Shown here: positions 1-64,000 of the stretch, in pieces
How positions within the stretch are numbered: position 1 is the first letter of the stretch
How the letters are laid out: the number at the start of each line of letters is the position of its first letter
Assembly (NCBI GenBank): GCA_028707125.1
Contig: JAQTUX010000001.1
Span: forward strand, 77,639 to 141,638
DNA length: 64,000 nt
DNA from: Candidatus Omnitrophota bacterium
GTDB taxonomy: Bacteria > Omnitrophota > Gorgyraeia > Gygaellales > JAQTUX01
Direction of reading: 5' to 3'
Made by a program: the position numbers and the translations under genes
The notes under the pieces: model-generated
Seen by the model: only the letters and a program-made list of their open reading frames with translations
Told to the model about the DNA's origin: nothing
The model's database searches: none

Positions 1-228
1 GGTCCTGAATCCCGCTTCTTTAAGGATGTAGGCGAGAAAGGCGCAGGTCGACCCCTTGCCTTTTGAGCCGGCGATATGCGCGCATCGGAGTTTGTGCTGG
101 GGGCTGCCGAGTTCCTTGAGAAATCCGTCCGCCCTTCGCAGTTTTAATTCCAGTTCATAGTTGTAGGCGGAGAGTTGCTCAAGATCGGCGAAAGAATCCA
201 GATAATTCAGCGCTTCCCGATAAGTCAT
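1..228 (-). CDS. folC: Dihydrofolate synthase/folylpolyglutamate synthase, N-terminal part. Partial: the gene continues beyond the window start.
   Basis: The minus-strand translation from the ATG at 226-228 reads MTYREALNYLDSFADLEQL...AHIAGSKGKGSTCAF, which is the FolC/Mur-ligase N-terminus with its P-loop. A GGAGG Shine-Dalgarno lies upstream. It is absent from the ORF track because it runs off the window edge. Confidence 0.55.
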   Translation of the reverse strand, partial: MTYREALNYLDSFADLEQLSAYNYELELKLRRADGFLKELGSPQHKLRCAHIAGSKGKGSTCAFLAYILKEAGFRT

Positions 229-252
229 TTGACAAAGAGGAGGCGGATACTA

Positions 253-1806
253 TTAATGCCTGAAATGGCGCATACCTGTGAATACCATGGATATGCCTTT
301 TTTATCTACGGCCTTTATTACCTCTTCATCGGATATGGAGCCGCCCGGCTGGATGATCGCTTTTATTCCGGCCTTTGCCGCTGTCAGGACCGCGTCGGCC
401 TTGGGAAAGAAGGCATCGGAGGCAAGCATGGAGCCCTTAGCCAGTTTTCCCGCCTTTCTTACCGCGATAATCACGGAATCCACTCTGCTGGTCTGGCCGG
501 CGCCTATGCCTACGGTCTTTGTGCCGCTGGCCAGCACGATCGCGTTTGATTTTACGTGCTTAGCTACCTTCCAGCCGAATAAAAGCGAGGCGGTCTGCTG
601 CTTTGTGGGCTTCTTTTTAGAGATAGTTTTTAAGCCGGCTTCGTCTACCATGGCCAGATCTTTATCCTGGACCAATAGCCCGCCGTTTACCTTCTTAAGG
701 TCAAGCTCCTTCTCCAGGCCAAAATCGGCAAGCTCTATCAACCGCAGGTTTTTGCTTGAGGAAAATATCTGCCGGGAGGCGGCGCTGAAGGAAGGGGCAA
801 TTACGCATTCAAGGAAACCGCATTTCTTTATCGCCTTTGCCAGGCCTTCTTCAACCGGCCGGTTTATACCGATGATACCGCCAAAAGCCGAGAGCGGGTC
901 GCAGGCGTAGGCATCCTTGAACGCCTTGATTATATTATCCGCCTCAGCCACTCCGCAGGGATTATTGTGTTTTATCACTACCGCGGCCGGACGGGAAAAT
1001 TCGGAGGCGATCCTCACTGCGGCGTCAAGGTCCAAGATGTTATTAAAGGAAAGTTCCTTGCCCTGAAGCTGCTTAATATTGCCCAGGCCGTATGCCCTGG
1101 CAGCGTCGCGATAAAACGCCGCTTTCTGGTGCGGATTCTCGCCGTAACGCAGGTCCTGTACCTTTTTAAAGGCCGGCCGCAGTTCCTGCGCGAAGCCGGA
1201 ACCCTCTGCCTTTGAGCCGTATGTTGAGAGGTAGCTGAAGATCGCCGCGTCGTATTGCGAAGTCCTCTTGAATACATCCACGGCCAGCTCAAAACAGGTC
1301 TCCTCGCTTACAGCGCCGTTATTGCCCTTCATTTCAGCCAGCACCTCTTGATATCTGGCTGGATCGGATATGACGCAGACGCTCCTGTTGTTTTTTGCCG
1401 CGGAACGCAGCATGGAAGGCCCCCCGATATCAATATTCTCTATGGCCTCGCCCAATTCAACACCCTTCCTGCTCACGGTCTGCTCAAAGGGATAAAGATT
1501 CACCACGACCATATCAATAAGGCCTATATTGTGTTCCTTTAAGGTGGACATATGCTCCTGATTGCCGCGCAGCGCCAATAATCCCCCGTGTATCCTGGGA
1601 TGCAGGGTCTTTACCCGGCCGTCCAGCATCTCGGGAAATCCCGTATAATCGGACACATCCTTTACCTCGATCCCTTTTTCTCTAAGTAATTTCGCGGTGC
1701 CGCCGGTAGAAAGCATCTCTACGCCGGAACCCTCCAGCCCCCTGGCAAATTCCACAATGCCTGTCTTGTCTGATACGCTTATCAATGCCCGCCGTATTTT
1801 GACCAT
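253..1806 (-). CDS. purH: Bifunctional AICAR transformylase/IMP cyclohydrolase
   Basis: 517 aa. The MGS-like N-terminus (ALISVSDKTGIVEFA) and the AICARFT domain are recognisable along the full length. Confidence 0.9.
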   Translation of the reverse strand: MVKIRRALISVSDKTGIVEFARGLEGSGVEMLSTGGTAKLLREKGIEVKDVSDYTGFPEMLDGRVKTLHPRIHGGLLALRGNQEHMSTLKEHNIGLIDMVVVNLYPFEQTVSRKGVELGEAIENIDIGGPSMLRSAAKNNRSVCVISDPARYQEVLAEMKGNNGAVSEETCFELAVDVFKRTSQYDAAIFSYLSTYGSKAEGSGFAQELRPAFKKVQDLRYGENPHQKAAFYRDAARAYGLGNIKQLQGKELSFNNILDLDAAVRIASEFSRPAAVVIKHNNPCGVAEADNIIKAFKDAYACDPLSAFGGIIGINRPVEEGLAKAIKKCGFLECVIAPSFSAASRQIFSSSKNLRLIELADFGLEKELDLKKVNGGLLVQDKDLAMVDEAGLKTISKKKPTKQQTASLLFGWKVAKHVKSNAIVLASGTKTVGIGAGQTSRVDSVIIAVRKAGKLAKGSMLASDAFFPKADAVLTAAKAGIKAIIQPGGSISDEEVIKAVDKKGISMVFTGMRHFRH

Positions 1807-1825
1807 TTACGCGACTCCTTCCTTT

Positions 1826-2524
1826 TTATTTATTGAATCTGAATGTTATCCAATCCCCGTCCTGCACTATGTAATCCTTCTGCTCAAGGCGCACTTGAGA
1901 ACGCACCGCGTTAAACGAACCGGCGGCGATAATGTCCGACGTAGGAACGACTTCGGCGCGGATAAACCCTTTCTGGATATCGCTGTGTATCTCCCCTGCC
2001 GCCTCTTTAGCGTTAGTGCCCTGCCTTATCAGCCAGCCGCGGCAGTCCTTATCTCCCGCGGTAAAAAACTGGGCGAACCCCGCCTTTATCAACAGATCCT
2101 GCAGCAACCTGTTCTTATCCGCCAATGCCTCCTGCGCCGCCAGATATACGCTCCTTAAACAAAAAAGCGGATATGTTTGCAGCGCCTTCTTTTCCTCCCC
2201 GCTCAACATCTCCGGAGTTACCAGCTCTTCCTTCTCTAAAGTCCCTTTAACCTTCAAGAGCACTGCCTTCTCTGCTTCGTCTTCGGACCGCTCAAGGCGC
2301 TTATCTATAAAATCTATGTCCGAAATAATAACCTGCAGTTTGTCCTCCGGTCTTGCCACGACCGCGTCGGCCTCGGATAACCGCTCTTCGGCGATGACCT
2401 CTATTTCCGGGTATGTCTTCTTGGCCGCCTTAAAAATATCTTTGAGTTTGTCCAGCCGCGGGTCTTTGACGGCTAATTTGCCTTTAGGAAATTCCTGTTC
2501 CAGATTAAGAGCGACTATTTTCAT
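1826..2524 (-). CDS. YchF-like protein lacking the GTPase P-loop. It keeps the helical insert and the C-terminal TGS domain.
   Basis: 232 aa. Residues ~50-232 align with the YchF helical insert and TGS domain (KRLERSEDEAEK...FFTAGDKDCRGWLIRQGTNAKEAAGEIHSDIQKGFIRAEV...DYIVQDGDWITFRFN). The N-terminus MKIVALNLEQEF replaces the G1 motif GxxxxGKS. No upstream room exists because the EF-G-like gene abuts it. Confidence 0.55.
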   Translation of the reverse strand: MKIVALNLEQEFPKGKLAVKDPRLDKLKDIFKAAKKTYPEIEVIAEERLSEADAVVARPEDKLQVIISDIDFIDKRLERSEDEAEKAVLLKVKGTLEKEELVTPEMLSGEEKKALQTYPLFCLRSVYLAAQEALADKNRLLQDLLIKAGFAQFFTAGDKDCRGWLIRQGTNAKEAAGEIHSDIQKGFIRAEVVPTSDIIAAGSFNAVRSQVRLEQKDYIVQDGDWITFRFNK

Positions 2525-4479
2525 CCTTCAACACCTGCCTTTTGATGCGCCTGTGATTGCGCGATGACCGTAGAGACATGCTTATGCGGGACCTGTTCGT
2601 AATGCGAAAAATTCATTGTGTAATAACCTCTACCCCCGGTCATTGAACGCAGGTCGTTTGCGTATTTGAACATCTCTGCAAGGGGCACCTGCGCCTTCAA
2701 GGCGTTGTTTTTGCCCTTTATCTCCATACCCATGACCCGGCCGCGCCTGGAATTGACATCGCCTGAGATCTGGCCCATATATTCCTCCGGGATCACGACC
2801 TCCACGTCCATTATGGGCTCAAGCAGCGCCGGCGCCGCCTCCTGCACCGCCTTTCTTATGGCCATTGAACCGGCGATCTGAAACGCCATATCCGACGAAT
2901 CGACTTCGTGATAGGAGCCGTCACAAAGCACGACCTGCACATCCACCACCGGATATCCGGCGACAATGCCCTCCTGCATCGCGTTCCTTACGCCCTTTTC
3001 TACCGACGGCACGTAGTTCCTCGGTATTGCCCCGCCCACAATCCTGTTCACGAACTCAAAGTCCTTGCCCCTCTCAAGCGGCCTGATCTCGATCCAGACA
3101 TCTCCGTACTGGCCCCTGCCTCCCGACTGTTTCTTGTATTTGCCCTGCATCTTGACTGCCTTGGTGATGGTCTCCTTGTAAGGGACCTGGGGCGTTCCCA
3201 GGGTGACCTCGACATTGAACCTTTTTTTCAGCCTGCCCATAAGCACGTCCAGATGCAGATCGCCTAAGCCCGAAACGATCTCCTCCCTGGTCTGGTTATC
3301 GCGGGAGACCTTGAATGTCTGATCCTCTATCATAAGTTTCGCGAGCGCGGGTGAGATCTTCTCTTCGTCCTGCCTGGTCTTAGGCCTGACAGAAGCGGAG
3401 ATCAGCGGCTCGGGGAAAACGATCGGTTCAAATACCAGCGGCCTGTCCTGAGAACTTATGGAATCGTTGGTAAAGGTATCCTTGAGCTTGGCGATCGCCA
3501 CTATGTCGCCGCATCCCGCCTCGCTGATGCCGCGCTGTTCCTTGCCCTGCAATATGTATATGGGGCCTATGCGCTCCTGCGTCTTCTTGGTGGAGTTATA
3601 GAATGATGTATTCGGCAGGAGTTTGCCGGAAAATATCCTGATCACTGTAAGCTGGCCCACATAGGGGTCGGAGATGCTTTTAAAAACAAAACCGGAAAGC
3701 GGGGAGCCATCGCTGAAGGTTATCTCCGTCTTTTTATCCGGCTCCTTGGGACAGGCGGCAAACACGGCCGTCCGCTCCGACGGATTCGGCAGATAGTGGA
3801 TAATGGCGGCGGCAAGTTCGCTTACGCCCTGATTGTTCAATGCCGAGCCGGAGAGTATGGGAAATATCTCCCCTTTATCAACCGCCTCATGCAGCGCTGT
3901 CTTGATCTCATCCTCGCTTAAAACCGCGCCCTCAAGGTACCTCTCCAATAATTGATCGTCCGTCTCAGCGACCGCTTCTATAAGGGCGGCATCGCTGAAT
4001 GAGCCGACCACAACCGCTTTTTTAGAAAGCCCGCTTCTTATTTCCTCGATCACCTTATCGACGTTCACGCCTTCCCTGTCTGTCTTGTTTATGAAAATAA
4101 GGCGGGGCATCTTGATCTCTTCCAGGTCCTGCCATACGCGCTCTGTGCCGGCCGCTATGCCGTCGGTAGCGTCTATTACCACTACCGCCGAGTCAACCGC
4201 CCTTATGCCGGCCAGGACCTCGGCGTAAAAATCCAGGTAGCCGGGAGCGTCTATTATCTGTATGCGGGCCGCCTCCGATTCACAATAAAGCATGCTCGCG
4301 TTTATGGAGATCTTACGCTCGGCCTCGTCCGCGCTGTAATCGCTTACGGTGTTGCCTTCCATAACCGAACCCCGGCGCGTGAGCGCCTTGCAGTTAAACA
4401 GCATCGCCTCCGCCAAAGATGTCTTTCCCGAATGAGCATGGCCTAGAAGTATAACACTCCTTTTCTTATTCACGTCCAT
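2521..4479 (-). CDS. Elongation factor G family GTPase, a divergent EF-G paralog
   Basis: 652 aa. G1 reads GHAHSGKTS, G3 reads DAPG and G4 reads NKTD. EF-G domains II-V are recognisable (…GDLHLDVLMGRL…, …VLLEPIMDVEV…). The G motifs are non-canonical. Confidence 0.8.
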   Translation of the reverse strand: MDVNKKRSVILLGHAHSGKTSLAEAMLFNCKALTRRGSVMEGNTVSDYSADEAERKISINASMLYCESEAARIQIIDAPGYLDFYAEVLAGIRAVDSAVVVIDATDGIAAGTERVWQDLEEIKMPRLIFINKTDREGVNVDKVIEEIRSGLSKKAVVVGSFSDAALIEAVAETDDQLLERYLEGAVLSEDEIKTALHEAVDKGEIFPILSGSALNNQGVSELAAAIIHYLPNPSERTAVFAACPKEPDKKTEITFSDGSPLSGFVFKSISDPYVGQLTVIRIFSGKLLPNTSFYNSTKKTQERIGPIYILQGKEQRGISEAGCGDIVAIAKLKDTFTNDSISSQDRPLVFEPIVFPEPLISASVRPKTRQDEEKISPALAKLMIEDQTFKVSRDNQTREEIVSGLGDLHLDVLMGRLKKRFNVEVTLGTPQVPYKETITKAVKMQGKYKKQSGGRGQYGDVWIEIRPLERGKDFEFVNRIVGGAIPRNYVPSVEKGVRNAMQEGIVAGYPVVDVQVVLCDGSYHEVDSSDMAFQIAGSMAIRKAVQEAAPALLEPIMDVEVVIPEEYMGQISGDVNSRRGRVMGMEIKGKNNALKAQVPLAEMFKYANDLRSMTGGRGYYTMNFSHYEQVPHKHVSTVIAQSQAHQKAGVEG

Positions 4480-4633
4480 CTTGTCCTCCGGAATTAGAAA
4501 TTCGTGTCAGCATCATGCCAACGGCTTAAGGTTTATGGGCTGGATATCAATACGAACGGCAGGACTTTATTATATGGGAAAAATGAAGCAGCGTCAAGGT
4601 GAGAAAACAATATTTTGGCGGGGAGAAAACCCC

Positions 4634-5848
4634 TTATTCCAGATAGGTATAGATCTTTCCCTTGTAATTCCTCAGGACGTATTTGCCCTTTGCCTGGGAA
4701 AGGATATAATACGGGCCGACGGGGATCTTGCCTCCTCCGCCTGGAGCGTCTATCACATATGTGGGCACGGCATAACCCGAAGTATAGCCCCTCAGTTTCT
4801 CAATGATGTTGATGCCGGCGGCAACGGGCGTGCGAAAATGCTCTGTGCCGCGCACGGGGTCGCACTGATAGATGTAATAAGGCCTGACCCTCATCTCAAG
4901 AAGCATATGCATAAGTTTTTTCATGATATAAGGCCTGTCATTGATGCCTTTAAGCAGCACGGTCTGGCTGCCCATTGGAAATCCGGCATCAGCCAGCATA
5001 TCACAGGCATTCCTGGTGCGCCTCGTGATCTCTTTAGGATGGTTAAAATGTATGCTTATCCAGAGCGGGGAATATTGCTTAAGCCGGCTGACAAGCGACT
5101 CTGTAATGCGCTGGGGCAGCGTAACAGGCACGCGCGTGCCTATCCTTACGAACTCCACGTGAGAAATCTCGCGCACGCGCTTTACTATGCCTTCTATCTG
5201 GTCGTCCTCCAGCATAAACGGATCGCCCCCTGAAATAAGCACATCCCGCACCTTTTTATTGGATCTTATGTATTCGATCGCCTTGTCAAATTTGTGCTCG
5301 GCATCTATCTCTTTTTCATCTCCCACGAGCCTGCGCCTCGTGCAATGGCGGCAGTAAGTGGCGCAGCGCTCCGTCGCCAGAAGCAGGACCCTGTCAGGAT
5401 ACCTGTGCACAAGCCCGGGAGCGGGAGAGTCCCTGTCTTCCGCGCAGGGATCAAGCATCTCATGCGGGCTGACCGTAAATTCATGCGAGGTAGGGACCGC
5501 CTGCCTCCTTATGGGGCAGTTGGGGTCGTAAGGGTCTATGAGCGTCGCCCAATACGGCGTAATGGCAACGGAAAGCCGGCCTGAGGATTTTTTGATCCCC
5601 TTCTCCTCCTCAGGAGAGAGATCGATTATCTGCGAAAGCTGTTCTTTTGTATGGATCCGGTTTTTTACCTGCCAATGCCAATCCTCCCAATCAAGAGGGT
5701 TTGCCTCCCTGAACAGAGGCATCTGATGATAGTCGATAGGGAACCGTTTGATCCTGGGGGCGCCGGACTGTTGCTGCGTTTCAGCCCGTTCAGCTACCTG
5801 CTGCTGGCTCAAAGAGAGCCTCCTTTCCCATACCGCTGGAGGGCGCAA
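4634..5848 (-). CDS. kamA: Lysine 2,3-aminomutase family radical SAM enzyme
   Basis: 404 aa. It carries the CATYCRHC (CxxxCxxC) motif, and LSVAITPYWATLIDPYDPNCPIRRQAVP matches the KamA N-terminal region. The start is uncertain: an alternative Met 43 codons in (near 5722) would remove the 40-nt overlap with the upstream gene. Confidence 0.8.
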   Translation of the reverse strand: MRPPAVWERRLSLSQQQVAERAETQQQSGAPRIKRFPIDYHQMPLFREANPLDWEDWHWQVKNRIHTKEQLSQIIDLSPEEEKGIKKSSGRLSVAITPYWATLIDPYDPNCPIRRQAVPTSHEFTVSPHEMLDPCAEDRDSPAPGLVHRYPDRVLLLATERCATYCRHCTRRRLVGDEKEIDAEHKFDKAIEYIRSNKKVRDVLISGGDPFMLEDDQIEGIVKRVREISHVEFVRIGTRVPVTLPQRITESLVSRLKQYSPLWISIHFNHPKEITRRTRNACDMLADAGFPMGSQTVLLKGINDRPYIMKKLMHMLLEMRVRPYYIYQCDPVRGTEHFRTPVAAGINIIEKLRGYTSGYAVPTYVIDAPGGGGKIPVGPYYILSQAKGKYVLRNYKGKIYTYLE

Positions 5849-6816
5849 TCAACAACCTTGCCTATCATAGCATCGTAGGTAATTCCCAGATGTTTGGCGA
5901 TAACCATAAAGACATCATCAACGGACAAAGAAGGCAGAGGGTTTATCTCAAGGACGTAGGGATTGCCGTCTTCATCCGTACGGAAATCAATCCTGCCGAA
6001 ATCGCGGCATTCAACCGCCCTGTAAGCCTTTAAGGCGTAATCCCGCATTTTATCTATCAATTTCTGAGGTATCCGCGGCGGGCATACATATCCCAGCCTG
6101 TTGGAATGTATCCTGGCGAAGGTGTAAAATTGGTCCCCGAGGTCCAGCTTGCCGTCTATCTTTACCTGCACCGGCGGGAAAACCTCGGGGTCTTCGTTGC
6201 CGATGATCGCTACGGTAAATTCCTTTCCGGATATGAACTCTTCCACCAGCGCCGGTTGTTTATATGTCTTGACCACGAAATCCACCCGCTTCCTTAAGCT
6301 TTCTTCATCGTCAACTTTGGCATCTTTGCTTATGCCCTTTGAAGAGCCCTCGAAACGCGGCTTCACGATCATGGGAAACCGCAGGTGGTCCATATTCATT
6401 TCTTCCAAACTCTTTGCCTCAAAAAATTTAGGCGTGGGTATTTTTTCATACAGCAGCATTTTCTTTGTGGCGATCTTGTCAAGCGTCAGCCCCAGGGTAA
6501 ACCCGTCGGAACCAACAAACGGCACATCCATCATTTCAAGCAGCACCGGCACCTGCGATTCCCTGTTCCTGCTTATGGCCCTGCCTTCGCAGATGTTAAA
6601 TACGATGTCAACGCCGAGATCGCCCCGCATTTCAAGCAGCCGTTCCGCGTTGCCGATCTTCTTAACGGTATGGCCGTTTTTCTCCAGCGCTGCCGCTACC
6701 GATCCTATCACGGGCCTGGAGTCCAGCTCCGCGTAGAGATCCGACGGTTCTCCCTCTTTCAGCTTATAATCCTCTTTTAAATCGTATGTAAATCCTATGA
6801 TCATAGAAAAAAGCAC
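5809..6816 (-). CDS. D-alanine--D-alanine ligase-like ATP-grasp enzyme
   Basis: 335 aa. It has a Ddl-like N-domain and ATP-grasp C-domain (…FPMIVKPRFEGSSKGISK…EEFISGKEFTVAII…RIDFRTDEDGNPYVLEINPLPSLS). The ORF-track start at 6816 is a GTG. An in-frame ATG at 6802-6804 (MIIGFTYDL) is the more likely start. Confidence 0.7.
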   Translation of the reverse strand: MLFSMIIGFTYDLKEDYKLKEGEPSDLYAELDSRPVIGSVAAALEKNGHTVKKIGNAERLLEMRGDLGVDIVFNICEGRAISRNRESQVPVLLEMMDVPFVGSDGFTLGLTLDKIATKKMLLYEKIPTPKFFEAKSLEEMNMDHLRFPMIVKPRFEGSSKGISKDAKVDDEESLRKRVDFVVKTYKQPALVEEFISGKEFTVAIIGNEDPEVFPPVQVKIDGKLDLGDQFYTFARIHSNRLGYVCPPRIPQKLIDKMRDYALKAYRAVECRDFGRIDFRTDEDGNPYVLEINPLPSLSVDDVFMVIAKHLGITYDAMIGKVVDCALQRYGKGGSL

Positions 6817-6837
6817 CTTTCCTTTCAGGTCAGGTGC
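6805..6837 (-). terminator. Intrinsic-terminator-like hairpin plus U6 immediately 5' of the ATP-grasp ATG. It is either the terminator of the upstream HAD/PAC2 operon or an attenuator.
   Basis: The minus strand reads GCACCU-(13 nt loop)-AGGUGC followed by UUUUUU, then CU and the ATG. This was read directly from the sequence. Confidence 0.4.
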
Positions 6838-6954
6838 CCTTATCGGTTTCTATCTTTCAATTTTCTTATTTTCTCCTCGGAGACGGCATTCTTAAAAAAC
6901 CAACTGTTTGATAATAACTCTATAGTTATTTTTTATCACACGCTATTATGTATG

Positions 6955-7569
6955 TCAAGAATTTTCTAAGATTTTGTTCAATTTTTCCTCCAACGCGCGC
7001 GCGCCTTCGAAACGGATACAATCAATACCCATTTTTCCCGCCTCCGCGATCAGGTCCGGCCTGTCGTCGGTATATATCACTTCTTCCGGGCCGGCATTGC
7101 TCAGGCGCAGGGCCGTATCATAGATCTCGGGCTTGGGCTTTCTTGCCCCGACCTCATAAGAAAGCACGATCCTGTCGAACACGCCGAATATATCAAATTG
7201 TTTCTTTAAAAATTCAAAATGCAGGATATTTATATTGGATATCAGCAGGATGAAAAGGTCTTTCTTCAATAATTTGGCGAGAGAATGGACCTTGAGGTTG
7301 TCGGGAGTCAAAAAAAATATATCATTCCAGATCGAGTTAAACTGCTCTATCCCTAAATTCAATTTAAGGCGCGGGCGGATCGCGTTGAAGAAGTCCCGCG
7401 GCGAAACCCTGCCCTCTTCAAATTTCTCGGTATATTCGGAATCAAAAAATACATCAAATATCTCTTTTTTGTCCAGGGGCGAAAACCGGGCGATCTTGTC
7501 CACGGCCCTCCAATGGTCAAAGTCAAGCCACACGTTGCCGAAGTCAAAGAATACCGCCTTGTATTTCAT
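6955..7569 (-). CDS. HAD-superfamily hydrolase
   Basis: 204 aa. Motif I is present (VFFDFGNV, DxG), and the central lysine and the C-terminal DD motif (TDDRPD) are present. Confidence 0.7.
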   Translation of the reverse strand: MKYKAVFFDFGNVWLDFDHWRAVDKIARFSPLDKKEIFDVFFDSEYTEKFEEGRVSPRDFFNAIRPRLKLNLGIEQFNSIWNDIFFLTPDNLKVHSLAKLLKKDLFILLISNINILHFEFLKKQFDIFGVFDRIVLSYEVGARKPKPEIYDTALRLSNAGPEEVIYTDDRPDLIAEAGKMGIDCIRFEGARALEEKLNKILENS

Positions 7570-7574
7570 CCGGG

Positions 7575-8603
7575 TTAATTATCCTTCTTTCCGCTGCCTT
7601 TAAACAGGTCCAGGAACCTGTCTTCATAATCCTTGTAAACGCTCCACTTATCCAGTTCTTTTTTAAGCTCGCCCGCCTTTGTGATATCGGATTTTACCAT
7701 CTCAAACAGCTTCTCGATCCTGGCGTTTATGGAAGACGGCAGCCGCGAATGCTGGCTAAGCAGTTTCTTGATCTTTTCTATTTCCTCTTCCCCTATCGGC
7801 TCCTGGCCTTCGTGCTCGCCCCTGACGTAATCTATCAGCTTATTGATCTCCGCCTCTACGAATTCCGCCTGTTCTTTTAATTCGGACAGATCCAGGTTGA
7901 CACCGGCCAGCACGCTGAAAACCTTCAGCACAGCCAGCGCCGCCTTGGGGTTTTCTATATGCACCGTGAAAATGGGTATCTCCCCCAGCAGGCATATGCC
8001 TTTCAATCCTCTTTTCTTTGCCATAGCGACAAATATGCCGTTCATCCCGCTGATCTCTCCCCGTTCCATGATCGTAATGCCCGCGCCTTTCAGTTTATTT
8101 ATATCGTCCGTATGCGTGCAGGAGGCAAAGACCTCCGGGGCCTTTATATGGTCTATGGGCTTGGGCAAAGAAGCAAAGCCATAGATCTTCTTCACTTTAA
8201 AATCGGCGGCTACGTCCAGTATCGCCCTGGCGTAGCTTTCCGCCCTGGAAAGATCCGGCTGCGCGTTACTGAAGAAAAAGATCAGGTCGTTATTATTGTC
8301 TTTGTCTTTCCAGAAAAAGAATTTGCTCACCGGCAGGTCCGCGATCCTTATAACCCCCTTATCCACGATCGCTGAGCCCCTGTAAAAAAACGGCCTGGGG
8401 TCGATCTCGGCAAGCTCCTCCGCCTTGAGCTTATCTATTAAATAAGTAACGGCCTTAAAAGCTACCTCCCCCATGCCGGGCCAGCCCACGATCAAGGAAG
8501 GATTGTTAAGTTTCGGCCTTTTAAATATCTTGATGTTCCTTTCCATTCTTTTCCTCCGATGGATTTTCTGCGAGTTTTTCCCGAATGTCGTCGGGTATGG
8601 CAA
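7575..8603 (-). CDS. PAC2-family protein (COG1938, proteasome-assembly-chaperone-like) with a C-terminal coiled-coil
   Basis: 342 aa. The N-terminal motif LIVGWPGMGEVA is typical of the PAC2 family. The C-terminal ~110 aa are charged and helical. The real start is probably at MERNIKIF (~8549), since the track start overlaps the upstream thioesterase gene. Confidence 0.55.
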   Translation of the reverse strand: MPYPTTFGKNSQKIHRRKRMERNIKIFKRPKLNNPSLIVGWPGMGEVAFKAVTYLIDKLKAEELAEIDPRPFFYRGSAIVDKGVIRIADLPVSKFFFWKDKDNNNDLIFFFSNAQPDLSRAESYARAILDVAADFKVKKIYGFASLPKPIDHIKAPEVFASCTHTDDINKLKGAGITIMERGEISGMNGIFVAMAKKRGLKGICLLGEIPIFTVHIENPKAALAVLKVFSVLAGVNLDLSELKEQAEFVEAEINKLIDYVRGEHEGQEPIGEEEIEKIKKLLSQHSRLPSSINARIEKLFEMVKSDITKAGELKKELDKWSVYKDYEDRFLDLFKGSGKKDN

Positions 8604-8940
8604 CCGGGCGGAAGCCGGCGTTAACGCAAACCATTACCACCTCCGCCTCGCACACTACACAATCGCCCTTGAGGACCGTTTGACTGAAAATAATAGAAGA
8701 TACCTTGATCTTAGCGGCTTCGCTCTTTACCGCCAACACATCTCCGTACCTGGCGGGCGTCCTGTACTTTATGTTGACGGACGCGATGACAAAAAAGAAC
8801 CCCCTGTTAACGCAGTCGGCTACCAGGACCCCTCTTTTTTCTAAATATTCCGTCCTTCCTCTCTCCAGGAACCTGAGGTAGTTAGCGTAATAAACTACCC
8901 CTCCGGCGTCCGTGTCTTCGTAATAAACTCTTACCTGCAT
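8521..8940 (-). CDS. Acyl-CoA thioesterase of the 4HBT/YbgC family
   Basis: 139 aa. The N-terminus VYYEDTDAGGVVYYANYLRFLERGRTEYL is the hot-dog-fold YbgC signature. Confidence 0.75.
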   Translation of the reverse strand: MQVRVYYEDTDAGGVVYYANYLRFLERGRTEYLEKRGVLVADCVNRGFFFVIASVNIKYRTPARYGDVLAVKSEAAKIKVSSIIFSQTVLKGDCVVCEAEVVMVCVNAGFRPVAIPDDIREKLAENPSEEKNGKEHQDI

Positions 8941-8952
8941 AATAATATGGGG

Positions 8953-11766
8953 TTAGAAGGCGTGGTTGGCGCCCAACCACAGGCGGGTCTGGTCTTCATC
9001 AGGATCGTCTATTGCCCTGGCCACATCTAATCTTATGCCCAATCTTTCCACAAAACCGGCTATATCTACATAAAACCTGAACCCCAGCCCCAGGTCCTTC
9101 TTGAAATCGCTGTCGTTAAAGCTGGCGAACCAGGCCTTGCCTATGTCAAAAAACGGCACCAGCTGTATTTCATCCAGATGCAGCAGATTATCAAAGCAGT
9201 ATAGCCCGAGGTCGTCCAGCACGGTCGCCCTGTATTCAATGCTTGTAAGCAGCATACGGCTGCCATTTACGGTCTTCCTGTCATAGCCGCGCAGGCCCTC
9301 ATCCCCGCCTAACTGGAACAATCTTTTATCATGCGCCTCTCCCCAGCCCAGCTTCAAGCGGCCCGCGAGTTTTGAGCCGGCTGATACAAAACGGTAAGAA
9401 TCCAATTCCAGGGCGCTTCTCCAAAATGACTCGGTACCGCCTAAGGCATGGACACCGAACTCCTGCGTCGGCGTGAAACTCCATCCGCAAACATGGTCCG
9501 GGTATGGCCCGCGCCTTGCCAGCGTGCCTTCTATCCCGAATATGGTCTCGTCCTTCCTTCTGTAATAAAGATGCTCTGAGTCCTCTGTGCCGCTTAATGT
9601 AGACAGCCCCTCAAACTTCCTGTCCCTTATCATATATACGGTAACGTGGTCGTTTATTTCCCCCAGCCCGTACGGCGCCGGCCATAACTCCCTGCGCAAA
9701 TAGATCTTGCCGCCGGTTAGATCCTCCTCTTTATGATTTGACTCCCAGTTGAAAAATTCAAACCCGGCGGCCAGATGAGAGCCGCCTATATGCTTGAATT
9801 GATAGCCCAGGGTTGATTTTACGGATTCACTGTTAAAATCATAGCCGCTCTTGATATACAGGATGTCGTCCTCGGGTTTTTGTAACGACGCCTTGAACCC
9901 TAAGGCATTAGACAGATCAGGGCCGGCCACAAGATTATATCCGTCGGGCTTCAGGAAAACCGGTATCTCGTAAGCAAAAAAGTAAACCGGCACCGGCTTA
10001 AGGTAGAGCCGGCGCGGCCAGACGTTATTGGTCCTGTCTATATCAAGCATGCTGCCGCCGGGGTCCAGCCGCGCGCTTTCCACATCCTCGGAAAAATCCA
10101 GGATCTGTACCGGGTCTTCGCCGTCCCAGGTGAGCGTCTCTTCTCTGCCGCCGGAAAGGCCTGCCTTGACCTCAACGGGCATTTGTATCCGGCCTTTGCG
10201 CTCAAGCAGGACGCTTTTGCCGCTTACCAAAGATACGGCGTAGTCGCATTGCTTATCGGTCTTCAGCCACTGGTCAAAGAACCAGCCCAGATCCCTTCCT
10301 GACTGCCCCTCGCAGATCTTTATGAAATCATCCACGCCGGCGTTTTTAAATTTAAAATCCCCTGTATAGGCCTGTATCGCCTTGACAAATACTTCATCGC
10401 CCATAAGAGCGCTCAACATTGAGATCACCGCGCTGCCCTTGCCGTAGGTAAGGGCGAAGATGGATGAGGGCTCCTGAAAACTTGAGAGCTTTCCCAGTAT
10501 GGGCCTGTCGTAGCCGTTCTTGACCAGAAAGTTATACCGGGCGATCCTGGAATCCCGGAAGGAAAAATTAGGGATAAGCCATTTGACCGGGTTCGGCAAT
10601 ACCATCACCTGCGCGTCCTTGCCGTATTTCTCCTCGACATACTTAAGCATCCAGTAGGAATTCAGCCCTTCATCAAGAAATGTCTCTTTATATTCATCGG
10701 AGCCGACTACGTTGTAAAACCACTGGTGGCCGGTTTCATGCGAGACAAGAAAATCAAAGTAGCGGATGAGGAAGCCGGGCAATTTATAGGCCCTGGTGTC
10801 TATGAAAACGAGGTTGCTCGATTCGTGGCCGCCGTATCCCAGATAACTCGGGACCACGCTGAATTCCTTATAGGGATAACTGCCGAACAGCTTACCGTAA
10901 AAATCCATTGTATCCCGGGCAAAATCACAGGCGTCCCGCGCGCTTGCCTCATCACCGGGAAGATAAAATGACTTGATCGTTACGCCGTTCTCTTCTCTGG
11001 CATAGACCTTGAAGCTGCGGCTTATTCCTAAAGAGAAATCCCGCACAGGCAGCCCGGTCTCAATAAATAAGCTCTTTGTCCCGTTGCCGTTGTCCTCTTC
11101 CTGAATAAGCTGCCCTGTATGGGCTGCCGTTTCATCCGCGGGAAGGGTCAATTTCACCTTGTATAACGACGCGTCGCTGAAGAACGGCTGATGGTATAGA
11201 TAAAAAGGATAATTATGCCAGCCGTCCTTATCCCTCACCGAAAGTATGGGATACCACCTGTTCAGCGTGGCCACATCCTCATGCCAGCCGAACCTGCCGA
11301 AGCAATGCGGGATATCCACAGTGAAGCCGATCTCGATCTTCACGGAGGAACCGGGGCCAAGCGGCGCGGGCAGACCTACATTAAGTATGGTGGCGTCTTC
11401 CCCTTCAATCTTGTATTCCGCTGTCTTTCCTTCGGCGCTTATTGACTGGATCTGCATGCCGCCCTTATCAAAGCCGCCCGGATAAGGATTGATCTTAAAA
11501 TATCCGGCGTAACGGTAAAGGAAGGCGACCTCCTTCCTGGTATAAGCCCTGTGGGGATAGATGTGAAAGAATATTTCGTTTAAGGGCTCCGCGGTATTGT
11601 TGGTGAAGGTCACGGCCTCTCGCGCGGTTATTTTATGGCCCGCGCTGTCAAAGACAGCGTCTATTTCGTATTCAGGCACAGCAGCAAAGGCGGATCCGCA
11701 CAGGATCAACGTAAATATAAAAACACCTGCGGCTCTTTTCATCTCTTTACCGGACATACATCGCAC
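8953..11766 (-). CDS. Secreted M1-family zinc metallopeptidase fused to a C-terminal Omp85/surface-antigen-type outer-membrane beta-barrel
   Basis: 937 aa. A signal peptide is present (…CGSAFAAVP). The HExxHx18E motif is intact (HETGHQWF…LDEGLNSY). The C-terminal ~300 aa carry Bac_surface_Ag-like motifs (GGDEGLRGYD…) and end in …WLGANHAF, with the terminal aromatic residue typical of such barrels. Confidence 0.65.
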   Translation of the reverse strand: MRCMSGKEMKRAAGVFIFTLILCGSAFAAVPEYEIDAVFDSAGHKITAREAVTFTNNTAEPLNEIFFHIYPHRAYTRKEVAFLYRYAGYFKINPYPGGFDKGGMQIQSISAEGKTAEYKIEGEDATILNVGLPAPLGPGSSVKIEIGFTVDIPHCFGRFGWHEDVATLNRWYPILSVRDKDGWHNYPFYLYHQPFFSDASLYKVKLTLPADETAAHTGQLIQEEDNGNGTKSLFIETGLPVRDFSLGISRSFKVYAREENGVTIKSFYLPGDEASARDACDFARDTMDFYGKLFGSYPYKEFSVVPSYLGYGGHESSNLVFIDTRAYKLPGFLIRYFDFLVSHETGHQWFYNVVGSDEYKETFLDEGLNSYWMLKYVEEKYGKDAQVMVLPNPVKWLIPNFSFRDSRIARYNFLVKNGYDRPILGKLSSFQEPSSIFALTYGKGSAVISMLSALMGDEVFVKAIQAYTGDFKFKNAGVDDFIKICEGQSGRDLGWFFDQWLKTDKQCDYAVSLVSGKSVLLERKGRIQMPVEVKAGLSGGREETLTWDGEDPVQILDFSEDVESARLDPGGSMLDIDRTNNVWPRRLYLKPVPVYFFAYEIPVFLKPDGYNLVAGPDLSNALGFKASLQKPEDDILYIKSGYDFNSESVKSTLGYQFKHIGGSHLAAGFEFFNWESNHKEEDLTGGKIYLRRELWPAPYGLGEINDHVTVYMIRDRKFEGLSTLSGTEDSEHLYYRRKDETIFGIEGTLARRGPYPDHVCGWSFTPTQEFGVHALGGTESFWRSALELDSYRFVSAGSKLAGRLKLGWGEAHDKRLFQLGGDEGLRGYDRKTVNGSRMLLTSIEYRATVLDDLGLYCFDNLLHLDEIQLVPFFDIGKAWFASFNDSDFKKDLGLGFRFYVDIAGFVERLGIRLDVARAIDDPDEDQTRLWLGANHAF

Positions 11767-12374
11767 CTCGGGTTATTTTTCCTGCAATGCTCTTTTGCCA
11801 GGCGCACGATAAGCGCGTGAAACTCCTTAAACAGATCCACATCATGAGGCAGATTATCCATAAATAACCTTTGGACCTCGTCATATTCGGCGCCTTCTTT
11901 TATAAAGCCCTCGCGGGACATAAGCCGTCTGGTGTAGGCATCCACCACGAATACCGGCTTGCGCGCCGCGTAAAGGATAATGGAATCAGCGCTCTCAGGG
12001 CCGATCCCGTTTATAGAAAGCAGTTCCCGGCGCAGAGAAGCGGTATCTTTATCCAGCATCCTGCTTAAAGAACCGGCGTAATTTTTCTTAAGATGCGATA
12101 TAAAATTCTTAAGGCGTTTTGTCTTTATATTAAAATAACCTGCCGGCCTGATGGCCCGCGCCAGCTTACGCCGCGGGGCCGCCTGTAATTTCCTGCAGGA
12201 AAGCAGCCCCTGCCGTTTTAAATTCCCGATCGCCTTCTCTACATTGGACCAGCTTGTGTTCTGGGTTAGCACTACCCCGACCACCACTTCAAGATCGCTG
12301 TCAGCCGGCCACCAGTATTGCGGCCCGAACCTCTTTAACATCCTGCGGTACAAACCGAGCAGCCTGCGCTTCAT
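11739..12374 (-). CDS. HhH-GPD base-excision DNA glycosylase of the endonuclease III-related family
   Basis: 211 aa. It has a helix-hairpin-helix with GPD (INGIGPESAD) and a C-terminal Cys cluster (HCRKNNPRCDVCPV) that fits the [4Fe-4S] cluster loop. Confidence 0.75.
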   Translation of the reverse strand: MKRRLLGLYRRMLKRFGPQYWWPADSDLEVVVGVVLTQNTSWSNVEKAIGNLKRQGLLSCRKLQAAPRRKLARAIRPAGYFNIKTKRLKNFISHLKKNYAGSLSRMLDKDTASLRRELLSINGIGPESADSIILYAARKPVFVVDAYTRRLMSREGFIKEGAEYDEVQRLFMDNLPHDVDLFKEFHALIVRLAKEHCRKNNPRCDVCPVKR

Positions 12375-14302
12375 TCCTGTTCCAGGCGCAGCGGATTAAA
12401 ACCATTAAAGGCAAAGAGCGCGTAAGTCGTGCCTGCCACTGAGCCGGTACGGCTTCCTTTGGGGGTCATCCAGCCATGGCCGGTATCGCTGAATTCCGAA
12501 GTAGCGTAAGGCAGGCATCCGGAGCCCTGGCCGGTGCGGGAATCGCTGGTTATGATCAACTTGGTCAACTCCGTAAGGTAGTCATTGGCAAGCTTGTCGT
12601 AGTATTTGGCCTTCTCCCCGTCGTTTTTATTCTGATAAAACTTGGCCATGATGCGGTAGGAGATTATCATCTGCGCGGTCCACTCCGTGGAGATCACCGG
12701 GCAGCTGCCTACGCGCCTGCTTAAACCAAAATCAAAGCCGTTGACCTCAAGCGTATTTCCGTCGGGGCGCTGGAACGATGTCCTGGCCAGGCATTTTACC
12801 TTGGCGAACTCCAGTATCTGGTCCGGGTCCATTCCCGCCTCAAATAACCGCTGGGGGCCTATTGCCGCGATGGACCAGGCATAGGTATCGGTGGCGATAG
12901 TAGAGTCGCCCTTGCCGCGCTTTACGGGGATCTCGGGCTTGTCGTAGGCGTGGTTTTTCAGCCATTTAAAGACCTGCTCACCGGATACATTATATCGCTC
13001 ATTGCCGGTAATTTTATACAGCATGCGCAGGAAGGCGTACGCGTCAAGATTATGTTCGGTAGCATACCATGTGTACTGCGGCCCGCCCCTCAGGCCGTTG
13101 TCCCGGTCCTCTTTTTGCAGGCCCATAACCCAGTCGGCTATCTCCCCAGCCAGCTTAAGATAGCGCCTGTCTCCGGTCATATTTGTATAATGCGCCGCGG
13201 CAATGCCGACCCAGATGTTCGGGCCGGTATGCACGGCGTACTCCGCCACTTCATAATCATCGGCGTAATAAGCGTTGGCGAATCCGCCGTAAATTTTCTT
13301 TGCCCGCCCGGAATAAAAATCAAGTATCTTCTCAGCCCTCTCATAGTCGCCAAAATAGGTATAGGCAACGGCGATCAATGACTGGTCATAAGTAAATGCC
13401 CAGCCCTCTATGCTCGGGTCTCCCTCAAAGCTGCATACAAGCCCTGTGCGCGGGTTTTGATGGCTGCGCAGCCACTCATACATCTTTTCCAGATTCGCCC
13501 TTTCCAAGACCACCATCTTTTCCGTCATCATCAATAAATCCTCTGTGACGCTGCCCTCTTTATCCTGGACCGCGATCAACTTATTCTGGATATCCGCCTT
13601 CTCTTTTTCAAGCTGCTTTATGATTTGATTAAGTCCGGCTATATCTTCGTCTTTTGGTAAAGACGATCTTTTCATCACCGTATCTAATTTAAATTCCGCG
13701 GTAGCGAGCCTTGATTCAAGCTCCGCCCTTTCCCGCTGGATATCCTTTATCTTCTGCTTGGCAACGGAAGACCTCTGGACGACCTGCACAAGCTCATCAA
13801 CCAGTTTCTTGCTGGTCTGGATCAATTTATAATTAAGGTGGGCGCTTAAGGAAAACGCGGCGATCAGCAGCACTATGCACAGGGCGATCAATCTGGGCAG
13901 CAGCGCCTTAGTATAGGCGAAGCGCATGATATTCCTGCCGCCTTTGGCATCTATATGCTGGTAGGAAAGCCCTATGCTGTAAGTATTTTCTTCGCCGGCG
14001 CCCTCGCCTTCTATCCACGCTATATTGGCAAGCGCGTTAACCTTCTTTCCGGCTATAGGCACATGTATCACCAGCTCCAATTGCACGGCCTTGCCGGAGA
14101 TTATGCCGATAAGACGGGGATTTAGATTATTTACGGCCAGGCACAGGCCGCCTTTGCTGACATTGCTGGTAAATCCCTGCTGCCAGGTAGATAATTCCCT
14201 GCGCGGCCGCTCATCCCTGCCGGGGTCTACCAGCTTAAACTCAACGGGGAATACGCTGTCAAGGCGTATGTAGCGTCTCTGTTCCCTGCCCAGATAAGTC
14301 AT
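12371..14302 (-). CDS. PilZ-domain protein with one transmembrane helix, a coiled-coil and a large extracytoplasmic domain that may adopt an alpha/alpha-toroid glycosidase-like fold
   Basis: 643 aa. The N-terminal PilZ motifs are RRYIR…NVSKGG. A TM helix follows (LIALCIVLLIAAFSLSA), then a coiled-coil of ~100 aa, then a ~400-aa domain rich in aromatic residues (…YTWYATEHNLDAY…). The fold assignment for that last domain is inference only. Confidence 0.5.
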   Translation of the reverse strand: MTYLGREQRRYIRLDSVFPVEFKLVDPGRDERPRRELSTWQQGFTSNVSKGGLCLAVNNLNPRLIGIISGKAVQLELVIHVPIAGKKVNALANIAWIEGEGAGEENTYSIGLSYQHIDAKGGRNIMRFAYTKALLPRLIALCIVLLIAAFSLSAHLNYKLIQTSKKLVDELVQVVQRSSVAKQKIKDIQRERAELESRLATAEFKLDTVMKRSSLPKDEDIAGLNQIIKQLEKEKADIQNKLIAVQDKEGSVTEDLLMMTEKMVVLERANLEKMYEWLRSHQNPRTGLVCSFEGDPSIEGWAFTYDQSLIAVAYTYFGDYERAEKILDFYSGRAKKIYGGFANAYYADDYEVAEYAVHTGPNIWVGIAAAHYTNMTGDRRYLKLAGEIADWVMGLQKEDRDNGLRGGPQYTWYATEHNLDAYAFLRMLYKITGNERYNVSGEQVFKWLKNHAYDKPEIPVKRGKGDSTIATDTYAWSIAAIGPQRLFEAGMDPDQILEFAKVKCLARTSFQRPDGNTLEVNGFDFGLSRRVGSCPVISTEWTAQMIISYRIMAKFYQNKNDGEKAKYYDKLANDYLTELTKLIITSDSRTGQGSGCLPYATSEFSDTGHGWMTPKGSRTGSVAGTTYALFAFNGFNPLRLEQE

Positions 14303-16679
14303 CCTGAACCTTTTCTAAAACCACTCTTTTATTTACCGCCCTTCCCAATTCTTCCAGGAAGGATTTAAACGCGGGGTATTCCGGCTGCGCGATCTCGGTC
14401 TTTTTTACCGTCTGTTTCTGGTAAAAAACTATCCGGCCTTCCTGAAATTCATATTCTACTATAAAATCAAACCATTCGCTATCCTTTCTTAACCCCTGCG
14501 GCAGGTATTTCAACTTCAGGTGAGACGGCAGGTCTATAGTGACCTTCTTCTCTATGGTTTCGGGCACCACCAGATCTATGGGATAAACCCTCCGGCCCTT
14601 CGCGGCTATTGAAGTATCCAATTCGGCCAGAGGCGGCAGCATCTTTATATCCTCCGCGCTTATAAGGAACTCTGGGCCGTTGAAACTATAATTCAATACC
14701 ACCGGCGTGCTCAAGTCGTCGAGATTGTCTATTTTATAATCAATGAGCTGCGCCCCCACGGAAACGGACTGTATCTGCTGCTTGAGGCCCTCTTCTATCA
14801 ACTGCGGCTGGGTATAAATGAACCAGAACCTCTGCATCTGGTCAAACTGCCCGAATGAACTAATCTTTGATTCCACCGCTATGCTCTCATCGGAGTTTAT
14901 CTGTATTGATGTCTCCCTGATCAGGCGGTTGTTATCCGGGCCGAAAAACGGCGTTCTTAATATCTCGTAGCCGTCATCCTTGATCACAAGCACATCCCTG
15001 TTCTGGTCGGCGTCCGGCAGATCACCCAGAGCGCAGGTCTCGCAGGTCGTATCCATGAACAAACTGCTTCCTTCAAATTCCATCACCGCTATGGCGTGGT
15101 TAAAGGTAAGCGTGGGAAAATCCTGATTGAGCGCGGCTGTCCCCTTTGTGCCGATAAGAACGGGGTGGGCCTTGAAACCGGCGGCCTTGAGCATTGTGAT
15201 CAGCAGGACCGCCTTGTCCTTGCAGTCCCCGTACTTATTGGAAAAAACCTCTGCCGCGCTGTGCGGCTCATACCCTGCCTGGCCGTATTCAACGGCTACA
15301 TAACGGACCTTCTGGGCGCAGAAATTGTATACCGCCTTTATCTTTTCATAATCGCTGTCCTTGCCTTGCGTCAGCTCGGCAACCGCCTTTTCAATGGCGC
15401 TGTCCGGCTTCATTTTATCTTCCGCCAATTTCCACCACCAGTTGTAGATCTCATCCCAGGCCCTGAACGTGGAAAGCATTATCGCCGTGTCTATCTCGGA
15501 TACCGGCGGCATGGAATCCTCGGGTATGATCTGGGGGATATCATTAAATAACCAGGCATACCTTTGCTTTCCGTATTCCTCTGTAACGGCCGGCTCAAGT
15601 TTCGCCTCTGTAAAATTATACCTCTCGTTGATCAACTTCGTATTCAATACCCTGCCCGCGGGCAGCGTTACCTCAAATCGCGCCTGCTTGACCGGCTCAA
15701 ACTCCTGCAGCCGGTAATTAGTCATAAAATCGTCGTCGTTAACCAGCTTTCTTAAGAATATCTTTGCCTTATATTCTATTACGCTGCCTTCGCTCACCTC
15801 CGGCATGGAGATTATCTTAACGCGCGCGTTGGAATACAGCGGGAAATTAAGGTACCGCGACACGTCCCTTATGTGCTTATCCCCCACCATAACCACCTTG
15901 CCGTCGTCCCTGATGGTCCTGGCGTATTCTATTTCAACCGATTCGTCGGTGGAGTCGTATCCTATTTCTATTTCGGCGAAATTCTCCCTGCCGCGCTCGT
16001 TCAATATCTTCACCAGGTACCTTTGCTGAAAAACCGCGGTGTTATCTTCAAATATCTCGACGCTCTCATCGCTCAGGAGGATCACCGCCCCCGCCTCAGG
16101 GTATTCTTCGGCCCCGCCGGCGCCGACGATCATATCCCTCGTCTCTTTATCAAGGTCGTCTAAAGTCAGTTCCTGCGTTTCCTTGCTTATATTCTCAAGG
16201 CGCGCCCCGGCCATAGCGGCAAAATTCCCGCTCTGGATCTTCGCGTAGACCTCCTGCGCCTTATTATACAGATTTAACTCCTCGCAGGTAAGCCCGTAGA
16301 AATAAAGGTGTTCGCCTTCATCGGCGGAAAGCCCTAACTTATCAAATACGGCCAGGGCATCCGTAAACCTGGCGCTTCTGAATAAGGAAACCGCCAGTGT
16401 CTTCCTGGCGTTCTTTGATCGTGCCTCTTTAAGCAGGTCTATGGCATTCTCAAAATCTCCGTTGCGGAAATACAGCTCCCCCAGCTCTTCCATGATCGGC
16501 TCATTATCCGCGGAGGCATTAAGCGCTTTCTGATAATAGGCAACGGCAAGAGCGTATGACTCTTTGCTTCCCGAGGCGTATTTACGCGCCAGCTCAAGGT
16601 CATCCCTGAAGGCGCAACTGTTTAAAGCCAACAACAATAAAAATGAAACGCAAATATCTCTAATAATTTTACCTTTCAT
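14259..16679 (-). CDS. Lipoprotein combining TPR repeats, a DUF3857 domain and a transglutaminase-like cysteine-protease domain
   Basis: 806 aa. The lipobox is LALNSC. It has N-terminal TPR-like repeats and a transglutaminase core (YGDCKDKAVLLITMLKAAGFKAHPVLIGT). Confidence 0.7.
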   Translation of the reverse strand: MKGKIIRDICVSFLLLLALNSCAFRDDLELARKYASGSKESYALAVAYYQKALNASADNEPIMEELGELYFRNGDFENAIDLLKEARSKNARKTLAVSLFRSARFTDALAVFDKLGLSADEGEHLYFYGLTCEELNLYNKAQEVYAKIQSGNFAAMAGARLENISKETQELTLDDLDKETRDMIVGAGGAEEYPEAGAVILLSDESVEIFEDNTAVFQQRYLVKILNERGRENFAEIEIGYDSTDESVEIEYARTIRDDGKVVMVGDKHIRDVSRYLNFPLYSNARVKIISMPEVSEGSVIEYKAKIFLRKLVNDDDFMTNYRLQEFEPVKQARFEVTLPAGRVLNTKLINERYNFTEAKLEPAVTEEYGKQRYAWLFNDIPQIIPEDSMPPVSEIDTAIMLSTFRAWDEIYNWWWKLAEDKMKPDSAIEKAVAELTQGKDSDYEKIKAVYNFCAQKVRYVAVEYGQAGYEPHSAAEVFSNKYGDCKDKAVLLITMLKAAGFKAHPVLIGTKGTAALNQDFPTLTFNHAIAVMEFEGSSLFMDTTCETCALGDLPDADQNRDVLVIKDDGYEILRTPFFGPDNNRLIRETSIQINSDESIAVESKISSFGQFDQMQRFWFIYTQPQLIEEGLKQQIQSVSVGAQLIDYKIDNLDDLSTPVVLNYSFNGPEFLISAEDIKMLPPLAELDTSIAAKGRRVYPIDLVVPETIEKKVTIDLPSHLKLKYLPQGLRKDSEWFDFIVEYEFQEGRIVFYQKQTVKKTEIAQPEYPAFKSFLEELGRAVNKRVVLEKVQDDLSGQGTETLHTP

Positions 16680-16757
16680 ATTTGTAATACCCCTTTCTCA
16701 AATGAGGCCCAAACTTACGTCGCTAGGCGCGAAGCGACTGCTCCATAAGTCGTGTCC

Positions 16758-17561
16758 TCACTTATTATACTCCCGCGCAAGCAATTTGTATATTCCATCC
16801 TTCCCCGATCGATTGATCCGCCGATTATTTATCCGCGCGACCGGCATAAGCCCGATAAGCGAATTTGCAATGAATACCTCCCGCGCCTTAAATAGATGAT
16901 CCGGCCGCACATCTTTTTCAATAACCTCTATGCCGCTTCTTTCCGCGGCATCCATGATCACTTTGCGCGTGATCCCGGCGAGGCATCCGCAGGAAAGCGC
17001 GGGTGTGATCAATTTTCCATTTTCTACCAAAAATATATTTGAGCGCGAGCCCTCTGCCACAAGACCCCTGGTATTCAAAAGCAGCGCCTCATCCGCTTCC
17101 ATCTTTTCTGCTTCCTCGCGCGCGAGGGCGTTAATAAGATAATTCAGTGATTTTATCCCGGCTATACCGGATAACTCATTGATCCTGAATCTGGAGATAA
17201 TTACTTTAAATCCTCTGTCGTATTCAGCGCCGGTAGGAGGCGTAAAACTATTTAACGAAATGAGGATATTGCTCCCCTTTACGCCCTTCCAGGCATTTAC
17301 GCGCATACGCGCGGTTTTGAAGTCGGCTTTATTTAGAACGGCATTTATACCCGCGCGCAGATCTTTACCTATATATATGCCTAACGTCCGCGCATTGTTT
17401 CTCAGCCGGCCGATATGCTCCTTCAAAAAAACCGGCTTGCCTTCGCATACCAACAGCGTCTCAAATACCCCGAACCCGTAAAGAAACCCCGGGTCCTGCG
17501 AGTACACCACCGCCTTTTCTCTTGGAACAATCCTACCATTCAAACAGAAAAGCTCTCTCAT
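16758..17561 (-). CDS. pabC: Class IV aminotransferase-fold enzyme, most likely aminodeoxychorismate lyase
   Basis: 267 aa. It has the fold-type IV PLP pattern (…EGSRSNIFLV…) and sits immediately downstream of pabB. The ATG is probably at 17560-17562 by my count, one base off the track. Confidence 0.65.
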   Translation of the reverse strand: MRELFCLNGRIVPREKAVVYSQDPGFLYGFGVFETLLVCEGKPVFLKEHIGRLRNNARTLGIYIGKDLRAGINAVLNKADFKTARMRVNAWKGVKGSNILISLNSFTPPTGAEYDRGFKVIISRFRINELSGIAGIKSLNYLINALAREEAEKMEADEALLLNTRGLVAEGSRSNIFLVENGKLITPALSCGCLAGITRKVIMDAAERSGIEVIEKDVRPDHLFKAREVFIANSLIGLMPVARINNRRINRSGKDGIYKLLAREYNK

Positions 17562-17568
17562 GCATTCC

Positions 17569-17643
17569 CTCTACACACTTACGTGTGTAGTATCAGCTAT
17601 CTATGCTTAGTTTGCCATTCCCCACACGTAAGTGTGGGGTCCA
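17569..17643 (-). repeat. Dual-hairpin intercistronic element, copy 1. It lies between pabB and pabC and supplies the pabC Shine-Dalgarno.
   Basis: Arm 1 is CTACACAC-TTAC-GTGTGTAG at 17572-17591. A 29-nt spacer follows. Arm 2 is CCCCACAC-GTAA-GTGTGGGG at 17621-17640. The two arms are near-inverted copies of each other. The element overlaps the last ~45 nt of the pabB ORF. Confidence 0.8.
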
Positions 17644-18997
17644 CTCCTACTGCCTGCATCATTGCCCGCGCCTTGACCAATGTCTCGTCGTATTCCTTAA
17701 GCGGGTCGGAGTCCGCGACAATGCCGCCTCCGGTATGAAAATACAGATCATCGCCCTTTTTCAAAATAGTGCGTATCAAAATATTCAAATCGGCGCTGCC
17801 CGAGAAACTGAAATACCCCAAAGAGCCGGTATATATCCCGCGTTTATGCGGCTCAAGCTCATCTATTATCTCCATAGAGCGTATTTTAGGGCAGCCGGTG
17901 ATCGAGCCGCCGGGAAATGCCGCTTTTATCAGATCGCTTATGCCCGCGCCCTGTTTTAGCCGGCCGCTTACCACGGCAGTGGTCTGGAAAACCGTCTTAT
18001 ACCGCTCAAGCCGCCTCAGATCATCCACCTTTATCGTGTTATATTCACACACCCTGCCCAGATCATTCCTTTCCAGGTCCACTATCATAAGCAGCTCTGC
18101 CTTATCCTTGGGGCTGATCAATAACTGCCTCCTCAAAGACATATCCTCGCTTCTGTTTGAGCCCCTCGGCCTCGTCCCCTTCATCGGCTGAGTACGCACC
18201 CTGCCCTGATCCACCTTGAGGAACCTCTCCGGAGAAGAGCTGGCTATCTGAAAAGTCCCGCAATCAAGATACGCGCTGAAATTAGACGGGCTGAACCGCC
18301 TTAACCGCTGATAGATATCCGCGGCGCGCGCCCCGCTGCTCACTCTGAATCTCTGCGAGAAATTGACCTGATAAATATCCCCTTCGCTTATGTAGCGCTT
18401 TGCCTGTCTTATCCGCCCGCGGTATTCATCTTTGGTCAGGTTGGACTCAAAGGATGAATTCTTTAACGCGGATCTTTGAAAATCTGATCTGCGCGCGCCT
18501 GCGTTCAACAATCTATTTATTCTTTTAAAGCCCTCTTCTGCTTTTTTCTTCTGTAAGGCCGGGCTTTTCTCGGGGAAGCCGCAGGAAAAAGCAATGACCT
18601 GCCTTTTCGCGTGGTCAAATATGAGGGCGCAGTTATAAAAATAAAGTACGCATTCCGGCAGGCCCAGATCATCCAGCGCCTTACCCTGCCTTATCTTCTC
18701 AAGCCGGAACCCCAGGTCATAGGAAAAATACCCTACCGCTCCGCCCAGGAACGGGGCAATGGGAAGCGGCGGAATTTTATAAACGGCCAAAATACGGCCC
18801 AACTCATCAATGAGCCGCAGGCTGTCCGTCTTCAGCGTGAGCGCCGGCCCAAACCCCATGAAAGAATACCTGCCGTCATAGCCGTAAGGCATGCCGCTTT
18901 CTAAAAAGAAGCTGCCCTCATCTTCGGGCAATGCCTCAAATACGATATGGGGGCTGGCCCATTTGTTAAACGACTTCCAGATGTAATATGCTGTCAA
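17597..18997 (-). CDS. pabB: Aminodeoxychorismate synthase component I (chorismate-binding enzyme)
   Basis: 466 aa. Conserved chorismate-binding C-terminal motifs are present (…RGIYTGSLGYFSFSGSADLNILIRT…PGGSITGCPK…). The C-terminal 15 aa are encoded by the repeat element. Confidence 0.8.
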   Translation of the reverse strand: MTAYYIWKSFNKWASPHIVFEALPEDEGSFFLESGMPYGYDGRYSFMGFGPALTLKTDSLRLIDELGRILAVYKIPPLPIAPFLGGAVGYFSYDLGFRLEKIRQGKALDDLGLPECVLYFYNCALIFDHAKRQVIAFSCGFPEKSPALQKKKAEEGFKRINRLLNAGARRSDFQRSALKNSSFESNLTKDEYRGRIRQAKRYISEGDIYQVNFSQRFRVSSGARAADIYQRLRRFSPSNFSAYLDCGTFQIASSSPERFLKVDQGRVRTQPMKGTRPRGSNRSEDMSLRRQLLISPKDKAELLMIVDLERNDLGRVCEYNTIKVDDLRRLERYKTVFQTTAVVSGRLKQGAGISDLIKAAFPGGSITGCPKIRSMEIIDELEPHKRGIYTGSLGYFSFSGSADLNILIRTILKKGDDLYFHTGGGIVADSDPLKEYDETLVKARAMMQAVGVDPTLTCGEWQTKHR

Positions 18998-19790
18998 CGT
19001 TAAACGTCCTTTTGTCCTGCCTCAAATAACAATTGCCCACGAGGTAATACTTTCCCCGTTCCTGCTTTATCTCCAGCGGCTCCACGTTCCTTTCCGTAAC
19101 CTCGCTGTTTGAGCGCGACAGATACCTGAGTTTCAGCTTTAGTTTAAGGTCGATCGCCTCCTGCAGCTCGGCAACCCTCTGCTGGAGCATTCTACGGGAA
19201 GTATCCGTGTTTACGGAAAAAAGGCGCAGCAGGGAATCCGTATCATCGATCCGTTTTGAGATCAGGATCTCCTTTAGTTTTTCAAAAACCCTTATGGTCA
19301 GGACCACGTCTTCATACGCCCTGTGTTCCTGGCCCGAACTTATGCCCAGCGTCCTTGCCACGTTCAACAACGAATACCCGCTTAAACCGGGCATCAGCCT
19401 CCTGGCCATGATCAATATATCCACCGCGTATAGGTCCGCGGGCAGGGCCTTGCCCAGCATCTTCAGCTCTATGTCCAGAAACCCCAGATCAAAGTTAGTA
19501 TTATAAGAAGCCAGGAGCGCCCCTTTAATAAAATCCAGGAATCCGGGCATTATCCGGCGGCTTTCCGGCGCGCCCCTGAGCATGTCTTCGCTTATATGGT
19601 TCACCTTGAACGCTGCCTCAGAAACATCCCTCCCCGGATTGACCAGCGAACAGAAAGTGGCCAGATGGACCTTGCCGCGCAGCCTTACGGCGGCGATCTC
19701 CACGATCCTGTCTCCGGAAAAGGGGTCGAGCCCGGTTGTCTCCGTGTCAAATATGACCACGTCCACGTCATTTATACTCTTGCCGGTCAT
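18966..19790 (-). CDS. DnaQ-like DEDDh 3'-5' exonuclease fused to a C-terminal WYL-like domain
   Basis: 274 aa. Exo I is VVIFDTETTGLDP, and Exo II and Exo III (HRAYEDV) are present. The C-terminal ~90 aa (…KYYLVGNCYLRQDKRTFNVDSILHLEV) match the WYL ligand-sensing domain pattern. Confidence 0.6.
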   Translation of the reverse strand: MTGKSINDVDVVIFDTETTGLDPFSGDRIVEIAAVRLRGKVHLATFCSLVNPGRDVSEAAFKVNHISEDMLRGAPESRRIMPGFLDFIKGALLASYNTNFDLGFLDIELKMLGKALPADLYAVDILIMARRLMPGLSGYSLLNVARTLGISSGQEHRAYEDVVLTIRVFEKLKEILISKRIDDTDSLLRLFSVNTDTSRRMLQQRVAELQEAIDLKLKLKLRYLSRSNSEVTERNVEPLEIKQERGKYYLVGNCYLRQDKRTFNVDSILHLEVV

Positions 19791-21130
19791 TATTTCTCCA
19801 GTAATACCGTATAGTAATTCTCTATTCTATGCGGCCGGTAAGAAAGCTTGGTCTTCCTTAAATCCTCCAGGCCGGAATCATCCATAACGTTGATAAATTC
19901 CTCTTTCCTCTCTTTGCAGAACTCCCTGAATATAAACTGCGCCAGCCCCTTGATCTTCAGGTCCGCCGCCTCAAGCAATACGCAGAACGTCCGCGTGTTC
20001 AGCTCAAACCCGAATGAATATGCGCGCAGGCGGCCCTCCACTTCAACGACCCTGCCTGCCAGGCCAAGCCCTTTGCAGTCCTCAAATACCCGCCTGTGAT
20101 AACGCAGGGCGTCCTCAAGCATAAGATCGTGCGTCCTGTCCCTTGACGCGTCCTTCCTGCCTTTGGCCCATTCCTCAAGCAGAGATACGGCGGCGTCCTT
20201 ATCGCTTTCTTTGTAGGGCCGGTATTGGAACCTGTAATTCTTCAAAAAATAATTTATGTCCGCGCGCTTTGACTTGAACCTCCCGCCCTTTAAAGCGGCC
20301 TGTTCCTCTCTAAGATACACGTACTCCCTGCCCCTTTCTTCCACGCGCAGCCCTGAGCGCCTGAATTCTTCGGCGGCATCCTCCTCTACGTTATCGATCC
20401 TTGCCGCCTTCAGGACATCCCTGATATAATTTACGGCGGACAGGTCGGCGCCCTTGCCCAAAGGGTTAAGATATAAGAACGCGCCTGAGCCGTTCTTAAA
20501 CAATATGAACAGGCCGCCGTCAAATACGGCCTGCCTTATATCAAAAAAATCCTTCCAGATGTATACGCCGGCAAAAGAATACGCCGAAAGCCGATGCTCT
20601 CCGGGCTTTAAATAACCCTCTATGAATGCCCTGTCGCCCAGGGCGATTTCCTTCAAAGATACGCGCTCAATTTCTTTAAGCGGCTCAACAGAGCCGCCGT
20701 AATCGCAGGCAAGCGAATGTATCCGGCTTAGATCCGCCCTGGCCAGCAAATGATCACGGAGATATTCCGCGTATTCAAGGAGTTTTCCTGACCGCCTGTT
20801 TTCTTCGGCATAAGGGCAGTTTGAGTCAATGCCCAAATAGGCCCTGCCGTTATGCCTGACTATGACAAAAGGGTAGATCCGGCACTCAAACGGCCTGAGA
20901 TCATATACCGAGCAGCGGTTGCCTTCTTTATCAAAGAACTCGCAGCAATATAAACCGTCTGAGCACTCCTTAAGCGCTATCCTGCTCTCTTGCTCTCTCA
21001 GCCCCTCTTTATCCTCCTTCAAAAGCGAGGGCCGGAACACGCTTTCCTTATCCGCGAAGCGGCAGCAGACCCGGCAACTCAGGCACACATCGTTGGGGAC
21101 AAATTGCTGAAGCGTATTAAATGTTGACAT
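19790..21130 (-). CDS. Fusion of an N-terminal YkgJ-type Cys-rich zinc/iron-binding domain with a C-terminal DUF2156 domain (MprF/LPG-synthase C-terminal-like)
   Basis: 446 aa. Cys clusters CLSCRVCCRF…CCEF…C…C match the YkgJ (UPF0153) pattern. The C-terminal ~290 aa are consistent with DUF2156 (…FGFELNTRTFCVLLEAAD…). This is inferred from motif memory. Confidence 0.45.
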   Translation of the reverse strand: MSTFNTLQQFVPNDVCLSCRVCCRFADKESVFRPSLLKEDKEGLREQESRIALKECSDGLYCCEFFDKEGNRCSVYDLRPFECRIYPFVIVRHNGRAYLGIDSNCPYAEENRRSGKLLEYAEYLRDHLLARADLSRIHSLACDYGGSVEPLKEIERVSLKEIALGDRAFIEGYLKPGEHRLSAYSFAGVYIWKDFFDIRQAVFDGGLFILFKNGSGAFLYLNPLGKGADLSAVNYIRDVLKAARIDNVEEDAAEEFRRSGLRVEERGREYVYLREEQAALKGGRFKSKRADINYFLKNYRFQYRPYKESDKDAAVSLLEEWAKGRKDASRDRTHDLMLEDALRYHRRVFEDCKGLGLAGRVVEVEGRLRAYSFGFELNTRTFCVLLEAADLKIKGLAQFIFREFCKERKEEFINVMDDSGLEDLRKTKLSYRPHRIENYYTVLLEK

Positions 21131-21178
21131 ATCAGAAAATGTATGTTATATTTCTTTCTCAAGAAAGGAGTTACGCAT

Positions 21179-21442
21179 ATGCCGCAAAGAAGAAACGCCG
21201 TAAAGAGAATGCGGGTTGACAAGAAGAGAAAAGCCCGCAACCAGAGAATAAAGGCCAACCTGAGAAAAACTATCAAGGACTTTTTGGCGCTTGTGTCTTC
21301 GGGAAAAATGGAAGAAGCCAGGGCATCGCTGAAAACGGTATTCTCTAAATTAGACAAGGCAGCCAAAAAAAAGATCATCCACAAAAATACCGCCGGGCGC
21401 AAAAAATCCCGCCTCAGCAGTAAAATCTCAAAAACAGCATAG
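21179..21442 (+). CDS. rpsT: 30S ribosomal protein S20
   Basis: MPQRRNAVKRMRVDKKRKARNQRIKANLRKTIKDF… matches S20 over its full length. The ORF-track start at 21143 adds 12 unlikely residues. Confidence 0.85.
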   Translation: MPQRRNAVKRMRVDKKRKARNQRIKANLRKTIKDFLALVSSGKMEEARASLKTVFSKLDKAAKKKIIHKNTAGRKKSRLSSKISKTA

Positions 21443-22069
21443 TTTTATAACTAATTTCTCCAGCGCCAGAGCAGGCCGCAGGCGCCCTGTCTTTATGTCT
21501 AATTCCGTGCCGAGCAGCGCCGATAGATTCCTCTGCCTCTGCGTGTCCGCGAGGGAATCTTTCATCAACTGATACCTTAAGGCGCCCAGTATCCTCTCGG
21601 GGCTTTCGCCTTTATGCAGCAGGTAATTAAGAAGGCGCAGGCCCGCGCCTATGTCTTTGCCTGCCACCGCCCTGCCCAGGTCAAAGGCGTTGTTTTTCCT
21701 GGCAAAGCCGATCTTTTCTATTTTTATATTGCCCGCGCTGTAGGCGAGAGCGGCCTTATCCTGTTCCCCGTCCCCTCCCGCTGTTAACACGAGAACAACG
21801 TGGGAAAACGGCTTGCCGGAATAAGCGATGAGGGATTCCTTTACCTGCGGCTTTAGTCGTTGGGCATCGCGGATCAAGACCAGGCGTTTCTTTACGCCCT
21901 GGGTGGGAAGGCGCGACAACGCCTCCTGCAGATCCTTTACGGTGAGCCCTTTGGAGGCGAGGTTTTCGTAATTGAACTGCTCAAGGCAACCGGCAAGGCA
22001 TGCCTGTTTAAACTGGTCTATCCGCGCCTGCTTCTTTTCTTCGTTGTCTCCCAATAATAAATAGACCAT
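21428..22069 (-). CDS. holA: DNA polymerase III delta subunit, unusually short form
   Basis: 213 aa. The N-terminus (VYLLLGDNEEKKQARIDQF) and domain I/II pattern resemble HolA. It has the conserved position downstream of lptE. It lacks ~100 C-terminal residues compared with typical HolA. Confidence 0.5.
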   Translation of the reverse strand: MVYLLLGDNEEKKQARIDQFKQACLAGCLEQFNYENLASKGLTVKDLQEALSRLPTQGVKKRLVLIRDAQRLKPQVKESLIAYSGKPFSHVVLVLTAGGDGEQDKAALAYSAGNIKIEKIGFARKNNAFDLGRAVAGKDIGAGLRLLNYLLHKGESPERILGALRYQLMKDSLADTQRQRNLSALLGTELDIKTGRLRPALALEKLVIKLCCF

Positions 22070-22073
22070 GGGC

Positions 22074-22613
22074 TCACCAATCTTCTATGGTCCTCTCAAC
22101 CACGCGCTTGGCGAGATCTTTGATAGCGGCATCTACAGCGCTTGATTCTGATTTGGCCTGGGAACCGGTGACGAAATAAGTGGTATCTCCGGAAAAATTG
22201 GCCTCAGACCACACCTCCTCATCATTCTTATTATCCCGGAGGGCCATATTCAGTATCAGCGTCAGGCGGTATTCAAGAACGTCGTCATTGTCGTCATACC
22301 TTAAGGCGTCCCTGCGGTAATCTATCAATTCCGCCTTTAGAATAATGTCGGCGTCCCGCGGCTGCGCCAGGCGCAGCCCACCTTCAAAGGCGTATCTTTC
22401 TATTATGGCATTGGTTATGTCCCTGTCCAGAAGCGGGTGGTAGGTCCTGAAAAGCCGCTGGTTTGCCGCCTCCTGCGTGATGTCAACTTTATTTTTCACC
22501 GGCTCCACATACACGGTCTTAAACCTGGATTTTATCAACGAACGCGTGCTGTAGCCGCAGCCGGAAAAGAGAAAAAGCGCCGCAATCATATAGATCAAGA
22601 TCCTTGGCCTCAT
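22074..22613 (-). CDS. lptE: LPS-assembly lipoprotein LptE
   Basis: 179 aa. The lipobox is LFSGCG. It has LptE-like length and composition, and the lptE-holA adjacency is conserved. Confidence 0.55.
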   Translation of the reverse strand: MRPRILIYMIAALFLFSGCGYSTRSLIKSRFKTVYVEPVKNKVDITQEAANQRLFRTYHPLLDRDITNAIIERYAFEGGLRLAQPRDADIILKAELIDYRRDALRYDDNDDVLEYRLTLILNMALRDNKNDEEVWSEANFSGDTTYFVTGSQAKSESSAVDAAIKDLAKRVVERTIEDW

Positions 22614-23572
22614 TTACCCTCCATATTTTCTATGATCGACAACCGCTCGACCGCCTCAGAAGCAAACTTGCTGTCGGGATAATCGTCCAGGACGATCTTA
22701 TAATAGACCGCGGCTGCCTTATATTCCTTCTGCTTCTCGTAGAACCTTGCCGTATCAAAATTAAACTGCGCCTCCTTATCTTTGATCCTGGTTATATTAT
22801 CCCTGGCCTTCTGGGACAGCTCCGCGTCAGGATAGACCTTGAGAAAATCCTCAAATCCTTTTTTTGCCTCGCCCGCGGCTCCGGAATCGTATTCCGGGCC
22901 GGTTGAGGTGGCTGCCTTTGTAGAGGCCAGCTGAAACCTGGCCGCGGCGACCCATTCGCTGGCAGGGTAATTGTTGGCCACCTTCTCAAACGCCTCCTCT
23001 GCCTCGTATAGCCTGCCGAGATCCTTCAGGATCAGCCCCAATTTATATTGCGCTACCGGCGCCAACGGGCCGTAGGTGGAATTTTCTATTATCTGCTCCA
23101 ATATCTCAATGGCCGGATTGTCAACCGGCAGCCTCAACCCCAATGCCTTGCGCTCCGCTTCTCCGGATATGAATTTCTCCGCTATCGCGTACTCCTTCTC
23201 AACGATCTCCTGAATGCGCTCGCTGAAAGGATACTTATCTATGACCTTCTGGTATGCCTTGTAGGCGGAATAAAAATCTGCCTGCTTCATAAGACACTCC
23301 CCCAGATAGAACTGCGCCTCGGAGGCCTCATGTGATTTAGGATAATACTTTATGAGTTTCTTAAACTCTTCTGCGGCCGGGATATAATCTCCCGCGTTAA
23401 AAAATCCTAACGCGAAATTGAGCTGCTCTTTGGGGTTCTGTTTTACCGCGTGCTTCGGGTTTACGAACCTGCCTGTCTTGGGCGTCCATACCCAGAAGGC
23501 CTGCGCCTGCGGGGCAAGAATCACAGTATTGATAAATAAAAATAATAAGAGTATCGGCCATTTATTTCTCAT
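22610..23572 (-). CDS. Periplasmic TPR-repeat protein, BamD/YfiO-like
   Basis: 320 aa. A cleavable signal is present (…APQAQA/FW). Multiple TPR-like repeats contain aromatic-rich YY/KY motifs. There is no lipobox cysteine, so the BamD identity is tentative. Confidence 0.45.
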   Translation of the reverse strand: MRNKWPILLLFLFINTVILAPQAQAFWVWTPKTGRFVNPKHAVKQNPKEQLNFALGFFNAGDYIPAAEEFKKLIKYYPKSHEASEAQFYLGECLMKQADFYSAYKAYQKVIDKYPFSERIQEIVEKEYAIAEKFISGEAERKALGLRLPVDNPAIEILEQIIENSTYGPLAPVAQYKLGLILKDLGRLYEAEEAFEKVANNYPASEWVAAARFQLASTKAATSTGPEYDSGAAGEAKKGFEDFLKVYPDAELSQKARDNITRIKDKEAQFNFDTARFYEKQKEYKAAAVYYKIVLDDYPDSKFASEAVERLSIIENMEGK

Positions 23573-25602
23573 CGGATCTCCGCTTTGAGCTCTTTGACAA
23601 GCGCCTTAAGCACGTTATCGTGCGTGCTGTTTGCCTCTTCGTCGGTCAGGGTGTGGTCATCAGAACGGTACAGGCAGGCCAACATAAGCCCTTTATACCC
23701 TTCTGGTATCTGCTTGCCGCGATAACAATCTACTACGGATACATCCTTCAGGGTATCCGCGGAGCTGCCTGCGATCACCCTTTTTACCTCTCGCGCCGGT
23801 ATCCCGCTTTTCAGTATCAGGCTGATATCGCGCCTTATGGACGGAAAGGACGGCAGGGGGCTGTATCGCCTGCTAAGGTCGGCAATACGGAAAACCTTCT
23901 CTATTTGTATCTCAGCCGCGAAGACCTTCGCGTTCTTAATGCCGAAAGTGTCCAGGATACCGGCCTCAATTTCTCCAAATACGCCTAATTTATCGCCTTG
24001 GGCGGCCAGGGAAAACGACCTCCCTTCGGCAAAGAACACGCAACAGCCCTCTTCAATCCCGTAATCATTTATGCCCAGCCCGCGGAATATCCCCTCAATT
24101 ACGCCCTTCGCGTGAAACAGCGAATACCCCTCCCTGCTGATGCCTTGCGCGAGGCATTTTATATTTTCTCCGCTTAAGGCAAAAGCCAGCGTATCCTCCT
24201 CGGTATCTTTGAAAAACCTCCTGCCCCATTCATAAACAGCGACTCTATCCTGCCTCTGGTTAAGGTTTGTCCTCACGGCATCGAGCAGGCCGCAAAGCAG
24301 CGTGGGCCGCAAAACGCGTTGTTGGGAATTAAGCGGATTAACTATGGAGCGCAATTCATCAGCCGGATATTCCAACGCCTCTAACAGCTTATAATTAAGC
24401 AAACTTACGCTTATGGCCTCGTCTAATCCCTGGCTGATGAGCGCGTCCCTGAGCCCCTTCTTCAATTTTATTTCACGCAGGGTTTCCTCGTCTATCCGCG
24501 GCCGGAACGCCGGCAAACAGGAAGGGATATTATCATAACCGTATATCCTGGCGATCTCTTCTATAAGGTCCGCCTCAATACTCACATCCTGCCTGAAAGA
24601 GGGTATGCTTACCGAGAGCTTTTCCTTCGCGTGTTTTTTTACGCCAAACCCCAACGCGGCAAGGATCGCCTTTATTCTTGCCGTTGAGACATCTATGCCG
24701 AGCAGATTCGGGACCGAGCCTTCCTTCAATATAATTGACCTGGGCCTGGCACTGAGCCCTCCGGAGACGATCATCCCTTCGTCTCGCCCTGACGCGATAC
24801 TGATAACCAACCCTGCCGCCCGCTCTGAAGCTCCAGGCAGCCCGGACCTGTCGACACCCCGCTCAAAACGATAGGAGGAGTCGGTAGAGGCCCCGGCGAT
24901 AGAACGCCCGCGCCTGACAACAATGGGGTCAAAAAGCGCTGTTTCAATAAGTATGTTTTTTGTGCCCGCGTTGATCTCCGTATCTATGCCGCCCATGACT
25001 CCGGCGATAGCTATGGGCCTGGTGTTATCCGCTATGACCAGCACATCTTTGTTAAGCTGGCGTTTTTTACCGTCTATGGCCATGATCTCCTCGCCCTGCT
25101 TTGCCCGGCGCACAGTGATACCGCCTTTAATTTTATCCAGATCAAACGCGTGCAGCGGCTGGCCGGTTTCATAGAGGACATAGTTGGTAATGTCTACGAT
25201 ATTGTTGACCGGACGAAGCCCCACCGCGCTGACGCGCTCAGCCAGCCATTTTGGAGACGGCCCCACATTAACTCCTCGTATTATTTTTGCCGTATAAACA
25301 GGGCAGTCCTTTTCGTTTTCCACCTTGACCGGAAAAGAACGCGCCTTTCTCGGGGAAGCGGCCTTCTTGGCCGCGGCAGGCCTCATCCTCCTGCCTGTGA
25401 TCGCCGCTATTTCCCTGGCAATGCCTAAGACGCTCAAACAGTCGCTGCGATTAGGGGTGACCTCTATCTCAAACACATGGTCATCCCCGAATTTAGACAG
25501 AGATGTAACTTCAAGCCCTGCCATGGTCAGCTTATCCGCCAACTTCTCCGGCGGGAGCGTAATATTGACAAAATCTTTAAGCCAATTGTATGTGACTTTC
25601 AT
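23569..25602 (-). CDS. pheT: Phenylalanine--tRNA ligase beta subunit
   Basis: 677 aa. B3/4, B5 and catalytic-like domain motifs are present. It lies immediately downstream of pheS. Confidence 0.9.
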   Translation of the reverse strand: MKVTYNWLKDFVNITLPPEKLADKLTMAGLEVTSLSKFGDDHVFEIEVTPNRSDCLSVLGIAREIAAITGRRMRPAAAKKAASPRKARSFPVKVENEKDCPVYTAKIIRGVNVGPSPKWLAERVSAVGLRPVNNIVDITNYVLYETGQPLHAFDLDKIKGGITVRRAKQGEEIMAIDGKKRQLNKDVLVIADNTRPIAIAGVMGGIDTEINAGTKNILIETALFDPIVVRRGRSIAGASTDSSYRFERGVDRSGLPGASERAAGLVISIASGRDEGMIVSGGLSARPRSIILKEGSVPNLLGIDVSTARIKAILAALGFGVKKHAKEKLSVSIPSFRQDVSIEADLIEEIARIYGYDNIPSCLPAFRPRIDEETLREIKLKKGLRDALISQGLDEAISVSLLNYKLLEALEYPADELRSIVNPLNSQQRVLRPTLLCGLLDAVRTNLNQRQDRVAVYEWGRRFFKDTEEDTLAFALSGENIKCLAQGISREGYSLFHAKGVIEGIFRGLGINDYGIEEGCCVFFAEGRSFSLAAQGDKLGVFGEIEAGILDTFGIKNAKVFAAEIQIEKVFRIADLSRRYSPLPSFPSIRRDISLILKSGIPAREVKRVIAGSSADTLKDVSVVDCYRGKQIPEGYKGLMLACLYRSDDHTLTDEEANSTHDNVLKALVKELKAEIR

Positions 25603-25608
25603 ACATGT

Positions 25609-25683
25609 CCTCTACACACTTACGTGTGTAGTATCCTTGTGCTGTTCTTGGCTTGACATTCCCCACACGTGAGTGTGGGGTCC
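25609..25683 (-). repeat. Dual-hairpin intercistronic element, copy 2. It fills the whole pheS-pheT spacer and supplies the pheT Shine-Dalgarno.
   Basis: Arm 1 is CTACACAC-TTAC-GTGTGTAG at 25612-25631. The spacer is 29 nt. Arm 2 is CCCCACAC-GTGA-GTGTGGGG at 25661-25680; the loop reads GTGA here against GTAA in copy 1, and both are GNRA. Confidence 0.8.
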
Positions 25684-25689
25684 ACATCG

Positions 25690-26742
25690 CTAAAACTGTC
25701 TTAGAAACCTCAAATCGTTCTCGAAAAATAAGCGTATATCATTTATGCCGTACTTAAGCATGGCTATTCTCTCAATGCCCAGCCCGAAGGCGAACCCGGT
25801 ATACCTCCTGCTGTCTATACCCATATTCTCCAGCACATCAGGGTGCACCATGCCGCTGCCCAGGATCTCCAGCCATCCTTTCCTGCCGCATACGGAACAG
25901 CCGCGGCCTCCGCACATGATGCAGGATATATCCACCTCTGCCGACGGCTCGGTGAAGGGAAAGAAGTGCGGCCGGAAACGCATCCGGGTCTTTTCGGAAA
26001 ACAGGGAATGGACAAAGGACTCAAGCACCGCTTTCAGGTGGCTGAAGTTTATGCCCTCATCCACCATAAGCCCCTCTATCTGATGGAACATAAAGGAATG
26101 CGACGCGTCCACCGCGTCGGGGCGGAAAACCCTGCCCGGCACGACCACGGCAATAGGCGGCTTCCTTGATTCCATCACTCTGATCTGCACCGGAGATGTG
26201 TGGCTACGAAGCAGCAGCTTCCCGCCTTTCGGCCTGTTTGCCTGCTCTTTTTGCTCAAGATAAAACGTGTCAAATACATCCCGGGACGGATGCTCAAGCG
26301 GAATATTTAACGCCGTAAAATTGTGGTATTCTGTTTCGATTTCCGGTCCGAACACGACCGCGAAGCCCATGCGCTCAAATACCGCGCATATATCATCCAT
26401 TGTTTTCGTGATCGGGTGCGGATTGCCCTGGTACTGGCTGACAGAAGGCATACTGATATCCACCGCGTCAACGCATACGGAGCCGGCCGCTCCGGAGGAT
26501 CCGATCTCCGCTTCCCTTGATCCTATTAAACGGCTGACCTCGGCCTTAAGCTCATTGATCATACTGCCTGCCCGCGGCCGTTCTTCTTTTGACAGGCCGG
26601 GTATGGAACCGGTCAAAGAAGCAAAAACGCCTTTCCTGCCCAGATACTTGTCCTTGAGGGCAAAAAGTTCTTTCCGCGTTGCGGCTTCGCCTATTTCTTT
26701 ACGCGCCTGCTCTTTAAAATCCTGAGGGTCAATACCAAGCAT
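25690..26742 (-). CDS. pheS: Phenylalanine--tRNA ligase alpha subunit
   Basis: 350 aa. Class II aaRS motifs are present (…FRPHFFPFTEPSAEVD…GLGIERIAML…). Confidence 0.9.
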   Translation of the reverse strand: MLGIDPQDFKEQARKEIGEAATRKELFALKDKYLGRKGVFASLTGSIPGLSKEERPRAGSMINELKAEVSRLIGSREAEIGSSGAAGSVCVDAVDISMPSVSQYQGNPHPITKTMDDICAVFERMGFAVVFGPEIETEYHNFTALNIPLEHPSRDVFDTFYLEQKEQANRPKGGKLLLRSHTSPVQIRVMESRKPPIAVVVPGRVFRPDAVDASHSFMFHQIEGLMVDEGINFSHLKAVLESFVHSLFSEKTRMRFRPHFFPFTEPSAEVDISCIMCGGRGCSVCGRKGWLEILGSGMVHPDVLENMGIDSRRYTGFAFGLGIERIAMLKYGINDIRLFFENDLRFLRQF

Positions 26743-27179
26743 AACAATCCTGTCAGTATAATTACCAGCCGCCTTTTGTATAAGTCAAGCGGCTCGTTAA
26801 TTTTCTTGCCCGGCCGCGTTACTGCTGCTTCAAAGGCGTGGATATCCAGGTCTGAGCCGTGGACAGCGCAGGCGCGGTTAAACACGCCTTTCACCTTAAC
26901 CCTGTCGCCCTTTACATTATAGGCGCCGACATGGCTGATTTCCGGCATGATAGCGGCAGGTATCCATACGCCTATGGCGTTATCTCCGTCGTGCAAATTC
27001 ACCAGTGCCTGATCGCCGCGCCTCATCAGGTCCCCTATTGCCTCGCCTTCAAACTCTATCTGCTTGCCGTCGAAACTCCGCGCCTCGTTAATTAATGTGT
27101 TGCTTGAAATCGGCTGCGCCCAAATACGGCCGCAGGCAAGAAAAATAAATACCGCCGGCAAGAATAATTTGCGCATCAT
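26691..27179 (-). CDS. Hypothetical exported protein with a C-terminal transmembrane anchor
   Basis: 162 aa. It has an N-terminal signal peptide and a C-terminal hydrophobic segment followed by basic residues. No family was recognised. Confidence 0.4.
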   Translation of the reverse strand: MMRKLFLPAVFIFLACGRIWAQPISSNTLINEARSFDGKQIEFEGEAIGDLMRRGDQALVNLHDGDNAIGVWIPAAIMPEISHVGAYNVKGDRVKVKGVFNRACAVHGSDLDIHAFEAAVTRPGKKINEPLDLYKRRLVIILTGLLCLVLTLRILKSRRVKK

Positions 27180-28678
27180 TTACCCCTTATAGCCGATATG
27201 ACAAAACCTATAAGCACAAATATGGACATGAATTCCAGGCGGCCAGCCCACATCTGGAACATATAGATTATCTTAAGCGTATTAGGCATGCCTGCCGAGG
27301 TTATGCCGCAGGACAGGCCCACGTTTGCCGCGGCCGACGTTGATTCAAACAATGACTGCATAAAGGGAAACCCGAAAAACATCGCCGCCAGCGTGCCCGC
27401 AAGATACATCGTAAGATAGAATAATGTGACTATGCTGGCGTTCTTTACCGCCTTATCATCAAGGAACATCTCCTTAAGATGAAAGAACCTTTCTGAAACG
27501 CGGCTTGCCTCGGGCAGCATCAACTGCCTGATATTCTGCACCGTCCCCTTTATTATCAGCCCTATCCTGAGCATCTTGATACCGCCGGAACTGGAGCAGG
27601 CGCCGGCGCCTAACGCCATAGCCAGGATCAGGCCAAAGATCGCCGTGGGATGCCATTCGGAGAAGAACTGCCCGTTGTAAATCGTGGAATACCCCGTGGT
27701 TGTATGCGCGGAGATGAACTGATAAAATCCCTTGCTGAATACTGCCTGGCCTGAAGCGTATACGCGGTAGCCGACAAGCCCCGCGGCAACAATAACAAAC
27801 AGCAGCGCTATAGACCAGAGGAACGTCCTTATCTCTATATCCTTGAAGACCGCCTTCTTATTGCTAAGCCAGATGGCATAATGCATATTAAAGTTGATGG
27901 CGCCGGACACCATAATCAGCACTGTAATCATTTCTATAAGCGGATTGTGGAAATAAAGTATGTTCTGCGACTGAGTAGTAAAGCCGCCTGTGTCAAATGT
28001 GGCCATAAAAATACACACCCCATGGAAAAATGACCTGGGCCAGCTTATGCCGTAAATCCGCGCTGCCGCGGCAAGCGCGAATGACCCCAAAAACAAATAA
28101 GTAAAACTGACTATCCAGATAAACCTCGCGGTCTGCACCACATTCGGCAGGATGCGCTCCTCGCGCGCCTCGCCCACATACATCCTGAATGCCCCTGACG
28201 CCGATCTCACCATCAGAGAAAGCACAGTGATGATAATGCCCTGGCCTCCGATAAATATGGTAAGGTGCCGCCAGAGATTGTGGGAATAAGATATATGGTC
28301 TAAGTCCTGCACCAGCACAAGTCCGGTCGTAGACAGCCCGGACATCGCGTCAAAACAAGCGTCCAGAAAAGATGCCCAGTGCCCGCTTAAATACAAGGGT
28401 ATCGCCCCCAAAAGCATCGCGGCAAGCCAGGAAAGAGAGACGGTGATCATACCCTGCATCCAATTGATATCTTTTGTGGTCCGGCAAAGAGAGACCAGGC
28501 CAAACCCTATAATCAAACTTGACAACAGGGCAATGCAGAAGTCAAGGGCGGGGTTAATCTCGCCTAAAGATAAGGCGAGGATGAGCGGAATGCCTAAAAA
28601 CAGGGAAAATCCGATAAGTATCTTTCCCAGATAATAGGCGATTATCTTGATATCTTCAAATTGCGGCCTGAGCAGCAT
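27176..28678 (-). CDS. trkH: Trk/Ktr-type potassium transporter membrane subunit
   Basis: 500 aa polytopic membrane protein with TrkH/KtrB-like repeated M1-P-M2 units. It is adjacent to two trkA genes. Confidence 0.85.
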   Translation of the reverse strand: MLLRPQFEDIKIIAYYLGKILIGFSLFLGIPLILALSLGEINPALDFCIALLSSLIIGFGLVSLCRTTKDINWMQGMITVSLSWLAAMLLGAIPLYLSGHWASFLDACFDAMSGLSTTGLVLVQDLDHISYSHNLWRHLTIFIGGQGIIITVLSLMVRSASGAFRMYVGEAREERILPNVVQTARFIWIVSFTYLFLGSFALAAAARIYGISWPRSFFHGVCIFMATFDTGGFTTQSQNILYFHNPLIEMITVLIMVSGAINFNMHYAIWLSNKKAVFKDIEIRTFLWSIALLFVIVAAGLVGYRVYASGQAVFSKGFYQFISAHTTTGYSTIYNGQFFSEWHPTAIFGLILAMALGAGACSSSGGIKMLRIGLIIKGTVQNIRQLMLPEASRVSERFFHLKEMFLDDKAVKNASIVTLFYLTMYLAGTLAAMFFGFPFMQSLFESTSAAANVGLSCGITSAGMPNTLKIIYMFQMWAGRLEFMSIFVLIGFVISAIRGK

Positions 28679-28681
28679 CTT

Positions 28682-28838
28682 AAGTCAATTTAGCGATAAA
28701 GAAAAAAATGGCCATACTTATGGCAAAACCCAGAATAATGATGGATACGCCCAGGCCCAGTTCAACGAGTATTCCGGTAAAAGACGAATACGCGGACCTT
28801 AAAAATGAGGCGGCTGCTTTAAGGGGATTGAATTTCAT
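28682..28838 (-). CDS. Small hydrophobic ORF of 52 aa between trkH and trkA
   Basis: The minus-strand translation is MKFNPLKAAASFLRSAYSSFTGILVELGLGVSIIILGFAISMAIFFFIAKLT. It has one TM helix and is below the ORF-track length cutoff. It is speculative. Confidence 0.25.
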
Positions 28839-29497
28839 ATCTTGCCGACGAGGCAGCTCAAGAGTTCCTGTTCATTCTTAATAACGGTAAGCGCTACTAT
28901 GTCGTCGCGCGGCTTAAGCACGGTATCTCCCTTGGGCACGATCACCTCATCGCCCCTTATGATGGAAACCAGGACGGAATCAGGGGGGAGCTGTATGTCC
29001 TTAACCGCCTTGTGTATAACTGGTGAATCATCCGGCAGGTCAACTCTTACTATGGTAAGCTTGCCGCGCTTAAAACTCATCAGCGTGACAAAATCCGAGA
29101 AGGACACCTCTTCTTCTATGATCTTTGAGATTATCACTGTGGCGTCTATCGGCACATCCACGCCGAGGTCGTTGAATATATGGTTATTTTTCGGGTCGTT
29201 CACCCGGCCCACGGTCCTCCTGACGCCGAAGCGCTCTTTTGCCACCTGACAGATTATAAGATTATCCTCGTCGTCGCCGGTAACCGCGGCGACTACATCA
29301 GCCCTGTCTGCCCCTGCCTCCCCTAAAAATACCGGGTCGCAGCCGTCGCCGCTTATTATAAGGCAGTCCAGCGACCTGGACATCTCGTCGCATACGGCCT
29401 TATCTTTATCGATCAGGGCTACGGTGTGCTTATCCTCCAAAAGGCGCAGCGCCAGAAAATGCCCTACCTTTCCCGCTCCGACTATGACTATATACAT
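28835..29497 (-). CDS. trkA: Trk system potassium-uptake regulatory protein (RCK_N plus RCK_C)
   Basis: 220 aa. The Rossmann motif is IVIVGAGKVG and a TrkA-C domain is present. Confidence 0.85.
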   Translation of the reverse strand: MYIVIVGAGKVGHFLALRLLEDKHTVALIDKDKAVCDEMSRSLDCLIISGDGCDPVFLGEAGADRADVVAAVTGDDEDNLIICQVAKERFGVRRTVGRVNDPKNNHIFNDLGVDVPIDATVIISKIIEEEVSFSDFVTLMSFKRGKLTIVRVDLPDDSPVIHKAVKDIQLPPDSVLVSIIRGDEVIVPKGDTVLKPRDDIVALTVIKNEQELLSCLVGKI

Positions 29498-29511
29498 AAC
29501 ACCACCTATAA

Positions 29512-30156
29512 TTAGATATTAAAGATCTTACGGACCTTTGCCAAACTCTTGATGCTGACTACCGCCATAAGAATATCGCCAAGCTTAACGCGGGTATCCT
29601 TATCCGGTATAATAACCTCTTTGATCTTCCTGATAGAGGCTATGATCAGCTCTCCCGGTATGTTCAACTCCTCTACCCGCTTATCAACCAGCTCCTTGCC
29701 GGCCTCGATCTCCAAAAGCCCCACGTCCTTGCTTTCTATAAGATACGAACTGAACTTGCTTTCAATTATCTTATCGCGCAGCATTGCCGCGAAAAGCACT
29801 GTGCCGCTGATAATATCGAGCCCCAGCGCCTGATATATATGCGCGCGCGTAGGGTCATAAACGCGGGCGATGACCTTGGGGACATTGAATATCTTTTTTG
29901 CCACCTGGGAGGATACCAGATTAGTGTTATCGCCGTTAGTCACCGCGCAGAATGCCTCTGCCTTATCTATACCCGCTGATTTAAGCACCTTTTCGTCAAA
30001 GCCGCTGCCCACAAGCGTCAGCCCGTTGAACGAACTGCCCAGGCGCGCGAACGCGCCCTCATTCTTATCAATGACTACCACATTATGGCCTTCTGTGGAA
30101 AGAAGGCGCGCCAATTCAGAGCCGACCCTGCCGCAGCCTACGATTATGACATACAT
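29512..30156 (-). CDS. trkA: Second TrkA-type RCK-domain protein
   Basis: 214 aa. The N-terminus is VIIVGCGRVGSELARLL. It is a paralog of the adjacent trkA. Confidence 0.85.
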   Translation of the reverse strand: MYVIIVGCGRVGSELARLLSTEGHNVVVIDKNEGAFARLGSSFNGLTLVGSGFDEKVLKSAGIDKAEAFCAVTNGDNTNLVSSQVAKKIFNVPKVIARVYDPTRAHIYQALGLDIISGTVLFAAMLRDKIIESKFSSYLIESKDVGLLEIEAGKELVDKRVEELNIPGELIIASIRKIKEVIIPDKDTRVKLGDILMAVVSIKSLAKVRKIFNI

Positions 30157-30165
30157 GGTAACCTT

Positions 30166-30221
30166 CCTCTACAGGCTTACGCCTGTAGAATCCTCATTCC
30201 CCACACGTAAGTGTGGGGTCC
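30166..30221 (-). repeat. Dual-hairpin intercistronic element, copy 3. It has a short spacer, lies between rplT and trkA, and supplies the trkA Shine-Dalgarno.
   Basis: Arm 1 is CTACAGGC-TTAC-GCCTGTAG at 30169-30188. Both stem halves changed (CACAC to CAGGC and GTGTG to GCCTG), so pairing is preserved. The spacer is 10 nt. Arm 2 is CCCCACAC-GTAA-GTGTGGGG at 30199-30218. Confidence 0.8.
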
Positions 30222-30223
30222 TT

Positions 30224-30583
30224 TCATTTATTAGGTTTTTCAGTTACTTGCTCCAATATTTTCGCAAACACCTTTGGTTCAGCAGCGGCTAATTCCGCTA
30301 AAATCTTTCTATCAACATTCACTTTTGCTTTCTTCAAAGCGTTCATAAACGCGCTGTAAGTCGTGCCGGCCTCTCTGCAGGCAGCGCTTATACGCGTGAT
30401 CCAAAGCGAGCGGAAAGTGCGCTTCTTTACCTTCCTGCCCTCATAGGCATAAACAAGCGCCCTGTCCAGGGTCCTCTTTGCCTGCTGATACTGCTTGCTC
30501 CTGTCCAGAAAATAACCCTTTGCCTTCTTTAATAATCTCTTCTTTCTTTTATGAGTCGCTACGCTGTGCCTTACCCGTGCCAT
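30224..30583 (-). CDS. rplT: 50S ribosomal protein L20
   Basis: MARVRHSVATHKRKKRLLKKAKGYF… gives a full-length L20 match. Confidence 0.95.
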   Translation of the reverse strand: MARVRHSVATHKRKKRLLKKAKGYFLDRSKQYQQAKRTLDRALVYAYEGRKVKKRTFRSLWITRISAACREAGTTYSAFMNALKKAKVNVDRKILAELAAAEPKVFAKILEQVTEKPNK

Positions 30584-30594
30584 TGAATCCTCCT

Positions 30595-30786
30595 TCAGTG
30601 CAACATAAGCCGTTTAATCTGTTTTTCCATCCTGAAGCTGCCGACATAATCCTTGCGCCTCATACGGCGTTTTCTCTTTGAGCTCTTTTTTGTAAGTATA
30701 TGGCTCTTACCCGCGTGCATATACTTTAACTTCCCTTTTTTAGTAAGCCGAAAACGTTTTGCTACGCCTTTGTGTGTCTTAAACAT
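30595..30786 (-). CDS. rpmI: 50S ribosomal protein L35
   Basis: 63 aa and basic (…[16 protein letters not shown]…). It occupies the conserved position between infC and rplT. Confidence 0.9.
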
Positions 30787-30798
30787 AAGTCCCCTCCA

Positions 30799-31305
30799 TT
30801 ACTTTGGCGCGATCACAACCGATAATACCCTGCCTTCCATCATAGGCGGTTTTTCCACCTGCCCGTCCTGCAGGGCATCCTGCATGAATTTATCTATGAC
30901 GCGCCGGCCCAGGTCGCGGTGCTCAAGCTGCCTGCCCCTGAAAAAAAGGTTCACCCTTACCTTGTATTTTTTCTTCAGGAATTCGTTCACATGCTTTAAT
31001 TTGACCTGATAGTCATGCTCGTCTATATTAGGTTTTACCCTGATCTCTTTAATATGAAAGACCCGTTGATGTTTCTTGGCCTCCCGTTCCTTCTTTTCCT
31101 GTTCGTATTTGAACTTGCTGAAATCCATTATCCGGCATACGGGCGGGTTTGCCTGGGGAGCCACCTCAACCAGGTCCAGTTCCTGCTGTATAGCCATCTC
31201 CAGCGCCTGCTTGGAAGCGACAACGCCTAACTGCTGGCCGTCAGCGCCGATAAGCCGCAACTGCGGCGCGCGGATCCTCTCATTGATCCTGATGCTCTTT
31301 TTAAT
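30799..31305 (-). CDS. infC: Translation initiation factor IF-3 with a probable AUU start codon
   Basis: The ORF-track 153-aa ORF begins mid-protein. Extending upstream gives ATT-AAA-AAG… (IKKSIRINERIRAPQLRLIGADGQQ…), which matches the IF-3 N-terminus. It is preceded by AAGGAGGAGGTG with a 7-nt spacer. AUU starts are characteristic of infC. Confidence 0.85.
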   Translation of the reverse strand: MKKSIRINERIRAPQLRLIGADGQQLGVVASKQALEMAIQQELDLVEVAPQANPPVCRIMDFSKFKYEQEKKEREAKKHQRVFHIKEIRVKPNIDEHDYQVKLKHVNEFLKKKYKVRVNLFFRGRQLEHRDLGRRVIDKFMQDALQDGQVEKPPMMEGRVLSVVIAPK

Positions 31306-31322
31306 GACTGACCACCTCCTCC

Positions 31323-33032
31323 TTATTGTGTTTTAAACTCCTCTATGAGCTCTCCGATATTCAGAACCCTCTGTTTCCCCTTCTCCTTTATCCTGCTTCT
31401 AACTGAAACCGTATTTGCCTCTTTCTCTTTCCTGCCCACGACCAGAATGTAGGGCACCTTCTCAACCTCTGCCTCGCGGATCTTCTTGTCCAGCGTTTGA
31501 TTGCGCGAATCCACCTCTACCCTGAAACCGCTTCTCGACAATTCCGCTTGTATGCCCTCCGCGTAACCTGAGATATCTTCCTTGATAGGGATTACGCGCG
31601 CCTGTACCGGCGAAAGCCACAAGGGAAAATCCCCGGCGTAATGTTCGATCAACGCTCCGATAAAGCGCTCAAGGCTGCCCAGCAGGACCCTGTGGAGCAT
31701 TATAACCCGTTTTTCCTTGCCGTCGGCATCAATATAGGTAAGGTCAAAGCGCTCGGGCAGGGCAAAGTCGCACTGGATAGTAGCACACTGCCACTCTCTC
31801 TTCAGGGCGTCCTTTAATTTTATATCGATCTTGGGGCCGTAAAACGCGCCGTCGCCCTCATTTATTTTATACTCTAAGCCCTTATCTTTCAAGGATTCTT
31901 CTAAGGCAGAGGTCGCCCGCTGCCAGTCCTCATCGTTGCCGATGGACTTATCGGGCCGCGTGCTCAGCTCTATGCCCAGATCCTCAAAGCCGAACTTCTT
32001 CATCGTCTCAAAAACAAAATCTATCACCCCTTGTATCTCCGCCTTGAGTTGGGAGTCCCGGCAAAATATATGGGCGTCGTCCTGCGTAAACCCCCTGACT
32101 CTGAGCAGGCCGTGCAAAACGCCGCTTTTTTCATGCCTGTAAACCGTACCCAGTTCAAAGAACCGGATAGGCAGATCTCTGTAACTCCTGGTCTGTGATT
32201 TATATATAAGTATATGCCCCGGGCAGTTCATCGGCTTTAAAATAAATTCCTTATCTTCAACCTTCAACGCGTACATATTCTCTTTATAATAATCATAATG
32301 GCCGCTGGTGCGCCAGAGATCATCCTGCATAATATGCGGGGTTATCACCATTTGATAGCCGCGCTTCTGATGCTCCTGTTTCTCATAATCCTCTATTATC
32401 CGGCGGAGCGCCGCGCCCTTCGGGTGATAGAAGATCAATCCCGCGCCCGCCTTATCGTAATATATATCAAAGAGCCCTAACGCCTTTCCCAGCTTCCGGT
32501 GGTCCCGGTTCTTCGCCTCCTCTAAATTATCCAGGTGCTTCTTAAGCTCATCCTGCGTATTAAAACAGGTGCCGTAGATCCTCTGCAGCATGGGGTTGGT
32601 CTCTATTCCATGCCAGTATGCCCCGGCAACGGAAAGCAGTTTAAACGCCTTGATTCCGCCGGTTGAGTCGATATGCGGCCCGCGGCAGAGATCGACGAAC
32701 TTTTTCCCCGTCCTGTATACCGATACCTCGTCTTCTTTGAGCCCGTTTAACAGCTCAATCTTATAATCTTCTTTTAATTTCCTGAACAGGGCAACCGCGT
32801 CTTTCTTCTTCAGCATTTCCTTTTTAAACGGCTCGTTATCCTTTATGATCCGGCGCATCTTCTCTTCTATCTTCTCCAGGTCTGCCTCCGTAAACGGCTC
32901 TTTCTTATCAAAATCGTAATAAAAACCGTCTTCAATGGAGGGGCCTATGGCTAATTTTACTTCGGGCCAGAGCTCCTTCACCGCCTGCGCCATTATGTGG
33001 GAACAGCTGTGTCTTAAAATATCCAAGTCCAT
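31323..33032 (-). CDS. thrS: Threonine--tRNA ligase, short form lacking the N-terminal TGS domain
   Basis: 569 aa. The N2 editing-domain start is present (…CSHIMAQAV…), together with class II catalytic and anticodon-binding motifs. Confidence 0.9.
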
Positions 33033-33142
33033 AATTTATTTTGCTTAGGTACTGTGCTCACTGCCTCGCTTGTCGCTGATGTTAGGCACTACGCTCGCTA
33101 CGGCGCTTGTCGCGCCGTTTAACGCTCGCTTTAGTGCCATTT

Positions 33143-33168
33143 AAAAAATCCTTGTCGGATTTTTTAAA
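33143..33168 (-). terminator. Bidirectional intrinsic-terminator-like hairpin downstream of the tRNA-Val/Leu/Cys cluster
   Basis: AAAAAATCC-ttgtc-GGATTTTTT is a 9-bp stem flanked by an A-tract and a T-tract, directly 3' of tRNA-Val on the minus strand. Confidence 0.55.
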
Positions 33169-33242
33169 TGGGCCCAAGAGGACTCGAACCTCTGACCTTT
33201 TCCATGTCAAGGAAACGCTCTAACCAACTGAGCTATGAGCCC
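33169..33242 (-). tRNA. tRNA-Val (anticodon GAC)
   Basis: A manual cloverleaf was built: acceptor GGGCTCA/TGGGCCC, anticodon stem TTTCC/GGAAA with loop TTGACAT, and T-arm AGAGG-TTCGAGT-CCTCT. CCA is not encoded. Confidence 0.8.
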
Positions 33243-33260
33243 GTAATTTTAATCCTGAAA

Positions 33261-33343
33261 TGGGCAAGGAGGGAGTCGAACCCTCACGACCTTGCAGCCA
33301 ACAGATTTTAAGTCTGTCGTGTATGCCATTCCACCACTTGCCC
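33261..33343 (-). tRNA. tRNA-Leu (anticodon TAA), type II with a long variable arm
   Basis: Acceptor GGGCAAG/CTTGCCC, anticodon stem ACAGA/TCTGT with loop CTTAAAA, a long variable arm, and T-arm GAGGG-TTCGACT-CCCTC. Confidence 0.8.
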
Positions 33344-33371
33344 GATTTTAAATCCCACTTAGCTAAATTTA

Positions 33372-33443
33372 AGGCGTGGACCGGATTTGAACCGGTGAAT
33401 AGCGGTTTTGCAGACCGCTGCCTTGCCGCTTGGCTACCACGCC
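33372..33443 (-). tRNA. tRNA-Cys (anticodon GCA)
   Basis: Acceptor GGCGTGG/CCACGCC with discriminator U, anticodon stem GCGGT/ACCGC with loop CTGCAAA, and T-arm ACCGG-TTCAAAT-CCGGT. Confidence 0.8.
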
Positions 33444-33445
33444 AT

Positions 33446-33985
33446 CTATTTCAAAGCCCTTTTTACCTCTTCCGTGATCTTCTCAACGTCCTCAAGGCAG
33501 CCGATACCGACCTTGCCGCAGGCAAGCTCTCCCTTACGCGGATGGATCATCTTATAGCCGAACGAACGCAGCTTATCTATGTTGTCCTGGACCGCCTTGT
33601 GTTCATACATATTCTCATTCATTGCCGCGGCGATAAACACCGGCGCCTTTGTGGCCAGGGCCACACAAGTAAGCAGATCATCGCATATACCTGAGGCAAG
33701 CTTACCTATTATATTAGCTGTGGCAGGCACGATCAGCAAGGCATCGGCCTTTTCCGCCAGCGCGATGTGTTGAACGTCCCAGATGTCGGGGACTTCAAAC
33801 ATATCCTGATAGACCTTGCGGCCGGAGAGCGCCTGGAATGTAAGCGGCCTGACAAATTCTCCCGCCTCCTTTGTCATTACGCAGGTTACGCCTATGCCGC
33901 TTTTTTTGAACGACCTTACAATATCCGCGGCTTTATACGCCGCTATGCCGCCGCAGATGCCGACAATAACCTCTTTAGTTTTCAT
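33446..33985 (-). CDS. coaC: Phosphopantothenoylcysteine decarboxylase-type HFCD flavoprotein, stand-alone without a CoaB domain
   Basis: 179 aa. Flavoprotein motifs are present (VGICGGIAAYKAADIVR…LLIVPATANIIGKLASGICDDLLT…PAMNENMYEH). The position 3' of gmk-rpoZ is conserved. No CoaB domain follows; a tRNA follows instead. Confidence 0.7.
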   Translation of the reverse strand: MKTKEVIVGICGGIAAYKAADIVRSFKKSGIGVTCVMTKEAGEFVRPLTFQALSGRKVYQDMFEVPDIWDVQHIALAEKADALLIVPATANIIGKLASGICDDLLTCVALATKAPVFIAAAMNENMYEHKAVQDNIDKLRSFGYKMIHPRKGELACGKVGIGCLEDVEKITEEVKRALK

Positions 33986-33996
33986 CTATGCCGTCC

Positions 33997-34197
33997 TTAT
34001 TTACCGCCCTTTGCGCACTTTATCCTGCCTTCGCTTATCTCCTGCAGCGCGGCCGCTATCGGCTTGACGGCCCCAACAGCTCCGGACAGCAGCGGAGCGC
34101 CTTCCGCGATCTCCAGCGCCCTTCTCGCGGCCAAAATAACCAACTTATACATTGAGTAATTCGTCTTATCCAGCAGATTTTCTAACGCCACTTGCAT
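33997..34197 (-). CDS. rpoZ: DNA-directed RNA polymerase subunit omega
   Basis: 66 aa. …NYSMYKLVILAARRALEI… matches the RpoZ core. It is immediately downstream of gmk. Confidence 0.75.
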   Translation of the reverse strand: MQVALENLLDKTNYSMYKLVILAARRALEIAEGAPLLSGAVGAVKPIAAALQEISEGRIKCAKGGK

Positions 34198-34210
34198 ATA
34201 CCCCCCCCGT

Positions 34211-34786
34211 TTAGCCCTTTTTACCTCTTGATTGGTAACTTTTAATTATATCCAATAATTGCCTGGTTGCCAAGTCAATATTGGCATTTTCTATGACGTG
34301 GTCGTAACGGCCGGAGAATTTCAGTTCCCTTCTTGCTTCCTTCAGCCGCTTAAGCACCTCGGGCCTGGTCGTCTTATGTGAACGTTTTGTGATCCTGTTC
34401 TCCAACTCCCCTATCGAGGGAGGGACAATAAAGATCGTGACTGTCGCGGCGGGGTATTGCCGCTTAAAAGAAGACGCCCCTTTTATGTCGCGGCACAGTA
34501 TTATATCCCTGCCCATATGGATAAGATCGTCTATCTCCTTCCTCGGCGTGCCGTAGAGCCCGTCCAGAAACTTTGTCCATTCAAGCAGCTCCCCCTTCTT
34601 TATTTTCCCGCGAAACTCCTCCTCACTGATAAAAAGGTAATCCGCGCCGTCCTGTTCGTTATGCCTGGGAGGGCGGCTGGTAAAAGACAGGGGCCTGGCC
34701 AGCTTTTTAGGCAGGCCCGCCTTCAGGGCGTTATCTACCAGGGTTGTCTTGCCGGAGCCGGAAGGTCCTGAAACTATGAATATCAT
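34211..34786 (-). CDS. gmk: Guanylate kinase
   Basis: 191 aa. The P-loop is IVSGPSGSGKTTL and guanylate-kinase motifs are present. Confidence 0.9.
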   Translation of the reverse strand: MIFIVSGPSGSGKTTLVDNALKAGLPKKLARPLSFTSRPPRHNEQDGADYLFISEEEFRGKIKKGELLEWTKFLDGLYGTPRKEIDDLIHMGRDIILCRDIKGASSFKRQYPAATVTIFIVPPSIGELENRITKRSHKTTRPEVLKRLKEARRELKFSGRYDHVIENANIDLATRQLLDIIKSYQSRGKKG

Positions 34787-35604
34787 TCTACGTTCTGCAG
34801 CTGCTCTCTTATCTTCTCAATCTCACTTTTGATGCTGACCACGCTTGATGATATAAGCGCGTCTATTGATTTGGCGCCGGTGGTATTCGCCTCTCTTTGT
34901 ATTTCCTGCGCGATAAAATCCAGTTCTTTGCCGCTTACGCTGTCCCTGCAGAGGTTACGAAGGAAATTCTTAAGATGGTGCTTGATCCTTACCAGTTCCT
35001 CCGTTATGTCGGAATTCTTTATAAAGGCGCTTTGCTCTTCCGGCGTCTTTAATCTCTTCACCCTGCTTTCCACTACCTTTTTAAAGCGCGACTCTATTGA
35101 TCCCGCCAGCCGGCTGACCCTCTCTATCCTGTGAGTCAGGTCCGACTTTATTGTCTTGCCCTCCCTGCAGCGCATTCCCGCGAGATCATCCAGCGCCTTG
35201 ACAACAAGCGCGGTTATGGCCGACGACAATTTACTCTTGTCATTATGCTCTTCGTATACGTTCAACACGCCGGGCAGGGCAAGAAGCGAACCCGCGTCAA
35301 AGGTCGCCGCGAATCCCGCTTCCTTACTCAGCGATTTTATTTCCCTGGCATAGTGGCGGATAGCCGATTCGTTCAGGACTATCCGCTGTTCAGGCCTGCC
35401 TGTGATGTTTACGGCCGCCACCACCCTGCCGCGCTTTAATTTCGCGGCTATAATATTCCTTAGGTTGTCCTCCAGATAGTAAAACCCGTCGGGCAAATGG
35501 AAGACGATTTCCAAAAACCTGTGGTTGGTGCTTCTTATTTCCAGGGAAACCTCGGAAGCGCCCGCCTTGCCTTTTGCCGACCCAAAACCGGTCATACCTT
35601 TCAT
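34783..35604 (-). CDS. yicC: YicC-family protein
   Basis: 273 aa. MTGFG…STNHRFLE… is the YicC N-domain, and a DUF1732 C-terminal region follows. The yicC-gmk-rpoZ synteny is conserved. Confidence 0.85.
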   Translation of the reverse strand: MKGMTGFGSAKGKAGASEVSLEIRSTNHRFLEIVFHLPDGFYYLEDNLRNIIAAKLKRGRVVAAVNITGRPEQRIVLNESAIRHYAREIKSLSKEAGFAATFDAGSLLALPGVLNVYEEHNDKSKLSSAITALVVKALDDLAGMRCREGKTIKSDLTHRIERVSRLAGSIESRFKKVVESRVKRLKTPEEQSAFIKNSDITEELVRIKHHLKNFLRNLCRDSVSGKELDFIAQEIQREANTTGAKSIDALISSSVVSIKSEIEKIREQLQNVE

Positions 35605-35635
35605 GCTATAGCTCCTTCGTATAATCGAAAATTAT

Positions 35636-36142
35636 TTACGCCCAGACCGCCTCTTTTTTTTCTTTTACCACCGCGTCTTTTTTAGGATAGAGCTCCACTA
35701 TGACCTCGTCCGGGGAAAACCACAGCTTGATCTCCCTTTCCGCGTCCTCTTCATTGGCAGAGACATGCACGACGTTTTCATACATCCCCGATGTGGTTAT
35801 CCTGCCGTAAGAGCCCCTTATGGTAGTCGGCTCCGCCTCTTCGGGATTAGTAGTACCTGCCAGCTCCCTTACCTTCGGTATGGCACCGGGACCCCAATAT
35901 ATAAGCGCCATGACTTTTTTTCTGTCGTGAAGTTCCCCCTGTATATACTTCATAAGGTCGGGGAAAAACGGCTCATCCTTAAGGTGCTGATAATGTGTTT
36001 CCGCTAATTCCCGGCTCACCCTGACCATTTTCGCGGCTACGATCTCAAGCTTGGTCTCAGAAAGCCGGGTCAAGATATTGCCTGTCAGCGACTTCTTTAA
36101 TCCGTCCGGTTTTATAAGGACTAATGTTGCCTGATTTTTCAT
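35636..36142 (-). CDS. ndk: Nucleoside diphosphate kinase
   Basis: 168 aa. …LVLIKPDG… and NVVHVS (the active-site His region) are present. Confidence 0.85.
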   Translation of the reverse strand: MKNQATLVLIKPDGLKKSLTGNILTRLSETKLEIVAAKMVRVSRELAETHYQHLKDEPFFPDLMKYIQGELHDRKKVMALIYWGPGAIPKVRELAGTTNPEEAEPTTIRGSYGRITTSGMYENVVHVSANEEDAEREIKLWFSPDEVIVELYPKKDAVVKEKKEAVWA

Positions 36143-36987
36143 TTTTTCATTACCCCCAATATTCTCTCAAGATCTTCATCTGAATAGAACTCTATTATGA
36201 TCCTGCCCCTTTTTTTGTTCCTCATCAACCTTACCTTTGTGCCCAACGCCTGCTGTAACAACTCCTCTAACTGTCTTAAAAAAGGGCTCGCCGCGGACGC
36301 TGCCTTTGCCCTTCTGTGCTTTAACGGCTTCTTAAATCTGATCACGTTCTCTAACTCCCTGACGGACAATGCCTTAGCAATAATATCCTGCGCTAACCTT
36401 CTTATCAGATTTTCATCCTCTATTTCTAACAGCGCCTTGCCGTGGCCAAAAGAAATACGCCCTTTCTTGATCTCGTCCTGCACTTCTTTAGGTAACTTCA
36501 ATAACCGCAATGAGTTAGCAATAGAGGTGCGTGACTTGCCCACTACCTTGCTGATTTTTTCCTGCGTAAATTCAAACTTATTTATCAAAAGTTGATAGGC
36601 GCGCGCCTCTTCCAGAGGATTTAATTCCTGCCTCTGTATATTTTCAATAAGAGAAATTTCCAGGGACTCCCTGTCTTCAATATCCTTGATTATTACTGGT
36701 ATCTCCTTTATTTGCAATAGTTTAGCTGCTCGCCACCTCCTTTCTCCGGCAATCAGTTCAAAATTATCCGCCTTTCTTCTAACTAATATCGGCTGAATAA
36801 CCCCTTTCTCTCTAATGGAGCTGACCAGGTCCTGCAGCTCCTCCTGATTAAAATCCTCGCGTGGTTGAAATGGATTTGGCTTGATCCTGTCAATATCCAC
36901 AAAAAGGACTATTTCTTTAGACGTATCTATCTTTTGCTCAGGTATCAATGCGCTCAATCCTCGGCCCAACACTTTTCTTTCTATCAT
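36139..36987 (-). CDS. parB: Chromosome partitioning protein ParB/Spo0J
   Basis: 282 aa. It has the ParB box (GERRWRAAK), a helix-turn-helix and a C-terminal dimerisation domain. Confidence 0.85.
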   Translation of the reverse strand: MIERKVLGRGLSALIPEQKIDTSKEIVLFVDIDRIKPNPFQPREDFNQEELQDLVSSIREKGVIQPILVRRKADNFELIAGERRWRAAKLLQIKEIPVIIKDIEDRESLEISLIENIQRQELNPLEEARAYQLLINKFEFTQEKISKVVGKSRTSIANSLRLLKLPKEVQDEIKKGRISFGHGKALLEIEDENLIRRLAQDIIAKALSVRELENVIRFKKPLKHRRAKAASAASPFLRQLEELLQQALGTKVRLMRNKKRGRIIIEFYSDEDLERILGVMKK

Positions 36988-37844
36988 AGTATCTCCTGTT
37001 TTAATTGACCCTCTTGATCAGAGGATTCAGTGAGTTGCGCGCCTATGTTCCTGGTTGCCTCTTTTTCAGATTGGACATTTTTTAAAGCATCACGAAGAAA
37101 CTCATTGGCAAATTCAAGGTATTTCTGCGCGCCTAAACAGTCCTTATCATAATCCATAATGGACTTCCCAAAACTGGGCGCCTCGCTTAATTTAATATTC
37201 CTGGGTATAATGGCCTTGTATACCTTATCTTCAAAATGATGCCTTGTTTCAATAATAACCTCTCTGCATAACTTGGTGCGCAAGTCCGCCATTGTGAGAA
37301 GGACCCCTTCTAATTGCAAAGAGCCGTTCAGATTATCTCTTACAAGTTTAATGGTATTAAGTAGTTGCGATAGGCCTTCCAGCGCGTAATATTCACACTG
37401 AACCGGGATCACTACAGAATGCGAGGCGCTCAAGGCATTGATAGTTAAAAGGCCAAGGGATGGAGGACAGTCAATAAATATAAAATCGTAATCCTGGCTT
37501 GCCGGTTCCAAGGCCTTTTTGAGCCGGAACTCACGATTAAGCACGCTCACTAACTCTACTTCGGCGCCGGTAAGATTAATATTTGAGGGGATAAGATCAA
37601 GATTGGGAACGGCTGTGCGCTGTATTATGTCTTTTGCCTGAGCTTCGTCCAGCAATAAGTGGTAAGTGCTCTTCTCAACCTGATTTCTATCAATACCTAA
37701 GCCGCTTGTGGCATTTGACTGAGGGTCTAAATCAACTAAAAGGATTTTGTTTTGCAGGACAGACAGGCAGGCCGATAAATTGATGGCGGTAGTGGTCTTG
37801 CCGGTACCGCCTTTTTGGTTGCAGAAACTTATAATTCTTGCCAT
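36984..37844 (-). CDS. parA: Chromosome partitioning ATPase ParA/Soj
   Basis: 286 aa. The deviant Walker A is KGGTGKTT, with a C-terminal extension of ~30 aa. Confidence 0.85.
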   Translation of the reverse strand: MARIISFCNQKGGTGKTTTAINLSACLSVLQNKILLVDLDPQSNATSGLGIDRNQVEKSTYHLLLDEAQAKDIIQRTAVPNLDLIPSNINLTGAEVELVSVLNREFRLKKALEPASQDYDFIFIDCPPSLGLLTINALSASHSVVIPVQCEYYALEGLSQLLNTIKLVRDNLNGSLQLEGVLLTMADLRTKLCREVIIETRHHFEDKVYKAIIPRNIKLSEAPSFGKSIMDYDKDCLGAQKYLEFANEFLRDALKNVQSEKEATRNIGAQLTESSDQEGQLKQEIL

Positions 37845-37855
37845 AAGTGGTCAAT

Positions 37856-37892
37856 AATGTTCCACGTAGAACAATGTTCTACGTGGAACATT
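37856..37892. promoter_or_regulatory. 37-bp perfect palindrome containing two inverted parS-like 16-mers, 12 bp upstream of the parA start
   Basis: AATGTTCCACGTAGAACA-A-TGTTCTACGTGGAACATT. Each 16-mer (TGTTCCACGTAGAACA) matches canonical parS (TGTTTCACGTGAAACA) at 13 of 16 positions. Confidence 0.6.
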
Positions 37893-37928
37893 TACACATA
37901 TTTTACTAATTTATCGCGGTATGTCAAG

Positions 37929-38129
37929 CTATTTATGCTGCTTGATAACTGTTACGCGCACTTTGGCGGGTTTTGCCCCGGGCATACCAAAAAGCCCTTT
38001 TTCTTCCTCGGAGAGAACTTCAATTTTGACATTATCCCTGACCTGCTTTAGCTGCTTTAACGCCTTTTTGACGGCATCTTCAATTGTATTACCTTCGATC
38101 TCTATGCTCTGCCCGGATTTATTACGCAT
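37929..38129 (-). CDS. Jag_N-domain-only small protein, the KhpB/Jag N-terminal domain
   Basis: 66 aa. SIEIEGNTIEDAVKKALKQL matches the Jag_N pattern. It has the conserved position downstream of yidC. It lacks the KH and R3H domains of full-length Jag. Confidence 0.5.
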   Translation of the reverse strand: MRNKSGQSIEIEGNTIEDAVKKALKQLKQVRDNVKIEVLSEEEKGLFGMPGAKPAKVRVTVIKQHK

Positions 38130-39624
38130 TTTTTACCATCCTCAATTGAGAGATAGCCATAAGCGCGCTGTTAAACAACCAGTATAAAACCAGGCCTGAA
38201 GGCATATTATAAAAAATAAAGCCGAAAAGCAGGGGAAAGAGCACAGACATAATTTTCTGTTGTTCGGCGTTAACTCCGGAGGAGCTTTTCATGGATGTCT
38301 TTTGCTGCCAGAACATAACAACCAGCATAAGCAGCGGTAAGATATTGATGTCCTTACCCAGCAGCGGCAGGGCCTGTTTTAATATAAACGCCCGGTCCGG
38401 CTCAGATAAATCCTTTACCCAGAGAAAGGTTGCCCCTTTTAATTCAACAGAACGCATCAGCGCCTGATATAAAGAGAAAAATATGGGTATTTGTAATACT
38501 AAAGGCAGGCATCCGCCTAAGGGATTGATTTTATGCTCCTTATATAGTTCCATAATTTCTTTATTCAGTTTTTGGGGATTATCCTTGTGCGTCTTTTTCA
38601 GTTTTTCTATATGCGGCTGCACTGCCTGCATGTCTTTCATAGAACGCAACTGCTTTAGGGTCAAGGGGAACAAGGCAAGAAATATGACAATGCTGAACAA
38701 TATGATGGCCAGCCCCCAGTTTCTCGTCACAACGTGTAACGCCCTGACAACCCCGAAGAGGAATTTGGCGATCCCGTCAAAGAAACCAAAGTTGACCACC
38801 TCTTGCCAGCGCTCGTTCAGATGCCGAAGCTGCTGAATATTCTGCGGCCCTATATAGACGTCAAACCTGAATGCCTGGGTTGAACGCGCCGCGACTTCAG
38901 CCCCTGAAGATTGCAACCCTATAAGCGCATAGCGTTTACTCACTTTTTCAATAAACGGCTGAAACTTGCCGGAATGCGGCCTTAAGATCGCGCAAAAATA
39001 TCTGTCGCGGAAAGCAATAAAATCAATGGGCAGGGGAGAGGTAAAATTATTTTTCAGATTAGGCCTGACAATACTTTCAGGCAAAGCAATAATGCCTTGA
39101 TTAAAACGGGTTGTAAAATCTTTATCCGCGAAATCGTAACCGGCAAGAATGAGCTTCAAAGGAAGAGTGATTGTTTGAAGGGTAAGATTCTGGATTTCTA
39201 CATCTAACCTATTGATAACACTAGAGTTACGAAATGCAAACCTCAGGGTTATCTTCTTTTGGCTGTCTTCTCCGGAAACAATCAGTACTCCATTCTCAGA
39301 TCTGACCTCGTTAAATTTCACTCCGGCGAGATTAAATCCCTGGCTTAAGGCAAAGGCATAGTAATTAAAGTCCTTAAATAAAATCCTATCGATCCGCCCG
39401 GACTGTTTTCCATAATGGATCTCCGCATCCTCAATCTCAATAACTCCCGTGGGATCATTCTGCGCCAACAAAGCAACTTCCTGAGGCGTTGTTATCGGCG
39501 TCCGCGGCCTTATCTCTCGCGCAACCTCTTTACTAGCAATATGATGCGGCTTAGGCGCCAAAAGAGACCAGGTGGTTAAGATTACTAAAGAGAAGAGAAT
39601 GGCTAATAGTGTGCGTTTTTCCAT
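38122..39624 (-). CDS. yidC: Membrane protein insertase YidC
   Basis: 500 aa. It has an N-terminal TM helix, a periplasmic domain and the conserved 60-kDa insertase C-terminal core (…QKIMSVLFPLLFGFIFYNMPSGLVLYW…). Confidence 0.9.
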   Translation of the reverse strand: MEKRTLLAILFSLVILTTWSLLAPKPHHIASKEVAREIRPRTPITTPQEVALLAQNDPTGVIEIEDAEIHYGKQSGRIDRILFKDFNYYAFALSQGFNLAGVKFNEVRSENGVLIVSGEDSQKKITLRFAFRNSSVINRLDVEIQNLTLQTITLPLKLILAGYDFADKDFTTRFNQGIIALPESIVRPNLKNNFTSPLPIDFIAFRDRYFCAILRPHSGKFQPFIEKVSKRYALIGLQSSGAEVAARSTQAFRFDVYIGPQNIQQLRHLNERWQEVVNFGFFDGIAKFLFGVVRALHVVTRNWGLAIILFSIVIFLALFPLTLKQLRSMKDMQAVQPHIEKLKKTHKDNPQKLNKEIMELYKEHKINPLGGCLPLVLQIPIFFSLYQALMRSVELKGATFLWVKDLSEPDRAFILKQALPLLGKDINILPLLMLVVMFWQQKTSMKSSSGVNAEQQKIMSVLFPLLFGFIFYNMPSGLVLYWLFNSALMAISQLRMVKNA

Positions 39625-39647
39625 ATTATTATGTCCTCGGGGAAATG

Positions 39648-39860
39648 TTATTTAACCGGGTCAAATCCTCCGGCGGTAAAGGGATTGCATCGGGTTATTC
39701 TCCATAACGACAAAAGGGAGCCTTTAAATATGCCGTACTTCCTGATGGACTGGCCTGCGTACTGCGAACAGGTAGGATAAAACCGGCAGGACCGCGGCAA
39801 AAGGGGAGAGGCGTGTTTTTTATACGCGCCCAATAAAAAAAGGATGAACCGCTTCATCAT
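39648..39860 (-). CDS. yidD: Membrane protein insertion efficiency factor YidD
   Basis: 70 aa. …[11 protein letters not shown]… is the YidD signature. Confidence 0.85.
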
Positions 39861-39862
39861 AC

Positions 39863-39994
39863 GCTAAGGCGCTTTCTCCCTTTGCGCCTGCGTCTTTTTA
39901 TGACATTCCTTCCTAAGCGGGTCTTCATGCGGGCGAGAAAGCCGTGCTTTCTCTTGCCGCGTATCTTGGTGGGTGTCTTAAGATGTTTTTTCAT
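39863..39994 (-). CDS. rpmH: 50S ribosomal protein L34
   Basis: The minus-strand translation is [43 protein letters not shown]. It is below the ORF-track cutoff. It sits directly upstream of yidD with no rnpA between them. Confidence 0.85.
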
Positions 39995-40057
39995 AGAGGG
40001 AAATTATAACATAGCGGGGAATTTAGTCAAGGTCAAAGTGAGAAATTCGGAAGGGGG

Positions 40058-41950
40058 CTACTTATGGCCGGATAATGCCTCAAGCCGCTTGCGGGCGTAT
40101 TCATCCTGCGGGTTTAAGCCAAGCGCCTTGCGGTAGGACTCTACCGCTTTGGAGAATTTGTTTACGCGGGCATAGAAATCGCCCAGCATATTGACATAGA
40201 AAGCGCCGTGAGGGTCGCAGGCAACCGCCCTGATAAATTCTTCTTCCGCGAGATCATCGCGCCTGTGGACAGAATAGAGCCAGCCCAATCTTAAATGAAC
40301 CTCCGCGCTTAATTTATTGATTCCCAGGGCCTGCTTATATAATTGCTCCGCCCGCTTAAAATCATTGTGCTTCTCGGCGGAATTCATCTGGCTGCGTATC
40401 GCGTGTATATTGGCAAGCATGGCAAGCGCGCGTTCATTGCGGGGATTAAAATATACCGACCGGTTTAGCGCCTCTGCCGCGCGGGAAAACTCCAGGCGCT
40501 CATACAGGTCTTTGCCTTTTGTGTAATGAAAAACCGAGATGTAGTGGCCGAGGGAGAAAAGATAGGCGCATACAGAAAAAACAATAATGGCGAGCACGAT
40601 AAAAAAAGACGCCTTTGGCCTGCCTACGCGCGGGACGCTTAGCGGGTTACCGCGTATTTTCCGCGTTACCAATAAATCGGCCCTCAAGGTAAGGGCCGCT
40701 ATCGTCACAAAGAGTATTGTCAGGGCGGGTATATGAAAGTTAAACTCATAAAGATTGTGCACGAGCAGCCCGAAACAGGAAGCAGACCCTCCTACGATGA
40801 CCCCTTGCAGCAGGGTCTTCTTTTGAAAGCCCATAGACCTGATAGAGGACTTAAAAAACGCGAAGAGAAACCAGAGAAACGCGGCCAGGCCCAGTATGCC
40901 TGTCTCAGAGGCGATCTGCAAATATTCCTGGTGGGCAAATTCAAAGAACGCGATAAGCCGGGGGTTCCTGAACTGCGGGTAGATAAACTGAAACGTGCCT
41001 AATCCGCTGCCAAGCAGGGGGCGCGCCCTGATCATACGCAGCGTATCCTGCCATAACACCCATCTTTTCCACAGTGTGGGGTTAGGTGAATTCTCGAGGC
41101 CGCCGTAGAACAAACCGGAAAACTTATGGGCGATGCTTGAGCCGTTCATTATAACGATCGCGCTGATCAGGATGATCAGCAGCGCGAAAAGCGTCATCTC
41201 TCCTCTATGCTTGACCAGGCCGGCAGCCCTGAGGAACACAAACAGCGCGAATAAGGAGGCGGCGATCTGGATCACTCCTCCTTTATCGGCGCTTACAACC
41301 AGCGCGCCTATCATCAAAAATACAAGGGAGGCGACCCAAAATTTATAGTTTGGGTTCAGCTCACAAAAAACCAGGGCGATACCCAGAGGCACGGCCATCC
41401 CCACATAAGCGGAAAAATGCGATGTGTTTGTAAAAGTAGAGAAGGCGGCGTATTTCCAGATCGAGGCGATGACGCTGCCGGCCGGGCTGATACTGCGCAG
41501 GATGCCTATGACAGAAATGGCGGCTGCCACAAGAAGTACCAGGCCGACTACGCGCATAACCGCGGCCTCGTTATCCAGCGAGTTAGTTATGACATACAGA
41601 AGCACGATCCAGGAAAGCAGCCACAATAAAGCCACTGTGGTCGCGTAGGGGTGCACGGAGACGAAAAGCCCGGCAAGCGCTATGGCAAAAAACAATAAAA
41701 GAGGCGTATCAATACCTGTCTTTACAAATTCCATTCTGCCCTTGAGCAGCATTCTACTCAACCACAACAGCGCCATCAAAAATACTAAAGAAAACAGGAT
41801 GACCTGCGACCATGCCTCCACGCAACCATAAACAAAAGCGGAGAAAACCAATAATAGAGCCAGCAATACCTGCATGCTAACGGCCTCCTCGCTGCTTTTT
41901 GTATTTATAGTCATAATAATAGTAGTGCTCCTCTTTAATATTAAAATCAT
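40058..41950 (-). CDS. O-antigen-ligase-family (Wzy_C) polytopic membrane protein with a C-terminal TPR domain
   Basis: 630 aa. It has ~10 TM helices and a Wzy_C-like loop, then ~150 aa of TPR repeats (…AEALNRSVYFNPRNERALAMLANIH…LGLNPQDEYARKRL). A true start at MQVLLALL (~41875) would remove the overlap with the kinase gene. Confidence 0.7.
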   Translation of the reverse strand: MILILKRSTTIIMTINTKSSEEAVSMQVLLALLLVFSAFVYGCVEAWSQVILFSLVFLMALLWLSRMLLKGRMEFVKTGIDTPLLLFFAIALAGLFVSVHPYATTVALLWLLSWIVLLYVITNSLDNEAAVMRVVGLVLLVAAAISVIGILRSISPAGSVIASIWKYAAFSTFTNTSHFSAYVGMAVPLGIALVFCELNPNYKFWVASLVFLMIGALVVSADKGGVIQIAASLFALFVFLRAAGLVKHRGEMTLFALLIILISAIVIMNGSSIAHKFSGLFYGGLENSPNPTLWKRWVLWQDTLRMIRARPLLGSGLGTFQFIYPQFRNPRLIAFFEFAHQEYLQIASETGILGLAAFLWFLFAFFKSSIRSMGFQKKTLLQGVIVGGSASCFGLLVHNLYEFNFHIPALTILFVTIAALTLRADLLVTRKIRGNPLSVPRVGRPKASFFIVLAIIVFSVCAYLFSLGHYISVFHYTKGKDLYERLEFSRAAEALNRSVYFNPRNERALAMLANIHAIRSQMNSAEKHNDFKRAEQLYKQALGINKLSAEVHLRLGWLYSVHRRDDLAEEEFIRAVACDPHGAFYVNMLGDFYARVNKFSKAVESYRKALGLNPQDEYARKRLEALSGHK

Positions 41951-42581
41951 TTAATACGGCGCCCAGCAGATTCGCCTTCAAATTGGAAAGCATGACCTTG
42001 GACCGGCGCACAGCGTCAATAAAAGACCTGCCGCTCCTGATCACCAGAATAGTCCCGTCGCAGATGCGGGCCAGGACAGCCGCGTCCGTCACGGGCAGAA
42101 GGGGAGGGGAGTCAAATATTATATAATCAAAGTCGGACTTCAGCCGTTCAAGCAGCACCTTCATCCGTTCACTGGCAAGCAGCTCCGGCGGGTTTGGAGG
42201 CAGTGTTCCCGAAGTCATTAAATACAGATTTTGCTGGGGGGTGTTCTTAATGAACTGCCATCTGTTCGCGGCGTCTTTATCGATCTCAACTATCGCGGAA
42301 GACAGGCCGAAGGTATTGCCCATTTGAAAGAACCTGTGCAGAGACGGGCTCCTCATATCCGCGTCTATGAGCAGCACCTTTTTATTTGACTGGGCGATCG
42401 CCAACCCTAAATTAGCGGCGAGCGTGCTCCTGCCGCTTTTAGAGTCGGCGCTGGTGATCAATATGGCCTTAAGGTTCCTGTCAACGCCGGCAAACTGCAG
42501 ATTGACCTTGAGCGTGCGGAATGACTCCGACGCCAGAGAATCCGGCTCAACAGCGACTATAAGTTCATTTCCCAGGTTCAT
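41877..42581 (-). CDS. BY-kinase (CpsD/CapB-type tyrosine-protein kinase), a stand-alone cytoplasmic ATPase domain
   Basis: 234 aa. Walker A is SADSKSGRST, Walker A' and Walker B are present, and the C-terminal tyrosine cluster is YYYYDYKYK. Confidence 0.75.
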   Translation of the reverse strand: MNLGNELIVAVEPDSLASESFRTLKVNLQFAGVDRNLKAILITSADSKSGRSTLAANLGLAIAQSNKKVLLIDADMRSPSLHRFFQMGNTFGLSSAIVEIDKDAANRWQFIKNTPQQNLYLMTSGTLPPNPPELLASERMKVLLERLKSDFDYIIFDSPPLLPVTDAAVLARICDGTILVIRSGRSFIDAVRRSKVMLSNLKANLLGAVLNDFNIKEEHYYYYDYKYKKQRGGR

Positions 42582-44004
42582 TTTTGCCCTTATTTAAAAC
42601 CGTTGTTTTGTTTACAGGCCGCCTGCCGCGCCTTAGCCTTATATGAGGGACCGCCCCCAGAACAGACAGCCCCAGGTAGCGCTCAACGTCCTCTATGGTC
42701 CTGACGGTGGTGTCCATTGCCTCGCGCATCAATGCCAGCATGATGCCGACGAGAAAACCCATGGCTGAGGCGCCGGATACGGGCAGGCGCGCCGGCTGCG
42801 CGGTCTCAACCGGCAGGGAGGCCGGCTCAATGATCTTAACGTTTACCGTCCCCCTTACTTCTTCCTCAAGGCTGACCTCTTTTAATTTTCTCAGGATGTT
42901 TTCGTATATATCCCTGTTCAAATTTACCTCTTTTTGCAGGCGCAGCAACCGGGATTGATCCACGCCGGACTCGGGCCTCTTCTGATAAGCGCCCACAACC
43001 TCTTCTAAATTACTGAGGGTCTGGATATCCGAAGTCAGGCTGTTGGCGGCGGCTTCCAACTCGTCCCTTATCTGATCCCGCACCAAATCAATTTCGGATT
43101 TTACGCGGATTATCTCCGGGTGTTTCTCTTTATAAACCTGGCTCAGGGCGTTCAGTTCATTATCCTTGTCCAGAAGTTTCTGTTTCAGGCCGACATTGAC
43201 GGTGTAAACGCTGCCTAACTTCTCCGAAACAAACGTGAGGGCCTGTATGATATCGCTCTCTGTAATTTCCCTCAAGGACTTCAGTGTGGATTCCTTCTCC
43301 GACTTTTCCTTCTTGATGCGCAGGAGTTCATCCTTTATGTTTTCTTCCGTCTCAATATTCAGCTCCTTCGGGATACCTGTCTGTACGCCGGATTCCTGCT
43401 TAAATCGCTCAAGCGCGTCCTCCGATTCATCCACCTTCTCCCTTGCCTTACGCACCTGCTCTACCAGATTGGAATAGATATTTTTAACGATGGAGTCGCG
43501 CTCCCGTTTTTTAATATCAACGAATGCCTCGGAGACAGCGTTCGCCATATCCATTGCCGCGCGCGGATTCCTGTCTGTGGCGTTTATGGCGATCACGCTG
43601 CTTAACGCCGCGGCCCTTCTAGATTCCTGGATAGGGGCGATCTCTATCGACTTCTGTATCCGTTCAACGGCGGGCTCTTTATCCCGCACCCAGCCCAGGA
43701 TCTCCGCGGCCCTTTCGGCAACGATGCGGCTGCGCAATAATTCATACTGCGCCTGAAGGAAAGAGGAAGGCTGCAGGCCCCAGGAATCTTCCTTGACGGC
43801 CGGCTGCCTGCCCATAAACGGCTCCATCTCCACAAACGGCGGCTCCACTGTAATCTTCGCGGTGGCAACGTAGAGCGGCACCACCTTCTTCTGAAAATAT
43901 CCGGCTATGGACGCCGCGATGACTACCGAGGCGATAATCCAGCCCTTTCTTTTCAGCAGTATCCGCGCGTAATCACCGAGGCCTGCTTTTGGCGGTATAG
44001 GCAT
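42565..44004 (-). CDS. Polysaccharide co-polymerase (Wzz/chain-length-determinant family), the partner of the BY-kinase
   Basis: 479 aa. It has an N-terminal TM helix, a long periplasmic coiled-coil region and a C-terminal TM helix (…GFLVGIMLALMREAMD…). Confidence 0.7.
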   Translation of the reverse strand: MPIPPKAGLGDYARILLKRKGWIIASVVIAASIAGYFQKKVVPLYVATAKITVEPPFVEMEPFMGRQPAVKEDSWGLQPSSFLQAQYELLRSRIVAERAAEILGWVRDKEPAVERIQKSIEIAPIQESRRAAALSSVIAINATDRNPRAAMDMANAVSEAFVDIKKRERDSIVKNIYSNLVEQVRKAREKVDESEDALERFKQESGVQTGIPKELNIETEENIKDELLRIKKEKSEKESTLKSLREITESDIIQALTFVSEKLGSVYTVNVGLKQKLLDKDNELNALSQVYKEKHPEIIRVKSEIDLVRDQIRDELEAAANSLTSDIQTLSNLEEVVGAYQKRPESGVDQSRLLRLQKEVNLNRDIYENILRKLKEVSLEEEVRGTVNVKIIEPASLPVETAQPARLPVSGASAMGFLVGIMLALMREAMDTTVRTIEDVERYLGLSVLGAVPHIRLRRGRRPVNKTTVLNKGKNEPGK

Positions 44005-44007
44005 CGC

Positions 44008-44604
44008 TTAAAACACCCTCCTGGTTACCACTACTATATCGTCCTGCTGTATGGGCACATCCGCTTCCGCGCCCTTGATAACATTATTAATATTAACCCT
44101 TATCCTCTTCTCTCTGCCGGCCACCCTTCTTTTAACGTAAACTATCTGGGAGGCGTAATCCGTCATCCCTCCGGAAAGAGTGATCGCCTTAAGCACGGTG
44201 AGATTACCCTCTATCTTATAGGCGCCCGGCTGCCTGACCTCTCCATAAACGTAAAACTGCCTGTCTGTTTTTGGCCTGTCAACGGCTACCGTAACAAAAG
44301 GGTCTACGATATAATCCTTGCCCAAAAGATACGTAAGATACTCTTTCAGCTGCGCGATGGTCAGCCCCTCCACCTTAAGCTCTCCCAGAAGGGGAAAGGT
44401 GATGTTCCCTGTCTCATCCACAACCAACTGCTGCGTCAGGTCCTGGTGCCTCCATACGCTTATGGAGAGGGCGTCGCCTCTTTGAAGCACGTAGTCCTGG
44501 TCAATGTCTCCCTGGCCCTGGATATCCGGGCCATCCTCCGCGGCGGCAAAGACACTAACGAAAACCAGCGAAACAACAATGAGGGGCATCATCCTTCTGC
44601 GCAT
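44008..44604 (-). CDS. Polysaccharide export protein, short Wza-like form (Poly_export plus SLBB domain)
   Basis: 198 aa. It has a signal peptide and the motif …DYVLQRGDALSISVW…PGAYKIEGNLTVLKAITLSGG…. Confidence 0.7.
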   Translation of the reverse strand: MRRRMMPLIVVSLVFVSVFAAAEDGPDIQGQGDIDQDYVLQRGDALSISVWRHQDLTQQLVVDETGNITFPLLGELKVEGLTIAQLKEYLTYLLGKDYIVDPFVTVAVDRPKTDRQFYVYGEVRQPGAYKIEGNLTVLKAITLSGGMTDYASQIVYVKRRVAGREKRIRVNINNVIKGAEADVPIQQDDIVVVTRRVF

Positions 44605-44606
44605 AA

Positions 44607-46049
44607 TTAAAAATCTCCTCGTAATTCTACGCTATAGGTATTCCTGATATACTTATCGTTAAAATGCAGGGGCGCCCTTATCGCGTCCAGGGTATAGCCT
44701 AAACCCAGATTCAGCCAGTCGCTCAGCCTGTAATTCAAGCCGGCGGTAACGGTATATATGTGCTTGGTTCTGCTATCTTCTTCGTGGCCCGCGGTAACGC
44801 CGTCTGCCGGATAGTACTCGTGCCTGTAATTAGGGTTTATTCTGGCTGAAAGCCCATTCAAAAAATAGTGGTTCAGGCTGAACCCAACCTCATTACTCAC
44901 GTAGCTTCTATAGTGGTTGCTGATGGCCTTTCTGTCCATCCAGATGTAATCCATGCTTATGTCTGTGAACGGCGAGATCCTGTGATACAGGTCAAACCTG
45001 GCCTTATAATAAAATTCACTGTTAACAAGCGACTCTGTCGTATTCTTTTTATTTATGGCATCATAGTCAAAACGTCCGGTTAATTTCGTAAGAGGAGAAA
45101 GATCGCGCCTGAAACCGAAAAACCAATCCCTCTCTCGTTCGTCGTTCCTGCCCCAGCTTCTTTCATCGAACAGTCTATAGCTAAACCCCATAAGCAGCGA
45201 GGTAGTCGGATCAAAATACCGCTCAAAGTCAAAATCTATCCGCTCTGTCTGGCTTTCATACTCTTGCACAGCGGCAGAGATATCTTCATGCTGCATCCTA
45301 AGGTGCAGCAGATTATGCCTGCCGCCGGGCATATAAGTCAATATGCTGGTAGTCGCATTTCTGTCTTTCCTCCGCTTGCGCTTATTGGAGATGGACTGTT
45401 CGCTAAAATTGGTGTCGAACACGCCCAGGTCGCTTGTCCTGACATACTCATGGGTAAGCTCCCAGTTGAATATATCCGACGGACGGTAAAGCGAAGTGGC
45501 CCTGAAGGTCTGCTCTCTCTCGCTGGTGGTCCGGTTCGGGAAATGCCTGTAATTATGCGCGTAGTTTGCCTCCAGATAGCTCTGCCCCCGCGGCAGGCGC
45601 AGATAATACGCGTAATTCAGGCGCGGCACCATATCGCTTTTTTCATTATCGGGGAACTGGTAAACATTATCGTCGTATTTCAGTTCCGTAACGACGCTGG
45701 TACGCAGCTGCGCCCTGCCGAAGCCAAAGCGATTCAACAATCCTTCCGGCCTGCTCTGCTCTTCTGTTCGCGCTGTCTGCGCCTCCGCGCCATCAGCGCC
45801 TCTGGAGGCAGCGTAAACCAGCGCCTCCTGCTGGGCGATCTCTCTCAACGCCGACTCCTCTTCTGTAATGCGCGCCTGCAAATGGTCCAACGCCTCTGTG
45901 GCAGCAAGCATACGCCTGAGGCGCGCCCTCTCATCTACGGACGCCTCTGCCAGCGTAGCGCAACTCAAAAAGGCCGCCATAGAAAACATGGCCAAGATCC
46001 GGCCGCGGCTATTCCGGTTGATAATAAAGGTAAAATCCATCCGCACCAT
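44607..46049 (-). CDS. Putative outer-membrane beta-barrel protein of the exopolysaccharide export locus
   Basis: 480 aa. A signal peptide is present. Amphipathic beta-strands with aromatic termini alternate, and the protein ends …YSVELRGDF with a terminal Phe. Confidence 0.5.
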   Translation of the reverse strand: MVRMDFTFIINRNSRGRILAMFSMAAFLSCATLAEASVDERARLRRMLAATEALDHLQARITEEESALREIAQQEALVYAASRGADGAEAQTARTEEQSRPEGLLNRFGFGRAQLRTSVVTELKYDDNVYQFPDNEKSDMVPRLNYAYYLRLPRGQSYLEANYAHNYRHFPNRTTSEREQTFRATSLYRPSDIFNWELTHEYVRTSDLGVFDTNFSEQSISNKRKRRKDRNATTSILTYMPGGRHNLLHLRMQHEDISAAVQEYESQTERIDFDFERYFDPTTSLLMGFSYRLFDERSWGRNDERERDWFFGFRRDLSPLTKLTGRFDYDAINKKNTTESLVNSEFYYKARFDLYHRISPFTDISMDYIWMDRKAISNHYRSYVSNEVGFSLNHYFLNGLSARINPNYRHEYYPADGVTAGHEEDSRTKHIYTVTAGLNYRLSDWLNLGLGYTLDAIRAPLHFNDKYIRNTYSVELRGDF

Positions 46050-47397
46050 CCGGAGAATCCCATTGTACAGCGCTCAAAAATACATGCTCATTGTCAGAAT
46101 AAACAAACCCCGGCTTTAAAACAAGAGAGAGACTGCCTTCTTTGGGGTCAAGGACAGAGGGCAGTACAACGTACTGATTCTTGTTTCTGCTTATGAACCC
46201 CTGCCCCTTGGCGAACAGTGTGCCCTGGGCCTTCAAAACTGCCGCCGGGACCTCTCCTGTTACCTTATCCACGGGTTTTCTCAGCCGCCTTGCGCTGATC
46301 TGAGGGTTGGCTACCTCTTCAGGGGTATCAAGCTTACTCCGCATAACAATGTCACCGCTGCGCAAATCCATGGGGTCGGTCCTGATCCTGGATTTGTATA
46401 CGCGTAAATCATATACGTATGAGTTGGAAGGGAACTGCCCGGTTTGCGACTGCGCCCCTATCCAGATATTGTTAAAAAACCCTGCTTCGCCCCACCTTCC
46501 TTCGGCGCTGCCCACCTCTACATTATTGATAAACATGCGTATGCTCTTGCTGCCCGGCAGCCGGGCGGTATTTGAATAAGAAATACTGACCTCCAGATTC
46601 TGGTTAGGGTCAAATGACGCGGGCCACTCTACCTTACGGCCCTTTAGCGAGCCATTCTCATATACCACAAACACAAGCCTGCCCCGTTCCGCTCCGATTT
46701 GTGCCGGCATATCCAGAGGATATATATGAGTGGCGTCTGTGAGTATCGGCTCTGCCGGGCCTATGGCGCCTGCCAGGTCTTTGATGGTATCCCTTGCCTG
46801 CGCGAGATACACGGCTCTTCGAGAAGGACCTTGCGGCACCAACAGCTTCTCATCCTCCATCCTTTGCCTGAGCACCCGCACGTGATCATCCACCGCCTCT
46901 CGCGCCCCTCTGTGGTAATGGAGGTCTACAAGACGATCTGAGTCCGCGTCGACGTATGGCTGTTTAAAAGGACAGACGGGTATCTCGCCTTCAAAGTTAA
47001 CCGCCTGCAACAACTCCTGTATGCCGGGCCATTTGCCTTGCCGCTTGAACATGCTGAACCACGCCTCATTGATCCTGTAAATGTTCTGCGCGCACCTGTC
47101 GGCATCGTTTATGGCTGCCCGCTTAATGCCTCTGGCCTGTATCATCACCGTGGAGAACCTGCCTATGGTCAGTATCCTCGCGGGCTGCCAGCCGTCGAGA
47201 GGCTCGATCCCATGGTGCCTTAAAACAGATATGTAGTCGGCATCTTTGGGTTCGGGCGGAAGGTCTTTATCATACCCGGCCGCCTTAACGATCATCTCGG
47301 CAAACTCGCTTTCGCTGATCCTGCTGAACTCATCCTGCGCCGACACACCGTAAGAAAACAGTAACTGCAAAACCAGAATCAAAATACCTGTCTTCAT
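46009..47397 (-). CDS. Secreted hypothetical protein
   Basis: 462 aa. The signal peptide is MKTGILILVLQLLFSYGVSAQ. No confident family was recognised. Confidence 0.4.
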   Translation of the reverse strand: MKTGILILVLQLLFSYGVSAQDEFSRISESEFAEMIVKAAGYDKDLPPEPKDADYISVLRHHGIEPLDGWQPARILTIGRFSTVMIQARGIKRAAINDADRCAQNIYRINEAWFSMFKRQGKWPGIQELLQAVNFEGEIPVCPFKQPYVDADSDRLVDLHYHRGAREAVDDHVRVLRQRMEDEKLLVPQGPSRRAVYLAQARDTIKDLAGAIGPAEPILTDATHIYPLDMPAQIGAERGRLVFVVYENGSLKGRKVEWPASFDPNQNLEVSISYSNTARLPGSKSIRMFINNVEVGSAEGRWGEAGFFNNIWIGAQSQTGQFPSNSYVYDLRVYKSRIRTDPMDLRSGDIVMRSKLDTPEEVANPQISARRLRKPVDKVTGEVPAAVLKAQGTLFAKGQGFISRNKNQYVVLPSVLDPKEGSLSLVLKPGFVYSDNEHVFLSAVQWDSPDGADGFYLYYQPE

Positions 47398-47828
47398 ATC
47401 GCACCGCCATCCTTTCTAAAAACGCGCTTCAGATACGCGAGCCATCTGCCGACCCTGAAGCTCCATAGTCCTTCGCGTTCTGTTTTGTTTATGAAACTTA
47501 TGTAATCCAAAACATCCTTGCGGTCATCTTCGCCTATTTCTAAAAACCTCGCGCCGACATCAAACAGGTCGGTGCCCTTGACAGGCCTCGCCCAGACGGT
47601 CTTCAGGCGCGCCTTTATTGACTTGCCGAACACCGGCATATTAATTTCTATCTCAAGATTTTGCCCGATGGTGAGAGGATCTTTAACGCGGAGCAGGAGC
47701 CCGTCTAAGCTGATGTTGCGAGACACAGAGGCAACCGGCATTGTTGACTCGGATGCCCCCTGAGGCCTGTATTTGACAAGGAAATAGATCGGCGTGCGGG
47801 GAAACTGCCTTTTATTCTGCTTTTTCAT
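47394..47828 (-). CDS. Stand-alone PilZ-domain protein, a putative c-di-GMP receptor
   Basis: 144 aa. It has an RxxxR-like motif (RQFPRTP) and NISLDG (D/NxSxxG). Confidence 0.6.
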   Translation of the reverse strand: MKKQNKRQFPRTPIYFLVKYRPQGASESTMPVASVSRNISLDGLLLRVKDPLTIGQNLEIEINMPVFGKSIKARLKTVWARPVKGTDLFDVGARFLEIGEDDRKDVLDYISFINKTEREGLWSFRVGRWLAYLKRVFRKDGGAI

Positions 47829-48111
47829 ATCATACCTTAATCTCTTATTCTATTGATAGTTATATTGTTTGTCAATTTATATTATGAATAAAACGCCTTG
47901 TTTCTCGTCTGTCGGTCGCGGTTGCGCCGCTCGTATCGTTTTACGTTATACGCATAACGTAACCAGCCGCGCAACCGTCCAACGTTAGACGAGTTTTAAA
48001 TTTCTGCTTGCAAATAACAACATCTTTGTTATAATGGTGATGTTTTCAAAAACAACGGGGATTTTTACGTATCGTATGGCGGTTCTTGTTTATTTTCCCC
48101 TGTTAATAATC

Positions 48112-48129
48112 TGTGGATTCTGTGGATAA
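48112..48129. promoter_or_regulatory. Tandem DnaA boxes immediately upstream of dnaA
   Basis: TGTGGATTC followed by TGTGGATAA. The second is the exact reverse complement of the consensus TTATCCACA. A TATAAT-like -10 element lies at ~48031. Confidence 0.6.
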
Positions 48130-48140
48130 TTTATAACGAT

Positions 48141-49505
48141 ATGGGCACTTCTCCCCTTGTAGCAGCCTGGGAACAGGCAAGACAGATAATTAAGCATAAT
48201 ATAGGCCAATCCGCGTTTGACACCTGGCTTGAACCCTTACAGGCGAAGTCAAAAGACAAAACGTTGATTACGTTAGAGGCCCCGGACGTCTTTTTTAAAG
48301 AATGGGTGTCCCAGCGCTATCTCGGGATAATCAAGGATTCTCTCGTAAAAATCTGTGGATATCCTGTTACTGTTGAGTTACAGGCCGGCGCCGGCACATC
48401 CGGCGCGCCGGCGCCATCTGGCGGCTACGCGCATAATACATATGCCTCGGAATTAAAAAATGCCGCGGGCCCTGCCGTGAACATCGTAACCGCGCTCAAT
48501 CCTAAATACACATTTGATAACTTTATAGTCGGAAGCGCCAACAGGTTCGCGCACGCCGCGTCTATGGCTGTGGCGGAAAGCCCGGCCAAATCCTACAACC
48601 CTTTATTTATATATGGAGGGGTAGGTTTGGGGAAAACCCATCTTATGCAGGCGATATGCCACTTCGCGTTAAAGAAATACCCCGCCATAAAGATCTGCTA
48701 CCTTCCATCGGAACGTTTCACCAACGAGCTTATAGACGCGATACAGCACCGTTCTACGCAGCAATTCAGGCACAAATACCGCGGGGCGGATATATTGGTA
48801 ATAGACGATATCCATTTTATAGCGGGCAAGGAGTCCACGCAAGAGGAGTTTTTCCACACGTTTAATACCTTATACGACGCGCACAAACAGATAATCATCT
48901 CTTCCGACAGGCCGCCCAAAGAAATAGCCGGCCTCGAAGAAAGGCTGGTATCGCGGTTCAGTTGGGGCCTGATCACGGATATCCAAATGCCGGATTTTGA
49001 AACGCGGGTGGCGATACTGAAAAAAAAGATAGAACGCGAGCCGGTCAACGTCCCCGACGACGTTATATTCTTTATAGCGGAATTTATAACAACCAATATC
49101 AGAGAGTTGGAGGGGGCGCTGATAAGGGTTGTCGCGTACTCTCTGTTAGAGGAAAAACCTATTACACTCCAACAGGCCAAAGAGGTCCTCGGGGATACCA
49201 TTAAAAACAACAAAAAATCCATCACGGTCGAGGGTATTCAAAAAATGGTTGCCGACAACTTCGGGATATCCCTGTTGGACATAAAGACAAGAAGGCGCAA
49301 TAAAAACATTGTTTTCCCCAGACAGGTAGCGATGTATATAAGCAGGGAATTGACCGAGTTTTCTCTTCCGGAAATAGGTGAGTTTTTTGGGGGAAAAGAC
49401 CACACGACCGTATTACACGCTTACAATAAGATCAAAGAACATATTAACAGAGATGCCGACCTGCGCGGTAAAATACAAAAACTTATTAAAGATATCACAC
49501 AATAA
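48141..49505 (+). CDS. dnaA: Chromosomal replication initiator protein DnaA
   Basis: 454 aa. The AAA+ Walker A is GGVGLGKTHL, with sensor motifs and a C-terminal DNA-binding domain. Confidence 0.95.
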   Translation: MGTSPLVAAWEQARQIIKHNIGQSAFDTWLEPLQAKSKDKTLITLEAPDVFFKEWVSQRYLGIIKDSLVKICGYPVTVELQAGAGTSGAPAPSGGYAHNTYASELKNAAGPAVNIVTALNPKYTFDNFIVGSANRFAHAASMAVAESPAKSYNPLFIYGGVGLGKTHLMQAICHFALKKYPAIKICYLPSERFTNELIDAIQHRSTQQFRHKYRGADILVIDDIHFIAGKESTQEEFFHTFNTLYDAHKQIIISSDRPPKEIAGLEERLVSRFSWGLITDIQMPDFETRVAILKKKIEREPVNVPDDVIFFIAEFITTNIRELEGALIRVVAYSLLEEKPITLQQAKEVLGDTIKNNKKSITVEGIQKMVADNFGISLLDIKTRRRNKNIVFPRQVAMYISRELTEFSLPEIGEFFGGKDHTTVLHAYNKIKEHINRDADLRGKIQKLIKDITQ

Positions 49506-49664
49506 ATCCAAAGGATATGCAAAGCATATACAAGGCGCCACGATGGCTTAATCTTTGAATTATTATAGGGTTGCGTACTTATTACAGTAACGCAACCCTA
49601 TTACTACTAATACGTTTATTCTTTAAAATAATATTAATCATATTCAAACATTGGGGACGCGGGG

Positions 49665-49701
49665 ATAACAAGGAGATAATCGATGAAATTTAAAACCCAG
49701 A
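49665..49701. other. 12-bp-stem hairpin in the dnaA-dnaN spacer, followed by an AT-rich tract
   Basis: ATAGGGTTGCGT-(13 nt)-ACGCAACCCTAT, followed by tttattctttaaaataatattaatcatattc. It could be a dnaA terminator or part of a DNA unwinding element. Confidence 0.4.
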
Positions 49702-50777
49702 AGCAAGGCCTGCTCAACGGTACATCTATAGTGCAAAACGCGATCAATCCAAGGGGCGCGTTGCCTATCTTATCTAATATATTATTGGAGGATTATCAAA
49801 AAACACTAAGGTTGATCTCCACCGATCTGGATATTTGCGTGAGTTATTCCCTGGTAGTGGATTCGCAGGAGGATGGCGCTATAACCGTTCCCGCCAAAAG
49901 GTTTTTTGATATTATACGAGAGCTACCCGAAGGAGAGGTGTCTGTAACCACCAAAAAAAACAATATGGTAACAATCGAATCCCAAAACTGCCTGTTTAAA
50001 ATAATGGGGCTGCCGAAAGAGGATTTTCCAAAACTGCCCGAATTCAAAGATAAAGAGGCGATCAAGATCGAGCAAGGGGTTTTAAAAGAGATGTTCGCCT
50101 TGACATCTTTTGCCGTTTCTCATGATGAAGCAAGGTATATTCTGAACGGTATTTTAATGAAGATCAAAAAGAACGCTTTGACGCTGGTTGCTACCGATGG
50201 GCGGCGCCTGGCTATAATTGAAAGAAAGATCGATTTTAACAGCACCAAAGAAACACAAGCGATCATACCCCTGAAAACAATCCAGGAGTTATTGAGAAAT
50301 CTTAATGAAGAAAAGGAATTGTCTTTAGTGATGACCCATAACCAGGCACTCTTTGATATGGGCCAGACAACGGTGATCTCCCGGTTGATCGAGGGGGAAT
50401 TCCCTGATTATCAACAGGTTGTCCCGGCTCCGGCAGAAGACAAGATAATTGTGGACAGGGAGCCGTTTTTATTAGCGGTAAAACGCGCGTCATTATTAGC
50501 CACTCCTGATTATCAGGCGGTAAAAATGGAGGTGTTTAAAAACAGAATGATCCTTTCCAAGTCTACTCCCGACATAGGAGAATCCAGGGAGGAGGTAGAG
50601 GTGGAGTATCAGGGTAAAGAAATGGTTATAGGTTTTAATCCATCCTTTTTAGTGGATGCCCTGAAGAACCTCAAGATAGAAAAGGTCTGTTTTGAGATCG
50701 CGGGAGCGGATAAGCCGGGGGTAATAAGGACGGACAACAACTATATATATGTTGTTTTGCCGATGCGCCTCAGTTAG
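49683..50777 (+). CDS. dnaN: DNA polymerase III beta sliding clamp
   Basis: 364 aa with the three-domain beta-clamp pattern. Confidence 0.9.
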   Translation: MKFKTQKQGLLNGTSIVQNAINPRGALPILSNILLEDYQKTLRLISTDLDICVSYSLVVDSQEDGAITVPAKRFFDIIRELPEGEVSVTTKKNNMVTIESQNCLFKIMGLPKEDFPKLPEFKDKEAIKIEQGVLKEMFALTSFAVSHDEARYILNGILMKIKKNALTLVATDGRRLAIIERKIDFNSTKETQAIIPLKTIQELLRNLNEEKELSLVMTHNQALFDMGQTTVISRLIEGEFPDYQQVVPAPAEDKIIVDREPFLLAVKRASLLATPDYQAVKMEVFKNRMILSKSTPDIGESREEVEVEYQGKEMVIGFNPSFLVDALKNLKIEKVCFEIAGADKPGVIRTDNNYIYVVLPMRLS

Positions 50778-50794
50778 CCGGGCGCCTGCTTAGC

Positions 50795-51091
50795 ATGCAG
50801 CAGATCAAAGATACGGTTAAAAAGATAGTCGGGGAGATCGGCAGCAGGCGTTCGGGTAATGAATGCGTGGCGCGGGCTTTTGAAAAGGCCTTTTCCAGGC
50901 CGGAAAAAAAGCACTTGAGATTTATCGGTTGCAAAAATAAAATATGTGTGGTAAATGTAGATACTTCGGGATGGCTGTATCATTTAAGCTTGAAGAAAGA
51001 AAGGGTGAGGAAGCTGATCAATGAAGAACTCGGTGGTAAGGGCGGCTCATCGGCGGTAGATGATATAAGGTTCCGCATCGGAGAGGTATAG
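50795..51091 (+). CDS. DUF721-family (DciA-like) protein
   Basis: 98 aa. …ICVVNVDTSGWLYHLSLKKERVRKLINEELG…DIRFRIG matches the DUF721 pattern. It has the conserved position upstream of gyrB. Confidence 0.55.
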   Translation: MQQIKDTVKKIVGEIGSRRSGNECVARAFEKAFSRPEKKHLRFIGCKNKICVVNVDTSGWLYHLSLKKERVRKLINEELGGKGGSSAVDDIRFRIGEV

Positions 51092-51095
51092 ATAA

Positions 51096-53549
<2,454 letters not shown>

Positions 53550-53552
53550 ACT

Positions 53553-55982
53553 ATGTATACCCGCAACGAAAAGATAATACCGGTTTATATTGAAGACGAG
53601 GTCAAGGATTCGTATCTGAATTACGCGATGAGCGTGATCGTCGGCCGCGCCCTTCCCGACGTGCGCGACGGCTTAAAGCCGGTGCATCGCAGGATCCTTT
53701 ACGCGATGCAGGAGCTGGGGCTTGAGCACAACAGGTCCTATAAAAAATGCGCCCGTATCGTCGGAGAGGTCCTGGGCAAGTATCATCCTCACGGCGACGT
53801 GGCGGTGTATGACGCGTTAGTGAGGATGGCGCAGGATTTTTCCTTACGCTATCCTTTAGTGGACGGCCAGGGCAACTTCGGCTCTGTTGACGGCGACGCG
53901 GCGGCGGCGATGCGTTATACCGAGGCGAGGCTGGCCGGCATCGCGCAGGAAATACTGGCGGACATCGACAAGGACACCGTAAACTTCGGACCGAACTTCG
54001 ACGCTTCTTTGCAGGAGCCGCTTCTTTTGCCCGCGGCGCTGCCGAATCTTTTGATCAACGGTTCCAGCGGCATAGCCGTAGGCATGGCCACGAATATACC
54101 GCCGCATAATTTGAAAGAAGTGGCGGACGCCATAATCTACCTTTTAGATAATCCCGCGGCAGAGATCAAAGACCTGATGCGCTATGTCAAAGGGCCGGAC
54201 TTTCCTACGGGCGCGATCATTTGCGGCCGGCAGGGGATCAAAGACGCCTATATGACAGGCAAGGGCAAAGTCCTGGTGCGCGCGCGGGCTACGGTAGAAC
54301 ATCAGAAAAACGGTAAAGATCTGATCGCTGTCAGCGAGATCCCTTATCAGGTGCAGAAATCTTCCCTGATCGAAGCCATAGCCGGGCTTGTGGACGACAA
54401 AAAGATCGAAGGTATTTCCGATATCCGTGATGAGTCCGACAAGGAAGGTATGCGCATAGTCGTGGAACTCAAACGCGATGCCGAGCCGCAGATCATCTTA
54501 AACCAGCTGTATAAGCATACACAGTTAGAGGTGACCTTCGGTATAATCATGCTCGCGCTCGTGGATAACCGGCCGCGGGTCCTCAATCTGCGCCAGATAC
54601 TCGAGGCCTATATTACGCACCGCAAGATAATCATCCGCAGGCGCACGCAGTTTGAACTGGACAAGGCGCTCAAACGCGCGCACATCCTGGAGGGGCTGAA
54701 GATCGCCCTCAAGTTTATAGACCGCATTATTAAGGCGATCAAGACCTCAAAGAATACCGAAGAGGCGAAGCATCGCCTGATGAAAGAATTCGGGCTCTCC
54801 GAGATCCAGTCCCAGGCGATCCTGGAGATGCAGCTGCAGCGCCTGACCGCCCTGGAACGCGATAAGATCGACGCCGAATACGCGGAATTACTCAAGAAGA
54901 TCGAATTGTGCAGGGCCATCCTCGCCTCCGAGAAAAAGATAGAAGGCATTATTAAAGAAGAATTGGAAGGGCTTAAGAAAAAATACGCCGACCCCAGGCG
55001 CACGGATATCGTGGGGGAAGTAGAGGAGCTGGAGGTGGAGGACCTGATCGCCGAGGAGGACGTAGTCGTAACCATAAGCCACGGCGGCTATATAAAGCGG
55101 CTTCCGGTAAGCGCCTACCGCAAACAAAAGCGCGGGGGCAGAGGCGTTACGGGCGCCGAGGTTAAAGAAGAGGATTTTATTGAGCATCTTTTTGTGGCGT
55201 CCACAAAGGACTATCTGCTTATTTTTACCGATAAAGGCCAGGTGCATTGGCAGAAGGTATATGAGATCCCCCAGGCGGGCCGGGCATCAAAAGGCAAGGC
55301 CATAGTGAACCTTCTGCAGGTAGAACCGGGAGCAAAAATAAGCTCTACCATACCTATTAAGGAATTCTCCGCGGACAAGTATCTGGTCATGGTCACAAAG
55401 CAAGGCCAGGTCAAGAAGACAAAATTGGACGCTTACAGCAACCCGCGCAAAGGCGGCATCATCGGCATCACCCTTGATAAAGGCGATGAGTTGATCGGCG
55501 TGGAATTGACCGACGGCAAACAGGAATTGCTTATCGGTACCCGCCAGGGCAAGGCCGTGCGTTTTTCCGAGGCCAATGTGCGCGATATGGGCAGGGCCGC
55601 GCACGGCGTTCGCGGCATAAAATTAGCCAAAAGCGACCAGGTCATCGCGATGGTGGTGGTGCAAAAGGGCGCTACAATATTGACCGTAACGGAATTGGGG
55701 TTTGCCAAGCGCACGCCCATAGATGAATACCGCCTGACCAGCCGCGGCGGCAAAGGGATCATCAATATGAAGATCACCGGCAAAAACGGCCCCGCGGTAA
55801 GCCTCAAAGGCGTCGGCGACAAAGACGAGCTCATGGTGATCACGGAGAACGGGATATTTTTGCGTTGCGCGGTCAAGGACATCCGCCATACGGGCAGGGC
55901 CGCGCAGGGCGTGCATTTGATAAAACTGGACGACAAGGATCGCGTTTCCTGCATCGCGCCCTTAATCAGCGAGGAAGAATAA
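53553..55982 (+). CDS. gyrA: DNA gyrase subunit A
   Basis: 809 aa. The active-site Tyr region is [10 protein letters not shown], and C-terminal beta-pinwheel repeats are present. Confidence 0.95.
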
Positions 55983-55988
55983 TCTCAC

Positions 55989-56063
55989 GACCCCATCGTC
56001 TAGCCTGGTCCAGGACAAGAGCTTTTCAAGCTCTCGACGCGGGTTCAAATCCCGCTGGGGTCG
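55989..56063 (+). tRNA. tRNA-Glu (anticodon TTC)
   Basis: Acceptor GACCCCA/TGGGGTC, anticodon stem AGAGC/GCTCT with loop TTTTCAA, and T-arm GCGGG-TTCAAAT-CCCGC. Confidence 0.8.
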
Positions 56064-56072
56064 CTTTTTATT

Positions 56073-57905
56073 ATGTGCGGCATAGTCGGATATATAGGCC
56101 GGAAACAGGCAGCGCCCCTGCTTATCGAGGGGCTTAAACGGCTTGAATACAGAGGGTATGATTCAGCCGGGCTGGCGCTTTTAACGGCCAGGGATAAATT
56201 ATTTATAAAGAAGCGCAAAGGAAAGATCTCCGGCCTCATTGAAGCCCTGGATAAAGAAGGTATTCCGGCATCTACCCTGGGCATTGCTCATACCAGATGG
56301 GCCACGCACGGAGCCCCCACCGAAACAAACGCCCACCCGCATACCGGCTGCGCTCCCAAAATATGCCTCGTTCATAACGGCATTATAGAAAATTACCAGG
56401 AACTCAAATCCTCACTCGCGAAACAAGGCCATAAGTTTAAATCAGAGACCGATACCGAGGTCGCGGCGCATCTTATTGAGGAGTATTATAAGGGCAGCCT
56501 TTTTGAAGCGGTAAAGCGGGCCGTTAAAAGAATAAAAGGGTCTTTTGCCTTCGGCGTTATCTGCGCGCGAGAGCCGGATATATTGGTGTGCGCCCGCCGG
56601 GACAGCCCGCTTATCGTGGGAATAGGCAGGGGCGAGAACTTCATCGCCTCCGACGCGCCCGCTATCCTAAGGCACACAAAGGACGTGATCTATCTTGAGG
56701 ATGACCAGGTTGCCGAGCTCAACCGCGAGACGGTCAGGATAGCCGATGCCAGAGGCAGGGCTGTCAAGCCCAGGATCCACGCGATTAACTGGGACCTGTC
56801 CAGCGCTGAAAAAGAAGGGCTTCCTCATTTTATGTTGAAAGAAATATTTGAGCAGCCCAAGGTTTTAAAGAGGATCATCTCCAGCAGGGTCTCAAGATCA
56901 GGCCGGATAATTTTTAAAGACAGCCGCATCCCCGATAGCGAGCTCAAGGCCGTAAGAGATATAATAATCGTTGCCTGCGGTACCGCCTATCATGCCGGGC
57001 TGGTAGGAAAGTACGCGATAGAGGCGATAGCCAGGGTGCCTGTTTGGGTGGACTTGTCCAGCGAGTTCAGATATAGAGACCCCATTATTAACAAAAATAC
57101 CCTGGTTATCTCTATAAGCCAGTCAGGAGAGACCGCGGACACTTTAGCGGCAGTGCGCCAGGCAAAGGCGAAAGGCGCTAAGGCATTGACTATTTGCAAT
57201 GTAGTGGGCTCCTCTATTGTCCGGGAGTCGGATTGGGTCATCTATACTATGGCAGGCCCTGAAATAGGCGTTGCGTCTACCAAGGCATATACGGCGCAGA
57301 TCATGACGTTGTATCTGTTGGCCATATACCTCGCGTCTTTAAAAAATAGCGTATCTGCCGGCCGCAGAGGCCAGTTGTTGAAATCACTGAAGGCGATCCC
57401 CCTGCTTTGCGAGGCTGTATTATCAGGCCACAGGCAGATAAGATCGGTCGCCAATAAGCATTCGCATTTTGGCTGCTTTCTGTTTTTGGGCAGGAATATC
57501 AATTATCCTACCGCGCTGGAGGGCGCGCTCAAGTTAAAAGAGATCTCCTACATTCCGGCCGAGGGCTATGCTGCCGGAGAAATGAAGCACGGGCCCATTG
57601 CCTTGATCGATGAATACAGGGCGGTTGTGTGCGTCGCCCCCCATTCCAGGACATATGAAAAGATGGTCTCCAACATACAGGAGATACGCAGCCGCAGGGG
57701 CCGGGTTATCGCCATATCCACCCGGGACAATGACCATATTAAAGAGCACGCGGATGAAATAATCTATATTCCCAAAACAGAGGAAATATTTTCTCCTTTA
57801 CTTGCCGTTATACCCCTTCAGCTCATAGCTTATTATATAGCGGTCAACCGCAAATGCGACGTGGACCAGCCGCGCAACCTTGCTAAATCCGTAACCGTTG
57901 AATAA
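56073..57905 (+). CDS. glmS: Glutamine--fructose-6-phosphate aminotransferase
   Basis: 610 aa. MCGIVGY is the N-terminal nucleophile Cys. Two SIS domains are present and the protein ends …VTVE. Confidence 0.95.
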   Translation: MCGIVGYIGRKQAAPLLIEGLKRLEYRGYDSAGLALLTARDKLFIKKRKGKISGLIEALDKEGIPASTLGIAHTRWATHGAPTETNAHPHTGCAPKICLVHNGIIENYQELKSSLAKQGHKFKSETDTEVAAHLIEEYYKGSLFEAVKRAVKRIKGSFAFGVICAREPDILVCARRDSPLIVGIGRGENFIASDAPAILRHTKDVIYLEDDQVAELNRETVRIADARGRAVKPRIHAINWDLSSAEKEGLPHFMLKEIFEQPKVLKRIISSRVSRSGRIIFKDSRIPDSELKAVRDIIIVACGTAYHAGLVGKYAIEAIARVPVWVDLSSEFRYRDPIINKNTLVISISQSGETADTLAAVRQAKAKGAKALTICNVVGSSIVRESDWVIYTMAGPEIGVASTKAYTAQIMTLYLLAIYLASLKNSVSAGRRGQLLKSLKAIPLLCEAVLSGHRQIRSVANKHSHFGCFLFLGRNINYPTALEGALKLKEISYIPAEGYAAGEMKHGPIALIDEYRAVVCVAPHSRTYEKMVSNIQEIRSRRGRVIAISTRDNDHIKEHADEIIYIPKTEEIFSPLLAVIPLQLIAYYIAVNRKCDVDQPRNLAKSVTVE

Positions 57906-58618
57906 TGCAGCATTCACAAAAAGCAATAGTGATACCTGTTTTTAACGAACGGTATACCATTGAGCCGTTGTTGAGCGGCATCATCGCCCTCGGCTTAGAG
58001 GGCCTCAATATTTTTGTTGTGGACGATGATTCTCAAGACGGGACCGCGGCAATTTTGGATGGGGTCGCCGCGGAGCATAATTGCGTAAAGGTCATTCATC
58101 GCCGCGGCAGGCGCGGCAGGGGGCTGTCCGTTAAAGCGGGATTCGCCGCCGCCTTAGAAAAGGGGTGCAGCTATATCCTGGAAATGGACGGAGATCTTTC
58201 GCACCGGGCGGAGGACATACCTCATTTTTTCCAGGCCGTAGAAAATGCCGACATAGTTGTAGGTTCGCGGCGGATCCAGGATGGGGAGGACTTGCGGAAA
58301 AATCTGGCAAGGAAGGCCCTTTCGGTATTCAGCAATTTTGTCTTGCGCAGGGCCCTGGCATTAGATATCCAAGACTGCACTTCCGGTTTCAGGTGTTTTA
58401 AAGCGGATGTCCTCAAGGGTATACCGCTGGAGCGCTTGAAATCAAGCGGCCCCATGCTGCTGGAAGAGATATTATTGGTATGTCAGCGCGATAAGAAGGC
58501 GATGCGGGAAGTCCCGATCAAGTTTTTAGACAGGAGAGGCGGCCGGTCAAAGCTGGGATTAAAGACCGTAGGGATATCGCTGCTGGATTTTTTAAGAATT
58601 AAATTCACGTATACTTAA
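57905..58618 (+). CDS. GT2 polyprenol-phosphate glycosyltransferase (DPM1/ArnC/GtrB-like)
   Basis: 237 aa. VIPVFNE…VVDDDSQDGT…MDGDLSH (DxD) is typical of dolichyl/undecaprenyl-phosphate sugar transferases. Confidence 0.75.
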   Translation: MQHSQKAIVIPVFNERYTIEPLLSGIIALGLEGLNIFVVDDDSQDGTAAILDGVAAEHNCVKVIHRRGRRGRGLSVKAGFAAALEKGCSYILEMDGDLSHRAEDIPHFFQAVENADIVVGSRRIQDGEDLRKNLARKALSVFSNFVLRRALALDIQDCTSGFRCFKADVLKGIPLERLKSSGPMLLEEILLVCQRDKKAMREVPIKFLDRRGGRSKLGLKTVGISLLDFLRIKFTYT

Positions 58619-59283
58619 TGCTGTATATAGTTTCTACCCCCATAGGCAACCTTAAAGATATCACCCTTAGGGCTCTGGAGGTATTGAAGAGCGTTGATCT
58701 GATCGCCTGTGAAGATACCCGCCATACCGCTTTCCTCCTTAAGCATTACGACATAAAAAAGCCCACCGTAAGCTATCATTCTTACAGCAGTAAAAAGAAG
58801 ACAGAGTCATTGATCCGGGAGCTCAAAGAGGGCAAAAACGTTGCCCTGGTTTCTGATGCCGGGACGCCGGGCATCAGCGATCCCGGCCACTTATTGATAA
58901 AGACGGCCATAGATAATGATATCCCGATTACGGCCGTCCCCGGCCCGGCAGCATTTTTAACCGCGCTTACCCTGTCCGGGATGAACGCCGGCCGATTTGT
59001 CTATCGCGGATTTTTAAGCCCGAAGCAGTCGCGCAGGCGCAGGCAATTAGAGGAGCTCAAGGGCCTGATAGATGATTATCCGGTTGTCCTTTATGAGTCG
59101 CCGCACAGGATATCAAAATTACTTGATGATATAGGAGTGGTATTGGGGCAGCGTGAAGTTATCTGCGTGCGCGAGGCGACAAAAAAATTTGAAGAGATAT
59201 TACGAGGCAAGCCAGAGCAGTTATCGGGCCATCTGCAACAGAGACCCCCAAAAGGAGAATTCGTTCTTATCATTAGCCGATGA
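58618..59283 (+). CDS. rsmI: 16S rRNA (cytidine1402-2'-O)-methyltransferase
   Basis: 221 aa. LYIVSTPIGNLKDITLRALEVLKSVDLIACEDTR is the RsmI N-terminal signature. Confidence 0.85.
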   Translation: MLYIVSTPIGNLKDITLRALEVLKSVDLIACEDTRHTAFLLKHYDIKKPTVSYHSYSSKKKTESLIRELKEGKNVALVSDAGTPGISDPGHLLIKTAIDNDIPITAVPGPAAFLTALTLSGMNAGRFVYRGFLSPKQSRRRRQLEELKGLIDDYPVVLYESPHRISKLLDDIGVVLGQREVICVREATKKFEEILRGKPEQLSGHLQQRPPKGEFVLIISR

Positions 59284-59293
59284 GAACCCGATT

Positions 59294-59998
59294 ATGAATA
59301 TTTCGGTAGTAGTCCCGGTATATAATGAAGAAGAGAATATCGGGCCCCTGTATTTTCATTTAAGGAAGGCCCTGGATAATAGCGGGGGGCTAGTTAATGA
59401 TTATGAAATCATATTCGTAGATGACGGCTCCAGCGACGAGTCGCATCTCAAGATCGGCTCCCTGGGGCGTAACCGCCTGAAGACAATAAGGTTTAAGAGG
59501 AATATGGGAAAATCCGCTGCTTTGTCAGCCGGTTTTCAAAAAGCGGGATACGAGATAATTGCTACCATTGACGCCGACCTTCAATATGATCCCCGTGACA
59601 TCCTGGGTATGGCGGAAAAGGTTGCCGCGGGGTATGATTGTGTCTGCGGCTGGAGACATATCAGGAGAGACGCCCCCATTAAGAAATTATCCGCGAAAAT
59701 CTCCAATTACGTCCGGAGGCTTATTTTAAAAGACAATTTTCATGATATCGGATGCGCGTTGAGGGTTTTTAAAAGCAGCTGTATTCAAGGCATGGAATTT
59801 TTCCATGGATCCCATCGATTCCTCCCTTTTTTAATAGAAATGGCGGGCCATAAAGTGTTGGAATATAAGATCAGGCATTACCCGAGAATATGCGGAAAGT
59901 CAAAATACAATATAAGAAACAGGCTCTTGGGGACCATGCTTAATTTGATATATGTAATCAAAATTAAAAGGCAACGCAAAAAACCAGATGACAGCTGA
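59294..59998 (+). CDS. Second GT2 polyprenol-phosphate glycosyltransferase (DPM1-like)
   Basis: The ATG is at 59294 (MNISVVVPVYNEEENI…VDDGSSDES…IDADLQYDP). The ORF-track start at 59153 overlaps rsmI and is unlikely. Confidence 0.75.
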   Translation: MNISVVVPVYNEEENIGPLYFHLRKALDNSGGLVNDYEIIFVDDGSSDESHLKIGSLGRNRLKTIRFKRNMGKSAALSAGFQKAGYEIIATIDADLQYDPRDILGMAEKVAAGYDCVCGWRHIRRDAPIKKLSAKISNYVRRLILKDNFHDIGCALRVFKSSCIQGMEFFHGSHRFLPFLIEMAGHKVLEYKIRHYPRICGKSKYNIRNRLLGTMLNLIYVIKIKRQRKKPDDS

Positions 59999-60992
59999 AT
60001 CGGCTGATAGAATACGGATGTCCGTTATTGTTATTGTCTCGAGGGGCCGGGAATTTATCACGCGCCTGCTTAATAGTATCGCTCCTTTTCTTAATGATAA
60101 GATAGAAATAGTTATAGTAAGGAATGGCGGGGGCAAAGGATCTTTGGATCCCGCCGATAGGCCACCCCATGGAAATATCAAGTATATTGAATTGCCTCAA
60201 GCATCGATCGGCAGCGCAAGAAATGAGGCCATTAGACAATCAAGGGGCGAGATCTTATATTTTTTGGATGACGATGTCATTGTGGGCCACGATATATTCC
60301 GGATTGCCCTGGATGGATTTAATGCCCGTTTAGACATAGGCGTGATAGGCGGCCCAAACCTCACTCCGCCAGGCAGCGGTTTTTTCCAAAAATGTTCGGG
60401 CATGGTGCTTGCCTCTGTATTTGGTTCTGCGCACGCCCGTTTCCGTTATAAAAAGGCCCGGAAGCAAATGCCGGCAGATGATAGTTCGCTCATAGCATGC
60501 AACTTGGCGATAAGAAGAAGCGCCCTGGATAATACCGGGCTGTTTTTTAATGAGACGGTAATACGCAACGAAGAGAATCTATTGTTAGAGGCGTTGGGGG
60601 CAATGGGCATACGCATGCTGTATGTGCCGGAGTTATTTATTTATCATGAGCGCAGAAAGAGCGCCGCAGAATTATTCCTGCAAATATTTCATTATGGATA
60701 TGGCAGGGCGCAACAGGCAAGGCGCGCCCCGCGGACAACGTCGCTGCTTAATCTGCTGCCAAGCGCGCTAATCATATATATATTGTCGGTGTTGATATGC
60801 CCTAACAGCCGATTATATTATTGCCCGCTTTTGATATATATAGCATCAGGCACGATTTTCTCTTTTGGGCTGGGGATTTCCGCGAGAAACTTCGCCCATG
60901 GTTTTTGCGCATTATGGCTGTTCCCTTTTGTGCATATGGCGTATGGTTTGGGTTTTATACGCGGCATAGCGCCTAAGCCATGGATACGATAA
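59988..60992 (+). CDS. GT2-family glycosyltransferase with a C-terminal membrane anchor of 2-3 TM helices
   Basis: 334 aa. The start is probably MSVIVIV (~60018). The DxD-like motif is LDDDV. The C-terminal ~90 aa are hydrophobic. Confidence 0.6.
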   Translation: MTAESADRIRMSVIVIVSRGREFITRLLNSIAPFLNDKIEIVIVRNGGGKGSLDPADRPPHGNIKYIELPQASIGSARNEAIRQSRGEILYFLDDDVIVGHDIFRIALDGFNARLDIGVIGGPNLTPPGSGFFQKCSGMVLASVFGSAHARFRYKKARKQMPADDSSLIACNLAIRRSALDNTGLFFNETVIRNEENLLLEALGAMGIRMLYVPELFIYHERRKSAAELFLQIFHYGYGRAQQARRAPRTTSLLNLLPSALIIYILSVLICPNSRLYYCPLLIYIASGTIFSFGLGISARNFAHGFCALWLFPFVHMAYGLGFIRGIAPKPWIR

Positions 60993-61993
60993 ATTTTGAT
61001 TTTTATACTATCGGTGTGTCGGTGCGTTCTTCCGATCCCGTAGTCATTGATAATATCCGCAGGGATTTTTCTTATTTTCATCGCGCTGATATAGCCAGGG
61101 CCGATATAGTGCTTCAGGTATATAATGAGCCTCCCGACTATTCCGTCGTATCCAGACTAAAACCCGCCTTACGTTTTAATACAGCCGCCTGTTATGACAA
61201 GCAAAGTATCCGCTATATAGATTATCAGGGCAAGGCGTTGGCAATTTGCGATTATGATAGCGAAGAAATCAAGGTTTATTCTCAGGATGAGGATCTGCTG
61301 CATGAGATACCTTATCTTTTGTTGCATTCACGGCTGGGTGTGCTTTTAGACGGCAGGGGCCTGCATAGGATACATGCCTTAGGTTTTTCCATGGACAATA
61401 ATGCTGTTCTTTGCCTCCTGCCTTCGGGCGGAGGCAAGACATGTTTGGGATTGCGCCTGCTCAGGGATCCGCGCATTAAAATACTTTCAGATGATACTCC
61501 ACTGCTTACGCGCGAAGGCATGGTCCTGCCTTTTCCTATACGTATCGGGGCCTATGCCCGGGATGTGCAGGGGATACCGCAGCAATATGTGCGGGATTTT
61601 CGCAGAAGGAGGCATGGCGCGAAGAAGCTGGTTGACATAGAATATTTTCACAATAGTATTGGCAAGCCGGGTATGCTGCGTATGATATTAATAGGAAGGC
61701 GTAGGGACTCATGCGTTCCTGTGATCAGGCCGCTGCGCCGGATATCCGCTATATGGCCCTGTTTTGTCAGCGGGGCGATCGGCATCGGTCTCCCCCAGAT
61801 CAAAGAGTGCATGCTTAAACCCGGCATAAGCGAGCTCCGGAAAAACGCATCCGTTATATGCAAGCGGGCCGGGGTTTTGATGAATGCTATCCGTGCCTGC
61901 GGCACGTATATATTTCATTTGAACAGCGATGGGGAAAGTAATTACGACATTCTTATGAGGTATATATCCAAAGAAATCAGGGCCATTACTTAA
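60980..61993 (+). CDS. P-loop protein resembling the HPr-kinase C-terminal / PEPCK-like kinase fold
   Basis: 337 aa. The Walker-A-like motif is LPSGGGKTCLGL, followed by …KILSDDTPLLT…. The assignment rests on motif memory only. Confidence 0.35.
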   Translation: MDTINFDFYTIGVSVRSSDPVVIDNIRRDFSYFHRADIARADIVLQVYNEPPDYSVVSRLKPALRFNTAACYDKQSIRYIDYQGKALAICDYDSEEIKVYSQDEDLLHEIPYLLLHSRLGVLLDGRGLHRIHALGFSMDNNAVLCLLPSGGGKTCLGLRLLRDPRIKILSDDTPLLTREGMVLPFPIRIGAYARDVQGIPQQYVRDFRRRRHGAKKLVDIEYFHNSIGKPGMLRMILIGRRRDSCVPVIRPLRRISAIWPCFVSGAIGIGLPQIKECMLKPGISELRKNASVICKRAGVLMNAIRACGTYIFHLNSDGESNYDILMRYISKEIRAIT

Positions 61994-61999
61994 GGATAT

Positions 62000-63253
62000 A
62001 TGAATATTGCGCTGGAGGCCGGGAGTGTCGGCAGAGATGCTATATCACTTGCTGCCGCGCGCGGCTTTTACAAGATTGTTGCGCTCCTGGCAGTTGTGTT
62101 TATCGTCAGGCGCCTCGGGCCGTATGATTCCGGAGTATATTTCTTTTCTTTCGCCTTTGGGCGCGTATGGGGATATTTGGTAAATGCCGGGCTCAACCAT
62201 TACCTGATCAGGGAGGTGGCCGGCGGTAAGGTAGATCCCGCCGTACTGGTAGGGGATATCGCGGGTTTCCGTATAATAAATGCTGTGTGCGCGATGTCTG
62301 CGGCAGGCCCGGCGGCTCTTCTTTTATTCCCGCGATCATGGCAGTATATCGTCCTTGGCACGGCATCAATAGTTTTGGATGAGATCGCCTACACGTTTTC
62401 TTCATATTTCCTGGCCAGGAGGGAAGTCGTATTTAATATAATCGCGGGCGTATCATCCAGGGTGGTCTTTATCGCGCTGTTGTATTTGGTATTAATCAGC
62501 GCGGGAGGGCTGAAGGAGGTGCTGCTGGCCTATTTTTTTACAAGCGCCTTTTTTCTTACGGCGAGCCTGTTGCTGGCCGTCAGGTTATTGGGGAGATTCA
62601 AAGTCGGTTTTTTACGCTATAAGCGGCTTTTTGCCTCCGGAGTGTATTTTTTAGGCATCATTATCATTCTACCTTTGGCCCCGGACATGATATCCATACT
62701 GTTGGGGTATCTTGGCGATATTCAGGGCACGGCGTTTTTTAATGCCGCCCATACTATTTGCAGCGGGGCGCTATTTATCCCGCAGGCCGCTACGGCTGTG
62801 CTATATCCGGTCATGGTAGGGCTATTTAACGCGGATACGCCCGTTGGCTTGAAAACATATGACAGATATCTTATAGTTTTTTTGCTTTGTGGATGCTGTA
62901 TGTCTGTTTTGCTATGGTTTTTTGCCGGCCCCCTGATCGCGCATATATTCGGCAGCCATTTTATGGCATCGGTTTCGGCCCTGCAGTTGTTGTCTTTATC
63001 GCTGCCTTTTTTATTGGCCAATAGCCTGAACTCCGTATGCCTTATGTCGTTATATAAAGAGCGTTTTCTGATAAGCGTGTTATTAGCAGGCATTTTGTTT
63101 AATGTCGTCCTGGGGGCCGCATTAATACGCCTATACGGATTGCGGGGCGCGGCTATGACCGTAGTTGTAACCCAGGCCTTGATTTTTGCAGTTGCCGTCA
63201 GGGAATGCCGTAAGGCGCAGCCAATCAAAACAGGGATATGCCGAATACCTTGA
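62000..63253 (+). CDS. Wzx-like oligosaccharide flippase (MOP superfamily polysaccharide biosynthesis protein)
   Basis: 417 aa with ~12 predicted TM helices. The length and topology fit a flippase. Confidence 0.65.
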   Translation: MNIALEAGSVGRDAISLAAARGFYKIVALLAVVFIVRRLGPYDSGVYFFSFAFGRVWGYLVNAGLNHYLIREVAGGKVDPAVLVGDIAGFRIINAVCAMSAAGPAALLLFPRSWQYIVLGTASIVLDEIAYTFSSYFLARREVVFNIIAGVSSRVVFIALLYLVLISAGGLKEVLLAYFFTSAFFLTASLLLAVRLLGRFKVGFLRYKRLFASGVYFLGIIIILPLAPDMISILLGYLGDIQGTAFFNAAHTICSGALFIPQAATAVLYPVMVGLFNADTPVGLKTYDRYLIVFLLCGCCMSVLLWFFAGPLIAHIFGSHFMASVSALQLLSLSLPFLLANSLNSVCLMSLYKERFLISVLLAGILFNVVLGAALIRLYGLRGAAMTVVVTQALIFAVAVRECRKAQPIKTGICRIP

Positions 63254-64000
63254 AGAGAGATAGGGCCATCTTGATCCTGATCTGCTGTATGTCCGCCGCC
63301 TTATTCTTTTCGCATTATCCCTTCTCGGGCCCCATTACCACAAACCCCTCAGCCACCCATTATTATATCGCCAGAGAGGTCGCCGGCGGTTCACCGCTGT
63401 ATAAGGATATCTTTTCCGACAAACCGCCTTTGCATGATTATCTCCTCGCCGCCCCATTTTTATTGACGAGGGGAGACATAATAAAATCCATAATCGTTTC
63501 GCGGTTTATCTTCTTCTTTATCTTTCTCTGCGGCGCAGCCGCGTTATTTATATTTTCCAAAGCAGTATTGCAAAAGGAACAGCTCGCCCTTCTGTCCGTC
63601 GTATCTTTTATAGGCGTGGGATTCCCGTATTTCGCCCTTGTAGGGGGCAATAAGTGGCAGCTTTTGACCTCCTGCCTGGGGATTATCTCCGTGTTATGTT
63701 ATATAAGGATGAGATTGTTCCTTTGTGGTGTATTCGCCGCATTGGCGGCTATGACCTGGCTGCCGGGCCTTGTCTTTTTAGCCGGGCCGTTAATATATAC
63801 AGTATTATTTGAAGATGACAGGATAAAGAAGGGCAAGATATTGATATTTGGTTTTGCGCTCCCGGTTATCTCGATCATTATTCTCCTCCTCCTGCAAGGA
63901 TCACTGCGTGACTGCATTCTCCAGACCATTTTATTTGGTATGGTCAGTGTCCCGGTTCGCTGGCTGGAGGGGCCGTGGGGCAATATCCGCGATACCATTG
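63238..64000 (+). CDS. GT-C family membrane glycosyltransferase (ArnT/PMT_2-like). Partial: it runs off the window end.
   Basis: The ATG at 63238 opens a frame to the window end with no stop. It is polytopic (…FIFFFIFLCGAAALFIF…). The ArnT/PMT similarity is inferred from hydropathy and context. Confidence 0.4.
   Translation, partial: MPNTLKRDRAILILICCMSAALFFSHYPFSGPITTNPSATHYYIAREVAGGSPLYKDIFSDKPPLHDYLLAAPFLLTRGDIIKSIIVSRFIFFFIFLCGAAALFIFSKAVLQKEQLALLSVVSFIGVGFPYFALVGGNKWQLLTSCLGIISVLCYIRMRLFLCGVFAALAAMTWLPGLVFLAGPLIYTVLFEDDRIKKGKILIFGFALPVISIIILLLLQGSLRDCILQTILFGMVSVPVRWLEGPWGNIRDTI

Follow-up and report, generated by a model that had tools for sequence, protein, structure and literature searches.

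A minus-strand gene pair from an uncultivated Omnitrophota bacterium probably forms a bicistronic, translationally coupled operon for the production of a beta-lysine-derived amide. The first gene, AG1 (6804-5809), encodes an ATP-grasp carboxylate-amine ligase of the D-alanine-D-alanine ligase (Ddl) fold, a predicted beta-lysine ligase, and the second, kamA (5812-4634), a radical-SAM/PLP lysine 2,3-aminomutase. The pair lies in a 64-kb stretch of DNA that was analysed as a whole, referred to here as the window. At least four other lineages share the pairing, in some cases as one fused protein, and it is not due to chance. Our literature search found no paper on a system of KamA plus an ATP-grasp ligase, and if this reading is true, the predicted peptide-like beta-lysine product is one not yet described. 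All features described in a first-pass annotation of this DNA were recovered at or near its coordinates, and its prediction that beta-lysine is ligated into a dipeptide, oligomer or amide is still the best reading. Its wider interpretation held for the non-Ddl character of the ligase, the linkage to kamA and attenuation-type control, but not for a link to the upstream genes, and a palindromic operator is weakly supported.

Conservation of the gene pair

The AG1 stop and the likely KamA start overlap by 4 nt (TTGA), which bears out the overlap claimed earlier; the 40-nt overlap of the longest KamA reading frame (4634-5848) is not the likely one. The start at TTG 5812, preceded by GGAAAGGAGG, yields 392 aa, compared with 393-394 aa for orthologs. 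AG1 begins at ATG 6804 and its 331 aa are identical to the NCBI-called protein P0001. Right after the kamA stop, a weak hairpin GGGG-TTTTCT-CCCC (4620-4633, minus strand) probably marks the end of the bicistronic unit; beyond it lies a promoter-like site for the next gene, TTGACG-17-TATAAT (4597-4569). A promoter and leader of its own precede the pair. Directly upstream, as annotated, and also on the minus strand, are genes for a YbgC-like thioesterase (8521-8940; 141.1 against a cut-off of 141.35 for TIGR02799, while TIGR00051 passes), a PAC2-family protein (7575-8546; real start probably Met20, which has the Shine-Dalgarno (SD) sequence GGAGG) and a HAD hydrolase (6955-7569). These constitute a separate operon (6955-8940), neighbors outside the conserved module: PAC2/HAD genes occur within 3 kb upstream of the pair in 9 of 35 loci, all from Omnitrophota, and never accompany it in the distant systems examined, so the link is one of local synteny only.

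Conservation of the pair itself, by contrast with that of its neighbors, is extensive. Of 49 informative metagenomic loci, 44 show the gene order AG1-(AG2)-KamA, contiguous and on one strand, and adjacency is kept across about 41-73% protein identity. AG2, a paralogous second ATP-grasp found between AG1 and KamA in 30 of those 44 loci, is absent from this genome; its presence in most relatives was invisible to the first-pass annotation, whose view of the pair was to that extent incomplete. Tandem fusions of the two paralogous ligases are frequent. Fusions in the order KamA-AG make up about 30 protein clusters, including ones from Margulisbacteria, Desulfoferrobacter and Syntrophobacteraceae DRH4. 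AG-KamA fusions exist as well, and both orders are represented among Margulisbacteria, Syntrophobacteraceae, Eubacteriales and others. No second ATP-grasp lies near the AG-KamA fusions, so AG1 and KamA alone, the arrangement in the window, look like a self-sufficient module.

The system is phylum-wide in Omnitrophota, where it sits among housekeeping genes. An EF-G-like gene (10 of 23 loci) and a YchF-C-domain gene (12 of 23) are found downstream of kamA in that phylum, although such translation-gene neighbors are absent outside Omnitrophota and from several loci within it. An M20 hydrolase lies upstream in about ten Omnitrophota loci and is absent from the window. Distant versions add GNAT acetyltransferases, a fusion of a deacetylase with a GNAT (HDAC-GNAT), an MFS transporter set between the genes, or an S51 peptidase domain; lysine-biosynthesis genes are also seen as neighbors, and a single ATP-grasp-GNAT protein (L066) was seen once. 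In one triple fusion, a Peptidase_S51 domain (dipeptidase E/cyanophycinase family, GVSAGS nucleophile motif kept) is combined with ATP-grasp and KamA. No mur, fts or other cell-wall gene is adjacent in any locus, and no efp, epmA or AblB-like gene is present in the window.

The aminomutase and the ligase

KamA carries the motif CATYCRHC (CxxxCxxC) and shows 62% identity over 362 residues to the lysine 2,3-aminomutase (LAM) of C. subterminale (2A5H), relative to which it keeps the equivalents of R134, D293, D330 and K337 but lacks the C-terminal domain (last 50 residues) and the Zn site (C268 Zn ligand). It scores 522.6 bits on the AblA model TIGR03820, against a cut-off of 525.4, and fails the EpmB model (242.6 against 369.3); on these scores it is assigned to the LAM/AblA type, not EpmB. 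Because of the strong homology and the conservation of all substrate-binding residues, KamA is predicted to convert L-lysine to beta-lysine by radical-SAM/PLP chemistry.

AG1 matches the Pfam model Dala_Dala_lig_C (E 7.6e-36) but falls below every NCBIfam Ddl cut-off (172.5 bits against 243), in agreement with the earlier claim that it is no bona fide Ddl. Its AF2 model (pLDDT 95.2) has Ddl structures as top Foldseek matches (TM 0.77-0.86), and identity to solved Ddls is 22-25% by PDB sequence search and Foldseek. In the sequence alignment to Ddl, which is ambiguous in its N-terminal part, the residues for ATP, Mg and acyl-phosphate are invariant (equivalents of K97, K144, E180, E187, R255, D257, E270 and N272), whereas H63>E, Y216>I, G276>S and S281>D are changed and YDLK...PxDxxAE[FL]D replaces the N-terminal GGxSxEHEVS. 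H63>E together with E68>R may represent a swapped structural salt bridge. Ser281 of Ddl binds the D-Ala2 carboxylate; the position is Asp in the window's AG1 and in 72 of 78 AG1 sequences, but Ser in all 42 AG2 sequences, which keep the Ddl-like Ser281/Gly276 pattern and reach 36% identity to E. coli DdlB. Since Asp takes the place of this Ser at the AG1 nucleophile site, a cationic amine would be a likelier acceptor than a standard alpha-amino acid. AG1 is not a bona fide Ddl and its linkage to kamA is strongly conserved, so what was found is the opposite of the result that the first-pass annotation had named as counting against it, a true Ddl with no conserved link to kamA.

Promoter and leader

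The -35 box TTGACA (6953-6958, minus strand), which contains the HAD stop TGA (6957-6955), is separated by a 17-nt spacer from an extended -10, TGATAAAAA (6930-6938, minus strand). The window and each of 35 related loci contain a single copy of the pattern TTGACA-N14-TGNTAAAAA, in every case upstream of AG1, and it has the appearance of a strong, conserved sigma-70-type promoter, near-invariant across relatives. Directly past the -10, over the expected transcription start, lies the imperfect palindrome AATAAC-TATAGA-GTTATT (AATAACTATAGAGTTATT, 6913-6930, minus strand), previously suggested as an operator. In about ten related loci, another inverted repeat (ATATTGT..ACAATAT) is centered at this position. 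The enrichment of inverted repeats round the promoter is small, with an average of 7.4 matches against 6.5 in shuffles, and a palindrome of such size in AT-rich sequence is by itself not above chance.

The leader hairpin is a different matter, being far above chance. GCACCT (6837-6832) pairs with AGGTGC (6818-6813), followed by U6 (6812-6807), CT and ATG, to form an intrinsic-terminator-like structure (6807-6837, minus strand) that is a putative attenuator of the operon; 2 nt thus separate the U-run from the ATG, rather than the 3 first described. The hairpin is present in 46 of 46 related leaders carrying the promoter, always after it. Across 42 aligned leaders, 93.8% of the cells in the stem alignment are paired, with compensatory changes, and double-sided changes number 30 against 8.4 in shuffles, a value that 0 of 500 shuffles reached. 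Ahead of the hairpin is a putative mini-ORF (6840-6878 with its SD, minus strand): an SD-like GAGGAG (6878-6873), 12 nt, then TTG AAA GAT AGA AAC CGA TAA (6860-6840, MKDRNR), the stop ending 2 nt ahead of the hairpin. An SD-like motif followed after 10-18 nt (mostly 12-14) by TTG, GTG or ATG and A-rich codons is seen in 41 of 46 related leaders. This spacing is unusually long compared with the 4-9 nt of most genes here; the stop position varies among leaders, and the mini-ORF is missing from a few.

Transcripts from the promoter would have to pass the terminator before reaching the AG1 start codon, and translation of the tiny ORF ending at the hairpin foot probably determines the extent of read-through. 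Attenuation-type control, hinted at by the first-pass annotation, is supported by the conserved succession of promoter and terminator hairpin; no antiterminator structure was found. Translation-coupled attenuators such as the pyrBI and pyrE leaders likewise have a promoter, a short leader ORF and, immediately ahead of the first structural gene, an intrinsic terminator, at which the leader ORF stops or through which it continues. The AG1-kamA leader differs in having no pyrimidine link, in a mini-ORF of only 2-7 codons in many loci, and in matching no Rfam family.

Proposed product, alternatives and related systems

We infer that AG1 makes an acyl-phosphate and couples it to an amine, and that beta-lysine serves as one or both of the substrates. 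The acceptor could be the epsilon- or beta-amino group of a second beta-lysine, giving an isopeptide of the beta-lysyl-beta-lysine type, or a di- or polyamine, and the product would probably be small, soluble and cationic, serving as a compatible solute or polycation. AG2 would elongate it in most relatives, and some lineages may N-acetylate, deacetylate or transport it. On the best reading, this fate of beta-lysine is distinct from the three listed earlier, namely acetylation, EF-P modification and fermentation; that list was incomplete, leaving out routes to natural products and polymers (streptothricin; epsilon-poly-beta-lysine, PMC10522769).

Polymerization of beta-lysine by the ligases, alone or on an aspartate-type backbone, would instead give a non-ribosomal polycationic isopeptide, the ATP-grasp equivalent of epsilon-poly-beta-lysine or cyanophycin. 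The tandem-fused ligases recall the two ligase sites of cyanophycin synthetase, a fusion to the cyanophycinase family exists, the AG1 acceptor site is acidic, and epsilon-poly-beta-lysine is a natural product whose gene cluster includes a lysine 2,3-aminomutase. However, the S51 fusion is one case, the primer-handling and membrane-export domains of polymer synthetases are lacking, and GNAT, deacetylase and MFS neighbors suit a small molecule better; to our knowledge no Ddl-type enzyme is processive, and we regard a polymer as unlikely, if worth keeping in view. A role in the cell envelope, through a beta-lysine dipeptide or addition of beta-lysine to the peptidoglycan stem peptide, has a precedent in the ATP-grasp D-aspartate ligase, a cell-wall ligase that works with its racemase, an amino-acid-modifying enzyme; Ddl is also the closest family in fold and sequence, and AG2 especially resembles it. 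We assign this role a low probability, as cell-wall genes adjoin no locus, AG1 lacks the carboxylate-binding Ser, and KamA/GNAT fusions and an MFS transporter are unexpected for a cytoplasmic peptidoglycan step. The notion that AG1 is the organism's own D-Ala-D-Ala ligase, beside kamA by accidental synteny, is already close to refuted: some database records label orthologs D-alanine--D-alanine ligase, and no separate canonical ddl was seen in the window or in any related locus retrieved, but the sub-threshold scores, the altered D-Ala-binding residues, the adjacency maintained over wide divergence and the covalent fusions in both orders in several distant lineages all oppose it.

AG1 might also place beta-lysine on a protein, substituting for EpmA and modifying a translation component in the manner known for EF-P or RimK. 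There are ATP-grasp enzymes, RimK among them, that act on ribosomal proteins, beta-lysine has its precedent on EF-P, and EF-G-like and YchF-C-domain genes follow kamA in Omnitrophota. Yet those neighbors are missing elsewhere and from several Omnitrophota loci, KamA fails the EpmB model, efp and epmA are absent from the window, distant systems have a transporter and acetylation or deacetylation enzymes, and AG1 is nearest to small-substrate Ddl enzymes, all of which makes protein modification quite improbable. Very little probability attaches to a reversed order, in which the ATP-grasp enzyme first builds a lysine-containing peptide and KamA then isomerizes the bound lysine: the cluster-type KamA, shortened and often ligase-fused, could have an altered substrate or act in a complex, but its free-lysine residues are all kept (Arg134 for the alpha-carboxylate, Asp293 and Asp330 for the epsilon-amino group), and its 62% identity is to a free-lysine enzyme.

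The preferred reading, a ligase making a small beta-lysine amide, shares parts with several known systems. Ddl enzymes (DdlB, VanA family) resemble AG1 in fold and in ATP, Mg and acyl-phosphate residues, but AG1 is distant in sequence, with a changed motif and residues, and is linked or fused to KamA rather than set in a cell-wall context. In AblA/AblB, which make the compatible solute N-epsilon-acetyl-beta-lysine in methanogens (kamA-yodP in Bacillus), an AblA-type first enzyme likewise makes beta-lysine that the product of an adjacent gene neutralizes or derivatizes; here the second enzyme is an ATP-dependent ligase instead of the acetyltransferase AblB, GNATs appear only in some distant versions and on top of the ligases, and KamA has neither the C-terminal 50 residues nor the Zn ligand C268. 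EpmB/EpmA also has a KamA-family aminomutase feeding beta-lysine to an ATP-using ligase, although EpmA is a LysRS paralog, AG1 is an ATP-grasp enzyme, KamA fails the EpmB model and efp is not nearby.

Carnosine synthase (ATPGD1/CARNS1), with its M20 carnosinases, and the bacterial L-amino-acid ligases BacD/YwfE, RizA and BL00235 (the last a weak PDB sequence match to AG1, E 1.2e-5) are ATP-grasp enzymes joining a free (beta-)amino acid to a second amino acid as a small dipeptide, and the M20 hydrolase upstream in some Omnitrophota loci, though not in the window, extends the likeness; they belong to other ATP-grasp subfamilies and have no fused or coupled enzyme forming the beta-amino acid. The Ngg system for N-acetylglutaminylglutamine amide, a GNAT plus an ATP-grasp enzyme, follows the N-acetylated dipeptide osmolyte logic of the distant versions that combine ligases with GNAT, but differs in substrates and ATP-grasp subfamily, and the window version has no GNAT. 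In NRPS-type routes to beta-lysine oligomers and polymers (streptothricin; epsilon-poly-beta-lysine synthetase, whose gene adjoins that of a lysine 2,3-aminomutase, PMC10522769), an aminomutase gene again lies beside an amide-bond-forming enzyme that uses beta-lysine. Those routes employ adenylation and carrier-domain chemistry in Actinomycetes, whereas the present system would use ATP-grasp acyl-phosphate chemistry and is found phylum-wide in Omnitrophota amid housekeeping genes.

Linkage of the ATP-grasp and aminomutase genes

The first-pass annotation had paired a lysine 2,3-aminomutase gene with an ATP-grasp gene and proposed that the ligase acts on beta-lysine. The pairing is confirmed. 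On the minus strand, the gene for AG1, an ATP-grasp protein with the fold of D-alanine--D-alanine ligase (Ddl), runs from 6804 to 5809 and kamA from 5812 to 4634, overlapping as TTGA. As delimited here, AG1 matches without a difference a protein held at NCBI for a Candidatus Omnitrophica MAG, encoded on a 1.26-Mb contig. The likely start of kamA, a TTG at 5812 with GGAGG 5 nt 5' of it, overlaps the AG1 stop codon and gives 392 residues; orthologues have 393-394, with starts that also overlap the preceding stop.

Relatives of AG1 number in the thousands. The best 120 protein clusters are 60-73% identical to it, and nearly all the organism-named ones among them are Omnitrophota. A metagenome scan, with reference proteins placed by tblastn, provided 80 loci with 41-65% identity to AG1. 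KamA is encoded directly 3' on the same strand in 44 of the 49 loci with sufficient downstream sequence, and elsewhere in the locus in two of the other five. A second ATP-grasp protein, AG2, a paralogue 41% identical to AG1, intervenes between the two in 30 loci; in 14 loci AG1 is followed by KamA without AG2, as in the window and its closest relative, L006 (73%). KamA-ATP-grasp fusions of 746-826 residues were found in Margulisbacteria, Desulfoferrobacter, Syntrophobacteraceae DRH4 and about 25 other clusters. Reverse-order ATP-grasp-KamA fusions have 695-731 residues, an example from Eubacteriales adjoining a lysA-dapF-dapB-dapA block, and there are many tandem ATP-grasp-ATP-grasp proteins. 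Conservation of the neighborhood, which had been proposed as a check, is thus borne out by the 44 loci and by fusions in both orders, and the combination of clustering with true Ddl and no co-occurrence with kamA was not found.

No second ATP-grasp gene was found near the ATP-grasp-KamA fusions, so AG1 plus KamA looks able to stand alone as a minimal module. In a neighbor-joining tree, the window, L006 and another related locus, L040, are nested within a three-gene clade, which suggests secondary loss of AG2 in the window's lineage; a more basal clade in the same tree has two genes only.

KamA is 62% identical across 362 residues to the crystallized lysine 2,3-aminomutase of Clostridium subterminale (2A5H). 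It matches Pfam Radical_SAM with an E-value of 1.6e-12, and its CATYCRHC motif (CxxxCxxC) aligns with C125, C129 and C132 of 2A5H. Also kept are Lys337 (GGGGK), Arg134, Asp293 and Asp330, in stretches identical to those of 2A5H (YQCD, VIDAPGGGGK, CTRRR); in the published structure these are the PLP lysine, the carboxylate-binding arginine and two lysine-binding aspartates. The aspartates tell lysine enzymes from glutamate enzymes, glutamate 2,3-aminomutase having Lys and Asn instead. The KamA family model TIGR00238 scores 344 against a cut-off of 199.2. The AblA equivalog model TIGR03820 falls slightly short, 522.6 against 525.4, because the final 55 or so model positions are missing, and a fused homolog, P0315, passes it at 527.9. 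Models for EpmB (TIGR03821, 242.6 against 369.3) and for glutamate and arginine aminomutases stay under their cut-offs. The protein stops at the position that corresponds to residue 367 of 2A5H, about 50 residues shorter at the C-terminus, so that the C-terminal zinc domain (C375/377/380 region) is missing, and the zinc ligand C268 is Arg. On these comparisons we regard KamA as a true lysine 2,3-aminomutase whose C-terminus is truncated. Fusion proteins of other lineages have the ATP-grasp domain joined exactly at this truncated end of KamA, a hint that KamA and the ligase may form a complex.

HMM and structure searches place AG1 in the Ddl fold, yet under every Ddl cut-off. Pfam Dala_Dala_lig_C matches with an E-value of 7.6e-36, but all 49 NCBIfam models that match stay below threshold, including the best Ddl models NF002378 (172.5 against 243) and TIGR01205 (147.9 against 245.65). 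Solved Ddls match at 1e-29 or weaker, with 22-25% identity. An AlphaFold2 model of AG1 (pLDDT 95.2) has TM-scores of 0.77-0.86 to Ddl structures, and all of its best 50 Foldseek matches are of Ddl/VanA type. Residues were mapped by HMMER alignment to Yersinia Ddl and by a MAFFT alignment of 78 AG1 sequences, 42 AG2 sequences and E. coli DdlB, and what we say of substrate residues rests on that alignment to Ddl. The ATP, Mg and acyl-phosphate residues (equivalents of K97, K144, E180, E187, R255, D257, E270 and N272) are invariant. At the D-Ala-binding positions H63, Y216, G276 and S281/L282, AG1 has E, I, S and D/V, and position 281, which is D297 of AG1, is Asp in 72 of the 78 sequences; the S281 side chain in Ddl holds the carboxylate of D-Ala2. 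AG1 is thus predicted to be catalytically active, a Ddl-fold ligase whose acceptor site is charged differently. Ddl E68 is replaced by Arg, and we have downgraded a reading in which the H63-to-E and E68-to-R changes supply additional acidic groups for binding a diamino substrate, since they may be a swapped salt bridge. A canonical ddl turned up in neither the window nor the fetched loci, and no locus examined has mur or fts neighbors. The label D-Ala-D-Ala ligase on many database entries of the AG1 type is probably wrong.

Genomic surroundings

Every gene around AG1 and kamA, as assigned by Pfam and NCBIfam, is on the minus strand. Upstream lie genes for a YbgC-like thioesterase (8940-8521), a PAC2-family protein (8546-7575; longest reading frame from 8603) and a HAD hydrolase (7569-6955), which are closely packed and form an operon of their own; a 150-nt gap follows before AG1. 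The first-pass annotation had linked these three to the ligase and aminomutase, a connection that is not supported: AG1 has a separate promoter, whose -35 hexamer contains the HAD stop codon, and PAC2/HAD genes occur within 3 kb upstream of AG1 in only 9 of 35 loci. Some Omnitrophota have a block of M20 deacylase, PAC2 and HAD genes, sometimes with HypE, before AG1; the block is missing from many other Omnitrophota and from all the distant KamA/ATP-grasp systems examined. We therefore exclude the three as pathway members and treat the PAC2/HAD block as lineage synteny, outside the module. The PAC2 protein scores 136.7 bits to PF09754 (gathering threshold 25.8), a match that carries no functional implication, and only 95 against 200 to TIGR00162.

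Downstream of kamA, after a gap of 154 nt, come an EF-G-like gene (4479-2521), a gene for a protein with a YchF C-terminal domain (2524-1826) and purH (1806-253). These neighbors, found in 10, 12 and 17 of 23 loci respectively, are likewise treated as lineage synteny outside the module. The EF-G-like protein has only 652 residues, about 45 residues after the G domain being skipped in the alignment to the EF-G model, and its gene has its own strong promoter-like site, TTGACG-17-TATAAT (4569-4597). The YchF-C protein, of 232 residues, combines an unassigned N-terminal part with the YchF C-terminal domain only (TIGR00092 positions 272-367), the N-terminal GTPase region of YchF being unmatched; it is kept 3' of kamA or of the EF-G-like gene in its 12 Omnitrophota loci. 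Beyond the thioesterase gene, 11766-8953 encodes 937 residues that join an M1 zinc-aminopeptidase domain to an Omp85-type outer-membrane barrel, an unusual architecture also present in L006 (3106-5907).

On the plus strand (47400-57905) are dnaA (48141-49505), dnaN, gyrB, gyrA and glmS, the first four of them at 48-56 kb. Near 48 kb the sign of both gene orientation and GC skew flips, which places the replication origin probably at about 47.4-48.1 kb and the AG1-kamA operon some 41 kb from it. Short hairpins with a GTAA loop stand immediately 5' of an AGAGG Shine-Dalgarno sequence at the minus-strand gene starts 17561, 25602 and 30156, twice identical as ACTACACAC-GTAA-GTGTGTAG and once as ACAGGC-GTAA-GCCTGT.

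A conserved leader upstream of AG1

The region 5' of AG1 in the window and in 46 related loci carries TTGACA-17 nt-TGnTAAAAA or a near variant, a promoter whose -35 is perfect and whose -10 is of the extended type. Thirty-five loci and the window have TGnTAAAAA exactly, once per locus and at the AG1 position only. All 46 leaders are closed by a stem-loop and U-run with a delta-G of -8 to -19 kcal/mol, and in about 20 the U-run ends 2-9 nt from the AG1 start codon. Complementarity is kept by at least eight different stem sequences. In an alignment of 42 leaders, 93.8% of cells are paired, and the pairing breaks down if the register is shifted; double-sided changes, affecting 5 of 7 pairs, number 30 against 8.4 in shuffles, none of 500 shuffles being as high. 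This conserved hairpin, lying 3' of the promoter, points to a conserved terminator, that is, an attenuator, and the hint of attenuation made from the window's hairpin alone is supported in that part.

Within the leader, 41 of the 46 have a Shine-Dalgarno-like motif (mostly GGAGG), a spacing of 10-18 nt (mostly 12-14, unusually long for the window genome) and a start codon (TTG in 36, GTG in 4, ATG in 1) followed by A-rich codons. This mini-ORF stops 5' of the hairpin in 21 loci and within it in 3; in 17 the frame passes through the terminator. In the window, a GAGGAG precedes the mini-ORF MKDRNR, which starts at TTG 6860 and has its stop codon at 6842-6840, 2 nt 5' of the stem. Under the most economical model, terminator formation would be hindered by a ribosome translating the leader ORF, in the manner of pyrBI and pyrE. 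The window also has a second tiny leader ORF, absent from related leaders, at 6866-6889 on the minus strand (ATG CCG TCT CCG AGG AGA AAA TAA, encoding MPSPRRK), which overlaps the GAGGAG; a CUCC just 5' of it could pair with GGAG.

A GC-rich sister clade (L051, L059, L060, L061, L067, L068 and L077) has a distinct, longer leader 5' of AG1, at about 450-600 in L061, for example. Its 34-bp hairpin, with 16 covarying pairs, matched by none of 500 shuffles, sequesters the start codon of a leader ORF whose frame crosses the terminator and ends at the AG1 start codon; the ORF stop overlaps the AG1 ATG as TGATG in L059, L061 and L068 and lies one base 5' in a fourth locus. With no match in Rfam, this leader is a candidate new cis-regulatory RNA. 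In six other loci (L009, L010, L018, L030, L031 and L035), an insertion of about 60-230 nt made up of palindromic repeat units, with motifs such as CATAACTTATGGAG...ACATAAGTTATG...CGAATTAATCCC, separates the leader terminator from the AG1 start codon; the units look like REP/MITE-type elements of Omnitrophota.

Other modes of control were weighed against ribosome-dependent attenuation. A riboswitch-like aptamer in the window leader is not supported: RNAalifold found no structure in full AT-rich leaders, a result partly caused by misalignment of the hairpins by MAFFT, and no conserved second helix that could serve as an antiterminator appears in them. Rfam 15 covariance models gave nothing better than E = 5 for the window leader and, for 16 related loci, a single nuoG match (E = 0.37) under the gathering score and away from the leader. 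Sensing of Lys codons by the mini-ORF is rejected as a general mechanism because leader ORFs of the GC-rich clade often have no Lys codon. The palindrome at 6913-6930, read in the first-pass annotation as a possible operator, is placed on the expected transcription start, a position taken by another inverted repeat in about 10 loci. Inverted repeats around the -10 and transcription start are in only slight excess over shuffled sequence, so operator control is still a guess.

Predicted products and relation to known systems

The fused or adjacent arrangement of ligase and aminomutase suggests that the ligase uses the aminomutase product, and a new, ATP-grasp-dependent fate of beta-lysine, the core of the original proposal, is well supported by comparative genomics as predicted chemistry. 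We found no paper on such a system in the literature that combines KamA or beta-lysine with ATP-grasp or Ddl. Distant versions add further partners: a RimI-like GNAT (L001, L090), an ATP-grasp-GNAT fusion (L066), a histone-deacetylase-family/GNAT fusion (L092), and an MFS transporter gene inserted between the genes of the pair (L093). One case, L089 (6682-10835), has a single protein of 944 residues that comprises Peptidase_S51 with an intact GxSAG nucleophile motif, ATP-grasp and KamA, translationally coupled to an upstream protein of 440 residues that weakly resembles PaaK/F390 synthetase. Peptidase_S51 is the family of dipeptidase E and cyanophycinase. Such partners fit a soluble, amine-rich metabolite that would be acetylated, deacetylated, exported or hydrolyzed; judged by gene content, they do not fit modification of protein or cell wall.

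The acceptor side can be narrowed somewhat. AG2 keeps the Ddl-like Gly276/Ser281 pattern, so that its nucleophile is probably an amino acid, while AG1 has an acidic residue at Ddl position 280 besides the Asp at 281, so that its nucleophile is more probably a cationic amine. For the two-gene version, the simplest proposal is that beta-lysine would be condensed with a second beta-lysine or another diamine; as to what AG1 and AG2 make, this proposal is our inference. A larger product seems to us improbable: AG1/AG2-KamA as an ATP-grasp route to an isopeptide oligomer or polymer of beta-lysine (either poly- or oligo-beta-lysine or beta-lysine carried on a cyanophycin-like backbone), an unrecognized polycation or polyamine surrogate present in most Omnitrophota and sporadically in at least four further lineages, whose synthesis a new translation-coupled attenuator would gate.

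Ligation of beta-lysine by a dedicated ATP-grasp enzyme would add a branch of amino acid metabolism to the few fates known for this compound, and would give the Ddl fold a new class of substrate. The KamA/ATP-grasp module is nearly universal in sampled Omnitrophota, which are very small, uncultivated and possibly host-dependent bacteria, and its product may be central to their physiology, be it an osmolyte, a polycation or a secreted cationic peptide. The fusions and the two-gene minimal version offer compact constructs for heterologous work. The conserved leader of promoter, mini-ORF and terminator is a clean candidate for a new attenuator, as is the long covarying hairpin of the sister clade.

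The module differs from both established pairings of a lysine 2,3-aminomutase homolog. Unlike AblA-AblB, the AG1-kamA operon has no AblB-type GNAT, and neither a GNAT of any kind nor a second ATP-grasp gene is detectable in the window; the GNATs of the distant versions resemble RimI/RimJ-type families rather than AblB. Unlike EpmB-EpmA, the window has a KamA that falls below the EpmB cut-off and contains no efp-like sequence. Closer parallels are functional analogues: carnosine synthase, an ATP-grasp enzyme that ligates a beta-amino acid; Ngg, in which a GNAT and an ATP-grasp yield an acetylated dipeptide osmolyte; and the NRPS-type epsilon-poly-beta-lysine synthetase, whose gene also adjoins a lysine 2,3-aminomutase (PMC10522769).

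Follow-up and report, generated by a model that had tools for sequence, protein, structure and literature searches.

Dual-hairpin intercistronic elements of an Omnitrophota genome are probably miniature elements tied to a small IS200/IS608-class transposase

REP/BIME and REPIN-RAYT systems, exemplified by E. coli TnpA_REP and the Pseudomonas REPINs, comprise 20-nt extragenic palindromes arranged mostly as inverted doublets around a short spacer (PMC3116915, PMC5581495, PMC3733652). Such palindromes lie between co-directional genes near the upstream stop codon, in some cases contribute a stop codon or extend into an ORF, show compensatory stem variants, and are tied to a single-copy Y1/HUH transposase that has the same hairpins at its own locus; in these respects they resemble the elements described here, whose transposase gene is apparently single-copy. 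Further relatives are found among IS200/IS605 elements. The TnpA proteins of IS608 and ISDra2 are the closest transposases by sequence to the one associated with our elements, with HUH and Y...Q motifs in common, and transposases of this type recognise hairpins as single-stranded DNA. Their MITE-like derivatives (PATEs), like the elements here, keep two hairpins and lose the interior. Among intercistronic MITEs, the Correia elements of Neisseria are likewise small, abundant, co-transcribed inverted repeats that bring expression signals with them. Correia elements form one long hairpin cut by RNase III, carry promoter elements and are flanked by a TA target-site duplication, none of which was seen in the elements here.

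Three copies of a dual-hairpin element had been described in an earlier note on the 64-kb stretch of Omnitrophota DNA analysed here (the window), and re-inspection confirmed the coordinates of the three copies and their six hairpins, as well as spacers of 29, 29 and 10 nt in copies 1, 2 and 3, respectively. On the mRNA, each copy comprises a stop-proximal hairpin A (arm 2), a spacer and a start-proximal hairpin B (arm 1):

17620-17642, minus strand: copy 1 hairpin A, stop-proximal on the mRNA, GGA-CCCCACAC-UUAC-GUGUGGGG (arm 2 hairpin, 17620-17639)
17591-17619, minus strand: copy 1 spacer, 29 nt, AAUGGCAAACUAAGCAUAGAUAGCUGAUA, with the pabB stop codon UAG inside
17566-17590, minus strand: copy 1 hairpin B and terminal AGGGA, CUACACAC-GUAA-GUGUGUAG (arm 1 hairpin, 17571-17590)
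25661-25683, minus strand: copy 2 hairpin A, GGA-CCCCACAC-UCAC-GUGUGGGG (arm 2 hairpin, 25661-25680)
25632-25660, minus strand: copy 2 spacer, 29 nt, AAUGUCAAGCCAAGAACAGCACAAGGAUA
25608-25631, minus strand: copy 2 hairpin B and AGGA, CUACACAC-GUAA-GUGUGUAG (arm 1 hairpin, 25612-25631)
30199-30221, minus strand: copy 3 hairpin A, GGA-CCCCACAC-UUAC-GUGUGGGG (arm 2 hairpin, 30199-30218)
30189-30198, minus strand: copy 3 spacer, 10 nt, AAUGAGGAUU
30162-30188, minus strand: copy 3 hairpin B variant and AGGAAGG, CUACAGGC-GUAA-GCCUGUAG (arm 1 hairpin, 30169-30188)

The six hairpins, at three intergenic sites, represent a repeated short palindromic unit. All copies lie, as had been claimed, between co-directional minus-strand genes, identified with Pfam as a chorismate-binding enzyme (PabB-like) and a class IV aminotransferase (PabC-like) for copy 1, PheS and PheT for copy 2, and L20 and a TrkA-like protein for copy 3. 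Hairpin A begins 9 nt past the pheS stop codon in copy 2 and 5 nt past the rplT stop codon in copy 3. Copy 1 does supply the end and stop codon of pabB, the reading frame crossing hairpin A and stopping in the spacer: it encodes the last 14–15 PabB residues (..V-DPTLTCGEWQTKHR*), hairpin A being translated as the tail DPTLTCGE, and the Pfam domain of the 466-residue PabB extends to residue 442. This addition of 14–15 residues recalls the Rickettsia palindromic elements (RPE) and intragenic REPs (PMC3733652), although RPEs are longer and lie in frame within genes, whereas here there is C-terminal read-through into an intergenic element.

Both halves of the arm 1 stem have indeed changed in copy 3 with pairing kept (CTACAGGC-TTAC-GCCTGTAG). 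The GTGA loop reported for arm 2 of copy 2 is also present, but the argument that GTAA and GTGA are both GNRA loops fails for this arm, where they read on the plus strand, antisense to the genes; on the mRNA the arm 2 loops are UUAC/UCAC, and a GUAA loop occurs only in the start-proximal hairpin (arm 1). Beyond hairpin B, the mRNA-strand ends read B-AGGGA-AUGC-AUG in copy 1, B-AGGA-CAUGU-AUG in copy 2 and B-AGGAAGG-UUACC-AUG in copy 3, placing the pabC AUG (17559-17561) 4 nt 3′ of AGGGA, the pheT AUG (25600-25602) 5 nt 3′ of AGGA, and the trkA-like AUG (30154-30156) 5 nt 3′ of AGGAAGG. A gap of 5–7 nt to the AUG, said to hold for every copy, does not apply to copy 3, where the AUG is 8 nt after AGGA. 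The proposal that the end of the element is the ribosome-binding site is plausible for copies 1 and 2, where AGG(A) is at Shine-Dalgarno distance; in copy 3, comparison with an empty site in a relative (L176, below) suggests that the AAGG is probably the host's own Shine-Dalgarno. None of the six hairpins was called as an intrinsic terminator on the minus (mRNA) strand and no T-run follows any of them, the single call being copy 3 arm 2 on the antisense strand.

Pattern searches for the hairpins (≤3 mismatches) matched the window at the known sites only, with 0.00 matches expected from 100 dinucleotide-preserving shuffles. A covariance model, which the earlier note had recommended, was built and scanned with filters off over the 64 kb, and it retrieved the three copies alone (E 2e-13 to 4e-6; next best match, E 0.38). 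When Rfam 15 was run over the window, gathering scores were reached by tRNAs only, with no structured-RNA family for the elements, and around copy 1 the best matches were at chance level (miRNA precursors, for instance, reached 16 bits where the gathering score is 90). The window showed no near-identical copies of recent date, and the elements may therefore be old.

The same hairpins are widespread in other genomes. GTDB genomes (596 Gb) contain the 20-mer of hairpin A in at least 79 stretches, compared with about 2 expected for a 19.5-base pattern. These stretches were mostly from Omnitrophota and Planctomycetota, several genomes were multi-copy (8 in SAG AM-311-N09, for example), and the 20-mers lay within the same dual-hairpin module, ordered as stop codon, hairpin A, AAT…GATA spacer, hairpin B, AGG(A) and next start codon. 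Miniature elements across genomes show the loop order TYAC then GTRA, on either strand, with spacers of 4–32 nt; rarer layouts (B...A order, tandem B arrays) were also seen. The spacer-side feet of the hairpins are AAT in 42/43 elements and ATA in 36/43, AGG follows the start-proximal hairpin in 31/43, and the sequence common to elements outside the hairpins amounts to only about 3–5 nt on each side. For most of 48 listed A–B pairs (a few of which are one element read on both strands), an ORF ends 2–23 nt before A and a same-strand ORF starts 6–55 nt after B, with almost no opposite-strand arrangements; the start codon lies 6–12 nt 3′ of B in Omnitrophota copies and up to 55 nt in Planctomycetota copies. 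The upstream ORF extends into the element at four loci. Both neighbouring genes were on the element strand in 24 of 42 oriented elements, and both on the opposite strand in one. Strict co-orientation with transcription is also compatible with an RNA-level function. Other genomes include partly deleted copies (L063 and L078, against L048 and L030 for comparison), and (G)TAG-tagged units with the same 20-mer were found in Acidobacteriota and Bacteroidota loci.

At eight anchor loci the hairpins accompany an ORF with the Pfam domain Y1_Tnp (PF01797, E 1e-28). These ORFs score 87–89 bits against the NCBIfam IS200 model NF033573 (cut-off 55) and 33–35 bits against the RAYT model NF047646, below its cut-off of 80; a RAYT identity was therefore rejected, the transposase being IS200 by sequence. 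The nearest solved structure is IS608 TnpA (2A6M, E 4e-11), with 2XM3 also close. The proteins are 120–125 aa long, with a conserved DHVH (HUH) motif and a Y...Q motif, YIRNQ. Hairpin A is internal to the coding sequence and specifies TPHLRVG(N), a segment that aligns with ‘EFNHLKT’ of IS608 TnpA and is a native, alignable part of the core domain, with no added length relative to the Pfam profile. The transposase stop codon (TAA/TGA) sits in the loop of hairpin B, and the A–B interval of 93–99 nt encodes the C-terminus with the catalytic tyrosine. Some genes (L050, L056, L171) have an additional, inserted B unit. A hairpin within 60–220 nt 5′ of the gene was absent in most inspected loci (exceptions L050 and L174), and tnpB was absent alongside the transposase gene. 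Protein clusters at 90% identity occupied 1–2 contigs each; cluster P0030 occurred on 17 contigs from different samples, and the 8 places shown plus one similar were all at the oppD/oppF junction. Apparently, then, the gene is single-copy and wedged at fixed operon junctions, rather than a multi-copy IS.

Of the gene's A–B interval, miniature spacers retain AATRTTCGA on the 5′ side and (CAG)AAAAGGATA/T on the 3′ side, and similarity to the ends of that interval gave a shuffle p ≤0.01 in 9/15 spacers tested. Because many miniature spacers of other genomes preserve both ends, those elements are internal-deletion derivatives; intermediate forms with spacers of 33–92 nt were not found. In the window, the 3′ part of the copy 2 spacer is similar to the transposase gene's 3′ end (..CAGAAAAGGATA; shuffle p about 0.03), and the spacers of copies 1 and 3, taken alone, were not significantly similar to the gene interval in the shuffle test. 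The 64 kb contain no transposase, as the earlier note had reported for a RAYT. PheS of the window corresponds to MDD4909163.1, from an Omnitrophota MAG contig of 1,261,957 bp; a family member, MDD4909898.1 (TPHLRVGN ... RILHT), is recorded on a contig of equal length in the same accession series. From its protein sequence we infer that the MDD4909898.1 gene carries hairpins identical to window A and B, and the window's genome appears to encode, outside the window, an intact transposase bearing HUH and Y motifs.

The copies are probably non-autonomous REP/REPIN-like miniature elements tied to this small, apparently single-copy Y1/HUH transposase of the IS200/IS608 class. The earlier suggestion was of a mobile REP with a RAYT-type transposase; the link to a Y1 transposase is supported (hairpins within a Y1 gene in related genomes, a family member apparently in the window's genome), but the RAYT type is not. 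Several features separate these elements from REP/REPIN systems: the transposase has YIRNQ, as in IS200/IS608, rather than the class 2, Y...NP signature of RAYTs; an unpaired GTAG or CGTC tag is lacking, the feet being AAT and (G)ATA on the spacer side, and the GTAG in the window's B unit is base-paired with CTAC; covariation does not join the units into a single long REPIN hairpin; one hairpin is inside the transposase coding sequence, the doublet being a deletion derivative of the gene's 3′ part; AGG(A) is conserved on the 3′ side; and the hosts are Omnitrophota and Planctomycetota. In IS200/IS605 elements, by contrast, the hairpins flank the gene in the same orientation, whereas in the present case the gene contains the ‘left’ hairpin, two thirds along its length, and the loops have inverted orientation, so that only one may be recognised per strand; moreover, the gene here behaves as single-copy at fixed operon junctions, with no tnpB. 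Cognate palindromes inside a Y1 ORF are also described for TnpA_REP subclass 2.4 (Quentin et al. 2018, PMC6006769), although those are class 2 proteins with Y...NP and a median of about 194 aa, and their REPs are insertions, where hairpin A is a native segment.

Selection on structure, first proposed from the window alone, is borne out as regards pairing: across 43 distinct elements, 12/16 stem pairs showed compensatory (both-side) changes, and the observed covariation score was reached by 0/500 shuffles. It is not borne out as regards RNA, rather than single-stranded DNA, as its target, since mismatches in the stems comprised 8 sense G.U and 8 sense A.C and hence left no RNA-strand signature. 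Within the gene, the compensatory stems CCCCATAC/GTATGGGG, CCCCATGC/GCATGGGG and CCCCGCAC/GTGCGGGG yield PYLRMG, PCLRMG and PHLRAG, respectively, so that these changes alter amino acids; among 82 family proteins with the motif, H/R/L occurred with V/A/G/E in 68/73 and Y/C with M/T in 8/9. A REP/BIME-like architecture was likewise upheld, but the near-inverted arms are not conserved as a long hairpin, there being no covariation between them; a long A:B hairpin is not supported, with 83.5% of cells paired (under the shuffle mean of 84.5%) and double changes at only 2/20 pairs. The RNA MFE fold consists of two local hairpins (z −3.5 to −4.2), the AGG(A) of copies 1 and 2 staying single-stranded and that of copy 3 having its 3′ part paired to an upstream AACCU.

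In the closest syntenic relative (L176) the rplT/trkA site is empty, with just 14 nt between the genes, and the element was absent from all 80 PheS-anchored loci examined (506 kb), in about half of which the pheS/pheT junction is TAA-N1-6-ATG. Given that relatives lack the element at the corresponding junctions, these operons do not have it as a conserved regulatory module. An unlikely alternative is a host cis-acting RNA cassette, ‘stop-hairpin-hairpin-SD’, for which the transposase would be an evolutionary origin only: A would protect the 3′ end of the upstream cistron and B the 5′ end of the downstream one, with cleavage in the A/U-rich spacer and re-initiation driven by AGGA. Conservation of AGG(A) 3′ of B would suit such a cassette, as would the AGGA/GGAG-type Shine-Dalgarno of 35/53 window genes, although tight TAA-N-ATG coupling without the element is the norm at these junctions in all relatives examined. 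Against the close start codons of Omnitrophota stand distances of up to 55 nt in Planctomycetota, and against the two hairpins of the RNA fold, with a free Shine-Dalgarno in copies 1 and 2, the lack of an RNA-strand signature. Copies 1 and 2 have identical stems (0/32 positions differ) despite diverged spacers (11/29 aligned positions differ), yet the same hairpins are conserved in a coding gene, where end protection makes little sense. Fixed orientation relative to transcription (24 against 1) also has another potential source. GC skew flips at dnaA, near 48 kb, making the A-to-B strand the lagging-strand template in 3/3 copies, a small sample confounded with gene orientation; this fits the active strand on the lagging-strand template reported for IS608/ISDra2 (PMC6006769). 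As all window genes are co-oriented with replication, lagging-template insertion predicts the same element orientation.

It is still less probable that the copies are inert fossils, kept only since deletion would harm the downstream ribosome-binding site. Decay might be read into just three window copies with diverged spacers and no recent duplicates, a transposase absent from the 64 kb, and partly deleted copies elsewhere; however, unchanged stems beside diverged spacers are not a neutral-decay pattern, compensatory rather than random changes dominate across the family, and the genome apparently retains an intact transposase of the family, HUH and Y motifs included. Chance similarity or a local duplication without wider meaning, the null of the earlier note, has nothing in its favour except the small copy number in the window, and is refuted by the expected count of 0.00 in shuffles, strong covariation, and the same module with the same flanks in dozens of genomes from two phyla.

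As REP/REPIN-like derivatives of a Y1/HUH transposase gene, the miniature elements would be its A...B segment with the interior deleted. Bound to both hairpins in their single-stranded form on the lagging-strand template, the transposase would copy the A...B unit in trans into new sites. Only insertions in short spacers between co-directional genes would survive, because there the unit is ‘polarity-neutral’: it would provide stops (UAA/UGA in the B loop or, in the window's genome, UAG where the B stem ends), it lacks a U-tract and so would not terminate transcription, and its terminal AGG(A) would restore or reinforce the Shine-Dalgarno signal of the downstream gene. In the transcript, the pair of stable, independently folded 8-bp hairpins would probably act as exonuclease barriers, as a by-product, and an RNA function in stability or Shine-Dalgarno delivery is plausible. 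The family itself, spread over Omnitrophota and Planctomycetota, is not a gene-specific regulatory RNA.

Reading of the sequence confirmed all three copies of the dual-hairpin element where the earlier note had placed them, at pabB/pabC (copy 1), pheS/pheT (copy 2) and rplT/trkA (copy 3). Pfam identified the neighbouring genes, which are all minus-strand, as encoding a PabB-like protein and a class IV aminotransferase, PheS and PheT, and L20 and a TrkA-like protein. On the mRNA strand each copy reads GGA-[A, UYAC loop]-AAU...AU(A/U)-[B, GUAA loop]-AGG(A/G)-N4-8-AUG, hairpin A (arm 2) being stop-proximal and hairpin B (arm 1) start-proximal, with spacers of 29, 29 and 10 nt in copies 1, 2 and 3. 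On the forward strand the arms are:

17571 and 25612, arm 1 of copies 1 and 2: CTACACAC-TTAC-GTGTGTAG
30169, arm 1 of copy 3: CTACAGGC-TTAC-GCCTGTAG
17620, 25661 and 30199, arm 2: CCCCACAC-GTAA/GTGA-GTGTGGGG

A mismatch-tolerant pattern search found no further copy in the window (expected count 0.00, 100 shuffles), and a covariance model run over it with filters off recovered copies 1-3 and no other. Copy 1 does supply the end of pabB, as had been proposed: PabB traverses A and meets its stop within the spacer, so that its last 14-15 residues are element-encoded. Aligned without gaps, copies 1 and 2 differ at 11/29 spacer, 0/32 stem and 1/8 loop positions, and identical stems beside differing spacers argue that the hairpins have been constrained since the two copies diverged. 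The change from GTAA to GTGA in the arm-2 loop had been read as an exchange of GNRA tetraloops, a reading to be corrected in that the strand carrying the GNRA form is antisense to the genes. Predicted RNA folds gave two local hairpins in all three copies (z -3.5 to -4.2); AGG(A) stays free of pairing in copies 1 and 2 and is in part base-paired in copy 3. Phage origin was rejected, the motif having no match in a viral contig collection; intrinsic terminators are ruled out, since no U-tract follows the hairpins on the mRNA strand of any window copy. Rfam held no matching family in gathering or E-value modes, and a literature search for the hairpin sequence returned no paper.

The earlier note had proposed a wider search for the motif, and among GTDB species representatives the module recurs, predominantly in Omnitrophota and Planctomycetota. 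Scanning one genome per species with CCCCACACGTRAGTGTGGGG matched at least 79 stretches, against a chance expectation of about 2 (estimated from pattern length and database size), mostly in MAGs of these two phyla and often several per genome; there the 20-mer is half of the same dual-hairpin module. The sense-strand consensus is a-[CCCCRCRC-TYAC-GYGYGGGG]-AAT-(4-32 nt)-(G)ATA-[CYNCANNC-GTRA-GNNTGNRG]-AGG(A), and its feet are conserved among 43 elements (AAT 42/43, ATA 36/43, AGG 31/43). For most of 48 listed pairs, a same-strand ORF ended 2-23 nt 5′ of A and the next start lay 6-55 nt 3′ of B, and the opposite strand of the same pairs showed almost no comparable placement. The location between co-directional genes seen in the window also holds family-wide: both neighbours were on the element strand for 24 of 42 oriented elements and both opposite for 1.

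Several loci in other genomes (L numbers, anchored on the 20-mer or, for L080-L159, on PheS) showed other arrangements. The Acidobacteriota and Bacteroidota matches had the 20-mer after (G)TAG, within arrays that surround a Y1 gene and contain other tetraloop hairpins, the classical GTAG-tagged REP form (PMC3733652). Such (G)TAG-tagged REPs with the same 20-mer occurred at L005 (2400-3460), L066 (3460-4140), L017, L032, L060 and L074 (Owenweeksia), and at L042, L051 and L079 (Acidobacteriota), in arrays that include the tetraloop hairpins GTGCC-GAA-GGCAC and GTCCC-TTC-GGGAC. Those of L005 and L066 adjoin Y1 genes whose Y motif (YIRNQKQHH / YIENQEKHH) resembles subclass 1.2 of Quentin et al., listed there as not REP-associated (PMC6006769). 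At L020 (2260-2370) the B unit (agataCCACACACgtaaGTGTGTGGagtcaaaaaaa) is repeated three times in tandem between the transposase stop and the next ATG. Orthologous sites (L063 and L078 on one side, L048/L036 and L030/L004 on the other) carried a doublet in one genome and a single hairpin or partly deleted B in another, L078 missing exactly B and the spacer; doublets therefore gain or lose units over short evolutionary distances. Reversed order, B-AGG...17-19 nt...A-AAT, was found at L015, L045, L062, L029, L044 and L054, flanked in the last three by an inverted repeat rich in CACCAAGACACAAAG, and may be where two adjacent or composite elements meet. The PheS-anchored L148 (7312-7499) and L145 (1237-1271) carry further hairpin repeats (ttaaCCCCATGCtgaaGCATGGGGttaa, CTCCGCACtttaGTGCGGAGatatcc), similar in their stems and different in loops and feet, that may be diverged cousins of the family.

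Covariation favoured two local hairpins over one long structure. In an alignment of the 43 distinct elements, with spacer interiors removed, the two-hairpin model had changes on both sides in 12/16 pairs and 70 such cells, compared with 14.5 in shuffles; its score was reached by 0/500 shuffles, and slid controls collapsed. The compensatory stem change noted earlier in copy 3 is thus one case of a general pattern, its stem CTACAGGC/GCCTGTAG being recurrent in several Omnitrophota MAGs. A single long A:B hairpin, such as a REPIN or an RNase III substrate, is rejected on the same counts, its model falling below its own shuffles; the resemblance of the arms, described previously as near-inverted copies, does not amount to a conserved pairing. 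Hairpins were gathered at ≤2 mismatches, and their 98.5% pairing is thus partly by construction, yet the partner of each exact-match anchor, chosen by no sequence criterion, was nearly always a hairpin, sometimes with a quite different stem (12 bp in L007, for example). Unpaired stem cells comprised 8 sense G.U and 8 sense A.C, so that sense RNA and DNA are not distinguished as the selected molecule.

The 20-mer in several anchor loci lay within an ORF, which is a Y1/HUH transposase (Pfam Y1_Tnp, E 1e-28) scoring 87-89 bits against the NCBIfam IS200 model (cut-off 55) and 33-35 bits against the RAYT model (cut-off 80); the closest solved structures are the TnpA proteins of IS608 and ISDra2. 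Within the gene, hairpin A encodes T-P-H-L-R-V-G-N, which aligns with ‘EFNHLKT’ of IS608 and does not lengthen the protein relative to the Pfam profile. The 93-99 nt after A encode FWARRYG...YIRNQKK, catalytic tyrosine included, and the gene ends in ..K-I-P-H-T-stop, the stop being the TAA/TGA of the hairpin B GTRA loop; AGG(A) and then the start of the next host gene follow. Some genes depart from this plan: where A would be, L050, L056 and L171 have an entire in-frame A-spacer-B unit; L046 lacks the internal hairpin and has an A-B unit fused at its 3′ end; and L050 and L174 have an additional unit immediately upstream. A profile search recovered 157 family members (E up to 1e-10), the named ones annotated as IS200/IS605 transposases of Candidatus Omnitrophota. 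Nearly all 90% clusters were on 1-2 contigs each; one (P0030) was found on 17 contigs of separate samples, and all of its listed places fell at one and the same oppD/oppF junction. At every locus inspected the gene had host genes of the same direction on both sides, at gaps of 8-45 nt. Single copy and stable position characterise RAYTs (PMC5581495), and the family transposase is, on sequence comparison, an IS200-like enzyme with apparently RAYT-like behaviour.

Hairpin A is maintained even as the protein it encodes changes. Three variants with perfect 8-bp stems, CCCCATAC/GTATGGGG, CCCCATGC/GCATGGGG and CCCCGCAC/GTGCGGGG, encode PYLRMG, PCLRMG and PHLRAG respectively. The motif was present in 82/120 family proteins, and among those 82 residues with C-initial codons (H, R, L) were matched by residues with G-initial codons (V, A, G, E) in 68/73 cases, and T-initial (Y, C) by A-initial (M, T) in 8/9. 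Nucleic-acid structure therefore constrains the protein sequence. One sequence is under dual constraint, an 8-bp hairpin being kept in a protein gene by compensatory changes that alter amino acids (H/V, Y/M, C/M, H/A), an argument that the gene probably has the DNA site of its own enzyme embedded in it.

The miniature elements appear to be deletion derivatives of this gene segment. Many of their spacers retain both ends of the A-B interval of the gene, 8-10 nt at the 5′ end (AATRTTCGA) and 8-11 nt at the 3′ end ((CAG)AAAAGGATA/T), with a single-genome case in SAG AM-311-N09 (gene L028; elements L012, L024, L026 and L043). Spacer ends matched at shuffle p ≤0.01 in 9/15 spacers tested, and no intermediate spacers of 33-92 nt were found. 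The signal is weaker for the window, where copy 2 gave p ~0.03 and copies 1 and 3 were individually not significant; their membership follows from the hairpins and conserved feet and from their continuity with other family members.

Searches of all six frames (tblastn and the family HMM) found no family transposase or remnant in the window, where the earlier note had likewise seen no RAYT. MDD4909163.1, a protein of a Candidatus Omnitrophota MAG contig of 1,261,957 bp, is 100% identical to the window PheS, and a family member (P0045) is MDD4909898.1, recorded on a contig of identical length and in the same accession series; on this basis the window genome encodes one family transposase, some 700 genes distant. 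Its sequence includes TPHLRVGN and has RILHT at the C-terminus. One back-translation is suggestive only: GGATA-CTACACAC-GTAA, the window's own B variant, would translate to ‘I-L-H-T-stop’. The hairpin A form predicted for the TPHLRVG segment is CCCCACACTTACGTGTGGGG. Genomes with CCACACAC have I-P-H-T in place of I-L-H-T, and L171 encodes ILH with no hairpin.

The nearest syntenic relative, L176 (PheS 74% identical), has the gene order of the window, thrS-infC-rpmI-rplT-trkA-trkA-trkH-x-pheS-pheT, with an rplT-trkA gap of 14 nt, an empty site, and a different, AT-rich inverted repeat between pheS and pheT. No copy was found by regex or covariance model in 80 metagenomic loci (PheS 51-64% identical, 506 kb); about half of these have a pheS/pheT junction of TAA-N1-6-ATG, and others carry unrelated palindromic inserts. 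Since relatives' sites are empty or element-free, the window elements are lineage-specific insertions into ancestrally tight junctions. The pheS/pheT junction of the relatives (L080-L159) is itself a hot spot for unrelated palindromic inserts (L091 5017-5078, L095 2718-2775, L080 5038-5095, L114 and L157, for example), one type being flanked ATGAA|CCCCGCC...GCGGG|GTGAA, a pattern suggestive of a duplication of the pheT start region in which GTG, after GGAAG, is a new start. Target-site duplication was considered for GGA...AGGA around all three window copies and ATGT...ATGT around copy 2, and rejected for want of family-wide consistency; the purine-rich left flank in Planctomycetota matches the coding sequence that precedes hairpin A within the transposase gene. 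With flanks inconsistent and that left flank gene-matching, no duplication is claimed.

The end of the element (AGAGG) had been taken for the ribosome-binding site of all three downstream genes. This is plausible for copies 1 and 2, in which AGGGA/AGGA is the only Shine-Dalgarno-like motif, at 4-5 nt spacing, and less so for copy 3, where comparison with L176 suggests that the start-adjacent AAGG is host sequence and the element-derived part the preceding AGGA only. Such motifs precede 35/53 window genes. By carrying stop codons and a Shine-Dalgarno with it, the element would make small insertions tolerable where genes are translationally coupled.

The window also holds a likely replication origin, alongside other features:

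47829-48140, likely replication origin, with a sign change in GC skew
48141-49505, plus strand, dnaA
49683-50777, plus strand, dnaN
51105-55982, plus strand, gyrB/gyrA
18966-19790, minus strand, ORF with an RNase T-type exonuclease domain and a C-terminal WYL domain, immediately upstream of pabB
36001-40000, G+C 0.44, compared with about 0.50-0.52 in neighbouring segments

Called genes are all minus left of the origin and all plus right of it to 63253, so that over the 64 kb their co-orientation with replication is complete. Because GC skew changes sign at dnaA (~48 kb), the lagging-strand template is, for each of the three copies, the strand that runs from A to B, in line with what is expected of this enzyme family (PMC6006769); with every window gene co-oriented, and just 20% of coding sequence in the other loci on the opposite strand, orientation by replication and by transcription are inseparable here. 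The Y1 enzyme would recognise the hairpins as single-stranded DNA and spread the A...B unit in trans, and the unit would be tolerated between coupled genes through its stop codons, its lack of a terminator and its terminal AGG(A). A role in mRNA stabilisation or processing is possible. The anatomy of element and gene, the family relationship, the covariation, the bias in position and orientation, the presence/absence polymorphism and the cognate transposase in the genome are established.

The element works like REP/REPIN-RAYT systems, and the logic of IS200/IS605 miniature derivatives also fits. It differs from the former in that neither an unpaired GTAG or CGTC tag nor a long REPIN hairpin is present and the transposase is devoid of the RAYT sequence signature, and from IS200/IS605 in the position of its hairpins, which lie within the gene and at its stop codon rather than on either side of it; the two loops are inverted. 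Within class 2, subclass 2.4 is known to have REPs inserted in its transposase genes; the published classification ties REPs to class 2 proteins only, assigns atypical structures to class 3 and lists a low-copy class 1 subclass (1.2) as ‘no REP’ (PMC6006769). A more speculative scheme, which we think improbable, would make the A...B segment a nested mobile unit carrying the catalytic C-terminal ‘exon’ of its own transposase, so that movement of its own 3′ module assembles or inactivates the gene. Gene-dense genomes such as these would have co-opted the miniatures as intercistronic adaptors, portable units of stop, two end-protecting hairpins and Shine-Dalgarno by which tightly coupled genes could be uncoupled without polarity. 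If true, the arrangement would amount to mutualism, in a REPIN-like system based on an IS200-class enzyme.

The results bear on the study of mobile elements and of candidate-phylum genomes. In PabB the C-terminal tail is element-encoded, and intergenic hairpins of this type should be annotated neither as terminators nor as riboswitches. A HUH enzyme of 120 aa whose (predicted) 20-nt hairpin target is defined is a possible tool for site-specific protein-ssDNA conjugation. Element-borne stop codons and Shine-Dalgarno would explain tolerated insertions in compact genomes, and the REP/REPIN phenomenon is extended to Omnitrophota, Planctomycetota and an IS200-class (class 1) Y1 transposase.
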